Shown: one piece after another, positions 1-64,000 of the stretch | How the letters are laid out: every line of letters begins with the position of its first letter | Position numbering within the stretch: the first letter of the stretch is position 1 | DNA from: Fibrobacteria bacterium | GTDB lineage: Bacteria > Fibrobacterota > Fibrobacteria > UBA11236 | Assembly: GCA_041746255.1 (NCBI GenBank) | Contig: JBGTHM010000030.1 | Span: 13,177-77,176, forward strand | DNA length: 64,000 bases | Direction of reading: 5' to 3' | Made by a program: the position numbers and the translations under genes | The notes under the pieces: generated by a model | The model's input: only the letters and a program-made list of their open reading frames with translations | Database searches by the model: none | Told to the model about the DNA's origin: nothing

Positions 1-1003
1 ACAGTGCGCTTATACTGGCGAATAAATGACCGATCCTTTCGACGATAAGTTGGAAAAAACTCTTATAACTGTCGTCCAGCTTCAATCGGGGGCTGATGCC
101 GAATACGAGGATACCGATTGTCTCTGTTTGAGCCAAACCTTTGATGGGAAAAGCCAAACTTGATGTTGGAGGCTCAGGCCAGGGAATGCCAGGTAGAATT
201 CGAATGCGACCTTCTAGATTCTTCAGCAGGAATGGCTGGCCTTCTTGGATAACTTTGTTCAGGGGCCAATCCGAATCAGTTGAGTCCGAAAGATTTATCG
301 TGGCGGGAATATCCGAATTATCCAGGATAATTCCGGAACTTTCCCTTAAAATGGCCTTATCTTTTTTCTCGTTGATCAGAAAAATAAGCGAAAAGGGAAT
401 GTCCCATCTGTTTTTATCAAAACACTGTGTAATAATTTTGAATGCTTCCGTCTCGTTTTCCACGGTTAGAGATTCATTTGATAATTCCGTGATGACTTTC
501 GCTCGCCTCTCCCATATTGTCTGGGTGGTGGTTTCGCATACAATATTGAGAACCCCTACGATTCCACCGCAATCATTCCGAATGGGACTGTGAGACGTAG
601 TGAAATAGGCTTCTTCCAAAAAACCATGCCGGATTAAGGAAACCTGCTGTTGCTGTAGCGATTCGGACTGGCCTTGATGATAAACGCGATTTATCATCGG
701 TCCATACTCTTCCCAGATTTCGGACCAACAGTTCGCGGCCATTTTCCCGAGAGCTTGCGGGTGCTTTTTCCCTATGAGGAGGCGAAAGGCATCATTGTAG
801 AACGTTATAAATTCCGCTCCCCAAAAAACGGCGATTGGAAATGGGGTGTTCAGCGTCAAATTCAGGGTATTCCTAAGGCATTGCGGCCATTCTGATATGG
901 GTCCCAGTGAGGAATCGCGCCAGTCCCGGGAGCGAATGAGCTCCCCCATTTCCCCTCCACCTTCGAGACCGTTGGCGGTGAGGTTTTCGCGCGAAGGATC
1001 CAT
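1..1003 (-). CDS. PAS/GAF-containing sensor (probable histidine kinase), N-terminal part; runs off the left edge
   Basis: Manual translation from ATG at 1003 is open to position 1: MDPSRENLTANGLEGGGEMGELIRSRDWRDSSLGPISEWPQCLR...FYNDAF...KKHPQALGK...CWSEIW...LEEAYFTTSHSPI. This is the typical N-terminus of PAS/GAF sensor kinases. It is absent from the ORF track because no stop lies in the window. Confidence 0.85.
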   Translation of the reverse strand, partial: MDPSRENLTANGLEGGGEMGELIRSRDWRDSSLGPISEWPQCLRNTLNLTLNTPFPIAVFWGAEFITFYNDAFRLLIGKKHPQALGKMAANCWSEIWEEYGPMINRVYHQGQSESLQQQQVSLIRHGFLEEAYFTTSHSPIRNDCGGIVGVLNIVCETTTQTIWERRAKVITELSNESLTVENETEAFKIITQCFDKNRWDIPFSLIFLINEKKDKAILRESSGIILDNSDIPATINLSDSTDSDWPLNKVIQEGQPFLLKNLEGRIRILPGIPWPEPPTSSLAFPIKGLAQTETIGILVFGISPRLKLDDSYKSFFQLIVERIGHLFASISAL

Positions 1004-1167
1004 GAAATTTCCCCGATAGGCTTAGGGATAATTCAAGAGAATGTCTGAACCGTCTTTTAATATAAGGGAGTGAAACAGGGAATGCTAAATAAATCGAAAT
1101 CGAATTGAAATCGATGCCTTAACCGCCAGAGAAAACCAGGCTGCATTGGCTGGGGCCCGCCACGGTA

Positions 1168-1971
1168 TTATTGCAACCACAACAAGCTCGCCGCCATTAC
1201 CGCCATACCGGCTATCAACCCATATATGGCTAAATGGTGCTCGCCGTATTCCTCCGCCGCCGGCAATAACTCATCCAGGGAGATGAAAACCATTATTCCC
1301 GCTACAAATGCAAAGGTCAACGCGAAGAGCGTGTCATTGAGAAAGGGAAGTAAAATAAGATATCCGACCAGTGCGCCCACGGGCTCGGCCAATCCACTTA
1401 AAAAAGAATACCCAAAGGCCTTTTTGCGGCTTCCGGTGGCATAGAAGAGCGGCACGGCCACCGCGATGCCTTCGGGGATATTGTGAATGGCGATGGCAAT
1501 GGCAATGCTTACGCCTAGAGCCGGATCTTTCAATGCCGCTATAAAGGTGGCGAAGCCTTCGGGAAAGTTATGCAAAGCTATGGCACCGGCGGTGAAAAGA
1601 CCCAGGCGCAACAGACGGGCCTGGTCTTGGGGCCGCTCTCGCATGGCTTCAACCCGCTTTATTTCATGCGGGTTGCCTTGCTCCGGAACCATCCGGTCGA
1701 TAATTGCGATAAGGGCTATGCCTGCGAAAAAGCCGAGAATCGTAAACCAACCGCCTTCGGTCGCGCCGCGCAACCGAGTTAGTTCCGCTTGTGCCGTCGC
1801 CAGCAATTCCATGAAAGAAACGTAAATCATGACCCCGGCGGAAAATCCCAGCGAAGGGGCGAGAATTCGCGTATGGGTATGGCTGGTGAAAAAAGCCAGC
1901 GCGCTTCCGATTCCGGTGGAAAGACCGGCGAAGAGCGTCAGCCCGAAGGCGAAATAAACATTTCCGAACAT
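1168..1971 (-). CDS. zupT: ZIP-family zinc transporter ZupT
   Basis: Multi-TM protein with HNFPEG and HNIPEG motifs, GFSAGVMIYVS and DELLP. Confidence 0.93.
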   Translation of the reverse strand: MFGNVYFAFGLTLFAGLSTGIGSALAFFTSHTHTRILAPSLGFSAGVMIYVSFMELLATAQAELTRLRGATEGGWFTILGFFAGIALIAIIDRMVPEQGNPHEIKRVEAMRERPQDQARLLRLGLFTAGAIALHNFPEGFATFIAALKDPALGVSIAIAIAIHNIPEGIAVAVPLFYATGSRKKAFGYSFLSGLAEPVGALVGYLILLPFLNDTLFALTFAFVAGIMVFISLDELLPAAEEYGEHHLAIYGLIAGMAVMAASLLWLQ

Positions 1972-2048
1972 GAGAAGTTATGGCTGGAGAAACTGTATCG
2001 GGAAAGTATGCCGATTGCGCATACTTTCCCGATTCTTAGAGTTGCAAG

Positions 2049-4037
2049 TTACTCAACCAACTGGAGCTCAACCCGGCGGTTCATGGCGCGGCCTTCCGCC
2101 GTACGGTTCGAACCCGTGGGGCGTGTGGGACCGTAACCGACAACCTTCAGCCGCGTAGCTTCCACACCCTTCTGAATGAAGTAGTCGGCCACAGACTGCG
2201 CTCTCTCTTGCGAAAGCCGCTGGTTCAAAGCTATGGAGCCGCGATCGTCGGTATGCCCGCCTACCTCAATTTTAACCTTGGTGGTTATGAGTTGAGAAAC
2301 CACATTGTCCAACACCGAATAGGATTCGTCCGTGAGGCGTGCCGAGCCGGTATGGAAATTGACACCTCTCAAGACTATGGTTTTGACGGTTTCTTCCACT
2401 TTTACGATGGCGGGGCATCCGTCCTTACCGTCTTTACCTTGGGCGGTGTCCGGGCAATTATCAGAACCCTGACAGATTTCAGTGTACTCGGCAGACAATC
2501 CCAATTGCTGTACCCAGGGATTGCAAACGCCGTCGCCATCGGTATCTGGATTAGGGCATCCATCCTTGCATTTCTCGCATGTGCCTTGCGGCAGATCCGG
2601 GCATTTATCCGCTCCCTTACAAATGGACGCGAACTGATCCGATAGGCCGGCTTTGCTCACCCAAGGGTCACAAATTCCATCGCCGTCTCTGTCGGGAACG
2701 GGGCAACCCTGTGAACCTTTTTCGCCCTGAGCGACATTTGGGCAAAGGTCCGTACCGGTGCAAATATGCGCGAACTGTTCAGACATGCCGCTTTCCTGCA
2801 CCCAGGGATCGCAGGCTCCGTCCTTATCCGTATCAGGATGCGGGCACCCATTTCGACCATCGGGTCCCTGGGCAACATTGGGGCATTGGTCGGTACCCTT
2901 GCAAATATGCGCGAACTCCGCCTCTAGGCCGCTTTCACCGACCCATGCTTCGCAGACTCCATCGCCATCTTTATCTGGATTGGGACAACCGTATTGACCC
3001 TTGTCCCCTTGCGGTACATCGGGGCAAAGATCCGATTTGTCCGGTACCCCGTCGCCGTCCTTATCCTGGCTGACGATAGGTCCGTTCCAGGAGACCTGGA
3101 AATAGAGGGAGGCATCGGGAGCCCCCCGGATGCCCATTCGATTGGTCTGACCATTATAGGGATATTCCACCGTGTTGAAGCCATTATTAGCCATTCCCAA
3201 AATCAGGCCGGCTTGAAAATTGAAGCCTATGGGAGTGCGCGCCAATGCGCCCAGGGTCAGGGTCAAAATTTCGGTGGAGAGTTGGTCGTCCGTACCCCAT
3301 TTATTGGCACGTGCCTCATGCCATAATTCGCTGAAAAAACCAATATAAGGATTGAGAGTCAAATCCAAGGACGTTCCCGCGAACAAAATGTCGTCGAATC
3401 CTGGTTCGGCCAAACCGATTTTTCGGATTCCGGCATTCAAATGCCAGGCAAAGCTGGCCTTATTGGTCAGGTCTTTCAGGTGAAAAGTCATCCCCAGTCC
3501 AGCCAAAAAGGTGGGTACATCAACACCATAGGGAGTCGCCTTGGCGTTGTCCACGCCATAGTATTCCAGTTGCGTGGGAATGGCGCCGGGGCCATCATGG
3601 GTCGGTATCGAGCCCCCGAGTAGAAGGGACATGTTCATGATTTCGCGGGTGGGAGCATAAGGTATTTGAAATTTGGCGCGGTATTTCAAATCTCCGATAT
3701 GAAAATCGTCGTGAGATAGAACCGAACTTTTCATTTCCTGATAATAGAAGGGAAGGGCCAAGCTGAGGTCGACGAGTGAACCGGCGCCCATACCGAGAAA
3801 TACATTGTTGTTGGCCATTAAAAAGGGTTTGATAAATCCCTTTTGACCGTTTGTAAATACCGAACCCTCTCTCAGCACCGCTTCATCGTCGATGAGATGG
3901 GTATTGGCGCCGATGGCCACATGCCCGTTTTTCAAAGCTTCGGATGAAAACGTGTTGTGAATGCCGGGAAGGCCATCCTTGTTAACGGCGGAAAAGCCGA
4001 CGGAGGCGATGAGTAACAATAGGGCCAGACTTCTCAT
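2049..4037 (-). CDS. OmpA-family outer membrane protein with thrombospondin type-3-like Cys/Asp repeats
   Basis: Signal peptide, beta-rich N-terminal region, DxDGDG repeats and a C-terminal OmpA domain (GHTDDRG...NQRLSQERA...NRRVE). Confidence 0.92.
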   Translation of the reverse strand: MRSLALLLLIASVGFSAVNKDGLPGIHNTFSSEALKNGHVAIGANTHLIDDEAVLREGSVFTNGQKGFIKPFLMANNNVFLGMGAGSLVDLSLALPFYYQEMKSSVLSHDDFHIGDLKYRAKFQIPYAPTREIMNMSLLLGGSIPTHDGPGAIPTQLEYYGVDNAKATPYGVDVPTFLAGLGMTFHLKDLTNKASFAWHLNAGIRKIGLAEPGFDDILFAGTSLDLTLNPYIGFFSELWHEARANKWGTDDQLSTEILTLTLGALARTPIGFNFQAGLILGMANNGFNTVEYPYNGQTNRMGIRGAPDASLYFQVSWNGPIVSQDKDGDGVPDKSDLCPDVPQGDKGQYGCPNPDKDGDGVCEAWVGESGLEAEFAHICKGTDQCPNVAQGPDGRNGCPHPDTDKDGACDPWVQESGMSEQFAHICTGTDLCPNVAQGEKGSQGCPVPDRDGDGICDPWVSKAGLSDQFASICKGADKCPDLPQGTCEKCKDGCPNPDTDGDGVCNPWVQQLGLSAEYTEICQGSDNCPDTAQGKDGKDGCPAIVKVEETVKTIVLRGVNFHTGSARLTDESYSVLDNVVSQLITTKVKIEVGGHTDDRGSIALNQRLSQERAQSVADYFIQKGVEATRLKVVGYGPTRPTGSNRTAEGRAMNRRVELQLVE
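2412..2975 (-). repeat. Four tandem ~141-bp (47-aa) intragenic repeats in ompA
   Basis: Units start at 2975, 2834, 2693 and 2546. Consensus DxDGDGxCxxWVxxxGLxxxFxxICxGxDxCPxxxQGxxGxxGCPxP. Confidence 0.92.
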
Positions 4038-4263
4038 GGTTCACCTCATGGATTTGGGGATTCGAAACCGGGAAGCGACGCTATCGCGAAATGCACGTAG
4101 CGCACAGGTTTCCCGATGCATTTACAAGCACAGAAAATGACGAATAAAAGATATTCATCCTTGCTGGAATCAACAACTTATCGGGTGTATACATCCGCTC
4201 TTCACCCATTTCCCGTCCCCTGGATGTAAAGGCGCTCAAAAGTTATGTTATCGACGGTGCACC

Positions 4264-5196
4264 ATGCCGAAAACCTCTACAAAAACCCACTTTACCGCCG
4301 CTTCCGATGGAACCTCCCCCCAGCCCGGCATACGGGCGTTTCTCATCCACCTTCGTCTGCATTACCAATTTTTTATTTTATCGGGTCCCTATTTATTGGG
4401 CGGAGTTTTCGGTGACCGGCCCACGCCCGCCTTTTTTCTGCATTTTTTCACCGTACACATCCTGCTTTTTGGGGGCGTTACGGCGTACAACTCCTTTTGG
4501 GACAAGGATGACGGTCCCATCGGGGGGCTCAAGCGCCCCCCGCCCATGGCCGGGTGGATGCTCCCCGCCTCCTGGGCTCTGCAAGTCGCGGGTTTGGCGC
4601 TGGCTTTGGGTGAGGGAATCTTCTTCGCGGCCTGCTATGGTTTGAGCATGCTGTTGTTCTGGCTCTATAGCAGCCCAAGACCGCGCTTCAAGGGTAAGCC
4701 CTGGGCCAGTCTCTTCGCTATCGGTTTGGGGACGGGATTTTTCCCCTTGCTTATGGGTTATCTGGCGGCTTTGGAAAAGGGGCTTGTCGGATTCGCCCCC
4801 CTCATGCTTCCTGCGCTGGCAGGGATGGGAGCCACGCTGCTGCTCGTCAGCCTCTACCCGCTTTCGCAAGCGTATCAAATTGACGAAGATTTACGCCGGG
4901 GTGACGTCACCTTCGCATCCCGTTACGGTTTGAACGGCGTCCGGCGCGTATTCACGGCTTGCTTTTTCGCGGGAACCTTGATCACAGCTTGGGCGCTTTT
5001 TCTCGCAGCCGGATTCTGGGGGCCGTTGCTCGGGGCGCTTTCGGCCTTCGCCGGCCTACTCATTGCTTGGCGTCTTCGCCGCTTACAGGGCATTCCAGAG
5101 GAATATTCGCTGGTCATGAATATTAAATACGCAGCCTCTCTGCTTTTCGTGCTCTTTTTGTGCGGTTTGCTTTTGATTATGGGGTGGCAGGCGTGA
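4264..5196 (+). CDS. UbiA-family prenyltransferase
   Basis: Multi-TM protein with YNSFWDKDD and YQIDEDLRRGD Asp-rich motifs and YSSPRPRFK. Confidence 0.82.
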   Translation: MPKTSTKTHFTAASDGTSPQPGIRAFLIHLRLHYQFFILSGPYLLGGVFGDRPTPAFFLHFFTVHILLFGGVTAYNSFWDKDDGPIGGLKRPPPMAGWMLPASWALQVAGLALALGEGIFFAACYGLSMLLFWLYSSPRPRFKGKPWASLFAIGLGTGFFPLLMGYLAALEKGLVGFAPLMLPALAGMGATLLLVSLYPLSQAYQIDEDLRRGDVTFASRYGLNGVRRVFTACFFAGTLITAWALFLAAGFWGPLLGALSAFAGLLIAWRLRRLQGIPEEYSLVMNIKYAASLLFVLFLCGLLLIMGWQA

Positions 5197-6209
5197 GGGC
5201 GCCCGCGGCTAGGGAGGGAGAACTGTCGCGGCCGTTGCGCTGGGGCATCTTATCCACGGGAAACATCGCCCGCAAGTTTGTTTCCGATCTACGGGAAAGG
5301 GGAATGGAGGTTGCCGCGGTGGCCTCCCGCGACCTCGGACGGGCCGAGGCTTTCGCCACCTCGCTCGGAATTCATCGACATTACGGCGATTACCGGTCTT
5401 TACTGGACGATAAGGCTATCGACGCGGTCTATATCGCCTTGCCCAATCACCTGCACGCCGAATGGTCCATCCGCTGCGCCGAGGCGGGCAAACATGTTTT
5501 ATGTGAAAAGCCCGCAGCGCTTTCCGGCGCCGAATTCGAAAAGGTGATGGCTGCGGTCGAGCGCGCCGATGTGTTTTATATGGAAGGCTTCATGTATCGG
5601 CTGCATCCCCTATGGGCGCGGATGCGCGAAATCATCGCTTCGGGCCGCATCGGCAGCGTCCGGCTTTTGCATGCTTCCTTCTGCTATGACATGGGGATGA
5701 AGCTCGATAATATCCGGCAAATCCCCGAAGTGGGCGGAGGCGCACTCAACGATATCGGTTGTTATTGCCTCTCTTTCTGTCGCATGCTGGCGGGGGAGGA
5801 ACCCTCGGTTTTAAGTGCAACCGGATCTATTGGACACGAAAGCCGCGTAGATGAATGGGCGGTCGCCAGCCTGCGCTTCCCTTCGGGCCTGTCGGCCACT
5901 TTCCATTGCGCCCTGCGTCTGGCCGAGCCCCACCGGGCCATTATTTATGGTGACAAGGGCCGCATCGAAATTCCCTCACCCTGGTATCCCCACAAAGACA
6001 AGGCGGAACTACGCGTTTTCGATGGTCGCGGCGAGGAGGTCATTTCGGTGGGCGATGGAATTCCCCGTTTCGCGCGCGAGGCCATGCGGGTGGCGGAGAA
6101 TCTGTCGGCGCGCCAATGCTCCGAGCTCACTTTAGCTGACAGCTTGGGACAGGCCCGCGCCTTGGAGAGATTGCGGGACGATTTGTACCGTTCCACAAAC
6201 CTCGGGTGA
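5193..6209 (+). CDS. Gfo/Idh/MocA-family oxidoreductase
   Basis: WGILSTGNIA, HVLCEKP and GGGALNDIGCY motifs. The GTG start at 5193 overlaps the upstream TGA; the ORF-track start at 5160 is probably too early. Confidence 0.9.
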   Translation: MRAPAAREGELSRPLRWGILSTGNIARKFVSDLRERGMEVAAVASRDLGRAEAFATSLGIHRHYGDYRSLLDDKAIDAVYIALPNHLHAEWSIRCAEAGKHVLCEKPAALSGAEFEKVMAAVERADVFYMEGFMYRLHPLWARMREIIASGRIGSVRLLHASFCYDMGMKLDNIRQIPEVGGGALNDIGCYCLSFCRMLAGEEPSVLSATGSIGHESRVDEWAVASLRFPSGLSATFHCALRLAEPHRAIIYGDKGRIEIPSPWYPHKDKAELRVFDGRGEEVISVGDGIPRFAREAMRVAENLSARQCSELTLADSLGQARALERLRDDLYRSTNLG

Positions 6210-6248
6210 CACGCCCGAATCAAAAAACCAGCTGGTGCTGGGTTAGGA

Positions 6249-7667
6249 TCAATGGAGGGGTACCCATTTCCGGAGTTCACCCGTTTCCCGGTCGGCATAA
6301 AGGAGTAGTCCGCGCGGGGGATTGTTCAAAGTTTCACTCACCTCCACCTTGCGGCCATCCAGAGTATACAGGCTCGCGGCCGGTGCGTCCCTCCCGGTAA
6401 AAGTGCGTGTGCTCTTGCCGGATTGGGCAATGGATTTCAATCCCGTGGTAACGGCTGGTTTAAGCTCCGCATGCTTCAAACGGAAAATATGGGTTTGGCG
6501 TTGCTGCACGGTTCCGTGTTCCGTGTACATCGCCGCGTAGATCAGTCCCGAAGCATCTTGTCCGAAAGCGGAAATACGGCCTGGCATATTCCCTGCGACG
6601 GATTTCATTTCTTTCACCGTGGTTTTATCGTCGTTCAGAATCAACCCATAAATTTTGCGGGTCTCATAATCCCCGAACAGGTAAACCCCGTAGAAAGCGG
6701 AAGCGGGATCGGCCCGGTAGACGAAACCCCCGATGACGCAGGCGCTTTGGGCGCGCGTCAACGCCACCACCGGATTAACCAATTGTGAACAATTTCCCGT
6801 TTCGCAATTTCCTTCCACAATGGAAGCCCCGTAATTCAAGCCTTTGTTGACCAAGTTGATTTCTTCGTTCTTAAGGTGGCCTACGTCTCCCAACCACAAA
6901 TCCCCATTTTTCGGATCGAAGTTGAACCTCCAGGGGACCCGAAAACCCGATGCCCAGATTTCCGGGCGTATCCCGGTTTTATTCCGGAAGGGATTGTCTT
7001 GCGGAATGGCATATTCCAATCCTGGATCTTTTTTATCGATATCAATGCGGATGACCTTGCCCCACAAGCCTTGCATATCCTGGGCGTCGAATTGTCGGTC
7101 CGCCTGGGCGGAATACAGGTAACCATCCGCTCCGAAAATGATGTCGCCGGAGGAATGCACGGTCTTCTGTTCGAATTCGATGATGGTACGGACTCTTTGG
7201 GGGTTTTCCAGCCCGGAGGCGGGCGCTTGCCATTCTTCGATGACGGATCTCGTTTTCAAATCCTTACGGCGATAGAGCACATAGAACTTGCGGTTTTCAT
7301 CGAAACGGGGATGGAACTCCACCTTCCAGGCGCCGTCCCAATGCGTTTCAGTATTGGCGTCGACTGAAAACCAGGCTTTTTTAACGTACTGAGCGCCTTG
7401 TTTTTCCAACAGAAAGGTGGCGCCGGCTCTTTCCATTACCACAAGCCGCTCGGGTTGGTTTGGAACTCCACCTACATGCGTGGGTTGGTCGAAGGAAATT
7501 TTGGTTTGGTCGTAAAATGCCTCATAGGTAACGCCGGTGGGAATGGCGGCATCGGCGGCATATACACCCAGTAGGAGCAGAAGCCCCATGGAAAGAGGAC
7601 TCCATGGTGATACTTTGATTCTGCTTTCAGCTGCCATGAGCCAGACCTTTGCTTTCGTGGTAGTCAC
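6249..7667 (-). CDS. PQQ-dependent sugar dehydrogenase-like (GSDH) beta-propeller, secreted
   Basis: FGADGYLY, GKVIRID, YAIPQDNPF, EIWASGFRVPW and LWLGDVG motifs; hydrophobic signal segment; C-terminal LYTLDGRKV tail. Start is uncertain. Confidence 0.85.
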   Translation of the reverse strand: MTTTKAKVWLMAAESRIKVSPWSPLSMGLLLLLGVYAADAAIPTGVTYEAFYDQTKISFDQPTHVGGVPNQPERLVVMERAGATFLLEKQGAQYVKKAWFSVDANTETHWDGAWKVEFHPRFDENRKFYVLYRRKDLKTRSVIEEWQAPASGLENPQRVRTIIEFEQKTVHSSGDIIFGADGYLYSAQADRQFDAQDMQGLWGKVIRIDIDKKDPGLEYAIPQDNPFRNKTGIRPEIWASGFRVPWRFNFDPKNGDLWLGDVGHLKNEEINLVNKGLNYGASIVEGNCETGNCSQLVNPVVALTRAQSACVIGGFVYRADPASAFYGVYLFGDYETRKIYGLILNDDKTTVKEMKSVAGNMPGRISAFGQDASGLIYAAMYTEHGTVQQRQTHIFRLKHAELKPAVTTGLKSIAQSGKSTRTFTGRDAPAASLYTLDGRKVEVSETLNNPPRGLLLYADRETGELRKWVPLH

Positions 7668-7841
7668 ATTGGGTCTAAAGAATATAATCCGGGATGGGGG
7701 AAATACGGGATGGAATTTTACGGGAATAGAGCCGAAAAATGGCTCTAATTAGCGATCAAGTGGATTTTTATTGCTGCATCGATAAAATAGAGGCCTATCC
7801 CGCTTTGGAGCGATTGGCGGGAATCGCGCCTGATCACGGAA

Positions 7842-9146
7842 TCAAAAGTTCAGGGCAGACACGATTGGCACGCGGGTTTTCTTGGGGGCGATGGCCGCGG
7901 AAGCCCATTTTTCCGGAGCGAAAACGCGCTGCAAGCAGACTTGCACGTCCTTCTGTGTAACCGCGTCAAGACGTTGTAAAGTCGCTTCCAGGGGCTCCTC
8001 ATCCTTGCGGTTCAATAGGCGACGTGCGATATGACTCATGCGGCTTTGGGTCGACTCCAGGCTCAGCAAAATACTGCCGCGTACATTGGCTTTGGCGAAT
8101 TCCAGCTCCGGGGCGGAAAGACCTTCGTTCTTGAGACGTTTGATTTCACGGGCGATTTCTCGCAAGGCTTTTTGCAAATGCGCGGGTTCGGTGGCGAAGC
8201 CGATGGTAAATAGGCCGGAACCGATCAAGAATTCGGGATTCGAATAAATGGAATAGACCAGCCCGTACTCTTCGCGTAAGTTCTGGAAAAGTCGCGAACT
8301 CATGCCGTCGCCGAATATGGTATTTATCAAGATAAGGGGAAAACGCGCTTGGGCATTGAAGGCGTATCCCGGCCCGCTCAACATTATGTTCACCTGCTGG
8401 ACCGACTTATGATCGATAAGGTGACGCGGCTTGCACGCGACGATTCTCCGCGCCAAGGGGCGTCGGGACTGGATGGGTGCGCCCGCTCCCTGTTTGCGAG
8501 GAAGGCCGAAGGCCTCACGGGTAACGCGAACCGTTTCGGCATGCGAGAGGTTGCCCACGCCGATTACGAAAACCGGCAACCGGCGGCGAACCAGATCGCG
8601 GTGGGCGCTTAAATGCGCGCGCGTCAAGCCGGCTACCGTCTTTTCATCTCCGGCAATGGGAAAACCCAAGCCCTGTTTGCCATAAAATGCGTCCGATAAC
8701 AAGTCGTAGATGCTGTCTTCGGGATTATCGTTACCGCCTTTGATTTCCTCGATGATGACGTCTTTCTCCTTGCGGAGTTCTTCTTCGTCGAAAGTCGCGT
8801 TCAGGGCCATGTCGAGAAGCAGCGATAAGCCTTTCATGGCTTCGCTGTCGACCATCTTGGCGTAAAAACAAGTCTGCTCCTTGGAGGTGAAGGCGTTGAC
8901 ATGTCCACCCGACGCTTCGTAGGACTTGACCAACTCCAGCGCGCTATGGGTGTCGGTGCCTTTGAAGACCATATGCTCAAAGAGGTGGGCCAACCCGTTG
9001 GTAGGCGCGCTTTCGTCACGTGAGCCGATATCGAGGTAGACTCCCAAACTGGCCGAATGCAAATTGGGAAGCGATTCGGTGGCGACCAGGACGCCGTTTT
9101 CCAGCTCCGTGACCTTGATATCTGCGACTTTTTTCTTGTTTATCAT
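7842..9146 (-). CDS. M16 (pitrilysin) family zinc peptidase
   Basis: GLAHLFEHMVFKGT (HxxEH), NAFTSKE and GMSSRLFQNLRE motifs; usual position downstream of pnp. Confidence 0.93.
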   Translation of the reverse strand: MINKKKVADIKVTELENGVLVATESLPNLHSASLGVYLDIGSRDESAPTNGLAHLFEHMVFKGTDTHSALELVKSYEASGGHVNAFTSKEQTCFYAKMVDSEAMKGLSLLLDMALNATFDEEELRKEKDVIIEEIKGGNDNPEDSIYDLLSDAFYGKQGLGFPIAGDEKTVAGLTRAHLSAHRDLVRRRLPVFVIGVGNLSHAETVRVTREAFGLPRKQGAGAPIQSRRPLARRIVACKPRHLIDHKSVQQVNIMLSGPGYAFNAQARFPLILINTIFGDGMSSRLFQNLREEYGLVYSIYSNPEFLIGSGLFTIGFATEPAHLQKALREIAREIKRLKNEGLSAPELEFAKANVRGSILLSLESTQSRMSHIARRLLNRKDEEPLEATLQRLDAVTQKDVQVCLQRVFAPEKWASAAIAPKKTRVPIVSALNF

Positions 9147-9170
9147 GGTATTGGTTTCGGGGAAAAGGAA

Positions 9171-9202
9171 TCCAGGTCCGGAAAAAATTATCCGGACCTG
9201 GA
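9171..9202. terminator. Perfect 12-bp stem-loop between pnp and the M16 peptidase gene
   Basis: TCCAGGTCCGGA-aaaaatta-TCCGGACCTGGA, followed on the minus strand by TTCCTTTT. Confidence 0.5.
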
Positions 9203-9220
9203 AATCATGGAGTAAAGGAT

Positions 9221-9246
9221 AAAAAAGCGGCTCCGAAAACGCCGCT
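9221..9246 (-). terminator. Rho-independent terminator after pnp
   Basis: Minus strand AGCGGC-gttttcgga-GCCGCT-TTTTT, 20 nt after the pnp stop. Confidence 0.7.
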
Positions 9247-9266
9247 CGGTGCGCCGCCCGGTGTAT

Positions 9267-11348
9267 TTATCCGGCAATGAGAGCCTTGCGGCTCAATTTT
9301 ATTTTCCCCTGCGGGTCGACTCCGATGCACTTGACTTCAACTTCATCGCCCATGGAAAGCACATCTTCGACTCTATTCACTTTTTGCGGGGCCAGTTCGG
9401 AAATATGCACCAGACCTTCTTTACCGGGAAGAATTTCCACGAAGGCTCCAAAGGTGGCTATGCCCTTGACCTTGCCACGATAGATCTTTCCCACTTCGGC
9501 CTCGGCGAACAGTTCATTCACCATTTTAAGCGCGATGATGGCATTGTTCCGATGGGGCGCCGATATCGTCAACGATCCGGTATCGTCGATATTGAGGGTC
9601 GCGCCGGAAGACTCCTGGATGCCTCGGATGACCTTGCCGCCGGGTCCGATTAGCTCTTTGACTTTATCCGGCGGAATCTTCTTCTGCAGGATGGACGGTG
9701 CGAACTTGGATAGCTCTCTCGGGCCCGCCAGCGCATGGTTCATTTTCTCCAGGATGTGCATGCGGCCCGCCTTGGCCTGGCTCAGCGCACGGTGCATAAG
9801 CTCCGGAGTGATTCCCCGCATCTTGATGTCCATTTGAAAGGAGGTAATCCCTTCGGCGGTTCCGCATACCTTAAAATCCATGTCGCCGAGATGGTCTTCG
9901 GTTCCGTTGATGTCGGAGAGAACCTGGGCCCGGCCGCCCTCACTGACCATTCCCATGGCGATGCCCGCCACCGGAGCTTTGAGCTTCACGCCGGCATCCA
10001 AAAGCGCCAGGGTGCCGCCACAAACCGACGCCATGGAAGAGGAACCATGCGATTCCAGAATATCGGAAACCAGGCGAATGGTGTAGGGAAAGCTGTCGGC
10101 GGTGGGTAGAACCGGGGCAAGAGCGCGCTCGGCAAGATAACCATGCCCTATTTCGCGTCGACTGACCGACGCCATGCGCTTGGCTTCGCCAACGCTAAAC
10201 CCGGGAAAGTTATAATGCAACATGTAGTTCTTAAATGTTTCGCCTTGCAGGGAATCGACTCGTTGTTCATCGGTGCGGGTTCCCAGGGTGCAAACGACCA
10301 GGGCCTGGGTTTCGCCGCGTTGGAAAAGCGCTGAGCCGTGAGCGCGCGGAAGCACCTGGGTTTCGATATCAATTTGGCGAACCGTATCGGGCTTGCGACC
10401 ATCGATACGCACGCCTTCGTTGAGTACCATTTCGCGCATTTCGCGCCAGTAGATTTCTTCGAACTCGGTAGCGATCTCGCTATCCGCATCCGGGAACTCA
10501 GGTGCGAGTGCGGTAACGACTTGTTGCTTGACGGCCTTGACGGCCTTTCCATGGGCCTTTTTGAGATACGGGCTGTGGAGTACTTCCCGCAGTGGATTGA
10601 GCGCGATTTCCTCGATGCGTTTTTGCAGGGCGAGGTTTCGTGGCGGGGGAGTGAAAACCTCTTTTTCCGGATTCAGTCTACGGATGAGTTCATTCTGACC
10701 CTGGATAATCTGTTTGATGGCTTGGTGGCCGGCCAGAATGGCGTTGACCATCAATTCTTCGGGTACTTCCCAGGCCGAGCCCTCGACCATGTTGACGGAA
10801 GTTTCGGTGCCGGCGACGATGAGTTCGATGTCGGCGGATTCGATTTCTTCGAAAGTGGGATTCACGATGAAGCTGCCGTCTTTACTGCCGATTACCTTGA
10901 CCGCGGCGACCTGCTCCTCGAAAGGAAGGGGTGAAAGGCCTACGGCTAATGACGCGCCGATAATGGAAATAGTATCGGAATCAAATTTTTCATCGGCGGA
11001 AAGGACGGATGCAACCACTTGCACTTCGCGACGGAATCCGTCTGGGAACATAGGGCGCAAGGGCCTATCTATGAGGCGGCAAGTTAAAATTTCCTTGTCG
11101 CTGGGTTTAGCCTCGCGCTTGACGTACCCGCCGGGGATTTTGCCGGCAGCATAATATTTTTCGCGGTATTCGACGGTTAGGGGAAAGAAGTCGCCTTGCG
11201 ATTCGGCGCCATAGCATACCGTGACCAATACCACGGTTTCGCCAAGTCGGATGATTACCGAGCCGCCCGCCTGTTTGGCGATTTTGCCCGATTCGAGGGT
11301 GATGATCTTTCCGTCGGGAAGGGTAACATTGACTATTTCATGTGCCAT
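9267..11348 (-). CDS. pnp: Polyribonucleotide nucleotidyltransferase (PNPase)
   Basis: [37 protein letters not shown] and [10 protein letters not shown] motifs; KH and S1 domains. Confidence 0.98.
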
Positions 11349-11384
11349 GGAATGGTATTTCTCCCAGGGGATAATAGCATGGAA

Positions 11385-11410
11385 GCCCGGTGCCGTTTAG
11401 GCGGCCGGGC
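11385..11410 (-). terminator. GC-rich stem-loop between rpsO and pnp (terminator or processing site)
   Basis: GCCCGG...GCC-taaac-GGC...CCGGGC hairpin. The U-tract is weak. Confidence 0.45.
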
Positions 11411-11424
11411 GGAATGACGTGGAC

Positions 11425-11697
11425 CTAGCGGCGCAATTCGAGCTGTTTAATCAGACCGCGGTAACCGTCGAGGTCGGTTTTCGCCAGGTAATTGAGCATG
11501 CGGCGGCGGTAGGCGACCATGGTGATCAGTCCGCGGCGGGAGTGCTTGTCTTTTTTATGCACTTTGAGATGCTCGGTGATTTCAGCGATGCGATGGGTCA
11601 AGATGGCGATCTGGACGCGGACGTTACCGGAATCCTTTTCGTTCTTACCATAATCGCCTACGAGCTTCTGCGTTATTTCTGTGGTGATTGTCGCCAT
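11425..11697 (-). CDS. rpsO: 30S ribosomal protein S15
   Basis: DSGNVRVQIAILT...HKKDKHSRRGL...RRRMLNYL. Confidence 0.98.
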   Translation of the reverse strand: MATITTEITQKLVGDYGKNEKDSGNVRVQIAILTHRIAEITEHLKVHKKDKHSRRGLITMVAYRRRMLNYLAKTDLDGYRGLIKQLELRR

Positions 11698-11725
11698 AAC
11701 AATATTAAACCTTTGAATGGATTAC

Positions 11726-12697
11726 TTAATCGTTGAAAGAAAACTTCTGTTCGGCAGACTTCTTTCCGGGCTCCGCCTTGGAAAAGCGGGTCCGGCATGC
11801 CTCCAGATCTCGCTGGATTTGCCGCCTCAAATCGGAAGAATTTGCAAACTTTTCTTCCTTTCGGAGGTGGAATAATAGTTTTACCCCGGCTTTTTGGCCA
11901 TAGATATCTGCTTTGAAATCAAGTACATGAGCCTCTAATTTAGCTATTTGAGAGTCGAAAGTCGGGCGGATTCCAATATTGATGACTGCGGGATGATCCA
12001 CTCCCTCCAGGTTGACGTAGCCCCCGTATACGCCGAATTGGGGTAATAATTTAACCGGCGATTCCAACCGTAAATTGGCGGTGGGGAAGCCCAGCTTCTT
12101 GCCTCGGCCCTCGCCGGTTTCCACCGTTCCGAGAAAGAGATAAGGCCGACCCAGCAATTCATTGGCCCGCTCAAGGCGACCTGCCTGCAAATGTCCGCGT
12201 ATGGCCGAGGAGCTGACAATCTCGCCCTGCAATAAATAAGGTGGGGTCAAATGCACGGCCGCCTCGCCGCCGGAAAGCAATTTACCCAGGAGGGGAGCAT
12301 CGCCCTGGGCGCCTTTACCGTATCGATGGTCATGGCCTAGAAAAACCTCGCGGCAATTGAGGGATTGGATTAAAATATTTCGGACGAAATCATCGGGTTC
12401 CATATGGGCGATTTCGTCGGTGAAGCGGAGACAGAGCGTTTCAATCGGCCACTTTTTCAGGATCTCGATTTTTTCTCCCAGGGTGGTCAACAAAGCAGGA
12501 GCTTTATCCTTCAGGAAAAAATGGGCGGGATGGGGTTCGAAGGTGACCAGCATGGGCGTAAGACCCCGGACTTTGGCTTTTTGGACGAGGGAGGATAAGA
12601 GGTGTTGATGACCTAAATGGACACCGTCGAAATTACCGAGCGCTAAAAGCGTCGGCTTTTCCTGTGAGGGGATATCGCGTATATCGCGAGGAATCAA
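11726..12697 (-). CDS. ribF: Bifunctional riboflavin kinase/FAD synthetase
   Basis: GNFDGVHLGH, TFEPHP, VSSSAIR, LGFPTAN and EAHVLDF motifs. Likely TTG start at 12697 overlaps the truB stop. Confidence 0.95.
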   Translation of the reverse strand: MIPRDIRDIPSQEKPTLLALGNFDGVHLGHQHLLSSLVQKAKVRGLTPMLVTFEPHPAHFFLKDKAPALLTTLGEKIEILKKWPIETLCLRFTDEIAHMEPDDFVRNILIQSLNCREVFLGHDHRYGKGAQGDAPLLGKLLSGGEAAVHLTPPYLLQGEIVSSSAIRGHLQAGRLERANELLGRPYLFLGTVETGEGRGKKLGFPTANLRLESPVKLLPQFGVYGGYVNLEGVDHPAVINIGIRPTFDSQIAKLEAHVLDFKADIYGQKAGVKLLFHLRKEEKFANSSDLRRQIQRDLEACRTRFSKAEPGKKSAEQKFSFND

Positions 12698-13650
12698 TTT
12701 CGAGCCAGGACTTTCTCGGGACACAAGCTGCCATCGGCAAGAATACGGCCGATGGCCAATAGCCGGGTGCCGGAAAGGATGCGATAGGGGGTTTCAGCGC
12801 TTTCTGCCGGAGCGCCGGTCAATCGATATTCCGAAGGCCCTAAAGTGATGCCATTCAGTATGGGGCTTATTTTTACGGGCGAAACAGTGGCGACAGGAAG
12901 GAATTCCAGTGCCTGGGCTACCGGTATGAGGCGGCTCATTCCCTCGATATCCTCGGTAGTTACGGCGTTTTCTACCTGAAAGGGCCCGATGGCCATGCGT
13001 CGGATAGCATCGGCGACTCCACCTACCTTGAGCAAGCGGCCTATATCATGGGCGAGCGAGCGGACATAAGTGCCGCGAGAGCAAATCAGGCGTAAATGCG
13101 CGGCGGCGGGCTTACCGGTTTCGCCGGGCTCGAAGCCCTCCATTTCAAACCGATAGACATGTATGCGTCTTGACTTGAGTTCGACGGTTTCGCCGGAACG
13201 GACTCGATCGCAAGCGCGCCGACCCGCGATTTTGATGGCGGAATAATCGGGAGGCATCTGCTCCTGTTCGCCGCGGAACCCCTTCAGTGCGTCTTCGATA
13301 TGCGCGGCGGTGAGATGTCCGGACTCCTGCCGCTGCAGGACTTCTCCCTGCATATCGTAAGTATCTGTGGCAATGCCCAGGTGCACAGTGAACCGGTAGT
13401 CTTTGGTGAGTTTCTCCATGTATTCGAGGAGGCGGGTGGCCTTATCCACCCCGACCAGCAAAAGGCCCGATGCATCGGGATCCAAGGTACCCGCATGTCC
13501 CACTTTTCGGCCGCGAAATATCTTTTTTACCGGGTGCAGCGCCTTAAAAGAGGAGAGGCCGCGCGCTTTGTCCACCAACAAGAAGCCACCTCCTTCGGGA
13601 ATTGGGGGTGTTGGCACATTCGGTCCTGCGACCGCCGGCTGCCTAATCAT
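12694..13650 (-). CDS. truB: tRNA pseudouridine(55) synthase
   Basis: KVGHAGTLDPDASGLL, QMPPDYSAIK and CSRGTYVRSL motifs. Confidence 0.96.
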   Translation of the reverse strand: MIRQPAVAGPNVPTPPIPEGGGFLLVDKARGLSSFKALHPVKKIFRGRKVGHAGTLDPDASGLLLVGVDKATRLLEYMEKLTKDYRFTVHLGIATDTYDMQGEVLQRQESGHLTAAHIEDALKGFRGEQEQMPPDYSAIKIAGRRACDRVRSGETVELKSRRIHVYRFEMEGFEPGETGKPAAAHLRLICSRGTYVRSLAHDIGRLLKVGGVADAIRRMAIGPFQVENAVTTEDIEGMSRLIPVAQALEFLPVATVSPVKISPILNGITLGPSEYRLTGAPAESAETPYRILSGTRLLAIGRILADGSLCPEKVLARN

Positions 13651-14068
13651 TTTTGGAATCTAATTCGGAAGAGGCGTCGGAGTTTTCCTCCGGTTCGTCC
13701 TCCTCGGCTGCTTCCGTCGGGCCGCTCCCGGGGTTATCGATGCGGCTGAGGATTTCGTGCATGCGGAAGCCGTGTTCCAGATTCTTGTCTTCGATGAATT
13801 GCAAACGGGGCACCGTTCGGGTGTGCATCGATTTTGCCAATTGGGTACGCAGAAAAGACGCGCTTCTTCCCAGCCCGACCAGCGAGTCCTTGGTTTCTTT
13901 CGCGCCGCCTAATACGGTGACGAATACCTTGGCATGAGCCAAATCGGTGGTCACGTCTACGCGCGAGATGGTCACGAATCCAATGCGCGAGTCGGCAAGC
14001 TCTTTTTGAATGAGATCGCTGAGCTCGCGCTGGATTAGGTTTCCGACTCTTTCGGTCCTGCGGGTCAT
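13643..14068 (-). CDS. rbfA: 30S ribosome-binding factor A
   Basis: RTERVGNLIQRELS, VDVTTDLAHAKVF and RTVPRLQF motifs; synteny. Confidence 0.96.
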   Translation of the reverse strand: MTRRTERVGNLIQRELSDLIQKELADSRIGFVTISRVDVTTDLAHAKVFVTVLGGAKETKDSLVGLGRSASFLRTQLAKSMHTRTVPRLQFIEDKNLEHGFRMHEILSRIDNPGSGPTEAAEEDEPEENSDASSELDSKND

Positions 14069-14097
14069 GGGCTAATATCCTTCCGGCGTGAGATGTC

Positions 14098-17031
14098 TCA
14101 GGCGTTTACCGGAGCGGAAAGCTTGCGAGCCACTTCCACTCTGCGGAAAAAGGCCAACACGTCGCCTTCTTTGATATCGTTCAAGCCCTCGAGGCCGATA
14201 CCGCATTCGAAACCGGCGCGTACCACCTTGGCGTCGTCTTTTTCACGCTTGAGCGAAGTGACTTTGGCTTCGCCCACTTCGATGCCGCCGCGGTAGAGCC
14301 TTGCCTTGAGGTCGCGCTCCACCGTACCGCTTTGCACTTTGCAACCCGCGATGGTGCCGATTTTGGGAATGTGGAAAAGCTGCAGAATCTCGGCTTCGCC
14401 GGCCACTTCCTCCTTGATTTCGGGAGTAAGCATGCCTTCCATGGCGGCCCTGATTTCGTCCACCACTTCGTAGATGACGCGATAATTATTGATGGTCACG
14501 CCTTCGCGTTCCGCAAGATTTCGAACCGATTCGGAAGGCAGCACATGGAATGCGATGACAATGGCTTCCGATGCGGAGGCCAATCCGATATCGGCGTCGG
14601 TGACGGCACCCACGCCTTTGGAGATGACGTTGACGCGGACCTCTTTGGTCGAGACCTTCTCCAGCGCCGCGGCGATGGCTTCCACCGAACCGTCGACGTC
14701 GCCTTTGATGATGACTTTGAGTTCGTGGAATTCGCCGGACTTGATTTGATCGTAAAGCTGATCGAGAGTGATATGCCGTTTCTGCCGCAGTTCGCGGTCT
14801 TTGGCGGCAATGCGGCGGCGAGCCGCGATTTCACGCGCTTCGCGTTCGTCCTCGACGGCCAAAAAGGAATCGCCCGCCTGCGGAGCGCCTTCAAGGCCCA
14901 ATACCTGCACGGGAGTGGAGGGGCCGGCGGTTTGCTTCGGCTTGCCGCGTTCGTCAAGCAGTGCGCGCACTTTGCCGGAAAAAATACCGGTTACAAAGGG
15001 GTCGCCCACGTTGAGCGTACCGTTTTGAATGAGCACCGTGGCTACCGCGCCCTTGCCCTTGTCCAGGCGGGACTCGATGACCGTTCCTTGCGCAGGGCGG
15101 TTGGGATTGGCTTTGAGGTCGAGTATTTCAGATTCGAGCGCCAGGGTCTCCAGCAGCTTTTCCATGCCCAGGCCGGTTTTGGCCGAGATTTCGACGCTGG
15201 GATATTTGCCGCCCCATTGTTCCACTTCGACGCCGGCTTCGGCCAATTGTGCGCGAATTTTGTCCGGATTGGCGGTGGGCAAATCGATTTTGCTGATGGC
15301 CACCACAATTTGGCAATTGGCATTTTTGGCCATCTTGATGGCTTCTTTGGTTTGCGGCATGACCATGCTGTCCGCTGCCACCACTAGCACTACCACGTCG
15401 GTGACATGGGCGCCGCGCGATCGCATCGCGGAAAAGGCTTCGTGACCCGGCGTATCCAGAAAACAAACCGGTCCGAAAATGGTTTCCACCTGGTAGGCGC
15501 CGATATGCTGGGTAATGCCTCCTGCCTCACCCGCGATAACGTTCGCCTTGCGGATGAAGTCGAGCAGCGAGGTTTTACCGTGATCGACATGGCCCATAAC
15601 CGTGATGATGGGCGCGCGCGGAAGCAACTCCTCGGCGGTGTCTTCGGATTCCTGACCCAGGTTGTCGGTGGCGTATTCGTCCATCAATTTGGCGTCGAAT
15701 CCGAACTCATCGGCGATGAGAGCGATGGTTTCATAATCGAGACGCTGGTTGATGGTCACCATCATTCCCAGTTCCATGCATTTCGCGATAACCTGCGCAG
15801 GCATTACATTCATGAGTCCGGCCAATTCGCCGATACTGATAAACTCGCCTACATTCAAGATGCGACGTGATCCATCATCCTCGAAGTCGCTCTCCTTGCG
15901 GCCTTTCAACTTGCCTTTGCCTGGAGTACGGGAAAGGGAAGCCATGACCTTGCTCACGTTTTGACGGGCTTCGAGAAGTTCCGCCTCCACCTGCTCCTTC
16001 GATTTGCGGCGATGGCCGCCGCGTGTCGGTTTGCTCGGCGTGAAAGTCTTGGCTTTGTCTTTATCCTTGTCGAGACCGCGGTTGAGGCGATCGGGCTTGG
16101 CGCCGCCGGTGCCTCCGCCGGCCAGGGGAGTAAAAGTATTGGTGACGCCGGCTTCATGGGCGCGTTGCGCGAATACATCACGAGGAGCTCCCGCTCCGCC
16201 GGGCCCTGCCGGACGGCGTGCTCCCGGAGGGCCACCCGCCCCAACCGGTCCGCCTTCACGAGGTCCTCGGGGTCCTTGCCCGGGTGCGGGAGGACGTGCT
16301 CCCCGACTTAAATTGCCGGAATAACCTTGCCCGCGGCTTTGCATGCGCGCTTGAGCGTCGGCCCGGCCGCGCGCGATGCGCGCCAACAAGGCGGCGTCGG
16401 GCTTTTCCACCGAAACTTTGAGTTCATTAAGCTGCGGGGGCGCCGTCTGCGGAGGCACTTTTGCCTTTGGAGCCTCCGGCGCCTGGGCTGGTATAGGCTC
16501 GGGCCTCGGCTCTGTCGCTTCGGGAGAAATAGGCTGCGCAGGGGCCGACTGAACCCCGGTGGGCGCCTCGATTTCGATGGGAGATACTTTGGGAGCTTTG
16601 GCCTCCGGAGCTTCCGGTTGCTTTTCCGAAACGGGTTGCTGCATTGGAACCGCTTCGGGAGCAGGTTGTTTCACTGCGGCCTTGACTGTGGTTTCCTGCG
16701 GCTTTTCCAGCGTCTGAGTTTCTTCAGGCGCCGCTGCAACCGTCTCCAGCTTCGGAGCTGGACGCGTCAGTTTGGTAGGCGGTTGCGGGGGTGCCTTTTT
16801 GAGTACAGCCTTCATAGGTATCTTCTTGCCTGCACGTACAAGCGCTTCCCGCTCCAGCTTTTCCTTGGTGGCGAGAATCAATGGCTTCGCCTTTGCGAAG
16901 CTCTCATGGTCAATCATGCTCATAGCCGATTTGACCTCAAGCCCGGCTTCCCGCAATGCGTTGAGAAGCAGGTCATTGGGAATATCGTATGATTTGGCTA
17001 GGGTTGAAACTCTTTTTTTCGCTTCGGTCAT
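14098..17031 (-). CDS. infB: Translation initiation factor IF-2
   Basis: MGHVDHGKTSLLD, EAGGITQHIGAY and DTPGHEAF motifs. True start is ATG 17031 (MTEAKKR) after GAAGGA; the track start at 17193 lies inside nusA. Confidence 0.98.
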   Translation of the reverse strand: MTEAKKRVSTLAKSYDIPNDLLLNALREAGLEVKSAMSMIDHESFAKAKPLILATKEKLEREALVRAGKKIPMKAVLKKAPPQPPTKLTRPAPKLETVAAAPEETQTLEKPQETTVKAAVKQPAPEAVPMQQPVSEKQPEAPEAKAPKVSPIEIEAPTGVQSAPAQPISPEATEPRPEPIPAQAPEAPKAKVPPQTAPPQLNELKVSVEKPDAALLARIARGRADAQARMQSRGQGYSGNLSRGARPPAPGQGPRGPREGGPVGAGGPPGARRPAGPGGAGAPRDVFAQRAHEAGVTNTFTPLAGGGTGGAKPDRLNRGLDKDKDKAKTFTPSKPTRGGHRRKSKEQVEAELLEARQNVSKVMASLSRTPGKGKLKGRKESDFEDDGSRRILNVGEFISIGELAGLMNVMPAQVIAKCMELGMMVTINQRLDYETIALIADEFGFDAKLMDEYATDNLGQESEDTAEELLPRAPIITVMGHVDHGKTSLLDFIRKANVIAGEAGGITQHIGAYQVETIFGPVCFLDTPGHEAFSAMRSRGAHVTDVVVLVVAADSMVMPQTKEAIKMAKNANCQIVVAISKIDLPTANPDKIRAQLAEAGVEVEQWGGKYPSVEISAKTGLGMEKLLETLALESEILDLKANPNRPAQGTVIESRLDKGKGAVATVLIQNGTLNVGDPFVTGIFSGKVRALLDERGKPKQTAGPSTPVQVLGLEGAPQAGDSFLAVEDEREAREIAARRRIAAKDRELRQKRHITLDQLYDQIKSGEFHELKVIIKGDVDGSVEAIAAALEKVSTKEVRVNVISKGVGAVTDADIGLASASEAIVIAFHVLPSESVRNLAEREGVTINNYRVIYEVVDEIRAAMEGMLTPEIKEEVAGEAEILQLFHIPKIGTIAGCKVQSGTVERDLKARLYRGGIEVGEAKVTSLKREKDDAKVVRAGFECGIGLEGLNDIKEGDVLAFFRRVEVARKLSAPVNA

Positions 17032-17065
17032 AATTCCTTCGATTCGATACGGGGTTGCAAACGGC

Positions 17066-18301
17066 TTAGGATGCGTCCTCCGGTTCTTGTTTCTTGGGCG
17101 CGAACAGCGACTCCAGCTCGGAGAACTTGCTGGAAGCCGGGGTGGCCACTGACTGGGCCGAATCGCCGGTGCCCGGAATCTTGACGCCTTCACGCGGCTT
17201 GAATAGGCTTTCCTTGTCCTCGGCCGACATGTCGGTGAATTCGGTGGAGCCGTAAATATCCAGCTCCTTGCCGATGAGCTTGGATGCCAGGCGCACGTTC
17301 TGGCCGCCGCGCCCGATAGCCTGGGAAAGATCTTCGTCGTTCACGATGACCACCACGCGGCCGTCGCCGACGTCGGTTATCTGCTTCAAGTTGGCCGGAG
17401 CCAGGGAGCGTCGGATATAGGTGGCCAAATCGTCGGTCCAGTGGATGATGTCGATGCGCTCGTTCGAAAGCTCGCGAACGATAGCCTGTACGCGGTTGCC
17501 CTTCATCCCTACGCAAGCGCCTACGGGATCGATGCGATCGTCCTTGGAAGTTACGGCGATTTTGGCGCGGTAGCCGGGATCACGCGAGACGCCGCGTATC
17601 TGAACGACACCGTCGTGGATTTCCGGTACTTCCAACTCGAAAAGCTTGGCCAGGAACTCGGGATGCGTGCGCGAAAGCAGGATTTGCGGACCCTTGGTGT
17701 TGGTGCTCACGTTGGCGATATAAGCCCGGATGGTGTCGCCCTGCCGGTAACGTTCTTTGCGGATTTGTTCGCGCTGGGGAATAATGCCTTCGGTCTTGCC
17801 GAGGTTGATCAGAATGTTGCCTCTGTCCACCTGCTGCACGGAACCCGATACCATGGTGCCGATGCGATGCTGGTATTCCTCGAAAATCTTTTCGCGCTCG
17901 GCATCCCGTACCTTTTGCAGCAACATTTGCTTCGCGGTTTGAATGGCGGAGCGACCGAAATTCTCGATGGGCACTTCCATTTCCAGGTAATCGCCCGGAA
18001 CGGCGTCTTCGTTGTATTCATGGGCCTCTTCGACCAACATGTACTTTTCATCGAGCTCCTGAACTTCTTCCGGAGTCAAATCGGGCGGAACGTCCGGATA
18101 ATCGTCAACCACGGTCACTCGCAGGTAAACATGGATTTCGCCGCTTTCCTTGTCGATTTCGGCCTCGATGTTTTTCTGAATCTCAAGGTATTTCTTGGCG
18201 GCGTTGACCAGGCTTTGTTCCAGCGTGGAAATGACGACATCGGTGCCCAGATTCTTGGTCTTGGCGATGAGGTTCAGGTTTTCAAAAATGTCACTCGTCA
18301 T
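17066..18301 (-). CDS. nusA: Transcription termination/antitermination factor NusA
   Basis: FGRSAIQTAKQ, LFELEVPEI, DPVGACVGMKG and AIGRGGQNVRLAS motifs. Confidence 0.98.
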   Translation of the reverse strand: MTSDIFENLNLIAKTKNLGTDVVISTLEQSLVNAAKKYLEIQKNIEAEIDKESGEIHVYLRVTVVDDYPDVPPDLTPEEVQELDEKYMLVEEAHEYNEDAVPGDYLEMEVPIENFGRSAIQTAKQMLLQKVRDAEREKIFEEYQHRIGTMVSGSVQQVDRGNILINLGKTEGIIPQREQIRKERYRQGDTIRAYIANVSTNTKGPQILLSRTHPEFLAKLFELEVPEIHDGVVQIRGVSRDPGYRAKIAVTSKDDRIDPVGACVGMKGNRVQAIVRELSNERIDIIHWTDDLATYIRRSLAPANLKQITDVGDGRVVVIVNDEDLSQAIGRGGQNVRLASKLIGKELDIYGSTEFTDMSAEDKESLFKPREGVKIPGTGDSAQSVATPASSKFSELESLFAPKKQEPEDAS

Positions 18302-18309
18302 TAGGACTC

Positions 18310-18768
18310 CTATCCGATACGAACGTCGACTTTGGCTTGGGCAATAAGGTTCATGGCTATGGAAATTTTCTTCCCATCCTCAGAAAGCGAAATGGATTTT
18401 TCATCGGCCTCATCGAGCAACCCCACATGGAGACTTTTACCTTCGACGGGCTCCCGCGTTGCCACGCGAACCGGCCGACCCAGGTTCCGGCTGTAATCAC
18501 GAAGGGTTTTGAAAGGACGGTCGAGTCCCGGTGAAGAGACTTCCAACATGTAAGGGTCGTCCGCTAAAAAACCTTCAGCATCCAACAGCGCGCTTAGCTC
18601 CCGGCTGACCTGCGCGCAATCGTCGACACTGACGCCTTCGCGCTTGCCGATATAAATGCGTGCGACCCGCCGCCTGCCCGCCCGGAAAATTTCCACATCG
18701 ACCAGCTCAAGGCCTTTCGATTCGGCGATTCCTTCAGCGTATCGGGACAAGGTTTCCAGAACGTCCAA
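18310..18768 (-). CDS. rimP: Ribosome maturation factor RimP
   Basis: VDDCAQVSR and LEVSSPGLDRP motifs; TTG start with GAGGAG SD; first gene of the nusA operon. Confidence 0.96.
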   Translation of the reverse strand: MDVLETLSRYAEGIAESKGLELVDVEIFRAGRRRVARIYIGKREGVSVDDCAQVSRELSALLDAEGFLADDPYMLEVSSPGLDRPFKTLRDYSRNLGRPVRVATREPVEGKSLHVGLLDEADEKSISLSEDGKKISIAMNLIAQAKVDVRIG

Positions 18769-18948
18769 GCACCAATCTCCTCAGGCCGGAAAAAATAATA
18801 GCACGAAGCATCCCCCCTCGCGGCCGCTTTTCGAGTTCTCTCCGACCTGGAAAAGAAACCCCAAAAACATCCGCAGCCAAGGTACCCACTCAATAAATGA
18901 CTGATGCAGGGGAGTACGAAGGTAGGGCTACACTCGTAGACGCGCATT

Positions 18949-18976
18949 AATTTAGTAAATTATGCGATACCGACAA
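18949..18976 (-). promoter_or_regulatory. Candidate sigma70 promoter of the rimP-nusA-infB operon
   Basis: Minus strand TTGTCG-N16-TAAATT, about 180 nt upstream of rimP. Confidence 0.4.
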
Positions 18977-19055
18977 GCCGGGAGCAGTCCAGGCAATGGC
19001 GGGCTTCCCTTTTTCGACTTGAAAATGCCATGGAAGCAACGATGAAGGAGAGAGT

Positions 19056-19268
19056 GTGACGGTCCTGCTTATTATTGTCATCGGTTTAGGCGGGCTTTGG
19101 CTCAGTATCCGGCAATTCCGGCGGAATTTATTGGAGATAAAGGCCCAGCCCAAGGCCACTATTACTTGGGAGGACCGTTTTTTGAACTACCCTCTTACCG
19201 TGATTTGGTTCGGTTACCTAATCGTTTTCTTTGCCGGACTTATTATCAATAACCTGATTATCCGCTGA
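19056..19268 (+). CDS. Small two-TM membrane protein (70 aa), unknown function
   Basis: AAGGAG SD 5 nt before GTG; two clear hydrophobic helices. Confidence 0.6.
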   Translation: MTVLLIIVIGLGGLWLSIRQFRRNLLEIKAQPKATITWEDRFLNYPLTVIWFGYLIVFFAGLIINNLIIR

Positions 19269-20072
19269 AAAACCCCGCTCACGCTGTTTTGCCTCCTCCC
19301 AAAGCCGATCTAATATTTCCAGGGAGGGCTTTTCGGCCGCATCAGGGTGTTTTTCCAGCAAAAGATGTTCTAAAATGCGGAAACGGGTGGAAAATTTCTG
19401 ATTGGTGCGGGTTAAGGCTCTTTCGGGATCCACATCCAGTTTTCGCGCCAAATTAATCACCGAGAACAATAAATCGCCCATTTCGGCCAGGATTCCCTCG
19501 GCATTACCTTCCAAAATCTCCCTTTCCAGCTCCCCTAGCTCCTCGCGGATTTTTTCCAACGGGCCCTGCTCATTGGGCCAATCAAATCCCAGCCGGGCCA
19601 CTCTTTTCTGGATTTTTGCAGCCTTGTTGAGAGGGGGGAGTTGGCTGGGCAGATTATCCAGCAGGCTGGGCCTCCCCGCCTCGGAATTTGCCACCCCGGC
19701 TTTTTCGACCTTTTTCAATTCCTCCCATTGATTTTCCACGGCTTTGGATCCGGCCAAAAGCACGTCTCCGAATACATGGGGGTGGCGGCGCACCAACTTG
19801 TCGCATAATTCTTGTACGACATCGTCGATATTGAAGTGGGAGGCTTCGCGGGCCATTTGGGCATGGAATACGACCTGTAGGAGCAAGTCGCCCAATTCTT
19901 CCCGCATATTCGGAACATCTTCGTTTTCCACCGCCTCAATGAATTCATACGTCTCTTCGACCAGGCAGGTGAGAATGCTGGCATGACTTTGCTCCCTGTC
20001 CCAGGGGCAGCCATCGGGGGAGCGCAAGCGCGCCATAATTTCAAGCAGGTCTGAAAAAGCGTATTTCGGCAT
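19218..20072 (-). CDS. mazG: Nucleoside triphosphate pyrophosphohydrolase MazG
   Basis: LRSPDGCPWDREQ, EELGDLLLQVVFH, RRHPHVF and EMGDLLF motifs. Likely start ATG 20072. Confidence 0.96.
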   Translation of the reverse strand: MPKYAFSDLLEIMARLRSPDGCPWDREQSHASILTCLVEETYEFIEAVENEDVPNMREELGDLLLQVVFHAQMAREASHFNIDDVVQELCDKLVRRHPHVFGDVLLAGSKAVENQWEELKKVEKAGVANSEAGRPSLLDNLPSQLPPLNKAAKIQKRVARLGFDWPNEQGPLEKIREELGELEREILEGNAEGILAEMGDLLFSVINLARKLDVDPERALTRTNQKFSTRFRILEHLLLEKHPDAAEKPSLEILDRLWEEAKQRERGFSADNQVIDNKSGKEND

Positions 20073-20214
20073 AGGCGGCAAGGTAGCAAATGGGGCGGAG
20101 GACCACCCCCGGGGTAGCATGGCCCCATTAGAGAAGCCTGGGCAAAATCAAACACCTTGCCTAACTGAACAAAAGTGCATTACTTTTGACTTAAACAGAA
20201 CGTGGGGGACGGTC

Positions 20215-21552
20215 ATGGCAGCTTCGCCTTCGGTAATATATCCAGCTATAAACAAGGGCGCCGAACGCACCGATTTAACCAGCCTGGGAGTTTGCGAATG
20301 CCCTTCGGGGGCTGATTTCTCGGATGCTTTCTTCGGCCCCCGGAGCGAAAAAGAATTATTGGATTGGCTCGGGCTTTACCTGGTACCCGGCATGGGCGCT
20401 TATTCCTTTAATGCCTTGCTGGAAGCCTTTTCTTCGCCGGAAGCCGTCTTTGCCGCCGACGAGGCCCAGCGTAGGGAAAGGCTGCCCTTCCTCCGGGATT
20501 CCCTGAGTCGCGCCCTCTCCTTGGGTCCCTCCCGTGATGCGGCCGAACGCCAACTGGAGAAGTGCCTAAAGTCGGGCGTCCGGGTTTTGCATGAGTCCTT
20601 TGCAGGTTACCCCGTCGCATTGCGGTCGCTTAACGTGCCTCCTCCCTTCCTGTTCGTCAAAGGAGGGCTTATGGATTCCGATATTCGCGCGGCGGCGGTG
20701 GTAGGCACCCGCAATCCCTCGTTACAGGGGAGCCAGGCCGCCAACGAAATGGCGGAAGAACTGGCCTTGTATGGTTTCACCATCGTTTCGGGCCTCGCCC
20801 TGGGCATCGATACTTTAGCCCATGAGGCGGCTTTGAAAAAGGAGAAAAGAACCATCGCAGTCGCGGGAGTGGGTTTCGATCAAATTTATCCTCCCGAAAA
20901 TGCCAACCTTTTCCATCGCATCGTGGAGCAGGGCGCCGTGATTTCAGAATATCCCTTTGGCAGCCAAGTCAGGCGCAGCCATTTCCCCCGGCGCAATCGT
21001 ATCATCAGCGGGTTGAGCCGCGCCGTATTGGTAGTCGAGGCCGGCGCCGACAGCGGCGCCCTCATCACCGCCGACTTCGCCCGCAAGCAAGGGCGACCGG
21101 TATTCGCCCTGCCGGGAGCCTATTACTCCAAGGAAGCCCAGGGTACCAATGATTTGGTAAGACGGGGAGCCGGAGTGATTTGCAGCGTCGACGACTTGCT
21201 GGCTTATTTCGAAAAACTCCATCGAGCCCCGGCTCCACTGAATCCTGAGCAAGGTAAAGAGTTATTTCTGGGAAAAGGGTATTTGCAGCTGAGACCGCGG
21301 CGCAAACGAATGGCCAGGGAGGTGAGTGGAATATCCGTTTTTCCCAACCCTGAGCTGAGCCCGACTGAAAAGACGATAGCCGCGCTTCTGGAAAAAGGAC
21401 CCCTTTCTTTCGATAAACTTTTGGAAGAGACGAAAATACGGTCCGATTCCACAAGCACCGCTGCGGCCGCCACCTTGCCGACCTTGTTGCTGCGACTGGA
21501 AATTAAAAGAGTGATAAAAAAGGAACCGGGAGCGCGTTACGCTCTGGCGTGA
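20215..21552 (+). CDS. dprA: DNA-processing protein DprA
   Basis: AVVGTR, IVSGLALGID, FPRRNRIISGLS, VVEA...SGALIT motifs. Start is uncertain (20119 or 20215). Confidence 0.95.
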   Translation: MAASPSVIYPAINKGAERTDLTSLGVCECPSGADFSDAFFGPRSEKELLDWLGLYLVPGMGAYSFNALLEAFSSPEAVFAADEAQRRERLPFLRDSLSRALSLGPSRDAAERQLEKCLKSGVRVLHESFAGYPVALRSLNVPPPFLFVKGGLMDSDIRAAAVVGTRNPSLQGSQAANEMAEELALYGFTIVSGLALGIDTLAHEAALKKEKRTIAVAGVGFDQIYPPENANLFHRIVEQGAVISEYPFGSQVRRSHFPRRNRIISGLSRAVLVVEAGADSGALITADFARKQGRPVFALPGAYYSKEAQGTNDLVRRGAGVICSVDDLLAYFEKLHRAPAPLNPEQGKELFLGKGYLQLRPRRKRMAREVSGISVFPNPELSPTEKTIAALLEKGPLSFDKLLEETKIRSDSTSTAAAATLPTLLLRLEIKRVIKKEPGARYALA

Positions 21553-21613
21553 AAGCGCCCAAACATATTACTATTAAGGGAGGATCTTCCCAGACGCCAA
21601 CCGCTGGTACTCC

Positions 21614-21994
21614 ATGGCAAAAATCGTAAACAAGCGCCCATTGAACTCTACGTCGAAACCGGCACCCGCTTCTCCGGCTAAAAAAAATATCAAGTGGATT
21701 CGATACGCCCTTATCCTTTTGTTAGGGGTTTTGCTTCTGGGTGAATGGAACGGAACCAGCGGCTTGCGGAATATGCTCCGCTTGCGTATGGTCACGAACG
21801 ATCAACGGGAGCAGATGGCGGAGTTGGCCGAAAAGCAGAAGGCGTTGGCCTTGGAGAAGGCCAAACTGGAATCGGACAGCGCTTATTTGGAAAATGTCGC
21901 GCGTAAGGAATTGGGAATGGCGCGTCCTGACGAGAAGGTTTTCCGTTACGTCCCCTCCGCGAAACCCGGTCCAGTCAAAAACCGCCGGGAGTAA
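21614..21994 (+). CDS. ftsB: Septum formation initiator FtsB/DivIC family
   Basis: Single TM, coiled coil and LENVARKELGMARPDEKVF. Confidence 0.88.
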   Translation: MAKIVNKRPLNSTSKPAPASPAKKNIKWIRYALILLLGVLLLGEWNGTSGLRNMLRLRMVTNDQREQMAELAEKQKALALEKAKLESDSAYLENVARKELGMARPDEKVFRYVPSAKPGPVKNRRE

Positions 21995-22009
21995 CGCGGA
22001 AGGTCTCTC

Positions 22010-22588
22010 TCAATTCTTAACGACCTCGGGCCCTTTTAAGTGGGTTTTCTGTTTATCCTTACAGGCCACGATATAGCCGGCGGTGATGCCGTCCATATAG
22101 AAGCGCGAAAAGGTCATCACTCCATGCAGGGTTTTTCCGTAGCGGGTTTCCTGTGTCGCCTCCACTTGCAGACATTTGTCCTGCCAGGGGGAACGGATGA
22201 GGTTTTCGAGCGAGGAATCGCTGCTGAGAAGCTTGGAAGCCAATTTGGATAGCGATTTACCCAACATATCCACCTGGGTATAGCCATAGAGATTACGGGC
22301 ACCGTCACTCCAGGCGATGACCTTCAGTTCGGCATCGGTTACCATGACTGCGGGACCGAGGTTATTCCGATAGGCGGCCGCTGCACGTAAAGCGCGGGTA
22401 TAAATTTCCTCATCCAAGGCTTCGGGCGAAATCCCGATTTCCTCCACATAGCGCATGACACTTTCTTCGGTCAAACGCCGGGGGCCTCTTCCGATTCTTT
22501 CAAAGGGCATACGCCCCTGGTCCAGCCAGTTGATCACGGTTTGGGCTGAGACGTGGAATAATTTTGCAACTTCCCCAGTCGTTAACAT
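22010..22588 (-). CDS. Excisionase-like (HTH_17/MerR-type) DNA-binding domain fused to a PAS domain
   Basis: MLTTGEVAKLFHVSAQTVINW...RRL at the N-terminus; VIAWSDGARNLYGYTQVDMLGKSL PAS signature; AGGAG SD. Confidence 0.85.
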   Translation of the reverse strand: MLTTGEVAKLFHVSAQTVINWLDQGRMPFERIGRGPRRLTEESVMRYVEEIGISPEALDEEIYTRALRAAAAYRNNLGPAVMVTDAELKVIAWSDGARNLYGYTQVDMLGKSLSKLASKLLSSDSSLENLIRSPWQDKCLQVEATQETRYGKTLHGVMTFSRFYMDGITAGYIVACKDKQKTHLKGPEVVKN

Positions 22589-22850
22589 TTTGCGGCTCCT
22601 AGACTTCTATTGCTTCCGGATGGCCCGGGTGCGGGTGTTTTCCTGCTCCATATTATCAACTAGGTCTGGAGATTTTTCAACGAGTTTCTTTTTTAGGGAA
22701 ATCCAGGCAACCAACGTTTCGATCACGCTAAAGGAAATCCGTTCCCGAAAACCGGTACCGCCTGGGGAGCGTCCCTGCTCGTAAAAAAAATAATAACTAA
22801 AGATTCGGAATAACATCAAATTTCACTAGTTCCCTAGAAAATCGCCGCTA

Positions 22851-22876
22851 CCGGAAGTTTTTCCGGATGTTATAAT
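22851..22876 (+). promoter_or_regulatory. Palindrome CCGGAA-N4-TTCCGG adjacent to a perfect extended -10 (TGtTATAAT)
   Basis: Palindrome at 22851-22866; TG-T-TATAAT at 22868-22876. Confidence 0.65.
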
Positions 22877-22966
22877 CACAGTGTTCTGTAAAAGGGAGAG
22901 GATTTCCGTATCGACACGCAGATAACCCGTCCCGTTTCGGTTTTCTTCCTGGGTCACGATTCCGCT

Positions 22967-23896
22967 TTGGAAGAACGGTTACGTGAGTATTACCGGTTTT
23001 GTCCGTGGGCGGAGGAATATGGGGTCGAGCCCCGTTTTGAAGTCTACCAGAGGGGAGACGAAGCCGCGGATTCGCTACCGGATATTCGGGGTCTGATTTA
23101 TTTGGAAACCGGGGCAAATCCGGAGGAAGTCCGCTTGCTTATCGAGAGCATCCGGAAACGGAATCCCAAGCTGCAAATCGTCCTGATGGTGGACTCCTCC
23201 TTCGATTATTTCGCCCTCGCCCGTTCCTACCGGATTGGTAACCTCGTGCGTAAGGACGCTTTCGATGGAGATCTTCTTCGAGCTCTGTCAATCCGGCTGC
23301 TTACAGGGAATATTTTCGGTTTCGGCCCCTATTTTCCCCATGGGTTCGTGATCGGGCCACTCTACCGCACCTATAGGGGAAAAGTCGTTTTGGAGGAGGT
23401 TTTACAGGAAACTTTCCAGTTCTTTCAGCCCTATGTCAATCCGGACGAGAAGGGCACTTTCAAGATGTTTCTACATGAGCTCTTGACCAACACTTTTGCC
23501 TATGCTCTGGAAGGGATTACCCCTGAAGATCGGGACACTAAGCTGTTGCCGCCTTCCCCCGTCTTGGAGGTGCCCGATCGCCGCGCTATCAAGGTCAGTC
23601 TGGCGGTGGATGAGGAAAAAATCGGGTTTTCCATTCAAGATTCCACCGGAAATTTAAGTATGCTGCGCGTTCTGGATAAATTGCGCCGGCAATCTTGCAT
23701 AGGCGACGAAAAGCTGCCACCGGGGGTTTGGGACGAAAGTGGCCGTGGCATGTCACTGGTCTACCGATATAGCCGTTTTATCGTCAATATCCTGAGGGGA
23801 GTGAGGACTGAAACCATTTTCCTGCAATATCGCAAACAGGAACTGAACCGTTTTGAAAGCGTCATTATCACCGAAGTGACACCAGAATACTTGTAA
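22967..23896 (+). CDS. Degenerate receiver-like domain plus HATPase_c (anti-sigma factor kinase-like) domain protein
   Basis: C-terminal HELLTNTFAYA (N-box), FSIQDSTG (G1) and DESGRGMSLV (G2); N-terminal IRKRNPKLQIVLM receiver-like segment. The start may be 22910. Confidence 0.7.
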   Translation: MEERLREYYRFCPWAEEYGVEPRFEVYQRGDEAADSLPDIRGLIYLETGANPEEVRLLIESIRKRNPKLQIVLMVDSSFDYFALARSYRIGNLVRKDAFDGDLLRALSIRLLTGNIFGFGPYFPHGFVIGPLYRTYRGKVVLEEVLQETFQFFQPYVNPDEKGTFKMFLHELLTNTFAYALEGITPEDRDTKLLPPSPVLEVPDRRAIKVSLAVDEEKIGFSIQDSTGNLSMLRVLDKLRRQSCIGDEKLPPGVWDESGRGMSLVYRYSRFIVNILRGVRTETIFLQYRKQELNRFESVIITEVTPEYL

Positions 23897-24133
23897 ATCG
23901 CCTTATCCAAGGTTCCCACGACCTTGAAAACAGGGCGTTCCCTGACTTTTCCACCATGAATTATTGCTGTTGTTAACGCGCTATCAACATTTGTTGATAA
24001 GTGTCTTTTTTTGGCAGGAGAAAAAATACAATTGAAATAAATAGTTAGATTTTCGAGCCTTTCGAACTCTTTGGCAATTCATTCGGAATCGCTGAGAGAG
24101 GTTCGCTGGTTGAATTAACAAAGGAGAGCATGG

Positions 24134-25342
24134 GTGATTAAATCCATAATGATGTACGCGCAGAAACCCTTGGCGGGCGCCATGGGAATGTTGCTAATCT
24201 CGGTTTTGACGGTTCAAGCGCAAACCGATTTTCTAACTCCGGGTTTCGGGCAGGCCTCGCCTTCGCTGAATGCAGGTCCGCAAGCGCCCCGTACGGAGCT
24301 GTACGAAGGCGTGGTCAAAAGTAATGTGGCGGCCGACAATACGGTTACCGATTACACTCGACTCCCTCACCTCCTTGGGGGCAGGCAATACATCGCCGGT
24401 TTTGGCGACCTCGATCTGGTGAACGCCGCCTTCGCCTTTGGTGATTCCCACATGAATTGGTTCGGTTTGGCGCGCAGCAGCGCGGATGAGGATGAATTGC
24501 GCGCCGGTGTCGCCTTCGGAGACGCCTTCGGGGCCGGTCTCATTTTGGCGTTAAACCGGGAGCATATCGAAGGGGGCGCTCCGGCTACCATAACCCATGA
24601 AGGGCAGGGTTTCGGATTGTTCGGCAGCTTCAACTTGGGTGGAAGTTCGGTTTACGGTGAAGCGGCTCTTTACACGGGGTTCGCTAATCTGTCCGACAAC
24701 GTGCATAATTCCATCAATCCCGAAACCGGTGACCCTACCAACTTCTCGAAATTTCATTTTGTGGCTGGATGGAATATGCAGGCTCAAGCGCAAGGGGACC
24801 ATGCCATGAACGCCGAGCTTTCCTTCGGTTTGAGCAGCGGTGAAGTTCCGGGACCTCCCGCTTTTGAACCAAGCCGGACCGACATCGCACTCTGGTTTCA
24901 GCACGGCTATCTCATGCTCCAACGGGACGGATTTTCCGTTTTCGCAGGAAGCAATAATGGATTCGTTTACGCCGCTGCCGAACAATTGACCGCCGGCGGC
25001 CCCGATCTGAGCGGCATGGCGTTCGCTATATCCCCCAACATGGCTTTCCAGAAAACCCTGCCCAAGGGATTTGAAGTCCAAGCCGGCATTTCCGCTACCC
25101 TGGCGTATCTCTCGGGTTTGGCGGGCACAAACCTAGACCAAGACGAGACCCTCCTCATTACGGGCGATACCCCCTTTCAACGGGCCACCGGCGCCGACAT
25201 GTCGGTGGGCTTGCGTTGGCAACATGAGAATTTCGCCTTCGAAGGAAGCGTGCAGGAAACCCTGCTTTCCAACGGCCCCCAATTCATCGGCGGTGGCGCT
25301 CCCGGTCTCTTCGGTCAAATCGGAATGACGGTCGGTTTTTGA
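24134..25342 (+). CDS. Putative outer membrane beta-barrel protein
   Basis: Signal peptide (…TVQA), alternating Gly/aromatic beta-strands, C-terminal Phe (GQIGMTVGF) and AAGGAG SD. Confidence 0.75.
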   Translation: MIKSIMMYAQKPLAGAMGMLLISVLTVQAQTDFLTPGFGQASPSLNAGPQAPRTELYEGVVKSNVAADNTVTDYTRLPHLLGGRQYIAGFGDLDLVNAAFAFGDSHMNWFGLARSSADEDELRAGVAFGDAFGAGLILALNREHIEGGAPATITHEGQGFGLFGSFNLGGSSVYGEAALYTGFANLSDNVHNSINPETGDPTNFSKFHFVAGWNMQAQAQGDHAMNAELSFGLSSGEVPGPPAFEPSRTDIALWFQHGYLMLQRDGFSVFAGSNNGFVYAAAEQLTAGGPDLSGMAFAISPNMAFQKTLPKGFEVQAGISATLAYLSGLAGTNLDQDETLLITGDTPFQRATGADMSVGLRWQHENFAFEGSVQETLLSNGPQFIGGGAPGLFGQIGMTVGF

Positions 25343-25384
25343 TATCTTGAGGCGGTCGTATCCAGGGCCGCCTCACCTTTTCCC

Positions 25385-25861
25385 ATGCTGATAAGACTTG
25401 ACCAAACCCTTATCGACTCGGTCCTGAAAAGGGCTCGCATCAGCCCCCGTAAAAGGGCCAACCACAATTTCCATCTACCCCATGAAACGCTACAACGGAT
25501 GTTGAATGTAGCGCTGCGTGACTCGTATTTTCGGCCACATAAACATGAGAACCCCGATAAACGCGAAATATTCACTCTATTGAAGGGGCGGGTGGCTATC
25601 ATCCTGTTCAAGGATAACGGCGGGGTACAAGAAGCGGCCTATCTCAATGAAGGCGGACCGGTGTTACAGGTGGAAATTCCCCCAAGGCAGTGGCATACCG
25701 TGGTGGTGATGTCTGAAGAGGCTGTGCTCTACGAAATTATCGAGGGAGCCTATGACCCGCGCACCCACAAGCAATTCGCTGATTTCGCCCCTGCCGAAGG
25801 GGCCCCCGGTGCAGCGGAATATTTACAAAGCCTACGGGAAAGTTTGGCCCATGAGGCATAA
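25385..25861 (+). CDS. WbuC-family cupin metalloprotein
   Basis: SPRKRANHNFH...QRMLN...RPHKH...E...WHT motifs. Confidence 0.88.
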   Translation: MLIRLDQTLIDSVLKRARISPRKRANHNFHLPHETLQRMLNVALRDSYFRPHKHENPDKREIFTLLKGRVAIILFKDNGGVQEAAYLNEGGPVLQVEIPPRQWHTVVVMSEEAVLYEIIEGAYDPRTHKQFADFAPAEGAPGAAEYLQSLRESLAHEA

Positions 25862-25862
25862 A

Positions 25863-26237
25863 TTACGGCTTGGGCACCACACGTATCTTAACTTTCCGGG
25901 ATGTCAGGGACGAACGATTGTCGGAGGCCCAAACCAGGGTGGAGTCGATCGAGACTCCGTATACGCGCAAACCGTTGGGCGTGGCGATTTGCTCGGCATC
26001 GCTATGGACTTTGATATCGGTATAGTTATTGAGGGTGGTAATTTGGCCTCGTTGATTGGCCGTGACTTTGGTGAAAACCAGAGGGGCGGTGCTATCTCCG
26101 ACCGCCACTTCCAAATCTCCCCCTTCATAATGCAACCCGGGTGCATGCCCGGGATCGGTGGCGCATCCCATGAATAAACCGGCGACGGAAAGAGAAAAAA
26201 AGCATAGTAGTATGTGGAATGAAACTGGGCTTGGCAT
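25863..26237 (-). CDS. Putative lipoprotein with an Ig-like domain
   Basis: From ATG 26237, a hydrophobic stretch ends in a lipobox-like LFMG-C, followed by the beta-rich LEVAVGDST...KVKIRVVP. Confidence 0.55.
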   Translation of the reverse strand: MPSPVSFHILLCFFSLSVAGLFMGCATDPGHAPGLHYEGGDLEVAVGDSTAPLVFTKVTANQRGQITTLNNYTDIKVHSDAEQIATPNGLRVYGVSIDSTLVWASDNRSSLTSRKVKIRVVPKP

Positions 26238-26337
26238 AAAAAGATTCGCTGTATTTTCGGGTGATAATGCAACTCCAATATAAAAATCCCAGAGCAGGGT
26301 CTTTGCATCGCTACTTAGAAAAGAGAATAATGCACGC

Positions 26338-27222
26338 ATGATGCTGCCCTTGCCGGTACTTATCCTTCCCCTTGTGGCGGCCTTGCTCTATGCCTTAGCC
26401 ATAACGCTTCTCAAGCGGGCTGTGGGCTTTACCGGTGATTTATGGGGAATGATTCTGGTAATCAATGGAATCGTAGTCCTAACCTACTTCCCTCTGTTTT
26501 TCCTGGATGGCTCTCCCATACCCTGGCATTTGACCTACCAACCCGCCCTGGTTGGGCTGTTTTTTTTACTAGGTCAAGTGTTCGCCTTCAAGGCGGTCGT
26601 CCAAGGCGACCTGAGTGTCGCGACTCCGGCCCTGGGGTCGAAAATTTTGATAGTCGCGGTGTTGTCCGTCTTCTTGTTGGAAGACTCGGTTGCCTGGACT
26701 TGGTGGTTGGCGGCTATTCTGGCCATGGTCGCATTCATCTTGCTAGGGATCGGACAGCCGGGTAAACGCAGAAATACGGCGGTTACGCTGCTGCTTTCCA
26801 TCCTGGCCGCGTTGCAATTCGCAATGGTCGATATCCTGGTGCAGAAATGGGCGCCGCATTGGGGCGTCCCCCGGTTTCTTTTCTTTTTCTCGGTGGCCGG
26901 GGCGGTTTACGCGCTGGCGCTATTGCCATGCGTATCCCGCTCCCGATTGCGCTATGCCGCTCGAGATTGGAAATGGCTGCTTTGGGGTTCGCTTTTCTTC
27001 GCTTTACAGGGCCTGGCTTTGGGGTGGGTAGTGGGCTATTATGGGATGGCTACGGTGGTGAACATTGTGTATAGTTCGCGGGGAATTTGGAATATTTTGC
27101 TGGTGCTGGCGATTGGCGCCCAACTTGGAAATCCGGAATTCGCAGGTGGAAAAAAAATCCTGGCGTTTCGTGTGGTGGGCGCCTTGCTGATTTCAGCGGC
27201 CATCGCCCTGGTTTCTATTTGA
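26338..27222 (+). CDS. EamA/DMT-family transporter
   Basis: About 10 TM segments in two halves; GDLSVATP motif. Confidence 0.85.
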   Translation: MMLPLPVLILPLVAALLYALAITLLKRAVGFTGDLWGMILVINGIVVLTYFPLFFLDGSPIPWHLTYQPALVGLFFLLGQVFAFKAVVQGDLSVATPALGSKILIVAVLSVFLLEDSVAWTWWLAAILAMVAFILLGIGQPGKRRNTAVTLLLSILAALQFAMVDILVQKWAPHWGVPRFLFFFSVAGAVYALALLPCVSRSRLRYAARDWKWLLWGSLFFALQGLALGWVVGYYGMATVVNIVYSSRGIWNILLVLAIGAQLGNPEFAGGKKILAFRVVGALLISAAIALVSI

Positions 27223-27336
27223 TTTTGTATTTAAAGTACGCGGTAGCCAGGGTCTCCGACGCAGTTGAGCGAGGCTTGCTATCGGTTAACAGCCTTAAAA
27301 CGGCAACATCTTTTCACACCCGGTATCGGAGGATTC

Positions 27337-28080
27337 ATGAAATCATTATTGGTCGCGGCGTTGCTGGCACTGGGAGCCACTGCCGCTCCTTCAGATTTTC
27401 AGGGAGTCATCGACATGGACATCGCCTTGTCGGCGGGCAAAGGGCAATTGCAATTGAAAGTGGGAGAGCCCGCCACCCGTATCGACATGAGCCTGGAAAT
27501 CAAGCCCTTACCCCAACCCCTTCGCTTCGCCTTGCTCCTGAAAAATGACAATATGAAAACCCTTTATATGATAAGCGATCATACCCGCTCCTACAGTGAA
27601 ATCGATATCAGCGACAAGGTTGCGGGTAATGAAGAAAAGGGCGGGCCCTACGTTATCAAAGTCGTAGGAAACGAGAAAAGATTGGGCTATAATACCACCG
27701 TGGTGGAAATGACGCGACCCGGCGAGCAGGTCAAACTTTGGGTAAGCAAGGATATCGGCATCTATTCCATCTTCAAAAGGTTGCAGGCCGCCAATCCCCA
27801 GCTGGGAGGCCAAGCTGAAATCCTGTCCGCGTTGGAAAAAGCCGGCCATGCGGGTTTCCCGATGAAATCAGTGATTACCCAAGACGGAGAAACCGTCACG
27901 CTGGAAGTGAAGAAAGTGGAAAAAAAGAAAATCCCTGTATCCGAAGTCTCCCTTCCCGCCGGTTATACCCAGGCAGCCATTTCCCCGGGCGCGTCAGGAG
28001 CCGGCATGCCGAAAGTCTCGCCTGAGCAACTTGAAGCCATGCAGAAAATGCTGGAGGATGTGCTCAAGGGTCAACAATAA
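27337..28080 (+). CDS. Secreted DUF4412-like protein
   Basis: GGAGG SD, signal peptide MKSLLVAALLALGATAA, then GNEKRLGYNT...LWVSKDI...GFPMK...LPAGY pattern. Confidence 0.75.
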   Translation: MKSLLVAALLALGATAAPSDFQGVIDMDIALSAGKGQLQLKVGEPATRIDMSLEIKPLPQPLRFALLLKNDNMKTLYMISDHTRSYSEIDISDKVAGNEEKGGPYVIKVVGNEKRLGYNTTVVEMTRPGEQVKLWVSKDIGIYSIFKRLQAANPQLGGQAEILSALEKAGHAGFPMKSVITQDGETVTLEVKKVEKKKIPVSEVSLPAGYTQAAISPGASGAGMPKVSPEQLEAMQKMLEDVLKGQQ

Positions 28081-28081
28081 C

Positions 28082-28768
28082 ATGTTTTTTTTCGTGGGGC
28101 GGCAGCCAGACGACGAAAGTTGCGGCATCACCTGCCTCCAGTCCATTTACCGTTTTTACGGGCATGAAATATCCTGGGAACGTCTAGCAGGCGAGATCGA
28201 GCATTGGCGAACCGGGGGCACGGTGAATGTGAACCTGGCGCGTCATGCCTTGCGCGAAGGTTTCTCCGCCGAAATCTGCACCTATAACATCCGCATATTC
28301 GATCCCACTTGGAGAGGCTTATCTTCCGGGGAGCTTTCGCACAAACTAAAGCTCCGTCAGGCGAAAATGCGGAGTAAGAAACAGAAAATGGTCATCGGTT
28401 TCTACCTCGACTTTCTGGAACGGGGGGGAGTCATCCGGTTCGACGACCTTAACGAAGGTCTTTTCGATACCCTGTTCGAGGAAAACCGACCTATCATCGT
28501 AGGACTTTCGGCGACCTATCTCTATCAAAGCATGCGGGAAACGCCCAATAACGTGGACAACGACATCATTGGCCAGCCCGTGGGTCATTTCGTGGTGGTT
28601 TCGGGTTGGGACCGTGCCAGGCGCGAAGTCATCATCCACGATCCTCTGCGCAAGAATCCCATCGCGGAGTCCGGCAATTACAACCTCCCCTTCACCAAGT
28701 TCAGCAACGCCGTTATGTTGGGCATCATCACTTACGACGAAAACCTCCTTATCATTTCAAAAAAATGA
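28082..28768 (+). CDS. Papain-like C39-family peptidase
   Basis: QPDDESCGITCL (Gln/Cys) and GHFVVVSGWD...IHDP (His/Asp). ATG 28082 lies 1 nt after the upstream stop. Confidence 0.85.
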   Translation: MFFFVGRQPDDESCGITCLQSIYRFYGHEISWERLAGEIEHWRTGGTVNVNLARHALREGFSAEICTYNIRIFDPTWRGLSSGELSHKLKLRQAKMRSKKQKMVIGFYLDFLERGGVIRFDDLNEGLFDTLFEENRPIIVGLSATYLYQSMRETPNNVDNDIIGQPVGHFVVVSGWDRARREVIIHDPLRKNPIAESGNYNLPFTKFSNAVMLGIITYDENLLIISKK

Positions 28769-30291
28769 CAAAACAATATTATGTGGTCGAGAACCCCCGG
28801 TACTGGCGGAAGCGCGTGCCGCAAGTCGAATTTTTAAGCGTCAGCGAATACCTGTTTTCCAAAGAATACCAGGACGTCAAACAGCTGCGCATCATCAATC
28901 TGGCCCGCAATTACGGCTATTTGGGCGCGGGCTATTACGTGTCGCTGGTGGCCGAAGCCCGCGGACACCAGGTGATTCCCAATTTATCCACGGTTCAAGC
29001 CTTAAGCCGGAAAGAGTTCTATCTCATCGAAACCGACGATTTGGACGCGCAAATCCAGAAGAGTCTGGCGAATATCACCGACGATAAGTTCGAGTTGAGC
29101 GTCTATTTCGGCCGCAACGTGAATAAAAAATACGAGAAGCTTTCGCGCCTTTTCTTCAACTTGCTGCCATGCCCCTTGTTTCGGGTGCATTTCGTCAAAG
29201 AGAAGCGGTGGGCACTGCATTCCATCAAGCCGGTGGCATTGGATAAAATCCCTGCCTATCACGACGAAATTTTCATGGAGGCTTTGCTCGATTTCGGGGT
29301 ACGAAGATGGAGCCTACGCAAGCGCGCGAACACCTTGCGCTACGATTTGGCCATTCTCTTCAATCCCCACGAAAGGTATTCTCCTTCCAGTGAAGCGACT
29401 CTCCAGAAGTTCATCAAGGCGGGAAAGACCGCCGGTTTGGCAGTGGAAATTATCGAGAAACGGGATTATGCCCATCTGCCCGAATTCGACGGATTGTTCA
29501 TACGCGAAACCACCGCAATCGATCATCACACCTTCCGTTTCGCGCGCAAGGCCGAAAAAGAGAACATGGTGGTCATTGACGACCCGCGCTCCATTCTTTA
29601 CTGCACCAATAAGATTTTTCTGAACGAGGTGTTCAAGCGCGCCGGTGTCCCGCGGCCGCGCACCCTGGTGCTCAGCGAGGAAAACCTGGAGTCGTCGCTG
29701 CAGGAATTCTCCTTTCCCATCATCCTTAAAATTCCCGACGGATCGTTCTCGCGCGGTGTGGTCAAGGCACGGGACGCGGCGGAACTCAAGGCGCATAGCA
29801 AAGAATTTTTCCGTCATTCCGATTACATCATCGCCCAGGAGTTCATGCCCACCGAATTCGATTGGCGCATTGGAATCTTCAACGGAAAGCCCCTTTTCGC
29901 ATGCCAATACTTCATGTCCCGCGACCACTGGCAGATTATCAACCACAAGGTCGAGGGCAGCGGCCGACTGGGCAACCATAAAACCCACCCTATCGAGTTG
30001 ATGGAAGAAAACATTATCGCAACGGCCCTGAAATCATGCAAGTTGATAGGCGACGGCCTTTACGGCGTCGACTTGAAGGTGGTCGAGGGCAAGCCCTATG
30101 TTGTGGAGGTGAACGACAATCCCAATATCGATACCGGAGTTGAGGATGAGCTGCTTAAGGATAAGCTTTACCAGATAATCATGGAGGAATTCGCGGTGCG
30201 AATCGATAAGCGGCGAATGCGCAAGGATGGTTCGGCTGGTCAGGCTGCGCAGGATTTACCGAAGCTTATGAATTCCAAGGGGTACGCTTGA
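28765..30291 (+). CDS. RimK-family ATP-grasp ligase with an N-terminal RLAN domain
   Basis: IINLARNYGYLGAGYYVSLVAEARGH (RLAN), FIRETT, CTNK, KIPDGSFSRGV, QEFMPTEFDWR, YGVDLK and EVNDNP. ATGA overlap with the peptidase. Confidence 0.92.
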   Translation: MTKQYYVVENPRYWRKRVPQVEFLSVSEYLFSKEYQDVKQLRIINLARNYGYLGAGYYVSLVAEARGHQVIPNLSTVQALSRKEFYLIETDDLDAQIQKSLANITDDKFELSVYFGRNVNKKYEKLSRLFFNLLPCPLFRVHFVKEKRWALHSIKPVALDKIPAYHDEIFMEALLDFGVRRWSLRKRANTLRYDLAILFNPHERYSPSSEATLQKFIKAGKTAGLAVEIIEKRDYAHLPEFDGLFIRETTAIDHHTFRFARKAEKENMVVIDDPRSILYCTNKIFLNEVFKRAGVPRPRTLVLSEENLESSLQEFSFPIILKIPDGSFSRGVVKARDAAELKAHSKEFFRHSDYIIAQEFMPTEFDWRIGIFNGKPLFACQYFMSRDHWQIINHKVEGSGRLGNHKTHPIELMEENIIATALKSCKLIGDGLYGVDLKVVEGKPYVVEVNDNPNIDTGVEDELLKDKLYQIIMEEFAVRIDKRRMRKDGSAGQAAQDLPKLMNSKGYA

Positions 30292-31511
30292 ACTATAAGC
30301 CATTTGAAGTATTCGGTATTGAAATCGAATATGCCGTCGTGGGGCGCGATAACCTGCAGGTAAAGCCCGTGGTGGACAAGCTAATCACCACCTTGTGCGG
30401 AAGCCCCAACCTGTTTCCCACCTTGGGAAATGCGGAAGCCGATAACGAACTGGCAGCCCATGTGGTCGAAATGAAATGCAAGGTCCCCACGGCGGATTGG
30501 GCCGCCCAGGCGCGCGACTTCCAACAAATGGTCTCGCTTCTCAATAAAACCTTGGACGGTTTGGACTCCCGTCTCATGCCCGGAGGTTCGCATCCCTTTA
30601 TGGACCCGGCCCGGGAATCGAAATTGTGGGAGCATGACGGCCGCGAAATCTATTCGACCTATGACGGCATTTTCGGATGCCGCGGTCATGGCTGGTTCAA
30701 TCTTCAGAGCGTGCATTTGAACCTGCCCTTCTCCGATGACGCCTCGTTTAACCTTCTGCATAATGCGGTCAGTCTATTGCTCCCCCTTATGCCGGCTTTG
30801 GCGGCGGCTTCACCCGTATTGGAGGGCAAGCGCCATGCCTGGAAGGACGCCCGGCTTTTCCATTACTTGCAAAACCAAAGACGATTTCCTTCTGTTATCG
30901 GTCCGGTGATTCCCGAGCCATTGCGAAGCGAAGCGGAATACCGAGCGAAGATTTTGGCGCCTATGTATAGGGAAATCGCTTCTTCCGATCCGGAGGGGTT
31001 GCTCCAGGATGAATGGCTCAATTCCCGCGCGGCCATCGCCCGTTTCGATCGGGGCGCCATCGAGGTGCGCTGTATCGATACGCAAGAATGCCCGCTCGCC
31101 GACCTGGCCCTCTGTTTTTTCTTTTCCGGATTGTTGCGCGCGCTGTGCGAATCGAGGGCGGATTTGTACGGAGCGCATGCGGAGGTGCCGGGTGGAGTTT
31201 CGCGGGCACTATTCGAGGACTGCGCGCGCGTCGGAATGGATGTGCTTCTGCCGAAGGTTTATCCGCAGGAAGTTTTCGGCCTTAGCCAGAGGGAACGCAG
31301 CGCGCGGGATTTTTTCCAGGATCTACTGTCGACCGGCTTCGCATATGCCACCGTAGCGGAGAATGCCTTATTCCGACCTGTGATTGAGCATATCTTGACG
31401 CGGGGAAGCTTAAGCGATCGAATCATACGGTTGGCCGGCCCGAGGGAGGACTGGCTTTCGGCCTATAGGGAGGTGTGTGAATGTCTCGCTACAGGGCGTT
31501 TGCTGGAGTAG
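30288..31511 (+). CDS. Glutamate-cysteine ligase family 2 (carboxylate-amine ligase)
   Basis: FGIEIEY, NELAAHVVEMK, GSHPF, QSVHLNL, ASP and IEVRCID motifs. TTGA overlap with the RimK gene. Confidence 0.9.
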   Translation: MNYKPFEVFGIEIEYAVVGRDNLQVKPVVDKLITTLCGSPNLFPTLGNAEADNELAAHVVEMKCKVPTADWAAQARDFQQMVSLLNKTLDGLDSRLMPGGSHPFMDPARESKLWEHDGREIYSTYDGIFGCRGHGWFNLQSVHLNLPFSDDASFNLLHNAVSLLLPLMPALAAASPVLEGKRHAWKDARLFHYLQNQRRFPSVIGPVIPEPLRSEAEYRAKILAPMYREIASSDPEGLLQDEWLNSRAAIARFDRGAIEVRCIDTQECPLADLALCFFFSGLLRALCESRADLYGAHAEVPGGVSRALFEDCARVGMDVLLPKVYPQEVFGLSQRERSARDFFQDLLSTGFAYATVAENALFRPVIEHILTRGSLSDRIIRLAGPREDWLSAYREVCECLATGRLLE

Positions 31512-31658
31512 ACTTCCGAGAGACGGCAGGCGCTCTCTCCTAATTCGCTTTGTTTGGAAAGGGGTGAGCGGGCTTGCCATCGCCTGGTTCATACCCACTG
31601 TTGTATTATATTTGCCATTCATTCATGAATTCGCGAAGCCCCTTTTTGAAAGTCTGGA

Positions 31659-34271
31659 ATGCAGGATAAACTTTGGCAGCGCACCGCGCGTGCCTATGTC
31701 GAATTCAGCTACCGGCATCCCTGGCCGCCAATACTGATTTTTCTGGCGTTGGGCCTGATAACCCTTTATTTGGGTACCGGATTACGCATCGAAACCGATT
31801 TACGGGTTTTGCTCCCCAAAAAAACCCCTTCCGTGCAGGCCTTGGAGGAATCGGAGCGCCGCATGGGCAGTACCGATTTGTTCACCCTCGCGATTCAGGC
31901 GCCCTCCGCCGAAGCCGTGGCGGCCTTCCAAAGAGACGCGGCCGCGGCGCTCTCCGAATGGGAAGGCGTTTCCTGGGTGCAATTCGATCAAGAAAGGGGC
32001 TTTTTCGAAGAAAAGGCCTTGCTGTATATGCCTCTGGGCGAATTGGAAGATTTGCGGGGCCGTATTTCGGACTTGGTGGGCAAAACCTTCGTGGAGCGAA
32101 ACCCCTTTCTCCTCGATTTGGGTGACGACGATGAGGATTCAGAATCCCAGGGATTGCAAGGCTGGCCCGATACTCTGGCCTTACGACGCCAAGGCCTACC
32201 TCCGGATATCGTGGCCGCTTTGCTGGCGAAAATCAATACCCACGATAATCGCAGCCCTACCGAAGAGACCTCGGCCCCGCGCGCTGATGCTGAAGATCCC
32301 GTCCGTCCCGATTCCTTAGCTTCGCGGCTTATGGGTTGGGACGGTAGCCGCGGCGCTTGGGTAGGCGTGGTATTGGCTCAACTTGACCAGCCTTCCACCA
32401 ATGCCCAATTTGCTCAAGGTATTTTCGAGAAAGGCGAGGCGCTTATTCGCGAGTTAGATCCCGGGCGTTATCATCCTGAGATGATTGCGCGGGTTGCGGG
32501 CGCCTATCGCAATTTCAGCGAAATCAAGCAAGTCAATACCGACATGGCGCTGGCGGGAACGATTTCCTTTTTGGGTGTATCGATTCTGCTTTTTCTGTTC
32601 CTGCGACGATTCATCAATTTCGTTCTGGTCATGAGTCCGATTTTCATCGCCAGTTTTTGGACGCTGGGCGTTACCTACCTGATTTACGGACGGCTCACCT
32701 TATTGACGGCCTTTATCCTGTCGCTGGTTTTGGGATTGGGGATAGAGTACTCCATTCACCTTTTCGGCCGTTGGGCGGAAGAGCGCCGTAAAGGCCAACA
32801 TTCGCTGGAAGCCATGGTGGTCTCCCTGACCTATACCGGTAGGGCGTTGCTTTCGGGAGCGGCCACCAATATTTTCGCCATGCTAAGCCTGCAAGCGGGT
32901 AATTTTACCGGCTTCAAGGAATACGGTATCGTGGTCAGCTTGGGCATCGCATTCTGCCTTATCGCCTCTTGGGTCGTGATACCTCCGCTTTTCTTTTTAT
33001 TTACCCGTTGGGGGACGGGTCTGGAAAGGGCGTTTCAGAATACGGATAACCGCGTGACGCGGAGCCTTGTGGGGCTGTGTCGATTTTTGCTTCCGGGAGA
33101 AAGCCTGGTTTCGGGAGGTAAGCTGCTGCCCCGTTTGCGGATAAGCGGCAAGGCTTTGAACCGGGTAGGTTACGCCGGCTTGGCGTTCACCTGCCTATTG
33201 CTCTTCACTCCGCCCGCCCAATTCGAAAACGACTTCCGGAATCTCCGGGGCGAGAGCACGGGGGCCGGCATCAGTTATGGACGCGCCGTAGGTAGCGGAC
33301 GCAATACCTCCCCCTCCATTATTCTGGGCCATAGCGTGGAGCAGATGCGCCAGGTGCACGATTCCCTGGCGGCGCGTTTCGGCAGTCCGCCCGACAGCAT
33401 GCTGCAAAGCTTCGTCACCATTTCCTCCTTTGTGCCCACCGAAGAGGAACAAAGCGAGAAAATCGAGGTGCTGGAAGAAATCAACGAATTGCTCGATGCG
33501 CGGGCCCTGGCGAATGTGGACGGGGATACCCGCGAAAAACTCGATCTGTTGCGGAGCTATGCCAGTCCCAGGCCTTTCGACTTCTCCGACCTTCCGGAAT
33601 GGGCCCGGCGCTTCCTGACCGAAGCCGACGGCAGCCATGGAAAAATCGGATATATGTACGGACGGCTGCAGGAAAGCGACGCGATTGAGAGCGGTAAATT
33701 CCAAGACCGCTTCGGTACTCTCCACTCCGAGTCGGGCCCGGTGCAGGTGGCGTCCAGCGGTTTCATCTACGCGGACGTCGTGCGCATGGTCAAACGCGAC
33801 GGGGTCTATCTCGCCCTGGCCACCGTGTTTTTCCTCATGATCATCACCTGGGTAGACATGCGGAATTGGCGCGGTATGGCTTCGGTCCTGGGTTTCATCC
33901 TATTGTCCGGCTTTTGGACCTATGCGTTGATGGGCTTATTCGGTCTTAAGTTGGGCATGTTCAATCTGGTCATCATCCCGACCATACTCTCGGTTTCCGT
34001 CGATTCCGTGATCCATATGTACCATCGGCGCATGGAATTGGGCGCGGGGAAAATAGGCGAACTCATCCATACCACGGGGTCGGCGGTTCTCACGGGAACC
34101 CTGACCAACGCCTTCGGATTCGCGGGCTTATGCTTCGTCAACCATAAGGGTTTGCAAACACTCGGGTATATGGCGACGCTGGGCATCGCCTCGGGGTTGG
34201 TGATCTTATTCACGATTCTACCCTGGTTTCTGGAACGAATTTGCCCCAAGGAGCCCGTCCGGGAATATTGA
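31659..34271 (+). CDS. MMPL/RND-family transporter
   Basis: Two TM bundles separated by large extracytoplasmic loops; LGLGIEYSIH and SVSVDSVIH motifs. Confidence 0.88.
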   Translation: MQDKLWQRTARAYVEFSYRHPWPPILIFLALGLITLYLGTGLRIETDLRVLLPKKTPSVQALEESERRMGSTDLFTLAIQAPSAEAVAAFQRDAAAALSEWEGVSWVQFDQERGFFEEKALLYMPLGELEDLRGRISDLVGKTFVERNPFLLDLGDDDEDSESQGLQGWPDTLALRRQGLPPDIVAALLAKINTHDNRSPTEETSAPRADAEDPVRPDSLASRLMGWDGSRGAWVGVVLAQLDQPSTNAQFAQGIFEKGEALIRELDPGRYHPEMIARVAGAYRNFSEIKQVNTDMALAGTISFLGVSILLFLFLRRFINFVLVMSPIFIASFWTLGVTYLIYGRLTLLTAFILSLVLGLGIEYSIHLFGRWAEERRKGQHSLEAMVVSLTYTGRALLSGAATNIFAMLSLQAGNFTGFKEYGIVVSLGIAFCLIASWVVIPPLFFLFTRWGTGLERAFQNTDNRVTRSLVGLCRFLLPGESLVSGGKLLPRLRISGKALNRVGYAGLAFTCLLLFTPPAQFENDFRNLRGESTGAGISYGRAVGSGRNTSPSIILGHSVEQMRQVHDSLAARFGSPPDSMLQSFVTISSFVPTEEEQSEKIEVLEEINELLDARALANVDGDTREKLDLLRSYASPRPFDFSDLPEWARRFLTEADGSHGKIGYMYGRLQESDAIESGKFQDRFGTLHSESGPVQVASSGFIYADVVRMVKRDGVYLALATVFFLMIITWVDMRNWRGMASVLGFILLSGFWTYALMGLFGLKLGMFNLVIIPTILSVSVDSVIHMYHRRMELGAGKIGELIHTTGSAVLTGTLTNAFGFAGLCFVNHKGLQTLGYMATLGIASGLVILFTILPWFLERICPKEPVREY

Positions 34272-34301
34272 CTATTGGTTTGGGGTTCCTGTTTCCGGCT
34301 T

Positions 34302-34895
34302 TTATTTGCGCGAAACGAAAGGGTTGTCCGCGAGGTAGAAGCGCAGCGGCAAATCGGCTCCCTGGGTAATGCCGATGCGCGTGGTGGTAACCACGTTTCC
34401 CCCCAAGGACGCTTGCCCGAGTTTAAGGCGGTTCCGGTTGCTTAAACGCAGGCTTCCCCGGTTTAAAGCCGCTCCGTTCTGGGAGAGGTTAATGTCCATG
34501 GCCTGTGCCAGTCGCCCGGGTCCGCTGCAAAGCCCTTTGCCGGTAGCCCCGGCACGGCGTTTGGCCATAAGGTCAAGGCCTTCCACGGGTTCTAACGCTC
34601 TTACCAGTACCGCCTCCCCGATGCCTTCAGGAGCTGTGACCACATTGAAACAGTGATACATGCCGTAGATGAGGTAAACATAGGCGGTTCCGGGGGGGCC
34701 GAACATGGGCGAATTGCGGCGGGTTTGGCCTCTGGAAGCGTGGCAGGCGGGGTCATCGCGCAAGTAGGCTTCGGTTTCCACGATGCGGCCCACGGTTCGC
34801 CCTGCCGGACTTTCGTGCACCAGAAAGGTCCCAAGCAATTGGCGGGCAACGGTTACCGTATCCTGGTTGAAAAAATTACGGCGGGGTTGATGCAA
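34302..34895 (-). CDS. mpg: 3-methyladenine DNA glycosylase (MPG/AAG family)
   Basis: [37 protein letters not shown] and RIGI motifs. Confidence 0.93.
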
Positions 34896-35092
34896 AGCTA
34901 CTCCTTACCCGGTACCCCAGCAAATTAGCCGCTTCCTTGGGCCAAGGAAAGTGGTTGGGAGGTTCTGGATTAGGGGTAGGGCAAAAATGTAACGGGATTG
35001 GGCCCGGAAAAAACATTTATTTAGAATAGGTAAGTTTAACGAGGGTGCTAATCATCCCTTAATGGGATTAGGGCTATTAACCGGGGATTTCG

Positions 35093-36409
35093 ATGCGGAT
35101 TGTAATGATGACCAATACGTATTTTCCGCATGTGGGCGGTGTGGCGCGGTCGGTCACGGGATTCAGCGAAGGGTTGCGTAACTCCGGTCATCAGGTGATG
35201 GTGGTGGCGCCGGAATTTCCGGATATGCCGGAGGAAGAGGTGAACGTCGTCCGCATCCCGGCCATTCAGCGATTCAACGGGAGTGATTTTTCGGTAAGGC
35301 TTCCGGTGCCCGGCTTTTTGGATGAGCCCCTGGAGGAGTTTTCACCTGAGATAATTCACTCTCACCATCCCTTTCTCGTTGGGGATACCGCGGTGCGCGT
35401 GGCGTCGGATAAAGGCCTTCCGCTGGTTTTCACCCATCACACGCTTTATGAGCAATACACCCATTACGTTAACGAACAATCCGAGGCGCTCAAACTTTTC
35501 GTGATGGACCTTTCGACTGGTTACGCCAATTTGTGCGACCGCGTGGTGGCGCCCAGTCAAAGTATCGCCGATTTACTGGTCAAAAGGGGCGTGACCACTC
35601 CCATTACAGTGGTTCCCACGGGCATCGATTTACAGCGCTTCAAACCCTCCGATCGAGTGTCGTTCCGCCGCGCCCAAGGAATACCCCCAGAGGCCTTTCT
35701 GGTGGGACATGTGGGGCGTTTGGCACAGGAAAAAAACCTGGCCTTTCTCACCGAAACCGTGGCGGCTTTTTTGCAAAAAAATCCGGAAGCATGGTTTATT
35801 CTGGTGGGCCAGGGTCCGCTCGAGCCGGAGTTACGGGGGATCTTGTCGAATCGCGGGGTGTCGGAACGGATTCGCTTTCTGGGGGTGTTGGGAGGGGATG
35901 AGTTGGCGGAGGCCTATGGTTGCATGGACGTCTTCGCGTTTACATCGCATAGCGAGACCCAGGGCATGGTTTTGGCCGAAGCGATGGCCTGCGGTGTGCC
36001 GGTTGTCGGCCTCGACGCGAGTGGAGTGCGCGAGGTGATTCGGGATTATGAAAACGGACGTCTTTTAAAACGGCAAGACGGTGAAGATTTTATCGCGGCC
36101 CTGGAATGGGTCGGCTCACAGGATGAAGAAGGCGGCTCCCGGCTGCGTGAAGGGGCTTTGGCCACCGCACGCGACTTCTCACAGGAAAGCTCGGTGAAAA
36201 AGATTGTCGGCGTTTACAACCAGGCTCTTGAATTTCGCCGGCGCTCCTGGGAAGTATCCGAAGACGACCTCTGGTCTCAGGCGATTCGACGCATCCAGGC
36301 GGAATGGGGGCTTCTCTCTAATTTGGCTCATGCGGCGGGTATGGCCATTTCCGGCTCCGATATTCCCACACTGGAAGCGGACCCTACCGGAACGGTCCAT
36401 AATTCATGA
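35093..36409 (+). CDS. GT4 glycosyltransferase (diacylglycerol glycosyltransferase-like)
   Basis: NTYFPHVGGV, HSHHPF, THHTLYEQYTHY, GRLAQEKN and ETQGMVLAEAMACG motifs. Confidence 0.9.
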   Translation: MRIVMMTNTYFPHVGGVARSVTGFSEGLRNSGHQVMVVAPEFPDMPEEEVNVVRIPAIQRFNGSDFSVRLPVPGFLDEPLEEFSPEIIHSHHPFLVGDTAVRVASDKGLPLVFTHHTLYEQYTHYVNEQSEALKLFVMDLSTGYANLCDRVVAPSQSIADLLVKRGVTTPITVVPTGIDLQRFKPSDRVSFRRAQGIPPEAFLVGHVGRLAQEKNLAFLTETVAAFLQKNPEAWFILVGQGPLEPELRGILSNRGVSERIRFLGVLGGDELAEAYGCMDVFAFTSHSETQGMVLAEAMACGVPVVGLDASGVREVIRDYENGRLLKRQDGEDFIAALEWVGSQDEEGGSRLREGALATARDFSQESSVKKIVGVYNQALEFRRRSWEVSEDDLWSQAIRRIQAEWGLLSNLAHAAGMAISGSDIPTLEADPTGTVHNS

Positions 36410-38835
36410 TTCAGGTTTTGGAAACGGGTCTTCGACGCCTGCGTCTTCTGGTAAGCCGAAGCGAATGGTCGCTTCGCTTTTTGAAGCTCGACCCTTCCGA
36501 GCTCCCCGAGTCGCAAAAGGGCCTGCTCATCATTCAAATCGATGGCCTGGCGCGTTCCCAGCTCGAAAAGGCCATTAAAGCCGGTCGCATGCCGTTTCTC
36601 CGACGGCTCCTGAAACGCGAAGGCTACTCTTTACATACAGTCTATTCAGGCATGCCGTCATCCACTCCGGCCGCTCAAGCGGAACTGTTTTATGGGGTAA
36701 AAGGCGCGGTACCGTCGTTTAGCTTTAGGGATAACGATACCGGTCGCTTCTCCGCCATGCTCCACCCCGAGGCTGCTCGTAAGGTGGAAAATCACATGGA
36801 GAAAGAGGGAGAGTCTCCGCTGCTGCGGGATGGCTGCTCCTATATGAATATTTTTACCGGCGGGGCCAAGGAATCGCATTTTTGCGCCTCATCCTTGGGT
36901 GCTGCGGATATCTGGAAACAGACCCGCTTCTGGCGCTTTTTTCCCGTGCTTCTCTGGAACCTGCGTAGCGTGGTGCGGCTGGTAACACTCCTTTTCGTCG
37001 AAATTTTTATCGCACTTTACGATTCGGTGCGGGGCGCCATCAAACTGGGCGAATATCGCCGCGAATTCATCTTTGTTTTTACGCGGGTGATTGTAGCGGT
37101 GGGGCTGCGCGAGCTGGTGGCGATTTTCGGAAGCATGGACGTGACTCGCGGTATGCCAATCGTGCATGCCAACTTCTGCGGTTACGACGAGCAGTCGCAT
37201 CGGCGTGGTCCATCTTCGCGATTCGCCCAGTTCACCCTACGGGGCATAGACGGAGCCATCAAGCGATTGTGGCATGCGGCGCATCGCTCGCCGCGCCGCG
37301 ATTACGATATCTGGATTCTTTCCGATCACGGCCAAGAAACCGTCACGTCTTACTATCGCGAAAAAGGAAAATCGTTGCACGAGGCGATTTCTGAACTCCT
37401 GGGATTAGAGGAAATAATTCCGACGAAAACCGGCAGGAATCAGGGCGGTGAAATGATGACCTTGGGGGGGAATTTCGAAAGTTACCTCCTCAAAGGGTTT
37501 CGTTGGATGAACAAAGAGTTGGTCGCGGCTTTTCCAATTTTACAAAAGGAAGTGCTGGTCACTTCCATGGGGCCCGTAGGTCAGTTGTATCCACCGGGAC
37601 CCCTTAGTGCGGAGCAGCGAGAGGCCATGGCGGAAAAATTGGTGGCCGAACTGGGAATTCCCATTGTTCTCACCGCAGTACCCACGGAAAACAACGATCT
37701 GTCCGGCGAGGGAACGACTCCGGGTAGAAAAGCCTTGGCCTATACCGCGTCGGGACGGTACTTACTTCCGGAGGAAGCCGCCCCAGTTTTGGGTGAAAAA
37801 CATCCCTTCCTGGAAGAATGCGCGCGCGACTTTGTCGATATCTGCCATCACCCCAATGCCGGCGTTTTCGTTCTTAGCGGTTGGCGGCCCCGAGGGCGCT
37901 CCCTCACCTTCGGCTTTGAAAACGGGAGCCATGGAGGCCCCGGGTATGAGGAAACGCGCGCCTTTGCCCTGCTTCCGGGAAACGCGCCGCTTCCGGCCTA
38001 TAAAGGCTACCTGCGCCACTCCGATTTGCGCGAAGCGGCCTTTCATGTGCGGGGACGGCGTTCGACGCTCTTGGACTACCGCCGCAAGGTACGTTTGGCC
38101 GAGAAAACCCTGCGGGTAATGACCTATAACATCCATGGCTGTGTCGGCATGGATGGCAGGGTATCCGCGGAGCGCATCGCCGAGGTGATCGATCATTACG
38201 AGCCGGATGTCATCGCCTTGCAGGAAAGCAAATCCTACCCTACCGGGCATCGCTATCAAAACCAAGCCGAAGAAATCGCCCATATCCTCATTCAGCGCTT
38301 TCATTTCCATTTGACCCCGCAGGTTGAGCAGGACGATTACGGAAACGCGATACTAAGTACCTTGCCTATGCGGCTACGTAAAAGAGGGCATTTGCCCACT
38401 CTGCAAAATCGCAATCTGGAGGAAAGGGGAGCCTTGTGGGCGGAGGTAACCCTACATGGGCAGAAATTGCAATTCATCAATACCCATCTGGGTTTGTTCT
38501 CCCAGGAAAGAATGCTCCAGGCCCAACATCTACTGGGAAAGGAATGGTTGAGTTCCGATGATTTCGAGGAGCCGGTAATCCTGTGCGGAGACTTTAACGC
38601 TTTTCCCTGGTCGGCAGCTTATAAAAAACTCGCACAAAGGCTCTATGAAGCCCAGGAAAATATGGCTTGGCATAAGCCCCTCGGTACGCTTTGGGGTCGC
38701 TATCCCGTCAGCCGAATCGACCATGTTTTCTGCAGTGTGGGTATCGAAACCCTTAAAATCGAGGTCCCTCGCACCCAATTGACCCGTTTGGCCTCGGACC
38801 ATTTACCGATTATTGCCGAATTGACCATTCCTTGA
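36406..38835 (+). CDS. Alkaline phosphatase-superfamily domain fused to an endonuclease/exonuclease/phosphatase (EEP) domain
   Basis: N-terminal QIDGL, PSSTPAAQ, DEQSH, LSDHGQ and SHGG; C-terminal TYNIH, LQE, NTHLG, GDFN, RIDH and SDH. ATGA overlap with the GT4 gene. Confidence 0.88.
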   Translation: MIQVLETGLRRLRLLVSRSEWSLRFLKLDPSELPESQKGLLIIQIDGLARSQLEKAIKAGRMPFLRRLLKREGYSLHTVYSGMPSSTPAAQAELFYGVKGAVPSFSFRDNDTGRFSAMLHPEAARKVENHMEKEGESPLLRDGCSYMNIFTGGAKESHFCASSLGAADIWKQTRFWRFFPVLLWNLRSVVRLVTLLFVEIFIALYDSVRGAIKLGEYRREFIFVFTRVIVAVGLRELVAIFGSMDVTRGMPIVHANFCGYDEQSHRRGPSSRFAQFTLRGIDGAIKRLWHAAHRSPRRDYDIWILSDHGQETVTSYYREKGKSLHEAISELLGLEEIIPTKTGRNQGGEMMTLGGNFESYLLKGFRWMNKELVAAFPILQKEVLVTSMGPVGQLYPPGPLSAEQREAMAEKLVAELGIPIVLTAVPTENNDLSGEGTTPGRKALAYTASGRYLLPEEAAPVLGEKHPFLEECARDFVDICHHPNAGVFVLSGWRPRGRSLTFGFENGSHGGPGYEETRAFALLPGNAPLPAYKGYLRHSDLREAAFHVRGRRSTLLDYRRKVRLAEKTLRVMTYNIHGCVGMDGRVSAERIAEVIDHYEPDVIALQESKSYPTGHRYQNQAEEIAHILIQRFHFHLTPQVEQDDYGNAILSTLPMRLRKRGHLPTLQNRNLEERGALWAEVTLHGQKLQFINTHLGLFSQERMLQAQHLLGKEWLSSDDFEEPVILCGDFNAFPWSAAYKKLAQRLYEAQENMAWHKPLGTLWGRYPVSRIDHVFCSVGIETLKIEVPRTQLTRLASDHLPIIAELTIP

Positions 38836-39261
38836 GAATCGAGACCACCTTTTCCAGAAAAACTCCCAGCAGGAATGGGAGGGTCGCGGTATATTCTGGT
38901 TTATGTTCAATAAAAACGGCATGGCCTCGACCCGACGACCTCAGGAAAAAACTCCCCTCAAAGCCGAATGCCGCTGCGAGGCCGATAGTGAGCCTCGATA
39001 TACGCTTAGATGGACCGGAAATGACCTTTCAGACCGTCTGGAGCCGGTGGTTGCACATGATTCGCCCATGCGGTTTTGCAACTTGGATCTTCAAGGGTCA
39101 ATTTCCTCCCGGACCTTGCCTGTTTCCGGATATTTAAGTTTTTGATAATCGCTTCTTGCCATCCTCTCCCAATATCAACGCTTTAATTCGATTTCTAAAC
39201 CGCTAGGATCCGGCATTCTATAGCGTCGGGTCCGCTAAATACTTACTTTTCCCATACTTTC

Positions 39262-39792
39262 GTGGCTCATACGGTGAGTTTTAAAGCCAAAGACGGGGCT
39301 ATGATGCAAAAAAATCCCGAATTGCAAAAAATTTTTGATAAACTGTGCGCTCCTGACGGCGAGCCCCGGGAAAGGCATCAAGCGCTCAGCAGCCTTAAGG
39401 ATTTTTTGCGCGTCAATCCTAAGGACGATGTGGGAATGCGATATCTGCTGACGCAATGCCTACTCGAAACCGGGTTTGAAGAGGAGTTGGGCGAAATTCT
39501 GCAGCTCTATCCCGAAGACCAGGCTCCCGAAATCCGCTATACGCAAGCCCTTTGGACATTCCGCCGGGAAGGCCCGAGTCTTCAGGCCAATTTCGATTTA
39601 GCCGAGGCACTTACCGGTAACCCCTATGTTCCCGATTACCTGCTGCGGCGGAAAGCCCTACCGAAGTCACCTCCTCCCTTGGTTCAGCCTGGAGCGGAAG
39701 ATGAAGCCATCACCTATGTCCTGAATTCACGGGAAAGCTGGCAAAAGACGCTGGGAGCCATTGAATGGCTGGCGATGAATACTTCTATTTAG
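39262..39792 (+). CDS. TPR/ST7-like helical hypothetical protein
   Basis: NPKDDVGMRYLL...NPYVPDYLL...EDEAITY...W...GAIEWL pattern. Start may be 39301. Confidence 0.65.
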   Translation: MAHTVSFKAKDGAMMQKNPELQKIFDKLCAPDGEPRERHQALSSLKDFLRVNPKDDVGMRYLLTQCLLETGFEEELGEILQLYPEDQAPEIRYTQALWTFRREGPSLQANFDLAEALTGNPYVPDYLLRRKALPKSPPPLVQPGAEDEAITYVLNSRESWQKTLGAIEWLAMNTSI

Positions 39793-39829
39793 GCCGCCGG
39801 AATCACGAACCCCGGTTTGAGGAGGATTA

Positions 39830-40219
39830 ATGCTCTGTGCCAAGTGCCACTCACCCATGGAAAAGGTTAAATACCGCGAGGTAGAAGTCGATCGTTGCGT
39901 CAATTGCCAGGGCATTTGGTTCGATGGCCTGGAACACCGCCAACTGAAAGCCATGCCGGGCGCCGAAGCCGTGGATACCGGATCGGCCGAAGTCGGGAAG
40001 GTTTTCGACACCATGGAATCCGTCAAATGCCCGATTTGTGGAACGGTGATGGATACGGTGGAGGACACATGGCAGCGGCATATCCACTATGAAGTCTGTT
40101 CCCGGGGGCATGGAGCTTTTTTCGATGCCGGTGAGTTTCGCGATTTCAAAACCGAAACCTTGGCCGACTTCTTCCGCAATCTTTCGTTACGCCGCGGCCG
40201 CCGCGATACCCCCTCCTAA
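39830..40219 (+). CDS. Double zinc-ribbon (zf-TFIIB-like) protein
   Basis: CAKC...CVNCQGIWFD and CPIC...CSRGHGAFFDAGE; GGAGG SD. Confidence 0.85.
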   Translation: MLCAKCHSPMEKVKYREVEVDRCVNCQGIWFDGLEHRQLKAMPGAEAVDTGSAEVGKVFDTMESVKCPICGTVMDTVEDTWQRHIHYEVCSRGHGAFFDAGEFRDFKTETLADFFRNLSLRRGRRDTPS

Positions 40220-40225
40220 CCGCTT

Positions 40226-41635
40226 TCAGGTTACCGAACGCAAATAGTTTTCCACCTCCGTCTGGATTTCGCGCCGCACCCCGGCGCGGTTCCGGCTCAG
40301 GTTTTTAAGGTCAAGCCGTCCGATATACTTGGTACTGATGAGCGGGCGTAATACCGACATGGGAATATTGCAGGGATTATTCAGCAAGGCCAAGGGCACA
40401 TCTCGGTTTGCGAAACCGGAATAAAGGTGTTTCGACTTGGCGATGGTGGTAAGCACCGGAACGGAGCGGCACACGGCCACCACATGCGCCACTATGCCTG
40501 GAGCCTGGTTCACCTTGGGGTTGTTCAGCAATCCTTCCAGCACCGAGTCGCGGGAGATATTCTGGTTGATGAGGGTGCGCATGTCCACGGAAATCTCGTC
40601 CCCCTTCAAGTAGGGAATGGACAGCATGTCCTTGCCAATCCACTGCGCATAGGCGCGGTGTCGCAAATCCACTTCGATATGGTCGCGAAAAATCTTCGCG
40701 CCGCTGCCCGTCAGCCTACCCATCAACACCTTGGCTCCCACCTCACCCTGAAGGGTGAAAAGCCCCTCGTCATAACCCTTAAGAGCGGTTTCCAGGCAAT
40801 CCAGCGGCGTAGGAGTTTCTTCCATCGCTTCGGCTGCCCAGCGGCACAACGTGCTCAGGGCGATCAAATCGGCGGAAGCAATTTTCTTCTCCAATTGTAA
40901 GGAGAGGATGCGGGTTAATTGAGCCAGTTCCGCGCGCTTTTGCACCTTTCCCCACCATTTCTCGAATGCGGCCGGTTTCATGCGGTCGGCCAATGTGAGC
41001 GTGGGTTGGCCTACGGGCTCGCGGTACTTGAGACGCTTAGCGAGTTCGAGTCCGCCCTGCACCAACTCGTCATAGATGCGCAGTCGCGGGAGTACCCGCG
41101 CCATTACCTTCATGTCATAGGGGTCTACGTTTTCGGATAGCCAATCAACCCGCTCCCTTAATGCCAGCGCTTCGCATTCGATGAGGAGAATTATCGCATC
41201 TACTTCCGGTTCCGCTATGGGCTGCCCCGCCAGCAGCCCTTCAAACTCCTTTCGCGCGCGCTTTACCGCCTCCTTGAAATCGGAAAGGCTCCAAAGCGCC
41301 AATCCATCGCGGAGGGTTTTCGCCAATTGCAACTCATGCGGAGAATGGGCGCAATTGGATTCGATGCGCATGAGGATTCGTTGCAGGCGTTGGACACGGA
41401 GGGCGCGCCTGCCGATATGGGCGTGGGCCGGTTCGATATGGAGAAGGCTGAGACAGAGGCGCTCCAGCCAATTGCGGGAAGGTTCCGTTTCACCCAATAG
41501 CGCCAATAAATCATCTGCGGGTAAGCGCTCTTCGGTGCCGACGAAGAATTGGGCCAGCTTTTCCGCGCCCATAGCATAATCCTGAAGCTTTTCCAACTCG
41601 TTTTCAATGAGATTCCAGGGGGATGGGAGCTTCAC
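40226..41635 (-). CDS. Hypothetical helical protein with an LRV/HEAT-like C-terminal region
   Basis: 469-aa ORF filling the gap; repeated LLNNP motifs in the C-terminal part. Confidence 0.7.
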   Translation of the reverse strand: MKLPSPWNLIENELEKLQDYAMGAEKLAQFFVGTEERLPADDLLALLGETEPSRNWLERLCLSLLHIEPAHAHIGRRALRVQRLQRILMRIESNCAHSPHELQLAKTLRDGLALWSLSDFKEAVKRARKEFEGLLAGQPIAEPEVDAIILLIECEALALRERVDWLSENVDPYDMKVMARVLPRLRIYDELVQGGLELAKRLKYREPVGQPTLTLADRMKPAAFEKWWGKVQKRAELAQLTRILSLQLEKKIASADLIALSTLCRWAAEAMEETPTPLDCLETALKGYDEGLFTLQGEVGAKVLMGRLTGSGAKIFRDHIEVDLRHRAYAQWIGKDMLSIPYLKGDEISVDMRTLINQNISRDSVLEGLLNNPKVNQAPGIVAHVVAVCRSVPVLTTIAKSKHLYSGFANRDVPLALLNNPCNIPMSVLRPLISTKYIGRLDLKNLSRNRAGVRREIQTEVENYLRSVT

Positions 41636-41810
41636 GATAACCTAGCAAGTACGATGAATCGGGCGTGGCAGTGTTAACTTGTCCCTACAATTATACCATG
41701 GTTGCGGGAGGTATCCCACGCTTCACCGGGAGGGGTCCAATTTTATACCTTAGATTCCCTACCGAAGGAAAAAACGCAACCGGCCGCAATCGCAGTCGAA
41801 GCAGGGGAAG

Positions 41811-42902
41811 ATGGGCGGAATAAACCGGAAGCGGATTGTGCTTACAGGCGGTGGAACCGCCGGCCATGTTTCGCCCAATTTGGCTTTGGTTCCCGCGCTT
41901 AAGGCTGACGGGTGGGAAATCGAATACATCGGCTCCCACAAGGGAATCGAGAAATCGCTGGTGGAAGCCCAATCCATTTCCTACCATGCCATCTCCTCAG
42001 GAAAATTGAGACGGTACTTCGATTGGCGTAATTTTACCGATCCCTTCAGCATTCTGCTGGGGGTTTTTCAGGCATTTTACCTCCTGTTCACTCGGCGCCC
42101 CCAGGTGGTTTTTTCCAAGGGCGGCTTCGTCACGGTTCCCGTGGTTTTCGCGGCTTGGTTGTTGCGAATTCCCGCGCTTATTCACGAATCCGACTTGAGC
42201 CCAGGTCTAGCCAATCGACTCTGCATACCCTTCGCGGCCCGCATTTGCTATAGCTTTCCCGAAACCATCCGGCAGCTTCCCATGAATAAGTCGGTCCATA
42301 CGGGCACTCCGATTCGCGCCGAACTTCTTCAAGGCGAGGCTTCCCGGGGTTTGGCGGCGGTGGGATTCGAGGCTGGCGGAGAAGCCAAGCCCGTACTTTT
42401 GGTGATGGGTGGCAGCCTCGGATCACGCGCGTTGAATCACGCCGTGCGCGCCATTATGCCCGCGCTTACGGCACGGTTTCGGGTGATTCACCTATGCGGC
42501 AAAGGGGGCCGCGATCCCGCTCTGGAGGCAATAGCCGGGTATCGCCAATTTGAATTTTTAGGTAAGGAACTTCCCGATGTTTTCGCCGCCTCCGACCTGG
42601 TGCTTTCCCGGGCAGGCGCCAATGCCTTGTTCGAATTGCTTGCATTGCGCAAGCCTCATTTGCTGGTGCCTTTGTCGCGCGCCGCTTCGCGCGGCGATCA
42701 AATCCTCAATGCCGCGGCATTCGAAAGACTGGGTTACAGCCGGGTAGTCCAGGAGGAGGAATTGAAAGGACCCGACAGGCTTTTGCTTGAATTGGAGATG
42801 CTCTGGTCCGAAAGAGAAGAGCGCTTCACCCGCATGGGAGAAAGCCCCATCGGCGATGCGGCGGAAATCATCCTTGCGCAAATCCGAAACCTGGCCGGAT
42901 AA
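41811..42902 (+). CDS. murG: Undecaprenyl-PP-MurNAc-pentapeptide GlcNAc transferase
   Basis: TGGGTAGHV, GKLRRYF, SKGGFV, HESD, GGSLGS, SRAGA and DQILNA motifs. Confidence 0.95.
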   Translation: MGGINRKRIVLTGGGTAGHVSPNLALVPALKADGWEIEYIGSHKGIEKSLVEAQSISYHAISSGKLRRYFDWRNFTDPFSILLGVFQAFYLLFTRRPQVVFSKGGFVTVPVVFAAWLLRIPALIHESDLSPGLANRLCIPFAARICYSFPETIRQLPMNKSVHTGTPIRAELLQGEASRGLAAVGFEAGGEAKPVLLVMGGSLGSRALNHAVRAIMPALTARFRVIHLCGKGGRDPALEAIAGYRQFEFLGKELPDVFAASDLVLSRAGANALFELLALRKPHLLVPLSRAASRGDQILNAAAFERLGYSRVVQEEELKGPDRLLLELEMLWSEREERFTRMGESPIGDAAEIILAQIRNLAG

Positions 42903-42944
42903 ACCTGGTCCTCGCGCCTCGCTAAAATTAAAATTAGGGTACTT

Positions 42945-43601
42945 ATGGAAATCATCAAAGAATTTATAGACCTATTTCTCAACCTCGACGTCCATTTAGC
43001 GGGAATTATCACGGATTACGGTACCTGGACCTATGCCATTTTGTTTCTCATTATTTTCTGTGAAACCGGTCTGGTGGTGACGCCAATACTACCCGGAGAC
43101 TCGCTGCTATTCGCTGCCGGCTCGCTGGCCGCCATTACCATACTGGACCCGCATGTAATTGTGGTCTTGTTGATTGTTGCCGCCATACTGGGGGATATGG
43201 TCAATTATTGGGCGGGTAACTTTTTCGGATCCGCCATCTTCAAAGAAGATGCCCGTTTCCTGAAAAAAGCCTATCTCGATCGCACCTATGATTTCTACGA
43301 ACGATTCGGGGGCAAGACCATCGTTATCGCCCGTTTCGTGCCCATCGTTCGTACCTTCGCGCCCTTCGTGGCCGGTATGGGGCGTATGCGCTACCACCGC
43401 TTCTTCTTTTTCAACGTTTCCGGAGCGATTCTTTGGGTGGTCCTATTTGTCTACGGGGGCTATTGGTTCGGAAATATTCCCATTGTCCAGAAAAACTTCA
43501 CTCTAGTCATTCTAGCCATCATCGGACTCTCGGTTTTACCCATGATTATCGAATTCTTCCGGCATCGCAAGGCTGCGGTCGTTCCTCAGCGGATGGACTG
43601 A
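42945..43601 (+). CDS. dedA: DedA-family membrane protein
   Basis: ETGLVVTPILPGDSLLF and ARFVPIVRTFAPFVAG motifs. Confidence 0.95.
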   Translation: MEIIKEFIDLFLNLDVHLAGIITDYGTWTYAILFLIIFCETGLVVTPILPGDSLLFAAGSLAAITILDPHVIVVLLIVAAILGDMVNYWAGNFFGSAIFKEDARFLKKAYLDRTYDFYERFGGKTIVIARFVPIVRTFAPFVAGMGRMRYHRFFFFNVSGAILWVVLFVYGGYWFGNIPIVQKNFTLVILAIIGLSVLPMIIEFFRHRKAAVVPQRMD

Positions 43602-43635
43602 ATCCCCACAGGGGATTGTTACCTTTCCAAACATT

Positions 43636-44808
43636 ATGCGTTATGAAGACCGCGGAGCCTCCGCCGATAAACACGAAGTTCATGCCGCCTTGAAAGGGCG
43701 CGACGGAGGGCTCTTTCCGGGCGCCTTTTGTAAAATCCTGCCCGATACCCTGACGGGAAGCCCCGACCATTGCCTAATCATCCATGCCGACGGAGCGGGC
43801 ACCAAATCCATTCTCGCCTATTTGCATTGGCGCGAAACCGGAGATGCTACCGTCTTTAAGGGAATCGCGCAGGATTCCCTGGTGATGAATCTCGATGACC
43901 TGTTCTGCGTAGGAGCCACGGGCCCCTTTCTACTTTCCAATACCATCGGTCGTAACGCAAAGTTGATTTCTGGAGAAGTTATCGCGGCGCTGGTGGATGG
44001 CTATCGCGATTTATGCGGGACTTTTGCGGGATTAGGCATTGAAATCCACTCGGGCGGCGGTGAAACCGCGGACATGGGTGATAGTATTCGGACGCTGGTC
44101 GTGGATTCCACCCTGGTCACCCGCTGTAAACGCTCCGAGATTATCACCGGAGAGAAAATCCGTCCCGGTCTGGTGATAGTAGGGTTGGCTTCGGGTGGGC
44201 GTGCCCAATACGAAACCCGGGAGAATTCCGGATTGGGCAGTAATGGATTCACTTCCATTCGTCACGAAATTCTTTCCCCGTATTACAAAGAAAAATACCC
44301 TGAAATATATGCACCCGAAATTGAGCCCTTGGCCTATATGGGTAAGTACCGTCTGGAAGACGTATTGTCCGGTAGCGAGCTGACCATTGGAGAGGCTTTA
44401 CGTTCACCCACCCGGACCTATGCTCCGGTTTTACGGCAAGTCTTGGCAAAGCACCGCGACTCCGTGGCTGCCATCTTTCATAATACCGGCGGGGGACAAA
44501 CCAAATGCCTGCGTTTCGGCCAGGGAATTCTTTATATCAAGGATAACCTCTTCGAACCGCCCCCCCTATTCCGCTTATTGGAGCAGGAGTCGGCCTTGGG
44601 CGAAAAGGAGCTTTACCGTTCCTTGAACATGGGCCACCGTATGGAGATTCTATGTGAGCCGACAGCTGCAAATGCCATCGTGACTATTGCCGCCGGATTC
44701 GGAATCGCCGCCCAAATCGTGGGTCGCACCGAACCAGGGCCTGCGGGAAACCGGCTGGTTATCCGGCGAGGCGGCCAAGAGTTCGAATTCGAATTGGGTT
44801 CCCACTAA
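43636..44808 (+). CDS. purM: Phosphoribosylformylglycinamidine cyclo-ligase (AIR synthase, Bacteroidota-type)
   Basis: HADGAGTKS, MNLDD, GGETAD, SNG, SPTRTY and NMGHRMEI motifs. Confidence 0.9.
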   Translation: MRYEDRGASADKHEVHAALKGRDGGLFPGAFCKILPDTLTGSPDHCLIIHADGAGTKSILAYLHWRETGDATVFKGIAQDSLVMNLDDLFCVGATGPFLLSNTIGRNAKLISGEVIAALVDGYRDLCGTFAGLGIEIHSGGGETADMGDSIRTLVVDSTLVTRCKRSEIITGEKIRPGLVIVGLASGGRAQYETRENSGLGSNGFTSIRHEILSPYYKEKYPEIYAPEIEPLAYMGKYRLEDVLSGSELTIGEALRSPTRTYAPVLRQVLAKHRDSVAAIFHNTGGGQTKCLRFGQGILYIKDNLFEPPPLFRLLEQESALGEKELYRSLNMGHRMEILCEPTAANAIVTIAAGFGIAAQIVGRTEPGPAGNRLVIRRGGQEFEFELGSH

Positions 44809-44859
44809 ACCAGCGGCTGTGGATTTCGGTATCGAGACGCTACCAGGCGGTTGTGGGCT

Positions 44860-46437
44860 CTAGTGGGCGCCAATACCGCGTATGCAGGAAAAAACCGTGC
44901 GTAGCAGAATGACCAGGTCCAGCAACAAACTTTGGTTGTTGATGTAGTAGATGTCGTAGTCCATGTTTTCATGGATGGCGTTTTTACGGTCGGCGCTGAT
45001 TTGCCACAGTCCGGTAATCCCCGGTTTCACGTTGAGGCGTTGGCGCTGGAGCTCGTTGTATTGCTGCACGATGAAAGGCATTTCCGGACGGGGCCCGACC
45101 AGACTCATGCTGCCGGTAAGCACATTCCAGAGCTGAGGCAGCTCGTCCAGAGAGCTGCGGCGCAGGAATCGACCGATGGGAGTGATTCGGGTATCGTGTC
45201 CGTCCTGAGGCGTGAATGCATATATCGGAGAGTCGACGTACATGGAACGGAATTTGTAAAAGCGGAATTTGCGTCCGTTCTTTCCCACTCGCTTTTGTAC
45301 GAAAAACACCGGCCCTTTGCTGGTCAATTTAACGATGAGAGCCAACCCGAGAAGCAGGGGGCTGAGCGCAATCAGCAAAATAGCGGAGGCCATGATGTCG
45401 AAAATACGCTTGATGAGCATGGTCTTGAAGGAGTAAGTGGGTTCACTCACGCCGATAAGCGGAATGCCTTCGACTTCGGTGACCTTTACACGCTGTATCA
45501 CGATATCGTAGAGGGAAGGAACGATTTGAAAATCGCACCCGGTTTTACGGCAAACGTTGAGGATGTCGATGACCACTTTCGAAGGCACTTGCGGCAGGGC
45601 GATGAACAAACGCTTGGCGCCCGTTTCACGAATCACATTGATAAGAGTGGAGAAATCGCCGAGAACCGGGAACTCCTGAACCTGGCCCCGATGCATCTGG
45701 GGGCTATCGTCGATGAAACCCGCCACATGGTAACCAAGCTTGGGAGATTGTTTGAATTTTTCCAGTAGCTTCCTGCCGACTACCCCTGCTCCATAAATCA
45801 GGACGGTGGTTTCGAAGAAACCCCTGCGGCGCAGGTAGTTGTTGAACTTGAAAAAGGCGTAACGTTGGAAAATCAGGAAGGTGAGCATGCAGCCCCAGGT
45901 GAGCACGAAAACGCCACGGCTGAAATACAGTTGGTGGGCCAGATACAGAATCCCAAGGGTAGCCAGACAAGCTTTAATCCAAGTCTTGAGAATGAGTTCG
46001 AATTCGCGCACGTTCATGAGGCTGCGTTGCGGTTTGTAAAGACCATGGATTTCGAGTCCCAGCAGCGTAGTGACCAGAGTTACGGCAAGCAAGCTCGTAT
46101 AGCGACTGAGCGATTCTTTTTCGTAGAGATCGATAGCGACATAGGGGCCCACCAAACTCCATAGCCAATAGCCCGCAAGGAAGCTGAGACAAATGGTGAC
46201 GGCGTCCGCAGCTACTTGAATGACAGTCAGTATTTGGCGGTAGTGAACCAGGTTTCGCAGAACACGGGTGGGTTGCGAAACCGGGCGATTTTGTGGCGGT
46301 ATACTCAGGACTGATGACTCATCCGTAACCTGCGGATTTTTAAATACCGGTTCAGGCTCGCCGAGGGCGGGAGGGGTTTTCGTCGCTTCCGACGAAACGT
46401 CCGCTTTGACCTTAAGGTTTAGGTCGGTTATTTGCAT
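44860..46437 (-). CDS. Undecaprenyl-phosphate sugar phosphotransferase (WcaJ/WbaP-like priming glycosyltransferase)
   Basis: Four N-terminal TMs, IYGAG, KRIFD, KFRSM, SLDELPQLWNV, SLVGPRP and KPGITGLWQ. Confidence 0.93.
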   Translation of the reverse strand: MQITDLNLKVKADVSSEATKTPPALGEPEPVFKNPQVTDESSVLSIPPQNRPVSQPTRVLRNLVHYRQILTVIQVAADAVTICLSFLAGYWLWSLVGPYVAIDLYEKESLSRYTSLLAVTLVTTLLGLEIHGLYKPQRSLMNVREFELILKTWIKACLATLGILYLAHQLYFSRGVFVLTWGCMLTFLIFQRYAFFKFNNYLRRRGFFETTVLIYGAGVVGRKLLEKFKQSPKLGYHVAGFIDDSPQMHRGQVQEFPVLGDFSTLINVIRETGAKRLFIALPQVPSKVVIDILNVCRKTGCDFQIVPSLYDIVIQRVKVTEVEGIPLIGVSEPTYSFKTMLIKRIFDIMASAILLIALSPLLLGLALIVKLTSKGPVFFVQKRVGKNGRKFRFYKFRSMYVDSPIYAFTPQDGHDTRITPIGRFLRRSSLDELPQLWNVLTGSMSLVGPRPEMPFIVQQYNELQRQRLNVKPGITGLWQISADRKNAIHENMDYDIYYINNQSLLLDLVILLRTVFSCIRGIGAH

Positions 46438-46788
46438 ACATTCTTAAGAAGTTTAAAAAAATAAACGCCGGTTACCATAGAAGCTAGATAAATTTCCCTA
46501 TTACCCAAAAGTATTAATTGAAAAAATCTTTTCGATTCTACCCTTAGTCCAAATAAAAAACAAGTAAGGGTGATTAATTATTTTGCGAATTTTGGGTTTT
46601 GTGGTGGTAAGGTCCAGGCTGAAGCGTTTTCTCCCAGCCGACCGCGTAAGTAAGTATTATAATCTAATTCCAGCTCACCGGATAAGGGATTCGGGCCGTT
46701 GATAAATGAGCTGATGGGAAATATCGGTTACTGGGTGGAACATGGCCCATTTTTTTCTCTATAGGGGGATTTACCCCGGGGTTAACCC

Positions 46789-47280
46789 ATGAAACTTACC
46801 ATGCACTGGGGATGCTTCCTACTTGCCTATGCGACCGTTTTTGGCGGGAAGCAGAAGGTGGTGGTGATACTTAAGGAACCGTTACGCGCGGAAAATGTGG
46901 AAATCCGCCTCCCCGAATTAACCTCCGCGCGTGGAGAAGTCCGTGATCTGGAAAAAACCTTATGGTTGGGCGAACCCCTCCGTGAGGATCGGGCCGTCGA
47001 AGCGGTAGCCAAAAAGTCTCTGGATTTGAAAATCCAAGCGACGGGTAGGCAAGGAGCCCAAATCACCCTGGTTCTACCGGATGCGGGCTATGTCGAGCTG
47101 ACTCTGCGTGATTTTTATGGGAAAAATCTGCAATCTATCGCCGAGGGTCAATTTCAAGCGGGCACTTTTTCCTATCAAATGCGTTCCTCCACCGAGGAGG
47201 AAAAGCAGGGAATTCGTTTCTTAACCCTTAAGGTAGACGGGCGGGTCGTTCTCAAAAAGGTGCTCACCCGGGTTCAATAG
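46789..47280 (+). CDS. Secreted hypothetical protein with a T9SS/FlgD-like C-terminal domain
   Basis: Signal-like N-terminus; VELTLRDFYGK...GQFQAG...GIRFLTLKVDG...KKVL. Confidence 0.65.
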   Translation: MKLTMHWGCFLLAYATVFGGKQKVVVILKEPLRAENVEIRLPELTSARGEVRDLEKTLWLGEPLREDRAVEAVAKKSLDLKIQATGRQGAQITLVLPDAGYVELTLRDFYGKNLQSIAEGQFQAGTFSYQMRSSTEEEKQGIRFLTLKVDGRVVLKKVLTRVQ

Positions 47281-47282
47281 CG

Positions 47283-49796
47283 ATGAGAAACCTCCGCAAA
47301 GATTTCGCCAAGCTTCTCTGCGTGTCGCTATTAGCGCCCGTCGTAGTGCATGCCTTGAACGGGTTCGAAGTCGAGGGGGGGCAGGTGGGGCAAAGAGTGC
47401 TTACCCTGGCCATAGACGATTCGGTGCGGCTCCCTGACCTTTCCAAACTCCAGGTAAGCGGTCATCAAATACAAGCGGCCGTCTTTATTGAAGAATACGA
47501 TTTGCCCTTCGTCGTCTCCCCGAATCTGGTGGACGCCGTCGCGGACCCCACGCTTCGGGTTATTCGACAGGTGCGGCCGGGCCTGTATGAATTCGAAAGT
47601 TCCGCCGGGTTTCTTCCCCGTCAGGGCATGATTCTCAGCGATACCGCATTGGGGGGAGTGTTGGTGCGGGTCAACCGATTCGAACCGACGCCAGGCAAGG
47701 GAGGATTCCGGCGCCGCTGGATGCTCGAAACCGTTCCGGCGGCATTGACCGACGCCATTTTTTCCTGTGATCTTTTTTTCAGCACCGATATTAATCTGAA
47801 CTTGGCATTTCGCGAACGCAAAGGCTCGCGAGAGGTGGAGGATATCGGTACGGGCGCCGGGCTTCCCGAAAACGGTCTCCTGGAATTCTCGCTCTTGGAT
47901 GGGAAGGTACTGGCCAGTCCCCGTTTAACGGGCCGCTTACGCATCAATGATGGGCGGGTTGAGGTCTTCACGTCCTCCGTTGAGGGAGAGTTCGAATATA
48001 TCGGGAAAATGGAAAGCTCCCTGCAGGGTGTGGGAAATTATCGCCTTGAAGAAGCGCTTCCCGAAGGTATCGCTATCAACATCCCTCTCGAGAAGGGACT
48101 TTTCTTGCGAATTTCGCATCGAGCTCAATTCATCGTCGAAGCCTCTTCGATTACCGGTACTCTAACCGGGCGGGCGGGACTGGACCTGAAAAGCCGCGTT
48201 CGCAGTTCTCTCGATTTTGCCAAGGGCGAATGGAACCCGACCTCGCATTACACTCTTTTGCCCAATTCCAAAACCAGACAACACGTGGAAGGTGAGGGAA
48301 GCATGAAGCTTACACTGCAGTCCAACCTTGACGTACGTCTTAACGGTCGCCAGGGTCCGGTGCACATTTTCGAGCCATACATGCGGTTATCTTCCGAGAG
48401 CCTGTCATCCGCCCCCGCATCCCCCTTCGACCCCGCCGGTCGCGGTACCAATCGTTTTGTCAATGTGGGATTACACTCCCACCTGTTTCTAGGAGTCAAT
48501 CTGGATGGGGAGGCGGTCAGACGAAATTTCCAGGTATTTTCCCGGGAGCTGCCTTTCCTGGCTCCCCCGGCTCGAGGAGCACTTTCCCTGAGGGAGGTTG
48601 ACTCGAGCCAGGCGGTGCTGGTTTACCATGGTCCTCCCGGGGTGGAAGCTTTTCAAGTCCAGGTTTGGGAAGAAGGGCAATGGTGGAATTGGTCGGAATC
48701 ACCCGGTCCCCGTATCCGGCTTTCCGGCCTGGCTCCGGGAAAAACCTATCGTGTGCGTGTCGTAGGCATCAACGCCATGGGTTCAGGTGAACCCTTTCCC
48801 CAGGATGGCCTGAGTTTCACCACTGCCCAAAGGAACCAACCTCCTTTTGTTCCCGAAGCTTATTTTCCGTATCCCGGCGCTTTAGCCGGCCAATTGAATA
48901 TCGAACTTTCTTGGAAGGGGGGAGACCCGGACGGCGATGAAGTCTTTTACGATGTTTATCTGGATACGTTGTTACCACCTAAACAGCAAGTGAGTCAGGG
49001 TATAAAGGATTCCAGCCATATCCAGGCAGGCTTAAAGCCTGGCACACGCTATTACTGGAAAATCGTGGCCAATGACGGAAATGTCGCAACCGAAAGTCCG
49101 ACCTGGAGTTTTACCACCTTGGAGGCTCCCCAGGTAGCCAAGCCCCGGGTTCACCCGGAGCCCTCAGAGATGCTATTCCTGCCGGGTGGATCGTTTCTGA
49201 GAAAGGATGGAAGGCGCGTCGAGGTTCGCAAATTCTTCCTTCAGAAATATGAAGTGAATCAAGCGGATTTCCGCAAGGTGATGGGCATCAATCCTTCCCA
49301 CCACCATAACGATGCCTACCCCGTAGAAAAGGTTTTGTGGGAAGAGGCTGCGACCTATTGTAGGGAAATCGGCGGCCGGCTTCCCACGGAAGCGGAGTGG
49401 GAATATGCGGCCCGCGCGGGGTTTTCCGGGGGCGATTTCTGGGGGAATCCAAATCCGGATCAATACGCCTGGTACTTCACCAATTCCAGTCAACGTACGC
49501 ATAGGGTGGGCAAAAAAGATGCCAATCCCTGGGGTTTGCATGATGTTCTGGGCAATGTCTCGGAATGGGTGCAAGATTGGTATGGAGAGTATTCTCCCGA
49601 TGATCTGGATAACCCTACCGGGCCCGAAACGGGGACGACCAAGGTGGTTAGGGGCGCGAGCTGGTACAGTGAGCCGCAAAGCCTCAATCCCACCAAACGT
49701 TTCTCCAATCGTCCGGGCTTCCGGAATTATAAAGTGGGTTTCCGTTGCGCCGCCGACGTGGGATCCGACGACCGGATAAGTTCAACGGACGATTGA
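47283..49796 (+). CDS. Secreted protein with fibronectin type III domains and a C-terminal FGE-sulfatase (SUMF1-like) domain
   Basis: GLAPGKTYRVRV and GLKPGTRYYWKI (FN3); RLPTEAEWEYAAR, NPWGLHDVLGNVSEW, RGASW and GFRC. Confidence 0.88.
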   Translation: MRNLRKDFAKLLCVSLLAPVVVHALNGFEVEGGQVGQRVLTLAIDDSVRLPDLSKLQVSGHQIQAAVFIEEYDLPFVVSPNLVDAVADPTLRVIRQVRPGLYEFESSAGFLPRQGMILSDTALGGVLVRVNRFEPTPGKGGFRRRWMLETVPAALTDAIFSCDLFFSTDINLNLAFRERKGSREVEDIGTGAGLPENGLLEFSLLDGKVLASPRLTGRLRINDGRVEVFTSSVEGEFEYIGKMESSLQGVGNYRLEEALPEGIAINIPLEKGLFLRISHRAQFIVEASSITGTLTGRAGLDLKSRVRSSLDFAKGEWNPTSHYTLLPNSKTRQHVEGEGSMKLTLQSNLDVRLNGRQGPVHIFEPYMRLSSESLSSAPASPFDPAGRGTNRFVNVGLHSHLFLGVNLDGEAVRRNFQVFSRELPFLAPPARGALSLREVDSSQAVLVYHGPPGVEAFQVQVWEEGQWWNWSESPGPRIRLSGLAPGKTYRVRVVGINAMGSGEPFPQDGLSFTTAQRNQPPFVPEAYFPYPGALAGQLNIELSWKGGDPDGDEVFYDVYLDTLLPPKQQVSQGIKDSSHIQAGLKPGTRYYWKIVANDGNVATESPTWSFTTLEAPQVAKPRVHPEPSEMLFLPGGSFLRKDGRRVEVRKFFLQKYEVNQADFRKVMGINPSHHHNDAYPVEKVLWEEAATYCREIGGRLPTEAEWEYAARAGFSGGDFWGNPNPDQYAWYFTNSSQRTHRVGKKDANPWGLHDVLGNVSEWVQDWYGEYSPDDLDNPTGPETGTTKVVRGASWYSEPQSLNPTKRFSNRPGFRNYKVGFRCAADVGSDDRISSTDD

Positions 49797-49832
49797 TTTT
49801 TAGTATGCTTAGCCTCTGATGAGAGCTCCGAC

Positions 49833-51338
49833 ATGAGCCGGCTTAAGGCATTGGGTAAAGAATCGCTGATATACGGCGTATCTTCCATCCTCAGCCGCTT
49901 CCTCAATTTTCTTCTGGTTCCCTTTTATACCCATGTGCTCACCACCGCGGAATTCGGTGTCAGTTATATCATTTTCGCCTTCCTGGCCTTTCTGAATATC
50001 GTCTATCAATTCGGGCTCGATTCGGCCTACCTGCGCCTCGGCGCCGATGCCGAAGGGGATGCGCGCCGGAAAATCTTCTCCTCCGCCTTTTGGAGCCAGG
50101 CGGCGCTCATGGGCTGTTTGTCGATAGGGCTTTATTTCCTCTTCCCTTCCCTAGGCCGCGCCTTTTTAGTGCCGGACGAATACCACCCGCTTTTGACCAT
50201 CGCCATCGGAATTCTGATTCTCGATACCTTGACGGTAACTCCCTTTGCGCACTTGCGCTTAACCCACAAGGCTTGGGCTTACGCGTCCATTCGTCTGGGC
50301 AACGTGCTTATCAACGTGGGCGCGAATCTGTATCTGGTACTGGTTTTGAAAATGGGCCTCATGGGAATCTTTCTTGCCAACCTGCTCGCCAGCGGGGTCA
50401 CCTTGGCGTTACTCCTTCCCGTCATCGTTTCGCAATTGCGGCTGCGGTGGTCGAAGCCGGAAATGCGGGCCTTGCTGCTGTTCGGCTTGCCGTTGGTTCC
50501 GGCCGGGCTGTACGGAATCGTGAACGAAATGGCGGGCCGGCTGTTTCTCAAAATGCTCGGGCCCGACGACATCGCGCGTCTCTATCCCGGAAGCGGTTAT
50601 ACGGTGCTGGAGCTGACGGGGATTTTTTCGGCGGCCTGGAAGTTGGGCGTCTTCGGTTTGCTGTTGGTGCAGATGTACCGCATGGCCTGGCAGCCTTTCT
50701 TTTTGCAGCGCTATAAAGATGCCGACGCGCCCCAGCTCTTCGGGCGCGTGTTGCGGGTTCTGACGCTTTTCGTATGTGGCGCCTCCATCGCCCTGATGCT
50801 TTTCCTCGACAAGCTGGTGGCGCTGGAATTCTTCGGACGTAATCTGATCCACCGCGATTTCTGGCCCGGGCTCGAAATCGTGCCCGCAGTCCTTTTATCC
50901 TATGCCTTTCAGGCCTGGTTCGTGCATTTCACCCTGGGCGTGTACATTGCGAAACAGACGCGTTACCTCATCTGGTGCAACGGAGTGGGGGCGGCCATTA
51001 CGGTTGCGGGCAATTTTCTGCTTGTGCCCCGCTTCGGGCTTTGGGGCGCCGTATTGGCGGCCAATTTCTGCTATCTGGTCATGGCCTTCATGCTCTACCG
51101 CCGCAGCCAACGGCTGTTCCCTATCGCCGTGGAATGGCGGAAAATGGCCCCTGTGCTGATTTGGGCCGGTTTAGGCTGGACACTGGGAACGGCTATTCAA
51201 ATCGATCCCAGCTTGCTGGGGTGGTTGGGCCGTATCGGCGCCCTCGCCCTTTTCATTGTGATTCCCTTTGTGCTGGGAGGCATTTCGCGCGCGGAGAGGG
51301 GTCAATTGCTTTCGATGCTGGGTTCCAAACGGTCCTAG
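49833..51338 (+). CDS. Polysaccharide biosynthesis flippase (Wzx/MOP family)
   Basis: About 14 TMs; LGKESLIYG...LLVPFYT, FGLPLVP and YRMAWQPFF motifs. Confidence 0.88.
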   Translation: MSRLKALGKESLIYGVSSILSRFLNFLLVPFYTHVLTTAEFGVSYIIFAFLAFLNIVYQFGLDSAYLRLGADAEGDARRKIFSSAFWSQAALMGCLSIGLYFLFPSLGRAFLVPDEYHPLLTIAIGILILDTLTVTPFAHLRLTHKAWAYASIRLGNVLINVGANLYLVLVLKMGLMGIFLANLLASGVTLALLLPVIVSQLRLRWSKPEMRALLLFGLPLVPAGLYGIVNEMAGRLFLKMLGPDDIARLYPGSGYTVLELTGIFSAAWKLGVFGLLLVQMYRMAWQPFFLQRYKDADAPQLFGRVLRVLTLFVCGASIALMLFLDKLVALEFFGRNLIHRDFWPGLEIVPAVLLSYAFQAWFVHFTLGVYIAKQTRYLIWCNGVGAAITVAGNFLLVPRFGLWGAVLAANFCYLVMAFMLYRRSQRLFPIAVEWRKMAPVLIWAGLGWTLGTAIQIDPSLLGWLGRIGALALFIVIPFVLGGISRAERGQLLSMLGSKRS

Positions 51339-51477
51339 ATTTACCCTCGACTTTTTTGAGCCGATCGATTCTGCTAGGGGCGCTCCCCGGCAAAGCCTAT
51401 ATTCAGCGGCAGGATATGGGGCAGGGATGCGCCGATATTCGGCAAGCTGGTAACCGGCATCAGCGGAGTCGTAATCC

Positions 51478-52371
51478 ATGAAAACACAAAGAAGCAGAAT
51501 CGCTTTGGGTCTGGGAATGGCGCTTATCGCCATCGGTGGTTATTTCATTTTTTCGCGCGCTGTCGATAGCGTCGAATCGGAAACCCAGGCCGTCTCTGCG
51601 ACCGCGGATAGGTTGGAAGACCGCGCGGAACGCAGCCGAAGATTGTCGCATCTGTTTGGGGAGCCAAAGCCGCTCGGAGAAATTTATGCGAAAAAAGTCG
51701 CACAGGGACCGGCGGACCCCATCGAGTTTGGCCGTTATCTCGTGCAAGACTTGCTCAATTGTTATGCTTGTCATTCGGCCGATTTCAAGACCAACAACGC
51801 CATGCACCCGGAAAAATCGCAAGGCTATCTCGGGGGAGGCAACCTATTGCTCGACATTGATCAACAGCCCATACGCGCCGCGAATATCACGCTCGACAGT
51901 GAAACCGGCATCGGATCGTGGAGCGAAGCGGAATTCGTTAAAGCCATGCGCTCGGGCATCCGGCCCGACGGCATCCCCTTCCGCTATCCCATGACCCGTT
52001 ATCCCGAATTGGGTACGGATGCCTGGCGCGCGGTGTGGGCCTATTTGAAAACCGTTCCGCCCATTTCCAATGCCGTGGAGCGCGATTATCCGGATTTCGA
52101 AGGGCGGGCCTCGCTGGGCGAGCGGCTCTACTGGAAAAATGCCTGCGTATCTTGCCATGGAGCCTCGGGAAAAGGCGTCGGCGATTTGACCCGAGTCAAT
52201 ACGGACTTCCCCCACGACTCCACCCTCATCCAGTGGATTCGCAACCCCTCGGCTTTCAATCCCGGCACCAAAATGCCCGGCTTCGATGGGGTTATTCCCG
52301 ATGAGAGCTTTGCCCCGCTGGTGGCTTTTCTTCGTGAACTTGCAGCCCGCAATACCGCTTCCGTGAATTAG
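51478..52371 (+). CDS. Membrane-anchored dihaem c-type cytochrome
   Basis: N-terminal TM; two CxxCH motifs (CYACH, CVSCH); NITLDSETGIGSWS; PM and KMPGF Met ligands. Confidence 0.88.
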   Translation: MKTQRSRIALGLGMALIAIGGYFIFSRAVDSVESETQAVSATADRLEDRAERSRRLSHLFGEPKPLGEIYAKKVAQGPADPIEFGRYLVQDLLNCYACHSADFKTNNAMHPEKSQGYLGGGNLLLDIDQQPIRAANITLDSETGIGSWSEAEFVKAMRSGIRPDGIPFRYPMTRYPELGTDAWRAVWAYLKTVPPISNAVERDYPDFEGRASLGERLYWKNACVSCHGASGKGVGDLTRVNTDFPHDSTLIQWIRNPSAFNPGTKMPGFDGVIPDESFAPLVAFLRELAARNTASVN

Positions 52372-52409
52372 GCCGCGGCCCTGTTTAAGCACTCCATCGA
52401 AATCCATTC

Positions 52410-52904
52410 ATGAACTTGCTTTTATCCTCGCTTTTGCTCAAACCCGAAAAACTCCTGGACGAGTGCGTTCAGGATCGGTTTCAGGCAAGTGGGCCCGGCG
52501 GACAGAAACGCAATCGGGTCTATAGCGGCCTGCGCCTTAAACATATTCCCACGGGTTTGCAGGTGACTGCTTCGGAGCATCGCGAAAGCCGGCGCAATCT
52601 CGACGAGGCTTTGCGCAAGCTGCGCCTGGAGCTGGCCTTGGGCGCCGCGGATGCGCGTGATCTCCCCGCGCCACCTCCAATAATGAACTTTCGGGCCAAA
52701 GTGAATTCCGCCCATGAGGATTTTCCGCTCCTCGCCTTCATGGCTTTGCGCGCTTTGGACGAATCACAGGGCAGATTGGAGGCGGCGGCGACGCGACTGG
52801 GGGTAAGCTCGTCGGCTTTGGCGCGTTTTTACAAATTGCACACAAACCTATGGACGCGTGCGGGGGCACTGCGTACAGCCAACGGTTTGGGCCCGCTCAA
52901 GTAG
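52410..52904 (+). CDS. Peptide chain release factor-like (GGQ) protein
   Basis: ASGPGGQKRNRVYSGLRLKHIPTGL...R...N...AL..L domain-3 signature; no codon-recognition domains. Confidence 0.85.
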   Translation: MNLLLSSLLLKPEKLLDECVQDRFQASGPGGQKRNRVYSGLRLKHIPTGLQVTASEHRESRRNLDEALRKLRLELALGAADARDLPAPPPIMNFRAKVNSAHEDFPLLAFMALRALDESQGRLEAAATRLGVSSSALARFYKLHTNLWTRAGALRTANGLGPLK

Positions 52905-54042
52905 AGACGGGTCCCGGAGTTACAAAATAGGCTTCGGCCAAATCCAGCGAGCCTATCCATCTATGGATTTCGGGCCATACCGACTCCACCTTGATTTCGG
53001 TGAGGCAGCGATGGTCGTTATATTTACACGGCGGATTATTCGAAACCGTATGGATGGTCCAGCAAGGCGCGCAATCCAGTTTACGATTGCGCACGACTAG
53101 GTGATAGGGCTCCCCTTCGTTGAACTGCCAATAACCGTAGGGGCCGGTGCGGCGCTCATCGGTGGGGCCGAAAAAAGCGATGCAGCGTTTTTCCAGCGCG
53201 ACGGCGATATGCATCAGGCCCGAATCGTTTCCGAGAAAGAATTGCGAGTGTTTGATAAGGGCTCCGAGTTCGCCCAGGGTTTTCGCCTCCATGTGAAATA
53301 AGGCGTCGGGGGCCAAGCGTTTTACTTGTTCACGTAGCATCCATTCTTCTTCTCCGCCCAGAAGCACGCAACGCAAGCCGAATTCGCGGTGGATACGCCG
53401 CACCAAAAACCCGAAGTCGCGCGGGGGCAGTCTTTTGCCGGCCATTCCGCGTTCGGCGCTGGAACCGGGATGGCATACGAAATAGCGAGTGCGGCTGAGT
53501 TGCTCTTCCTTGGGATGGGACAGCGCGATAGGAAAGCGCATTTGGGGCACTTGGTCGAAGGTTTTTCCCAAAAACGCCTCGACCAACCTTAAGTTTTGGT
53601 GCGTGTCGTGGGAATTGACGTCGAGGGGCAGAGAGATATCCTGCAATTGGGCGGTAAGCGGGGCATGGGGATAAGCGAAGCCGATGCGGGTACGGATGCC
53701 GGCAGACCGCGCGAAAACGCCGAATTTCCAATGGGAGCTGGGAAAAAATGCCAGGGAATAATCGAAGCGAAGCTTGCGAACCTGCCACAGGGCGCCCATT
53801 CCCTGCAACAACCCCTCCCGGTCGGGATCCCACTCCAGCACTTCCTGGAAATAGTCGCTAGCTTGAGCCATCTGCCCAATTGCGGATTTCAAAGCCAAGA
53901 GGTAGAGATTTTCGCGACCGATTTCGCGGGAAAGAAATTCGAGCGCAGGGGTGGCCATAATGAAATTTCCCAAACCGATGGGACATAAGACCAGGGTTTT
54001 TCGTCCTTTTGCAGGATTGAGAATCGCATCCGCCATGCCCAA
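52897..54042 (-). CDS. GT9 glycosyltransferase (LPS heptosyltransferase-like)
   Basis: IGLGNFIMATP, HPGS, GNDSGLMHIA, FGPT and CAPC motifs. Confidence 0.9.
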   Translation of the reverse strand: MGMADAILNPAKGRKTLVLCPIGLGNFIMATPALEFLSREIGRENLYLLALKSAIGQMAQASDYFQEVLEWDPDREGLLQGMGALWQVRKLRFDYSLAFFPSSHWKFGVFARSAGIRTRIGFAYPHAPLTAQLQDISLPLDVNSHDTHQNLRLVEAFLGKTFDQVPQMRFPIALSHPKEEQLSRTRYFVCHPGSSAERGMAGKRLPPRDFGFLVRRIHREFGLRCVLLGGEEEWMLREQVKRLAPDALFHMEAKTLGELGALIKHSQFFLGNDSGLMHIAVALEKRCIAFFGPTDERRTGPYGYWQFNEGEPYHLVVRNRKLDCAPCWTIHTVSNNPPCKYNDHRCLTEIKVESVWPEIHRWIGSLDLAEAYFVTPGPVST

Positions 54043-54172
54043 AAACTACTAAATGCCGGGATTACGGTTTGCAATTACCGGGATTTCGCCTACATTAGGT
54101 GAAGCACCCTGCGGTGCAGCCGGCTAGGGACCCGGTTATCGGTTGGTTCAATGCCGGAAATAGGAAAGCAGG

Positions 54173-55135
54173 TTGATGATGGGAACTCTCTCCAAACTTC
54201 GAGTACTTGCGCTGGTGGGGTCGTTGGCGATCGCGCCGGTTTTCGCTACGATATGCGATCAAACCTACCGCTTGCAATCGGCGACGGAAACAATCCTGGA
54301 AGGCCCAAGCCTGAATAACCTCACCGCAACCAAGAAGCAATTGAAGTTGGATTTGACGGATGCCACCATCCTGAAGAACGAAATGCAATACATTCTCCTC
54401 AAGGAATTCGAAGGGGCTTGCAATTATCAAAAGAGGATGGTGAAATTCCGCGCGCGACCTGCGAAAGCGAATTGGGCGAACGCCGAACAGGAACTTTTCG
54501 TGCGGCTTTATGATGCTTCGCTTGTCGGCTCTAATTTTAAATATTGGTTCCACATGTCAGCCGATACCAGTAAATTCCTTGGCTCCGATATTTTGGGTAA
54601 AAGCCAGCAGGAAACCGACTATACCAGGTGGCATATGATTGCCACCATGATCGATTCGACTAAAGGAGAAAGCGGTCTTTGGTCTGTGGGAGAACCTTAC
54701 TACCCCAGCCTTTCCATCCATTACGATTCGACGACGCTTGACTCCCTTTTTCTAAAATCATGGCGTGAAATTAAACTCGGACCGAACCGCCGAGCCCACT
54801 TCAAAGTGCAAATCATCAAAACCGTATACGATTCCATTGGGCCGACAACCCAATTGGCGCAACCTTTGGCCCGTGAGGGAAGAGCCGTGCCCGAATTTCA
54901 TGCTTCGCAAACCGGCAAATCGGTACTGATTCGTCTCAGTGAGAAGGCTCCCGATGCCGAGGTGATTACGCTGTATAATATGATGGGCCGGAAAGTAGCG
55001 GTATTGCATCCTACTGGGAATGCCTTTCAATGGAATGGCAAAACCGAGGGCGGCAGCGACGCGCCCAAGGGTATTTATTTCGTGCAAGGCCGGAGCGGAA
55101 TCCTGGGTAAATTCTTTTATTCGCCGGTGATTTAG
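54173..55135 (+). CDS. Secreted hypothetical protein with a T9SS/FlgD-like C-terminal domain
   Basis: Signal peptide (…APVFA); C-terminal LYNMMGRKV...WNGK...PKGIYFV. Confidence 0.75.
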   Translation: MMMGTLSKLRVLALVGSLAIAPVFATICDQTYRLQSATETILEGPSLNNLTATKKQLKLDLTDATILKNEMQYILLKEFEGACNYQKRMVKFRARPAKANWANAEQELFVRLYDASLVGSNFKYWFHMSADTSKFLGSDILGKSQQETDYTRWHMIATMIDSTKGESGLWSVGEPYYPSLSIHYDSTTLDSLFLKSWREIKLGPNRRAHFKVQIIKTVYDSIGPTTQLAQPLAREGRAVPEFHASQTGKSVLIRLSEKAPDAEVITLYNMMGRKVAVLHPTGNAFQWNGKTEGGSDAPKGIYFVQGRSGILGKFFYSPVI

Positions 55136-55149
55136 GCGCGATTGAAATA

Positions 55150-55176
55150 AGTAATCGTTTGGAAGTAACGATTACT
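55150..55176. promoter_or_regulatory. Perfect 10-bp inverted repeat upstream of the type III PKS (operator or terminator)
   Basis: AGTAATCGTT-tggaagt-AACGATTACT. Confidence 0.45.
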
Positions 55177-55349
55177 CTAACCTACTCTTTTTCGAAAGCT
55201 CCTGACTCTTCCCCCAATTCGCTTAATTCCGCGATCCGCCCGATATTCGGGCCTTTGCAACCGTTTAATTCAGTGGCCAAGCACCCGGTAAAATACTTAT
55301 TTCCCTCCATGGGTTTCCTATATCAATCGTTAATCGCTTAGTCGGCTCC

Positions 55350-56528
55350 ATGGCCATACTTTGTGATTTCCATTCCCACCGACCGCCGTACCGGATCAGT
55401 AACTCCGAGGCGGCGTCTTGGTTGGCGAGCGCGCATGGCCGGGCGGAGAAGACGCGCTCTACCGATCCGTACTTTTCGGAGACCGCGTTTACGGAGCGCA
55501 TGCATAGGCAATTGCTGCGTTTCGGACCGGGGTCGGAAAGCGTGGCCTGCCGAGGCCATCACCTGGAAGACTATGGACATCACGACTGGGAGCGCATGGC
55601 CATCCACCGCCTGCACGAATCCCCTAACGGCGAGGGCATCGGCCCGCGTATGGAAAAATTTTCGGAAATAAGCGCGGCCGTGCTGGAAGAGATTTATCCT
55701 GAGGACGCCAAAGCGCCCGACGATATCATCCATGTTACCTGCACCGGATATGTGGCGCCCAGCGCTGCGCAAAACCTGGTAGTCAAACGCGGATGGAGCG
55801 AAACCACCCGGGTTTTGCATGCCTACCATATGGGCTGCTACGCCGCGTTGCCCGCGGTGCGCATAGCCTCCGGGTTGTTGACGGCTACTCAAACGGGCAT
55901 CGCTTCGAGCCGCGTCGACATCGTCCATAACGAAGTGTGTACCCTGCACCTCGACCCCGGTCGGCATGAAGCCGAGCAATTGGTGGTGCAAAGCCTTTTC
56001 GGAGACGGCCATATCCGCTATTCCGTCCTGGCCGATGGTGAAGATGCCGCCGGCGTGCGCGATGCACACGGGCTGGAAGTTTTGGCCGTGCAGGAGACTT
56101 TGGTGCCGGACTCGGCTAACGACATGACTTGGATTCCGGGATCCCACGGTATGCGTATGAGCCTTTCGCGCGAGGTGCCCGAACATATCGCCGGCAAGCT
56201 GCGCGAATTCGTACAAAAACTTTACGCGCTCGGCGGCTACCGCCCAGCCGAAGTATGGTCAAAGCATCCCCGAACCCTTTTTGCCGTGCATCCCGGCGGG
56301 CCGCGCATCATCGATAGCGTCGCCGCCCTGCTCGAACTCAAGCCGGACCAGGTGGAAGCCAGCCGCCGCGTACTGAAAAACTTTGGAAACATGTCTTCGG
56401 CCACCGCACCGCATATATGGATGGACATGCTGCACGACGATTCGGTAGCGGCCGGCACTCGCATAATCAGCCTCGCCTTCGGCCCCGGCCTTACCATACA
56501 CGGCTGTCTGCTCAGGAAAATAAGATGA
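55350..56528 (+). CDS. Type III polyketide synthase (chalcone/stilbene synthase-like)
   Basis: Cys-His-Asn triad (HMGCYA, AVHPGGPRI, FGNMSS), plus HVTCTG, LFGDG and AFGPGLT. Confidence 0.93.
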   Translation: MAILCDFHSHRPPYRISNSEAASWLASAHGRAEKTRSTDPYFSETAFTERMHRQLLRFGPGSESVACRGHHLEDYGHHDWERMAIHRLHESPNGEGIGPRMEKFSEISAAVLEEIYPEDAKAPDDIIHVTCTGYVAPSAAQNLVVKRGWSETTRVLHAYHMGCYAALPAVRIASGLLTATQTGIASSRVDIVHNEVCTLHLDPGRHEAEQLVVQSLFGDGHIRYSVLADGEDAAGVRDAHGLEVLAVQETLVPDSANDMTWIPGSHGMRMSLSREVPEHIAGKLREFVQKLYALGGYRPAEVWSKHPRTLFAVHPGGPRIIDSVAALLELKPDQVEASRRVLKNFGNMSSATAPHIWMDMLHDDSVAAGTRIISLAFGPGLTIHGCLLRKIR

Positions 56529-57094
56529 TGGGGCTGGCGGCGGTGGGGCTCTTTCTGGGCCATTCCCTGCTCATGCTCCTCGACGAATTCCACTTCCATT
56601 ACCGGCGCGGTTTGCCCCGCTGGGAAAGATGGGGTCACCCGCTTGATACCCTGTCGGTGCTCGCTTGTTATCTCTTCGCCCTGTCCATGCCGTTTTCCAT
56701 AGGCGCGGCTTGGGGATATGCCGCCCTGGCAGTAGGCTCCTGTCTGTTGGTAACCAAAGATGAAGGGGTGCATGCGGAACGGTGCGGCAAAGGAGAGCAA
56801 TGGCTACATTCCGTCTTGTTCGTATTGCACCCGCTGCTGTTGGCCTTCGCGGGTTGGTATTGGTTGGTTACTCAAGGCCCGGCGGTGGAATCGGCGTTTG
56901 CCCGGGTAGGTCTGCCCGGGGTGTTTGAATTGGGTCTTTTCCGGATGTTTCTTCCCGTGCATGCGGGTTTGACCGCTCTTTTTCTTATTTACCAAATAAT
57001 ATGGTGGAATTGGATATGGAAAGAAAAACCGTCGAGCTTACCGAAAAGGCGTATGCCGTTGCCCAGCCGGAGAACGGAAGCCGCCGTGCGGTAG
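56525..57094 (+). CDS. His/Glu-rich integral membrane protein, unknown function
   Basis: ATGA overlap with the PKS; about 5 TMs; DEFHFH...ERWGH and DEGVH...EQWLH motifs. Confidence 0.75.
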   Translation: MMGLAAVGLFLGHSLLMLLDEFHFHYRRGLPRWERWGHPLDTLSVLACYLFALSMPFSIGAAWGYAALAVGSCLLVTKDEGVHAERCGKGEQWLHSVLFVLHPLLLAFAGWYWLVTQGPAVESAFARVGLPGVFELGLFRMFLPVHAGLTALFLIYQIIWWNWIWKEKPSSLPKRRMPLPSRRTEAAVR

Positions 57095-57840
57095 ATTTCC
57101 CCGGCGGGGTGAACAACGCCTTCTACGAGGATTTGGGCCGCCGTTGGTACGAAGCCAAAGACGATCCCGTGGCCCTGTTGCGGGCCGAGGGCCGGCTCAA
57201 GCACGCCTGGGTGAGCCGCGAAGTCGATCGCCTCCTTCCCGGAGGAAACCGGCGGGTCTTGGACATCGGTTGCGGCGCAGGCTTCGCGCTCAAGCATTTG
57301 GCCAAAGAGGGCCATAGTGGCTACGGCGTGGACCGTTCCCCCTCAAGCCTGCGCATGGCGCGCGAGTTCGCCGCTCCCTTGCCATTGCGCTTGCAGGTGG
57401 CCGATGCCTATCAAGTGCCCTATGAAGACGCTTCTTTCGACGTGGTGCTGGCGCTGGATTTTCTAGAGCATGTAGAGCAACCCGAAAAAGTGGTGGCCGA
57501 AGCCGCGCGGCTTTTGCGGCCCGGAGGCTTGTTCTTCTTCCATACCTTCAACCGCAACCCCTTGGCGTGGCTTATCATCATCAAAGGCGTGGAATGGTTC
57601 GTCAAGAATACACCCGCGCATATGCATGTGCTTCCGTTATTCATCAAGCCATCGGAATTGCGCGGTTACTGCGAGCGCGAGGGCATGCGCATCGAAGCCA
57701 TGACGGGGTTACGTCCGGACTTCATGCGCAAGGCTTTTTGGAAAATGTTGGCGACCCGCGAAGTGCCGGACGATTTCGAATTCGTGTTGACGTCCTCGCT
57801 GACGCTCTCCTATCTGGGAGCCGCGAGGCGCGAAGCTTAG
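57016..57840 (+). CDS. UbiG-like class I SAM-dependent O-methyltransferase
   Basis: VLDIGCGAG, FDVV...DFLEHV, LRPGGLFFFHTFNRN and FIKPSEL motifs. Start is uncertain. Confidence 0.88.
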   Translation: MERKTVELTEKAYAVAQPENGSRRAVDFPGGVNNAFYEDLGRRWYEAKDDPVALLRAEGRLKHAWVSREVDRLLPGGNRRVLDIGCGAGFALKHLAKEGHSGYGVDRSPSSLRMAREFAAPLPLRLQVADAYQVPYEDASFDVVLALDFLEHVEQPEKVVAEAARLLRPGGLFFFHTFNRNPLAWLIIIKGVEWFVKNTPAHMHVLPLFIKPSELRGYCEREGMRIEAMTGLRPDFMRKAFWKMLATREVPDDFEFVLTSSLTLSYLGAARREA

Positions 57841-59153
57841 AAGAACATCCGCCACATGAATTCGAGATTGTGGCGAAGGTCGCCTTCGCCTACGACTTCG
57901 GTGATGGGGTGGATGATGGAATATCCCAATTGCACGCCGGTGTGCCGGTTGAAGTCATAATTGGATCCCACATAATAGCGGAGATGGGAGTCGTTGGGCC
58001 TGCCTTCCTCCTCTTGCCATAAAAGCCGCGTATCCGGATCCAATCCCTCTAGTTGAAGCACCAATTCGCTGGCCCGGTTGCGGCTATATTCGGTGCGCCA
58101 CATTCCCGTCACATAAAAGGTGAAAAAGGTGGAGGTGAGCGAGTCGACTCCGATAAAATCGTCGCGGCCTTGGTGATTGTCGCCCCAGGCGGTTTCACCC
58201 AGGACTTTTACCTTGCCGCGATTGAAAGCGAATCCCAACTGGTAGGCGGTGTTCATCCGGAATTTGAAATTCACGGGGTTGCTTCTGTCCTCGGCGCCTT
58301 TGGTTGCAAAGGCACCTTCGACGAATAATTCCGGAAAGGGTTTGGCATGCGCGCGCAGCACTACGTCCTTGGCCAAGAAGCCACGATCGGTGCTTTCCAG
58401 ATGCTGATTGGCGTAATTATCCTCCACATTCGCGGGATTTTTTCCGTTGAATACCCCTAACTGGTATCCTACCGGGATGCCATTGTCTTCGAAACCGCCG
58501 TTCAGGATAAGGCCGATATCCTGCATGATATAACCGGTTTCTTTGGAGAGAAATTCGTGATAGAGTCCGCTACGCTCGATGGTGTTGAGCCGCTTGGAGG
58601 ATTGCAGGGCTTCCTGGGAAATGGGTCGCTTCAATTTACCCGCGCGGATCCCCCAATGTTCATTCCATTCGTGAAACAAATACGCCTGGTTGAGGTTGGC
58701 GCGATGATTGTTCACTTCGAGCAAAGCCTCCATTTTGAATCCAAACTGGTCGGCAAACCGTCCATTCACGTCCAGGCTGAGGCGGCGCAACTGGAAGCTG
58801 AGGCGTTTGTCCGAGTCGGATTCGGAAAAAATATCGTGGTGGAAACCCTTGAACTGAATGCGGCCTCCAATGTCGATTTTTTCCAGGGCGCGATTCAGGG
58901 CGGGTACCGCCTCGCTGGTCGGAGCCGGTAAAAGGCTCTTGGTTTCACCATCGGGAACCGGGTCCACCAAATCGACCATTTCCACCACAATGGTATCCGG
59001 TGGCATGGAAGGGTTTTCCACTGGGTTGGAGGCGGGACTTTCCGTCTCTACCTCTTGGGCGAATGCGAAAACTGCGAAGGACATCAGGAGTAGATATGCG
59101 GTTTTAAACAAGATACGCCCCTTTGAAATGATTCCGAAACAAAAAGGTAACAT
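57837..59153 (-). CDS. Porin (OprO/OprP-like family)
   Basis: GGRIQF, FQLRRLSL, AYL...IRAGKLKRPIS, IERS and GVFNG motifs; C-terminal Phe. Start is uncertain. Confidence 0.8.
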   Translation of the reverse strand: MLPFCFGIISKGRILFKTAYLLLMSFAVFAFAQEVETESPASNPVENPSMPPDTIVVEMVDLVDPVPDGETKSLLPAPTSEAVPALNRALEKIDIGGRIQFKGFHHDIFSESDSDKRLSFQLRRLSLDVNGRFADQFGFKMEALLEVNNHRANLNQAYLFHEWNEHWGIRAGKLKRPISQEALQSSKRLNTIERSGLYHEFLSKETGYIMQDIGLILNGGFEDNGIPVGYQLGVFNGKNPANVEDNYANQHLESTDRGFLAKDVVLRAHAKPFPELFVEGAFATKGAEDRSNPVNFKFRMNTAYQLGFAFNRGKVKVLGETAWGDNHQGRDDFIGVDSLTSTFFTFYVTGMWRTEYSRNRASELVLQLEGLDPDTRLLWQEEEGRPNDSHLRYYVGSNYDFNRHTGVQLGYSIIHPITEVVGEGDLRHNLEFMWRMFF

Positions 59154-59162
59154 GTGGTTTGG

Positions 59163-59741
59163 CTATTCCCAATTGCGGAGCAATCGAACCCCATCCACCG
59201 ATCGCCATTCCCCCGGCTTTAGTCCCTCCAGAGTGACGGGCCCTATGGCCCAACGGATTAGCCGCAAAGTGGGGTATCCCACAGAAGCGGTCATACGCCT
59301 AATCTGCCGGTTACGCCCCTCGGTAAGGGTGATTTCCAGCCAGCTGGCGGGAATCTTGCGCCGCACCCGGATGGGTGGAATTCGTTCGGCAAGTAGATGG
59401 GGAGGAGAGATGGCGCGGGCTTGGGCGGGAAGGGTTTTCCGGCCGTCCAAATCGATTCCGCTCCGCAGGCGTTGCAGCGCCTTTTCATCCGGTATGCCTT
59501 CCACTTGCACCCAATAGACTTTAGCGAGTTTGGTCTGCGGAGCGCTGACGCGATTCTGCATGACTCCGTTATCAGTAAGCAGAAGCAACCCCTCGCTATC
59601 GTAATCCAATCGTCCACAGGGATAAACGCCGGGAATTTCGAGGAAATTTTTCAGGGTTTTCTTTTCGCCCGAAGCCGAAAATTGACTGACGACATGATAG
59701 GGCTTATGAAAGGCGATATAGCGGAATTTCGGGGCCCGCAC
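59163..59741 (-). CDS. rluE: rRNA pseudouridine synthase (RluE-like)
   Basis: FHKPY, GRLDYDSEGLLLLT, PPIRVR, EGRNRQIRRMTA and PTLRLIR motifs. GTG start at 59741; the track start overlaps the upstream gene. Confidence 0.88.
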   Translation of the reverse strand: MRAPKFRYIAFHKPYHVVSQFSASGEKKTLKNFLEIPGVYPCGRLDYDSEGLLLLTDNGVMQNRVSAPQTKLAKVYWVQVEGIPDEKALQRLRSGIDLDGRKTLPAQARAISPPHLLAERIPPIRVRRKIPASWLEITLTEGRNRQIRRMTASVGYPTLRLIRWAIGPVTLEGLKPGEWRSVDGVRLLRNWE

Positions 59742-59743
59742 GG

Positions 59744-60925
59744 TTACAGTCTCTCGGTCAGAATCTCGCGGATTTCGGCCGGGGTCAAATCCACGGGATT
59801 GTTGCGGCATTTGGTTTCCGCTAGGATACCGTCGAGGTCGGATGCCTGGATACCATAAGACCCCAGGCGAGGTAGCTTGAGTGTGGAGGTCCATTCTTCC
59901 AAAGTCGATAGCAACGCCCGGCAGTTGAAGTCACTATCGTCGGAGCCGCTTCCCGAGAGAAGGGCGCCTACGCGCGAAAGTTTTTTTAAGGCCCAGGCAT
60001 GGGATTGGCTACGCTGTATGGCTCGCAGGTTGATTCGGGTGGCGGCAGCCACCAAGGTTCCGCAAACCACGCCATGGGGAATGGGGAATTTCCCCCCGAG
60101 GGGCGAAGCCAAGCCATGGACAATCCCCAGTCCGGCATTGGCCAAAACCACTCCCGACAGCAGTGCGGCATAGGCCATTTCCCCTCGCGTGGCGACGTCT
60201 TGAGCCCGGTCGGTGCAGGCGCCGACAAGATTATCCTTGAGCCGCTCCAATCCGCTCAGGGCCAGGGCGTCGGTAAGGGGCGAGGCTTTGGGCGAAAGGT
60301 AGGCTTCGAAAAGTTGGGTGAAGGCGTCCATGCCGCAAGCGGCGGTGATGTCGGTTGGGCAGGTTACCATCAATTCGGGGTCAAGAATAACGCAATCGGG
60401 CACGAAATGATCGTGGCGCAGCGATTTTTTAAATCCTGCGGGCCCCATATCGGTGATGACGGCGTTCTTGGTCGCTTCGCTGCCCGTACCCGAAGTGGTG
60501 GGTATGGCAATGCAGGGAATTTTCCGTCCGTCATGTTCAAGCCCGCGACCGACATCTTCCAAAAAATCAATGATGGGGGATGGTTGCAATAGCATGGCGG
60601 AGACGGCCTTGGCCGCATCGATGACGCTACCGCCGCCGATACCGATAACCACCTCAATGCGATGGTGGCGCAGGTTTGCACAGGCGCCATCTACAAAGCC
60701 TGTCGACGGCTCCCCCGACACCGTGAGTAAATGGTGCTCGATTCCCTGGGCCTGCAAAGCCGCTTCGATAGCCGCCAACCGGCCGGATTGCCTTAACCAG
60801 GTCCCCCCGGTAACCAGCAGTACGCGGGACCCCAGCGGCAGGATGAGTTTACCCAGCTCCGCAATTTTACCGGGACCAAAATGAATTTGGGGGGTAGGGG
60901 CGAAAGTAAAAGCCGGAAGATTCAT
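59744..60925 (-). CDS. Iron-containing alcohol dehydrogenase
   Basis: GGGSVIDAAK, PTTSGTGSEAT, GMDAFTQ, LGIVHG and PHG motifs. Confidence 0.93.
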   Translation of the reverse strand: MNLPAFTFAPTPQIHFGPGKIAELGKLILPLGSRVLLVTGGTWLRQSGRLAAIEAALQAQGIEHHLLTVSGEPSTGFVDGACANLRHHRIEVVIGIGGGSVIDAAKAVSAMLLQPSPIIDFLEDVGRGLEHDGRKIPCIAIPTTSGTGSEATKNAVITDMGPAGFKKSLRHDHFVPDCVILDPELMVTCPTDITAACGMDAFTQLFEAYLSPKASPLTDALALSGLERLKDNLVGACTDRAQDVATRGEMAYAALLSGVVLANAGLGIVHGLASPLGGKFPIPHGVVCGTLVAAATRINLRAIQRSQSHAWALKKLSRVGALLSGSGSDDSDFNCRALLSTLEEWTSTLKLPRLGSYGIQASDLDGILAETKCRNNPVDLTPAEIREILTERL

Positions 60926-61096
60926 GTTCTAAGAAAAGTAAAAAAGGGTTTGGGGAATTTGAGAGGCACAAAGCCGTTTTTTGGGGTAAAAAAGCCACTC
61001 GCGCAAGAATTCGACAAAGGACCAAGACGATTGGTGTTTCCCGTTGGCAGGTTCTCTCATAATTTAAATAGTCCCCGCGTAATCGGACCCACCCAC

Positions 61097-61125
61097 AGGA
61101 GCCCCTACCCCAAATAGGGGCTCCT
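61097..61125. terminator. 11-bp stem-loop downstream of the response regulator
   Basis: AGGAGCCCCTA-ccccaaa-TAGGGGCTCCT. Confidence 0.5.
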
Positions 61126-61162
61126 CTTCTTTTAGCCCCGTTACTTGAAGTAGTCAACTTCT

Positions 61163-61816
61163 TCAAAGGGCGTCGCCGAACTCCTCCAGTACTTGCCGAA
61201 CCCTGTCCTTGCCGGAGCGGTGCAGCAGATTTTGGACATGTCTGCGCACGGTGAAATAGGATATACCCAGCTTTTCACCAATCATCTCCCGGGACAGACC
61301 CTCTTTGAGACCCCGTAAGATTTCCATTTCCCTATCGGAAAACTTCATCAGGGTCAATTTCTTCTGCCATCGAACCCTGTCCGCACGGGCCAGTTTGACC
61401 AGCACCGCGGCGGTGTCTGTGGGAATAACAATACTTCCACTCGCTACTTCGCGGATCACTTTTTCCAGATCATCCAATTTGCTCTTAAAGAGGTATCCGC
61501 GCGCACCCAGGTCATAGCATTCCAAGACATCGTCTTCGTTCACCGTCATCATAATTGCTTTGATATCGGGATGGTTTTCGCGCAGCCAGTGCAGCAACAG
61601 AATACCGCCCTTTTCCTGAGACAAATTGATGTCCACTAAAACAATCTCGGGATTTTCCTTGTCCACCAAGGTCTGAAAAGAGGATTCGTCATGGGCGTAA
61701 CCCTTGCACTCCACCCCGGGAAACTCACTGAGGTAATCCAGGACGGTCATGCAATAGTCAACGTTGTCTTCGACCAGGGCCAGGGAGATTTTGCCGGTAA
61801 CTATCTGGTTTTCCAT
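61163..61816 (-). CDS. NarL/LuxR-family response regulator
   Basis: LVEDN, LVDINL, MMT and GARGYLFK receiver motifs; SDREMEIL...LGISYFTVRRHVQNL HTH. Confidence 0.92.
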   Translation of the reverse strand: MENQIVTGKISLALVEDNVDYCMTVLDYLSEFPGVECKGYAHDESSFQTLVDKENPEIVLVDINLSQEKGGILLLHWLRENHPDIKAIMMTVNEDDVLECYDLGARGYLFKSKLDDLEKVIREVASGSIVIPTDTAAVLVKLARADRVRWQKKLTLMKFSDREMEILRGLKEGLSREMIGEKLGISYFTVRRHVQNLLHRSGKDRVRQVLEEFGDAL

Positions 61817-62151
61817 TTTCGTCTAACCCTTATCTATGGGGTGAAATGCACATTTAATAAAATGCCGGAATAGCCTGACAGGTTGTGGAAAATTACGAAA
61901 AATCGGGGATTTGTGGGGCACCACCTTCCATAAAGGCAGGGTTTTTCTCACTTCCTCCCGAAGACTTCAGGAATTATATATAGCGTAATCTCCGGAAGGG
62001 CAGGAGCCCATTATATTAAGAGCGAATCCAATTTAGAGAACTTCTAACCTTCAAGGTGAAATATGCTCAGTCCTGCTTATCATCCCGATTCCTCCGCCTA
62101 TAGACTTCCATCACTCAGCATGAGGTTCCCATGCCTTCAAGAGGGTAAAGT

Positions 62152-63567
62152 ATGATACCTCTCTTATTAAAGGGAATCTGGGCCGCGGTTTTTTCATTCG
62201 CACTCCTATTCATGTTCCTTGGTGTTCAAATAAAAAATGAGCGCCGGTTCGGGTGGCAAGGACTTTGCCTACTAATGGTATCGATATTGTTTTTCGGTGA
62301 TAATTGGCTTCACCTTGATGCCATGGTCACGGCAAGCTACATCGAAATCCAGTACACTTCCCACCTTGTCTTCGCCATTTTCGCTCCGATATTATTGATT
62401 GCAGTGGGAAAAATTTCCGGATATTCCACTTCCCGCATCAATCTATTGGTACTGATTCTATCTGCCCTAACTTTCGTAGTATTTCTTATCGATTACTTAC
62501 TGAACACTCAGCATATCTTTTCTGCCGATTCGCCGGGGCATACGGTTGGAAACCTGTATTTTTATCTGATTGTTCCTCTGATGATCGGATTATTCGCAGG
62601 GACCCTAACATCTCTGATTCAAGGGCGAAAATTGAGTGCAAAAAACGAAAAATGGTTCCACGATTTATTCATTCTGGGATGGGGCGCATTGATACTAGGC
62701 GGTTGTTTCGATGCATTTACTCAATCCTACATCCACCTTGGGGGGATTTGGCTATATCCGGTTGCCAGCATGACTGGAGCGCTTATAATGACGGTTTTAA
62801 CCTCTTATGCCTTAGTTCGGAAATATTTAGAGGCAATGGCTGAAAAATCAGGGGATATCCAGCGAAGGGATGCCCATCAGATAGGATCAGGTGAAGAGAG
62901 CATAAGATTCGTTTTGCATGAAATAAAAAATTATGCCGCGACAGCAAGGGCAAACTTATCCGTATTGCAACGGAAATCCCCTTTGGATCCGGAAAATGAA
63001 AGGATGAGGAGAGTCGATAGGGCCTTTGAAAATATCGATAACCTGACACGAAAATACCTTACTGGATGCTCGATTCAGGAAAACCCCAGGAAAGAAAGAA
63101 TTGACTTGAGAAGGTTGGCCGGCCACTGTATCGAGAATAATTTTTATGACAGCAGAGCAGCATTCGAATTTTCACCCAATAACAAACCCGTGAAAATTTT
63201 AGGGGAAACCAATCTGCTTGAGCACTTACTCATCAACCTTTTCAAGAATTCCCTAGAAGCAGATTCCAATAAAATTTGGGTAACCTTTCGCGAATCCGAT
63301 TCCTCCATTATCTTAGGGATCCGTGACAATGGAACCGGTTTCGATTGTGATTTTTCGGAAAAATATTGGAAACAGCCATTCAGCACGAAAACGGCTACCG
63401 GAGGAACAGGCGTTGGGATGACCCTTGTGAAAAGGATTGTGGAGTACCATGGAGGGAAATTGATTATTGAAGAGAATAAAATCAATGAAGCGCCTGAACC
63501 AGGGGCGTCAATAAAGGTGATTTTTCCGGGTTTGCACCATGTCAAGTCCGACAGGAAATCCGTTTAA
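62152..63567 (+). CDS. Membrane sensor histidine kinase with about 7 N-terminal TMs
   Basis: HEIKN (H-box), NLFKNSLEA, DNGTG, PFSTK and GTGVGM motifs. Confidence 0.92.
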   Translation: MIPLLLKGIWAAVFSFALLFMFLGVQIKNERRFGWQGLCLLMVSILFFGDNWLHLDAMVTASYIEIQYTSHLVFAIFAPILLIAVGKISGYSTSRINLLVLILSALTFVVFLIDYLLNTQHIFSADSPGHTVGNLYFYLIVPLMIGLFAGTLTSLIQGRKLSAKNEKWFHDLFILGWGALILGGCFDAFTQSYIHLGGIWLYPVASMTGALIMTVLTSYALVRKYLEAMAEKSGDIQRRDAHQIGSGEESIRFVLHEIKNYAATARANLSVLQRKSPLDPENERMRRVDRAFENIDNLTRKYLTGCSIQENPRKERIDLRRLAGHCIENNFYDSRAAFEFSPNNKPVKILGETNLLEHLLINLFKNSLEADSNKIWVTFRESDSSIILGIRDNGTGFDCDFSEKYWKQPFSTKTATGGTGVGMTLVKRIVEYHGGKLIIEENKINEAPEPGASIKVIFPGLHHVKSDRKSV

Positions 63568-63808
63568 ACGGTTAATGGTGAACTGTTCCCTTTCCATCAT
63601 TTAGAAGTCATGACAATAATCAAAACCTTGGCATACCCTAATGAACGATGCGTTCATATCGCTTCCAAATCAAACCTTGTGGGGTGGGATGCTTGCAACC
63701 GGCATGCGGGTCGAAGTTGTTCTTCCGGTAAACAGCGCAGAAATTTAGCGGCGTAATTGCTTGCTGGTTATAGTCGCACCCTTTTTCGGTTACCGAAGGC
63801 AAAGAGTT

Positions 63809-64000
63809 TCATTTCAGAGTATTTTGAGGATGGGGCGCTTGGCTCTCATTCCCCGATGAAAATAGGATGCTCAAGACATTTGACAAGAAATGCACGGCAA
63901 TGAGCAATGTTAAGGAATTGCTTAGTACATAGAGGGTTGAATTAAGCATTGCTACCGTAAAAATAAAGAATACGGTGAAGGCTGCTGCGGGTGCTGGAAA
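63809..64000 (-). CDS. CPBP (CAAX/Abi) intramembrane glutamic protease, C-terminal part; runs off the right edge
   Basis: Manual translation: FPAPAAAFTVFFIFTVAMLNSTLYVLSNSLTLLIAVHFLSNVLSILF...LK*. It contains the LY..s.SL...I..HxxxN motif 4. TGA at 63811-63809. Confidence 0.65.
   Translation of the reverse strand, partial: FPAPAAAFTVFFIFTVAMLNSTLYVLSNSLTLLIAVHFLSNVLSILFSSGNESQAPHPQNTLK

Follow-up and report, generated by a model that had tools for sequence, protein, structure and literature searches.

Four closely packed genes in a Fibrobacteria genome, coding for a putative secreted protein, a peptidase and two ligases, raise the question of which of them belong together and what their common product could be. 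The original prediction regarded all four as one system for the synthesis or modification of a peptide. We analysed them in a stretch of 64,000 nt of contig JBGTHM010000030.1 (the window) and in related loci.

Gene junctions and encoded proteins

The four genes at 27337-31511 are real and physically joined (Table 1). As predicted, a 1-nt gap separates the DUF4412 and peptidase genes, and the two following junctions are an ATGA and a TTGA overlap, respectively, as read from the sequence. The TTG of the GCS2 gene is the earliest start codon past the in-frame upstream stop; it lies ahead of an N-terminal motif, GIEIEY, shared by all four rows that span this region in the ortholog alignment (seven rows, two of them entered shortened). 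Because of the 1-nt gap and a strong GGAGG 5 nt upstream of the DUF4412 ATG, DUF4412 is very probably cotranscribed with the enzymes in this genome. A scan of 26000-32500 for promoter and terminator consensus sequences gave matches not above shuffled expectation.

Table 1. Genes of the locus and the adjoining transporter genes (positions in the window)
Gene	Position	Strand	Product	Start and stop	Remarks
EamA-like (DMT) transporter	26338..27222	+			114 nt upstream; Pfam EamA 7.1e-6, slightly under cut-off; context only
DUF4412	27337..28080	+	247 aa	ATG 27337, TAA 28078-28080	read from sequence
Peptidase	28082..28768	+	228 aa	ATG 28082, TGA 28766-28768	
RLAN-RimK ATP-grasp	28765..30291	+	508 aa	ATG 28765, TGA 30289-30291	
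GCS2	30288..31511	+	407 aa	TTG 30288	
MMPL/HAE3 RND transporter, HpnN/BstA-like	31659..34271	+			147 nt downstream; Pfam MMPL 5.6e-25; context only

The domains originally assigned to the four proteins (DUF4412, C39-like, RLAN-RimK and GCS2) all score over the curated Pfam cut-offs. The first protein matches PF14371 (DUF4412) over the full length of the model (1-191 of 191, E 2.2e-40). It is the only one of the four with a signal-peptide-like N-terminus, in which Lys2 is followed by an 11-residue hydrophobic stretch (mean Kyte-Doolittle value 2.73); we call it secreted on the basis of this measure and of inspection. The corresponding values of the three enzymes, 0.94-1.59, show no signal-like N-termini, in agreement with what had been proposed for the peptidase. 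With the AlphaFold2 model of the DUF4412 protein (pLDDT 86.2), a Foldseek search of the PDB returned LolA, LprG and RseB-type entries (E about 2e-6, prob 1.00). The predicted open beta-sheet with helices and the N-terminus resemble these carriers, but the TM-scores are only 0.3-0.5 and no sequence-level match was found among solved structures. The model predicts a LolA-superfamily-like fold, i.e. that of a periplasmic carrier of hydrophobic ligands.

The second protein has partial matches to Peptidase_C39_2 (9e-9) and Peptidase_C39 (3.2e-8), both over the cut-offs, and a match to Guanylate_cyc_2 under its cut-off. Its residues Q8, C14, H169 and D187, presumed to be catalytic as in C39 enzymes, are not only intact, as had been noted, but invariant in all 47 aligned homologues. 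DUF3335 domains have these four residues invariant as well, and the family aligns to them with an hhalign probability of 94.5% (E 8e-8). Among the folds matched by its structure model (pLDDT 93.1) are the endoisopeptidase PeiR, the C39 domains of PCAT1 and ComA, the phytochelatin-synthase-like enzyme Alr0975 and CtaG; PeiR, Alr0975 and CtaG comprise enzymes that act on isopeptide or gamma-glutamyl linkages and a transacylase that forms amides. From these comparisons the protein is predicted to be a stand-alone papain-fold cysteine peptidase, C39-like and homologous to DUF3335.

In the third protein an RLAN domain (about residues 27-172; 8.2e-46) is fused to a RimK-type ATP-grasp module (RimK 4.1e-7, ATP-grasp_3 2.1e-9). 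The protein has more than 7999 homologues; K322, E359, D436, E448 and N450 do not vary among 17 sequences, and the RimK and LysX groups are among the closest solved relatives of the module by sequence. The fourth protein matches GCS2 with 1.5e-24, and 72 positions are invariant in the alignment of seven sequences mentioned above. Both ligases score well under the cut-off of every NCBIfam equivalog or subfamily model, including the YbdK-family and gamma-Glu-Cys ligase models for the GCS2 protein and rimK_fam (73.9 bits, cut-off 143.4) for the ATP-grasp protein. This bears out the earlier view that the pair is not a canonical gshA/gshB and extends it to rimK. A glutamyl product can therefore be named for these two proteins only as a putative one, by family analogy. 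Escherichia coli RimK, the S6 glutamate ligase, has the same type of catalytic module, but the window protein carries the RLAN domain, about 170 residues, in addition. We know of no rimK locus with GCS2 and peptidase partners.

Conservation among related loci

We surveyed the best 80 of at least 589 RLAN-RimK relatives, and the frequencies given below are biased because of this choice. The order peptidase, ATP-grasp, GCS2 is kept in six of the 80 loci (L001, L003, L034, L043, L047 and L058), with short or overlapping junctions. These full cassettes are found in Fibrobacteria (L001, L003), a Planctomycetaceae MAG, two MAGs labelled delta proteobacterium and one unclassified MAG; that of L058 is interrupted by frameshifts. 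Two further loci have the ATP-grasp and GCS2 genes only, namely L002, the left end of which is cut, and L006, where no peptidase was found within its 700 nt of upstream sequence. A GCS2 orthologue is located directly 3' of the ATP-grasp gene in 8/80 loci. In half of the full cassettes (3/6) GCS2 is directly followed by an FGase amidohydrolase gene; the flanks vary by lineage and differ in each. The conserved unit consists of the three enzymes only and is kept across phyla. Its conserved order fits a functional unit that makes or modifies a small amide-linked product, and to this extent the prediction of a peptide synthesis or modification operon stands. To our knowledge this set of three enzymes, conserved as it is, has never been characterised.

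In 65 of the remaining 72 loci a specific GNAT gene adjoins the ligase gene, and in 29 of these the GNAT is fused to DUF3335. Iyer, Abhiman, Burroughs and Aravind reportedly predicted such a gene pair, RLAN-RimK with GNAT or with GNAT-DUF3335 (papain-like), in Mol Biosyst in 2009, and we count the cassette as a member of this comparative-genomics class. The two arrangements share an orthologous ATP-grasp protein with RLAN (42-50% identity), a homologous papain-fold peptidase with the invariant Q, C, H and D, and a gene for a second amide-forming enzyme next to the ligase gene. They differ in that this second enzyme is of the glutamine-synthetase fold (GCS2) here and a GNAT there, and in that the peptidase, whose family has no match to Pfam DUF3335 at E 0.01, is encoded by a separate gene. 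The cassette represents a variation on the much commoner pairing, with GCS2 in the position of the GNAT. In a quick-search tree of the ATP-grasp proteins (76 rows; the short rows L015, L039, L051, L054 and L058 dropped) the eight trio-type rows together with L042 are set apart from the rest by a branch with an SH-aLRT of 98.

Whether DUF4412 is linked to the enzymes in related genomes had been set beforehand as a test of its part in the system. Using a profile of 81 sequences, DUF4412 was found in one of the 80 loci, the Fibrobacteria MAG L001, and was absent from the other 79; L002 ends before the expected position. As it is missing from five of the six full cassettes, namely from the Fibrobacteria chromosome L003 and the four non-Fibrobacteria loci, the gene is mostly unlinked, and the proposal that it is a partner in the system is largely unsupported. 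In L001 a gap of 111 nt separates it from the peptidase gene. DUF4412 is a lineage-specific neighbour and not a regular member of the cassette, coupled translationally in this genome only. The window and L001 proteins are only 34% identical, yet they adjoin the cassette in both cases. For two metagenomic DUF4412 homologues the longest contigs measure 13090 and 8944 nt, the same as for close ATP-grasp/peptidase homologues, and these shared sizes hint at further co-location in this lineage. A local functional tie between DUF4412 and the enzymes may exist in this genome.

Proposed function and alternatives

With guarded confidence, we consider it probable that the three enzymes carry out a two-step synthesis and the turnover of a glutamyl-type peptide in the cytoplasm, with DUF4412 as a lineage-specific neighbour. 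The unit would comprise a cytoplasmic papain-fold cysteine hydrolase, the RLAN-RimK ATP-grasp ligase and the GCS2 carboxylate-amine ligase. The two ligases, although of unrelated folds, would both use ATP to activate a carboxylate and would form amide bonds in succession, leading to a small glutamate-containing metabolite resembling a di- or tripeptide. The amide formed by GCS2 would most likely be of the gamma-glutamyl type, and at least one alpha-linked acidic residue would be added by the RimK-type enzyme. The cysteine enzyme could hydrolyse, edit or transfer the product via an acyl-enzyme intermediate; in genomes that have the FGase, this amidohydrolase may have an additional degradative role. 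Operon-linked ATP-grasp, COOH-NH2 and GNAT ligases have been seen earlier and often catalyse successive ligations, as described in excerpts of PMC4431377.

We considered whether the product could instead be a modified protein. The RLAN-RimK enzyme would then add a glutamate tail to a C-terminus or side chain of a target recognised by RLAN, GCS2 would prime or cap the tail and the peptidase would remove it. The RimK-type module and its solved relatives in the RimK and LysX groups are consistent with such tagging, and a dedicated N-terminal RLAN domain with a paired peptidase suits a write-and-erase scheme; RimK itself adds up to fifteen glutamates to S6 (excerpts of PMC4431377). The low rimK_fam score argues against it, no conserved candidate target gene lies beside the cassette, the flanks of which differ in every lineage, and the commoner partner of the ligase is a GNAT. 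Moreover, the family name of the FGase denotes action on an N-acyl amino acid; its position after GCS2 in half of the full cassettes therefore favours a small-molecule product, and we regard protein tagging as unlikely. A small product could also be a thiol peptide similar to glutathione or phytochelatin, if GCS2 made gamma-Glu-Cys, the ATP-grasp enzyme added a third residue and the papain-fold enzyme acted like phytochelatin synthase. The three folds are indeed those of a GshA-type ligase, a GshB-type ATP-grasp ligase and a phytochelatin synthase such as Alr0975, the peptidase model matches Alr0975 including entries of its glutathione acyl-enzyme (E 2e-4 to 1e-3), and there are weak matches to GCS2 and glutathione-synthetase models. 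The window enzymes, however, reach no equivalog cut-off (NF010043, gamma-Glu-Cys ligase, 28.2 vs 409; NF003573, glutathione synthase, 26 vs 272; PRK12458, 60.9 vs 408), PeiR and the C39 domains are the better fold matches of the peptidase, and the sequence gives no sign of a cysteine substrate, which makes this explanation very doubtful.

Hardly credible is a ribosomal peptide natural product, the precursor of which would be cross-linked by the ATP-grasp enzyme and would lose a double-glycine leader to the C39-like enzyme. Some ribosomal peptides are cyclised by ATP-grasp enzymes, and C39 domains such as those of PCAT1 and ComA, which share fold and Q, C, H and D positions with the window peptidase, process leader peptides. 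But the peptidase, predicted to be cytoplasmic, is about 90 residues longer than the isolated domains of ~135-150 residues, and it is a stand-alone protein in which the presumed catalytic Gln and Cys are residues 8 and 14. In the window an ABC transporter is neither fused to it nor found as its neighbour, and there is no plausible precursor ORF in or beside the operon; the two intergenic gaps contain few ORFs of at least 20 aa, none of them remarkable. The ATP-grasp enzyme, in addition, is of the RimK type with RLAN and usually has a GNAT as partner.

The synthesis and turnover of a small peptide by the three enzymes could also be part of a larger system of four or six components, in which a peptide or lipid-linked peptide would leave the cell through the HpnN-like RND pump or through EamA and DUF4412 would serve as periplasmic carrier or sensor, in line with the role of carrier or receptor originally suggested for it. 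The RND transporter scores under the cut-offs of the NCBIfam models HpnN (6.1e-54), HAE3 (1.2e-47) and BstA (1.2e-37). The spacing of the genes agrees with an export system, as DUF4412 ends only 1 nt before the peptidase gene and the RND gene follows GCS2 in the same orientation after 147 nt; so does the finding that solved relatives of the LolA-like fold bind hydrophobic ligands. The window and L001 both have DUF4412, EamA and RND genes around the cassette, L003 has none of the three, and exporters also occur near other cassettes (LysE in L058, ABC exporters in L006). The latter, however, belong to unrelated families, and the co-variation sets two lineages against a single one and is no different from ordinary conserved synteny, WbuC, MPG and GT4 being shared as well. 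The synteny block around the cassette with the HpnN-like RND gene comprises the window, L001 and L002; an EamA orthologue lies upstream in L001 only. In L001, furthermore, the 111-nt gap precedes the peptidase gene and GCS2 is separated from the RND gene by a CorA gene on the opposite strand. Together with the absence of DUF4412 from nearly all loci this makes a common export system improbable. More plausibly, DUF4412 would have a role in the envelope or in the transport of hydrophobic ligands, possibly in concert with the HpnN-like RND pump encoded close by, which may be a functional neighbour of this LolA-like protein.

Arrangement of the operon and conservation of the trio

The physical coupling of the four genes that the original prediction had claimed could be read in the sequence as a 1-nt gap, an ATGA overlap and a TTGA overlap. 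The sequence GGAGG is found 5 nt upstream of the ATG of the DUF4412 gene. For the GCS2 gene the TTG is the first in-frame start codon past the upstream stop, and it lies 5' of the conserved N-terminal GIEIEY motif. All four proteins score above the curated Pfam cut-offs of the families that had been assigned to them (DUF4412, C39, RLAN/RimK and GCS2). As had also been proposed, the DUF4412 protein appears to be secreted and the peptidase not: among the four operon proteins only DUF4412 has a signal-peptide-like N-terminus.

Features of the operon region of the window and of related loci (L numbers denote genome loci holding RLAN-RimK relatives of the window ligase)
Feature	Position	Strand	Remarks
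EamA-like transporter	26338-27222		upstream of the operon, 114-nt gap
DUF4412 gene	27337 (ATG) to TAA 28078-28080	+	ends read from the sequence
C39-like peptidase gene	ATG 28082 to TGA 28766-28768	+	1-nt gap after DUF4412
RLAN-RimK ATP-grasp gene	ATG 28765 to TGA 30289-30291	+	ATGA overlap with the peptidase gene
GCS2 gene	TTG 30288 to 31511	+	TTGA overlap with the ATP-grasp gene
MMPL/HAE3 RND transporter resembling HpnN and BstA	31659-34271		downstream of the operon, 147-nt gap
Full cassette	L001, L003		Fibrobacteria
Full cassette	L034		unclassified MAG
Full cassette	L043, L058		labelled delta proteobacterium; L058 with frameshifts
Full cassette	L047		Planctomycetaceae MAG
ATP-grasp and GCS2 genes	L002		near-duplicate of L001, cut at the left end
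ATP-grasp and GCS2 genes	L006		Planctomycetales MAG; no peptidase in its 700 nt upstream
FGase-family gene (N-formylglutamate amidohydrolase, PF05013)	L034:9656-10441		directly 3' of GCS2
FGase-family gene (PF05013)	L043:9626-10417		directly 3' of GCS2
FGase-family gene (PF05013)	L058:9756-10124		directly 3' of GCS2

To compare the surroundings of the ligase, a 17-sequence ligase alignment was used to scan genomes, one for each species. At least 589 relatives were found and the best 80 loci were kept; the window proteins were searched against all ORFs of these loci, and the neighbouring genes were scanned with Pfam. The gene order peptidase, ATP-grasp ligase, GCS2 ligase, with short or overlapping junctions, occurs in six of the 80 loci, and L002 and L006 have the two ligase genes; the cassettes bearing an FGase gene all lie outside the Fibrobacteria. 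A specific GNAT gene was found beside the ligase in 65 of the 72 remaining loci (mostly Pseudomonadota), fused in 29 of these 65 to a DUF3335 papain-like domain; the GNAT and DUF3335 profiles used here were built from Pfam-verified examples. Neither GNAT nor DUF3335 is present in seven of the 72, three of which are cut near the ligase. A passage in PMC10318531 likewise describes DUF3335 as frequently GNAT-fused. The GNAT, DUF3335 and FGase types that accompany the ligase in other loci were searched for in the 64-kb window and not found.

By maximum likelihood (76 ligase rows, quick search, five short rows left out), a branch with SH-aLRT 98 separates the eight trio-type rows and the orphan ligase of L042 from the rest. 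The window peptidase has no Pfam match to DUF3335 (PF11814) at E ≤0.01; by hhalign it is homologous to DUF3335 (probability 94.5%, E 8e-8), and the invariant Q, C, H and D are common to both.

From these comparisons our analysis shows two alternative sets of putative partners for the ligase, namely a GNAT, alone or with a DUF3335 peptidase, and GCS2 plus a stand-alone peptidase, to which an FGase may be added. As the two sets have homologous peptidases, the stable core consists of the ligase, a papain-like enzyme and a second amide-forming enzyme, which by its predicted family is a GNAT or, in the trio clade, GCS2. Consequently, the minimal unit to be expressed for product discovery is defined, and it is now clearer what to test.

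Some loci deserve separate mention. In L042, a Verrucomicrobiota MAG, the ligase (7001-8437) stands without peptidase or GCS2 in a 10.6-kb locus and is followed by an unnamed 465-aa ORF. This ORF and the one 3' of the ligase gene in L004, another of the 80 loci, are unrelated to each other and to GCS2. Methylomonas methanica (L049) has a gene for a DUF2817 protein (5741-6961, minus strand, E 2.6e-86) between the GNAT-DUF3335 and RLAN-RimK genes; this protein may act as an additional hydrolase in the GNAT-type system. The ligases of L001 and L002 are almost identical (end branches 0.001 and 0.005), and the two loci differ between GCS2 and the RND pump, where L001 has an additional, oppositely oriented CorA gene.

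The three enzymes and their relation to known systems

The RLAN domain of the ATP-grasp ligase was recognized over nearly the whole profile (PF14401, positions 2-149 of 150; 155.8 bits, cut-off 25, E 8.2e-46), and the ATP-grasp module matches the Pfam families RimK (30.2 bits, cut-off 21) and ATP-grasp_3 (38.1 bits, cut-off 23.2). All 17 aligned sequences have the residues K322, E359, D436, E448 and N450, which we take to be nucleotide- or metal-binding. With 7999 matches among 8000 scored candidates, the RLAN-ATP-grasp family is very large, and it extends over many phyla. In the genome scan the nearest relatives of the window ligase are found in Fibrobacteria MAGs (66-69% identity), and several homologues of the peptidase bear Fibrobacteria names; the source of the window is therefore probably a member of Fibrobacterota.

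The GCS2 domain of the second ligase was detected at E 1.5e-24 (PF04107, profile positions 35-278 of 291; 87.3 bits, cut-off 21), and 72 positions are invariant in a 7-sequence alignment. No meaningful match to the protein sequences in the PDB was found for this ligase, which also stays below the cut-off of the YbdK family (TIGR02050, 43.1 bits versus 176.4).

The peptidase has the papain-like fold and the Gln/Cys/His/Asp set of Peptidase C39. Both Pfam matches are partial (C39, 33.9 bits versus 22, 3.2e-8; C39_2, 36.5 versus 24, 9e-9). The original prediction had considered these catalytic residues intact, and indeed all 47 homologues compared have Q8, C14, H169 and D187. By sequence the best match in the PDB has an E value of 0.17. 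The structural model (pLDDT 93.1) resembles most closely the pseudomurein endoisopeptidase PeiR, followed by the C39 domains of PCAT1 and ComA (E 1e-5 to 3e-4). It also matches a C39-like protein of Bacillus, CtaG, which forms amides, and Alr0975, a phytochelatin-synthase-like enzyme whose glutathione acyl-enzyme entries are among the hits. Since these neighbours comprise hydrolases of unusual amide bonds as well as transacylases, the enzyme could act in either way. A complex prediction for the peptidase and the full RLAN-ATP-grasp protein gave a score of 0.00, which speaks neither for nor against binding.

Systems of RLAN-RimK amidoligases and peptidases were reportedly predicted by comparative genomics by Iyer and colleagues in 2009, who are also said to have defined the RLAN domain. 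The window system shares with these the RLAN domain and ATP-grasp module of the ligase, whose gene is flanked by genes for a second ligase (GCS2) and for a papain-like peptidase of the C39-like type. The ATP-grasp ligase remains below the cut-offs of TIGR00768 (rimK_fam, the S6 alpha-L-glutamate ligase RimK proper; 73.9 bits versus 143.4), of the LysX equivalog (71.3 versus 275.6) and of the GshB equivalogs (NF003573, 26 versus 272; PRK12458, 60.9 versus 408), and the GCS2 protein below those of the gamma-glutamyl-cysteine ligase equivalogs (NF010043, 28.2 versus 409; NF010040, 36.2 versus 425). This bears out the view that the genes are not a canonical gshA/gshB pair. Regarding a bacteriocin-type linkage, the peptidase gene stands alone, with no ABC transporter among the window genes scanned and no precursor-like ORF in the flanking gaps. 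As the defining features were thus looked for and not found, the system is neither RimK proper nor GshA/GshB nor a bacteriocin C39 system. Judging from its sequence, we rate it as belonging to the known, computationally predicted and experimentally uncharacterised RLAN-RimK kind. In the literature searched, apart from the 2009 defining survey, no paper was found that names a product of an RLAN-RimK ligase, and none that deals with the present system.

The DUF4412 gene and the possible function of the cassette

The DUF4412 protein matches its family over the full profile (PF14371, positions 1-191 of 191, E 2.2e-40, 138.9 bits against 21.6). The family is broad, with 350 representative clusters at E ≤1e-3 and Atlas clusters from Acidobacteriota, Bacteroidota and others. 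The DUF4412 gene had been regarded as a partner in the operon. When all ORFs of the 80 loci were searched with a profile of 81 DUF4412 sequences, it was found, besides the window, in L001 only, and is thus better described as a lineage-specific neighbour. The L001 protein is an orthologue (34% identity over the full length, compared with 68% for the ligase pair), and its gene lies 5' of the peptidase gene with a 111-nt gap. On the L003 chromosome DUF4412 is absent and a transglutaminase gene is located directly 5' of the peptidase gene; the upstream genes of the four non-Fibrobacteria cassettes are unrelated. The window flanks match those of L001 and L002 (WbuC cupin, EamA, RND pump, glycosylase and GT4), and the L003 flanks differ from the window on both sides. 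Because the window, L001 and L002 share their flanks, the adjacency of DUF4412 is indistinguishable from inherited synteny in one sub-lineage. Two DUF4412 homologues from metagenomes, with identities of 70% and 40%, have longest contigs equal in size to those of close ligase and peptidase homologues, a circumstantial sign of co-location with the cassette.

The transglutaminase-like cysteine protease genes of L001 (3281-4810, minus strand) and L003 (4801-6066, minus strand) are orthologous (phmmer E ~1e-103). They are divergent and upstream of the cassette, in L001 facing away from DUF4412 on the other strand, and match weakly to a lasso-peptide B2 model. The 64-kb window contains no homologue.

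The literature search found no papers on DUF4412, and no meaningful match to PDB sequences was obtained. An AlphaFold2 model (pLDDT 86.2) matches LolA, the LolA superfamily, LprG/LprF and RseB/MucB in Foldseek with E ~2e-6 and probability 1.00, but with TM scores of 0.3-0.5 and rmsd values of 6-12 angstroms. Proteins of the LolA superfamily form an open beta-barrel with a helical plug, and the solved members carry acyl chains or lipids in the periplasm. Since the LolA-like fold carries such molecules in its solved relatives, a role of the modelled protein together with the adjacent HpnN-like pump would be at least as plausible as one with the cytoplasmic ligases, and equally unproven. As a local neighbour with a predicted LolA-like fold, DUF4412 does not define the system and need not be among the first targets of experiments. 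A misleading lead is thereby removed, the secreted protein being set aside from the core of the system.

For the trio itself the likeliest function in our view, with somewhat better than even confidence, is that a small glutamate-type peptide is made in the cytoplasm in two ATP-dependent steps. The two ligases would carry out successive ATP-dependent amide ligations to give the peptide, and the cysteine enzyme would degrade, edit or transfer it, joined in this by the FGase in genomes having one. This reading draws on the established chemistry of ATP-grasp and glutamine-synthetase-fold ligases, on the occurrence of the cassette across phyla and on the published generalisation, made in a passage of PMC4431377, that linked ligases of the ATP-grasp and COOH-NH2 type folds act successively. 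The substrates, the order of the reactions and the product we infer.

Several other readings were weighed against peptide synthesis. The ligase could tag a protein in the manner of RimK and S6, which we regard as unlikely given its score below the TIGR00768 cut-off. A genuine export system with DUF4412 and the RND pump among its parts would agree with the 1-nt gap between the DUF4412 and peptidase genes, which implies co-transcription in this genome; with DUF4412 confined to a single one of the 80 related loci, such a system is quite unlikely. Distinctly doubtful, too, is the idea that an ancient cytoplasmic cassette became wired to the envelope in this Fibrobacteria lineage; the product, possibly a glutamyl peptide on a hydrophobic moiety, would then be pumped by the HpnN-like RND protein and received by DUF4412 with its putative LolA fold. 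If true, this would be a previously unseen route from non-ribosomal amidoligases to a periplasmic carrier.

The match of the peptidase model to Alr0975 and its glutathione acyl-enzyme entries would suit a glutathione- or phytochelatin-like thiol pathway; as neither the gamma-Glu-Cys ligase nor the glutathione synthase cut-offs are reached, we hold this to be very unlikely. The gaps flanking the operon contain no precursor-like ORF and the window genes scanned include no ABC transporter, which argues against a leader-peptidase role of the C39-like enzyme; a ribosomal peptide system is therefore extremely improbable and was discarded.

Genomic setting of the operon

The window appears as ordinary chromosome, with a RimP/IF-2/RbfA/TruB/FAD-synthetase/PNPase block at 9-19 kb and with envelope and polysaccharide genes in other parts. 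Beyond the RND transporter gene comes a methylpurine glycosylase gene, which is encoded on the other strand. Promoter and terminator consensus sites were no more frequent than expected from shuffled sequence. Rfam yielded nothing for the window at the gathering threshold, and nothing for 27000-31900 at E ≤1.

Four other regions of the window were noted. Two adjoining plus-strand genes at 22967-25342 encode proteins of 309 and 402 aa without a family in either Pfam or NCBIfam; an orthologue of the first is encoded in L003 (2880-3863, E 2e-109). At 47283-49796, amid polysaccharide synthesis genes, an 837-aa protein is encoded that combines fn3 with a C-terminal FGE-sulfatase (formylglycine-generating-enzyme-like) domain. 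The region 55350-57840 comprises a type III polyketide synthase-like gene with chalcone/stilbene synthase domains, then a 225-aa ORF of no family and a SAM methyltransferase gene, and could represent a small cluster of the alkylresorcinol or pyrone type. Finally, the GC content falls to 0.435 at 62001-64000, compared with 0.50-0.60 in the rest of the window; this stretch is the start of a histidine-kinase gene beside a LuxR-type response regulator.
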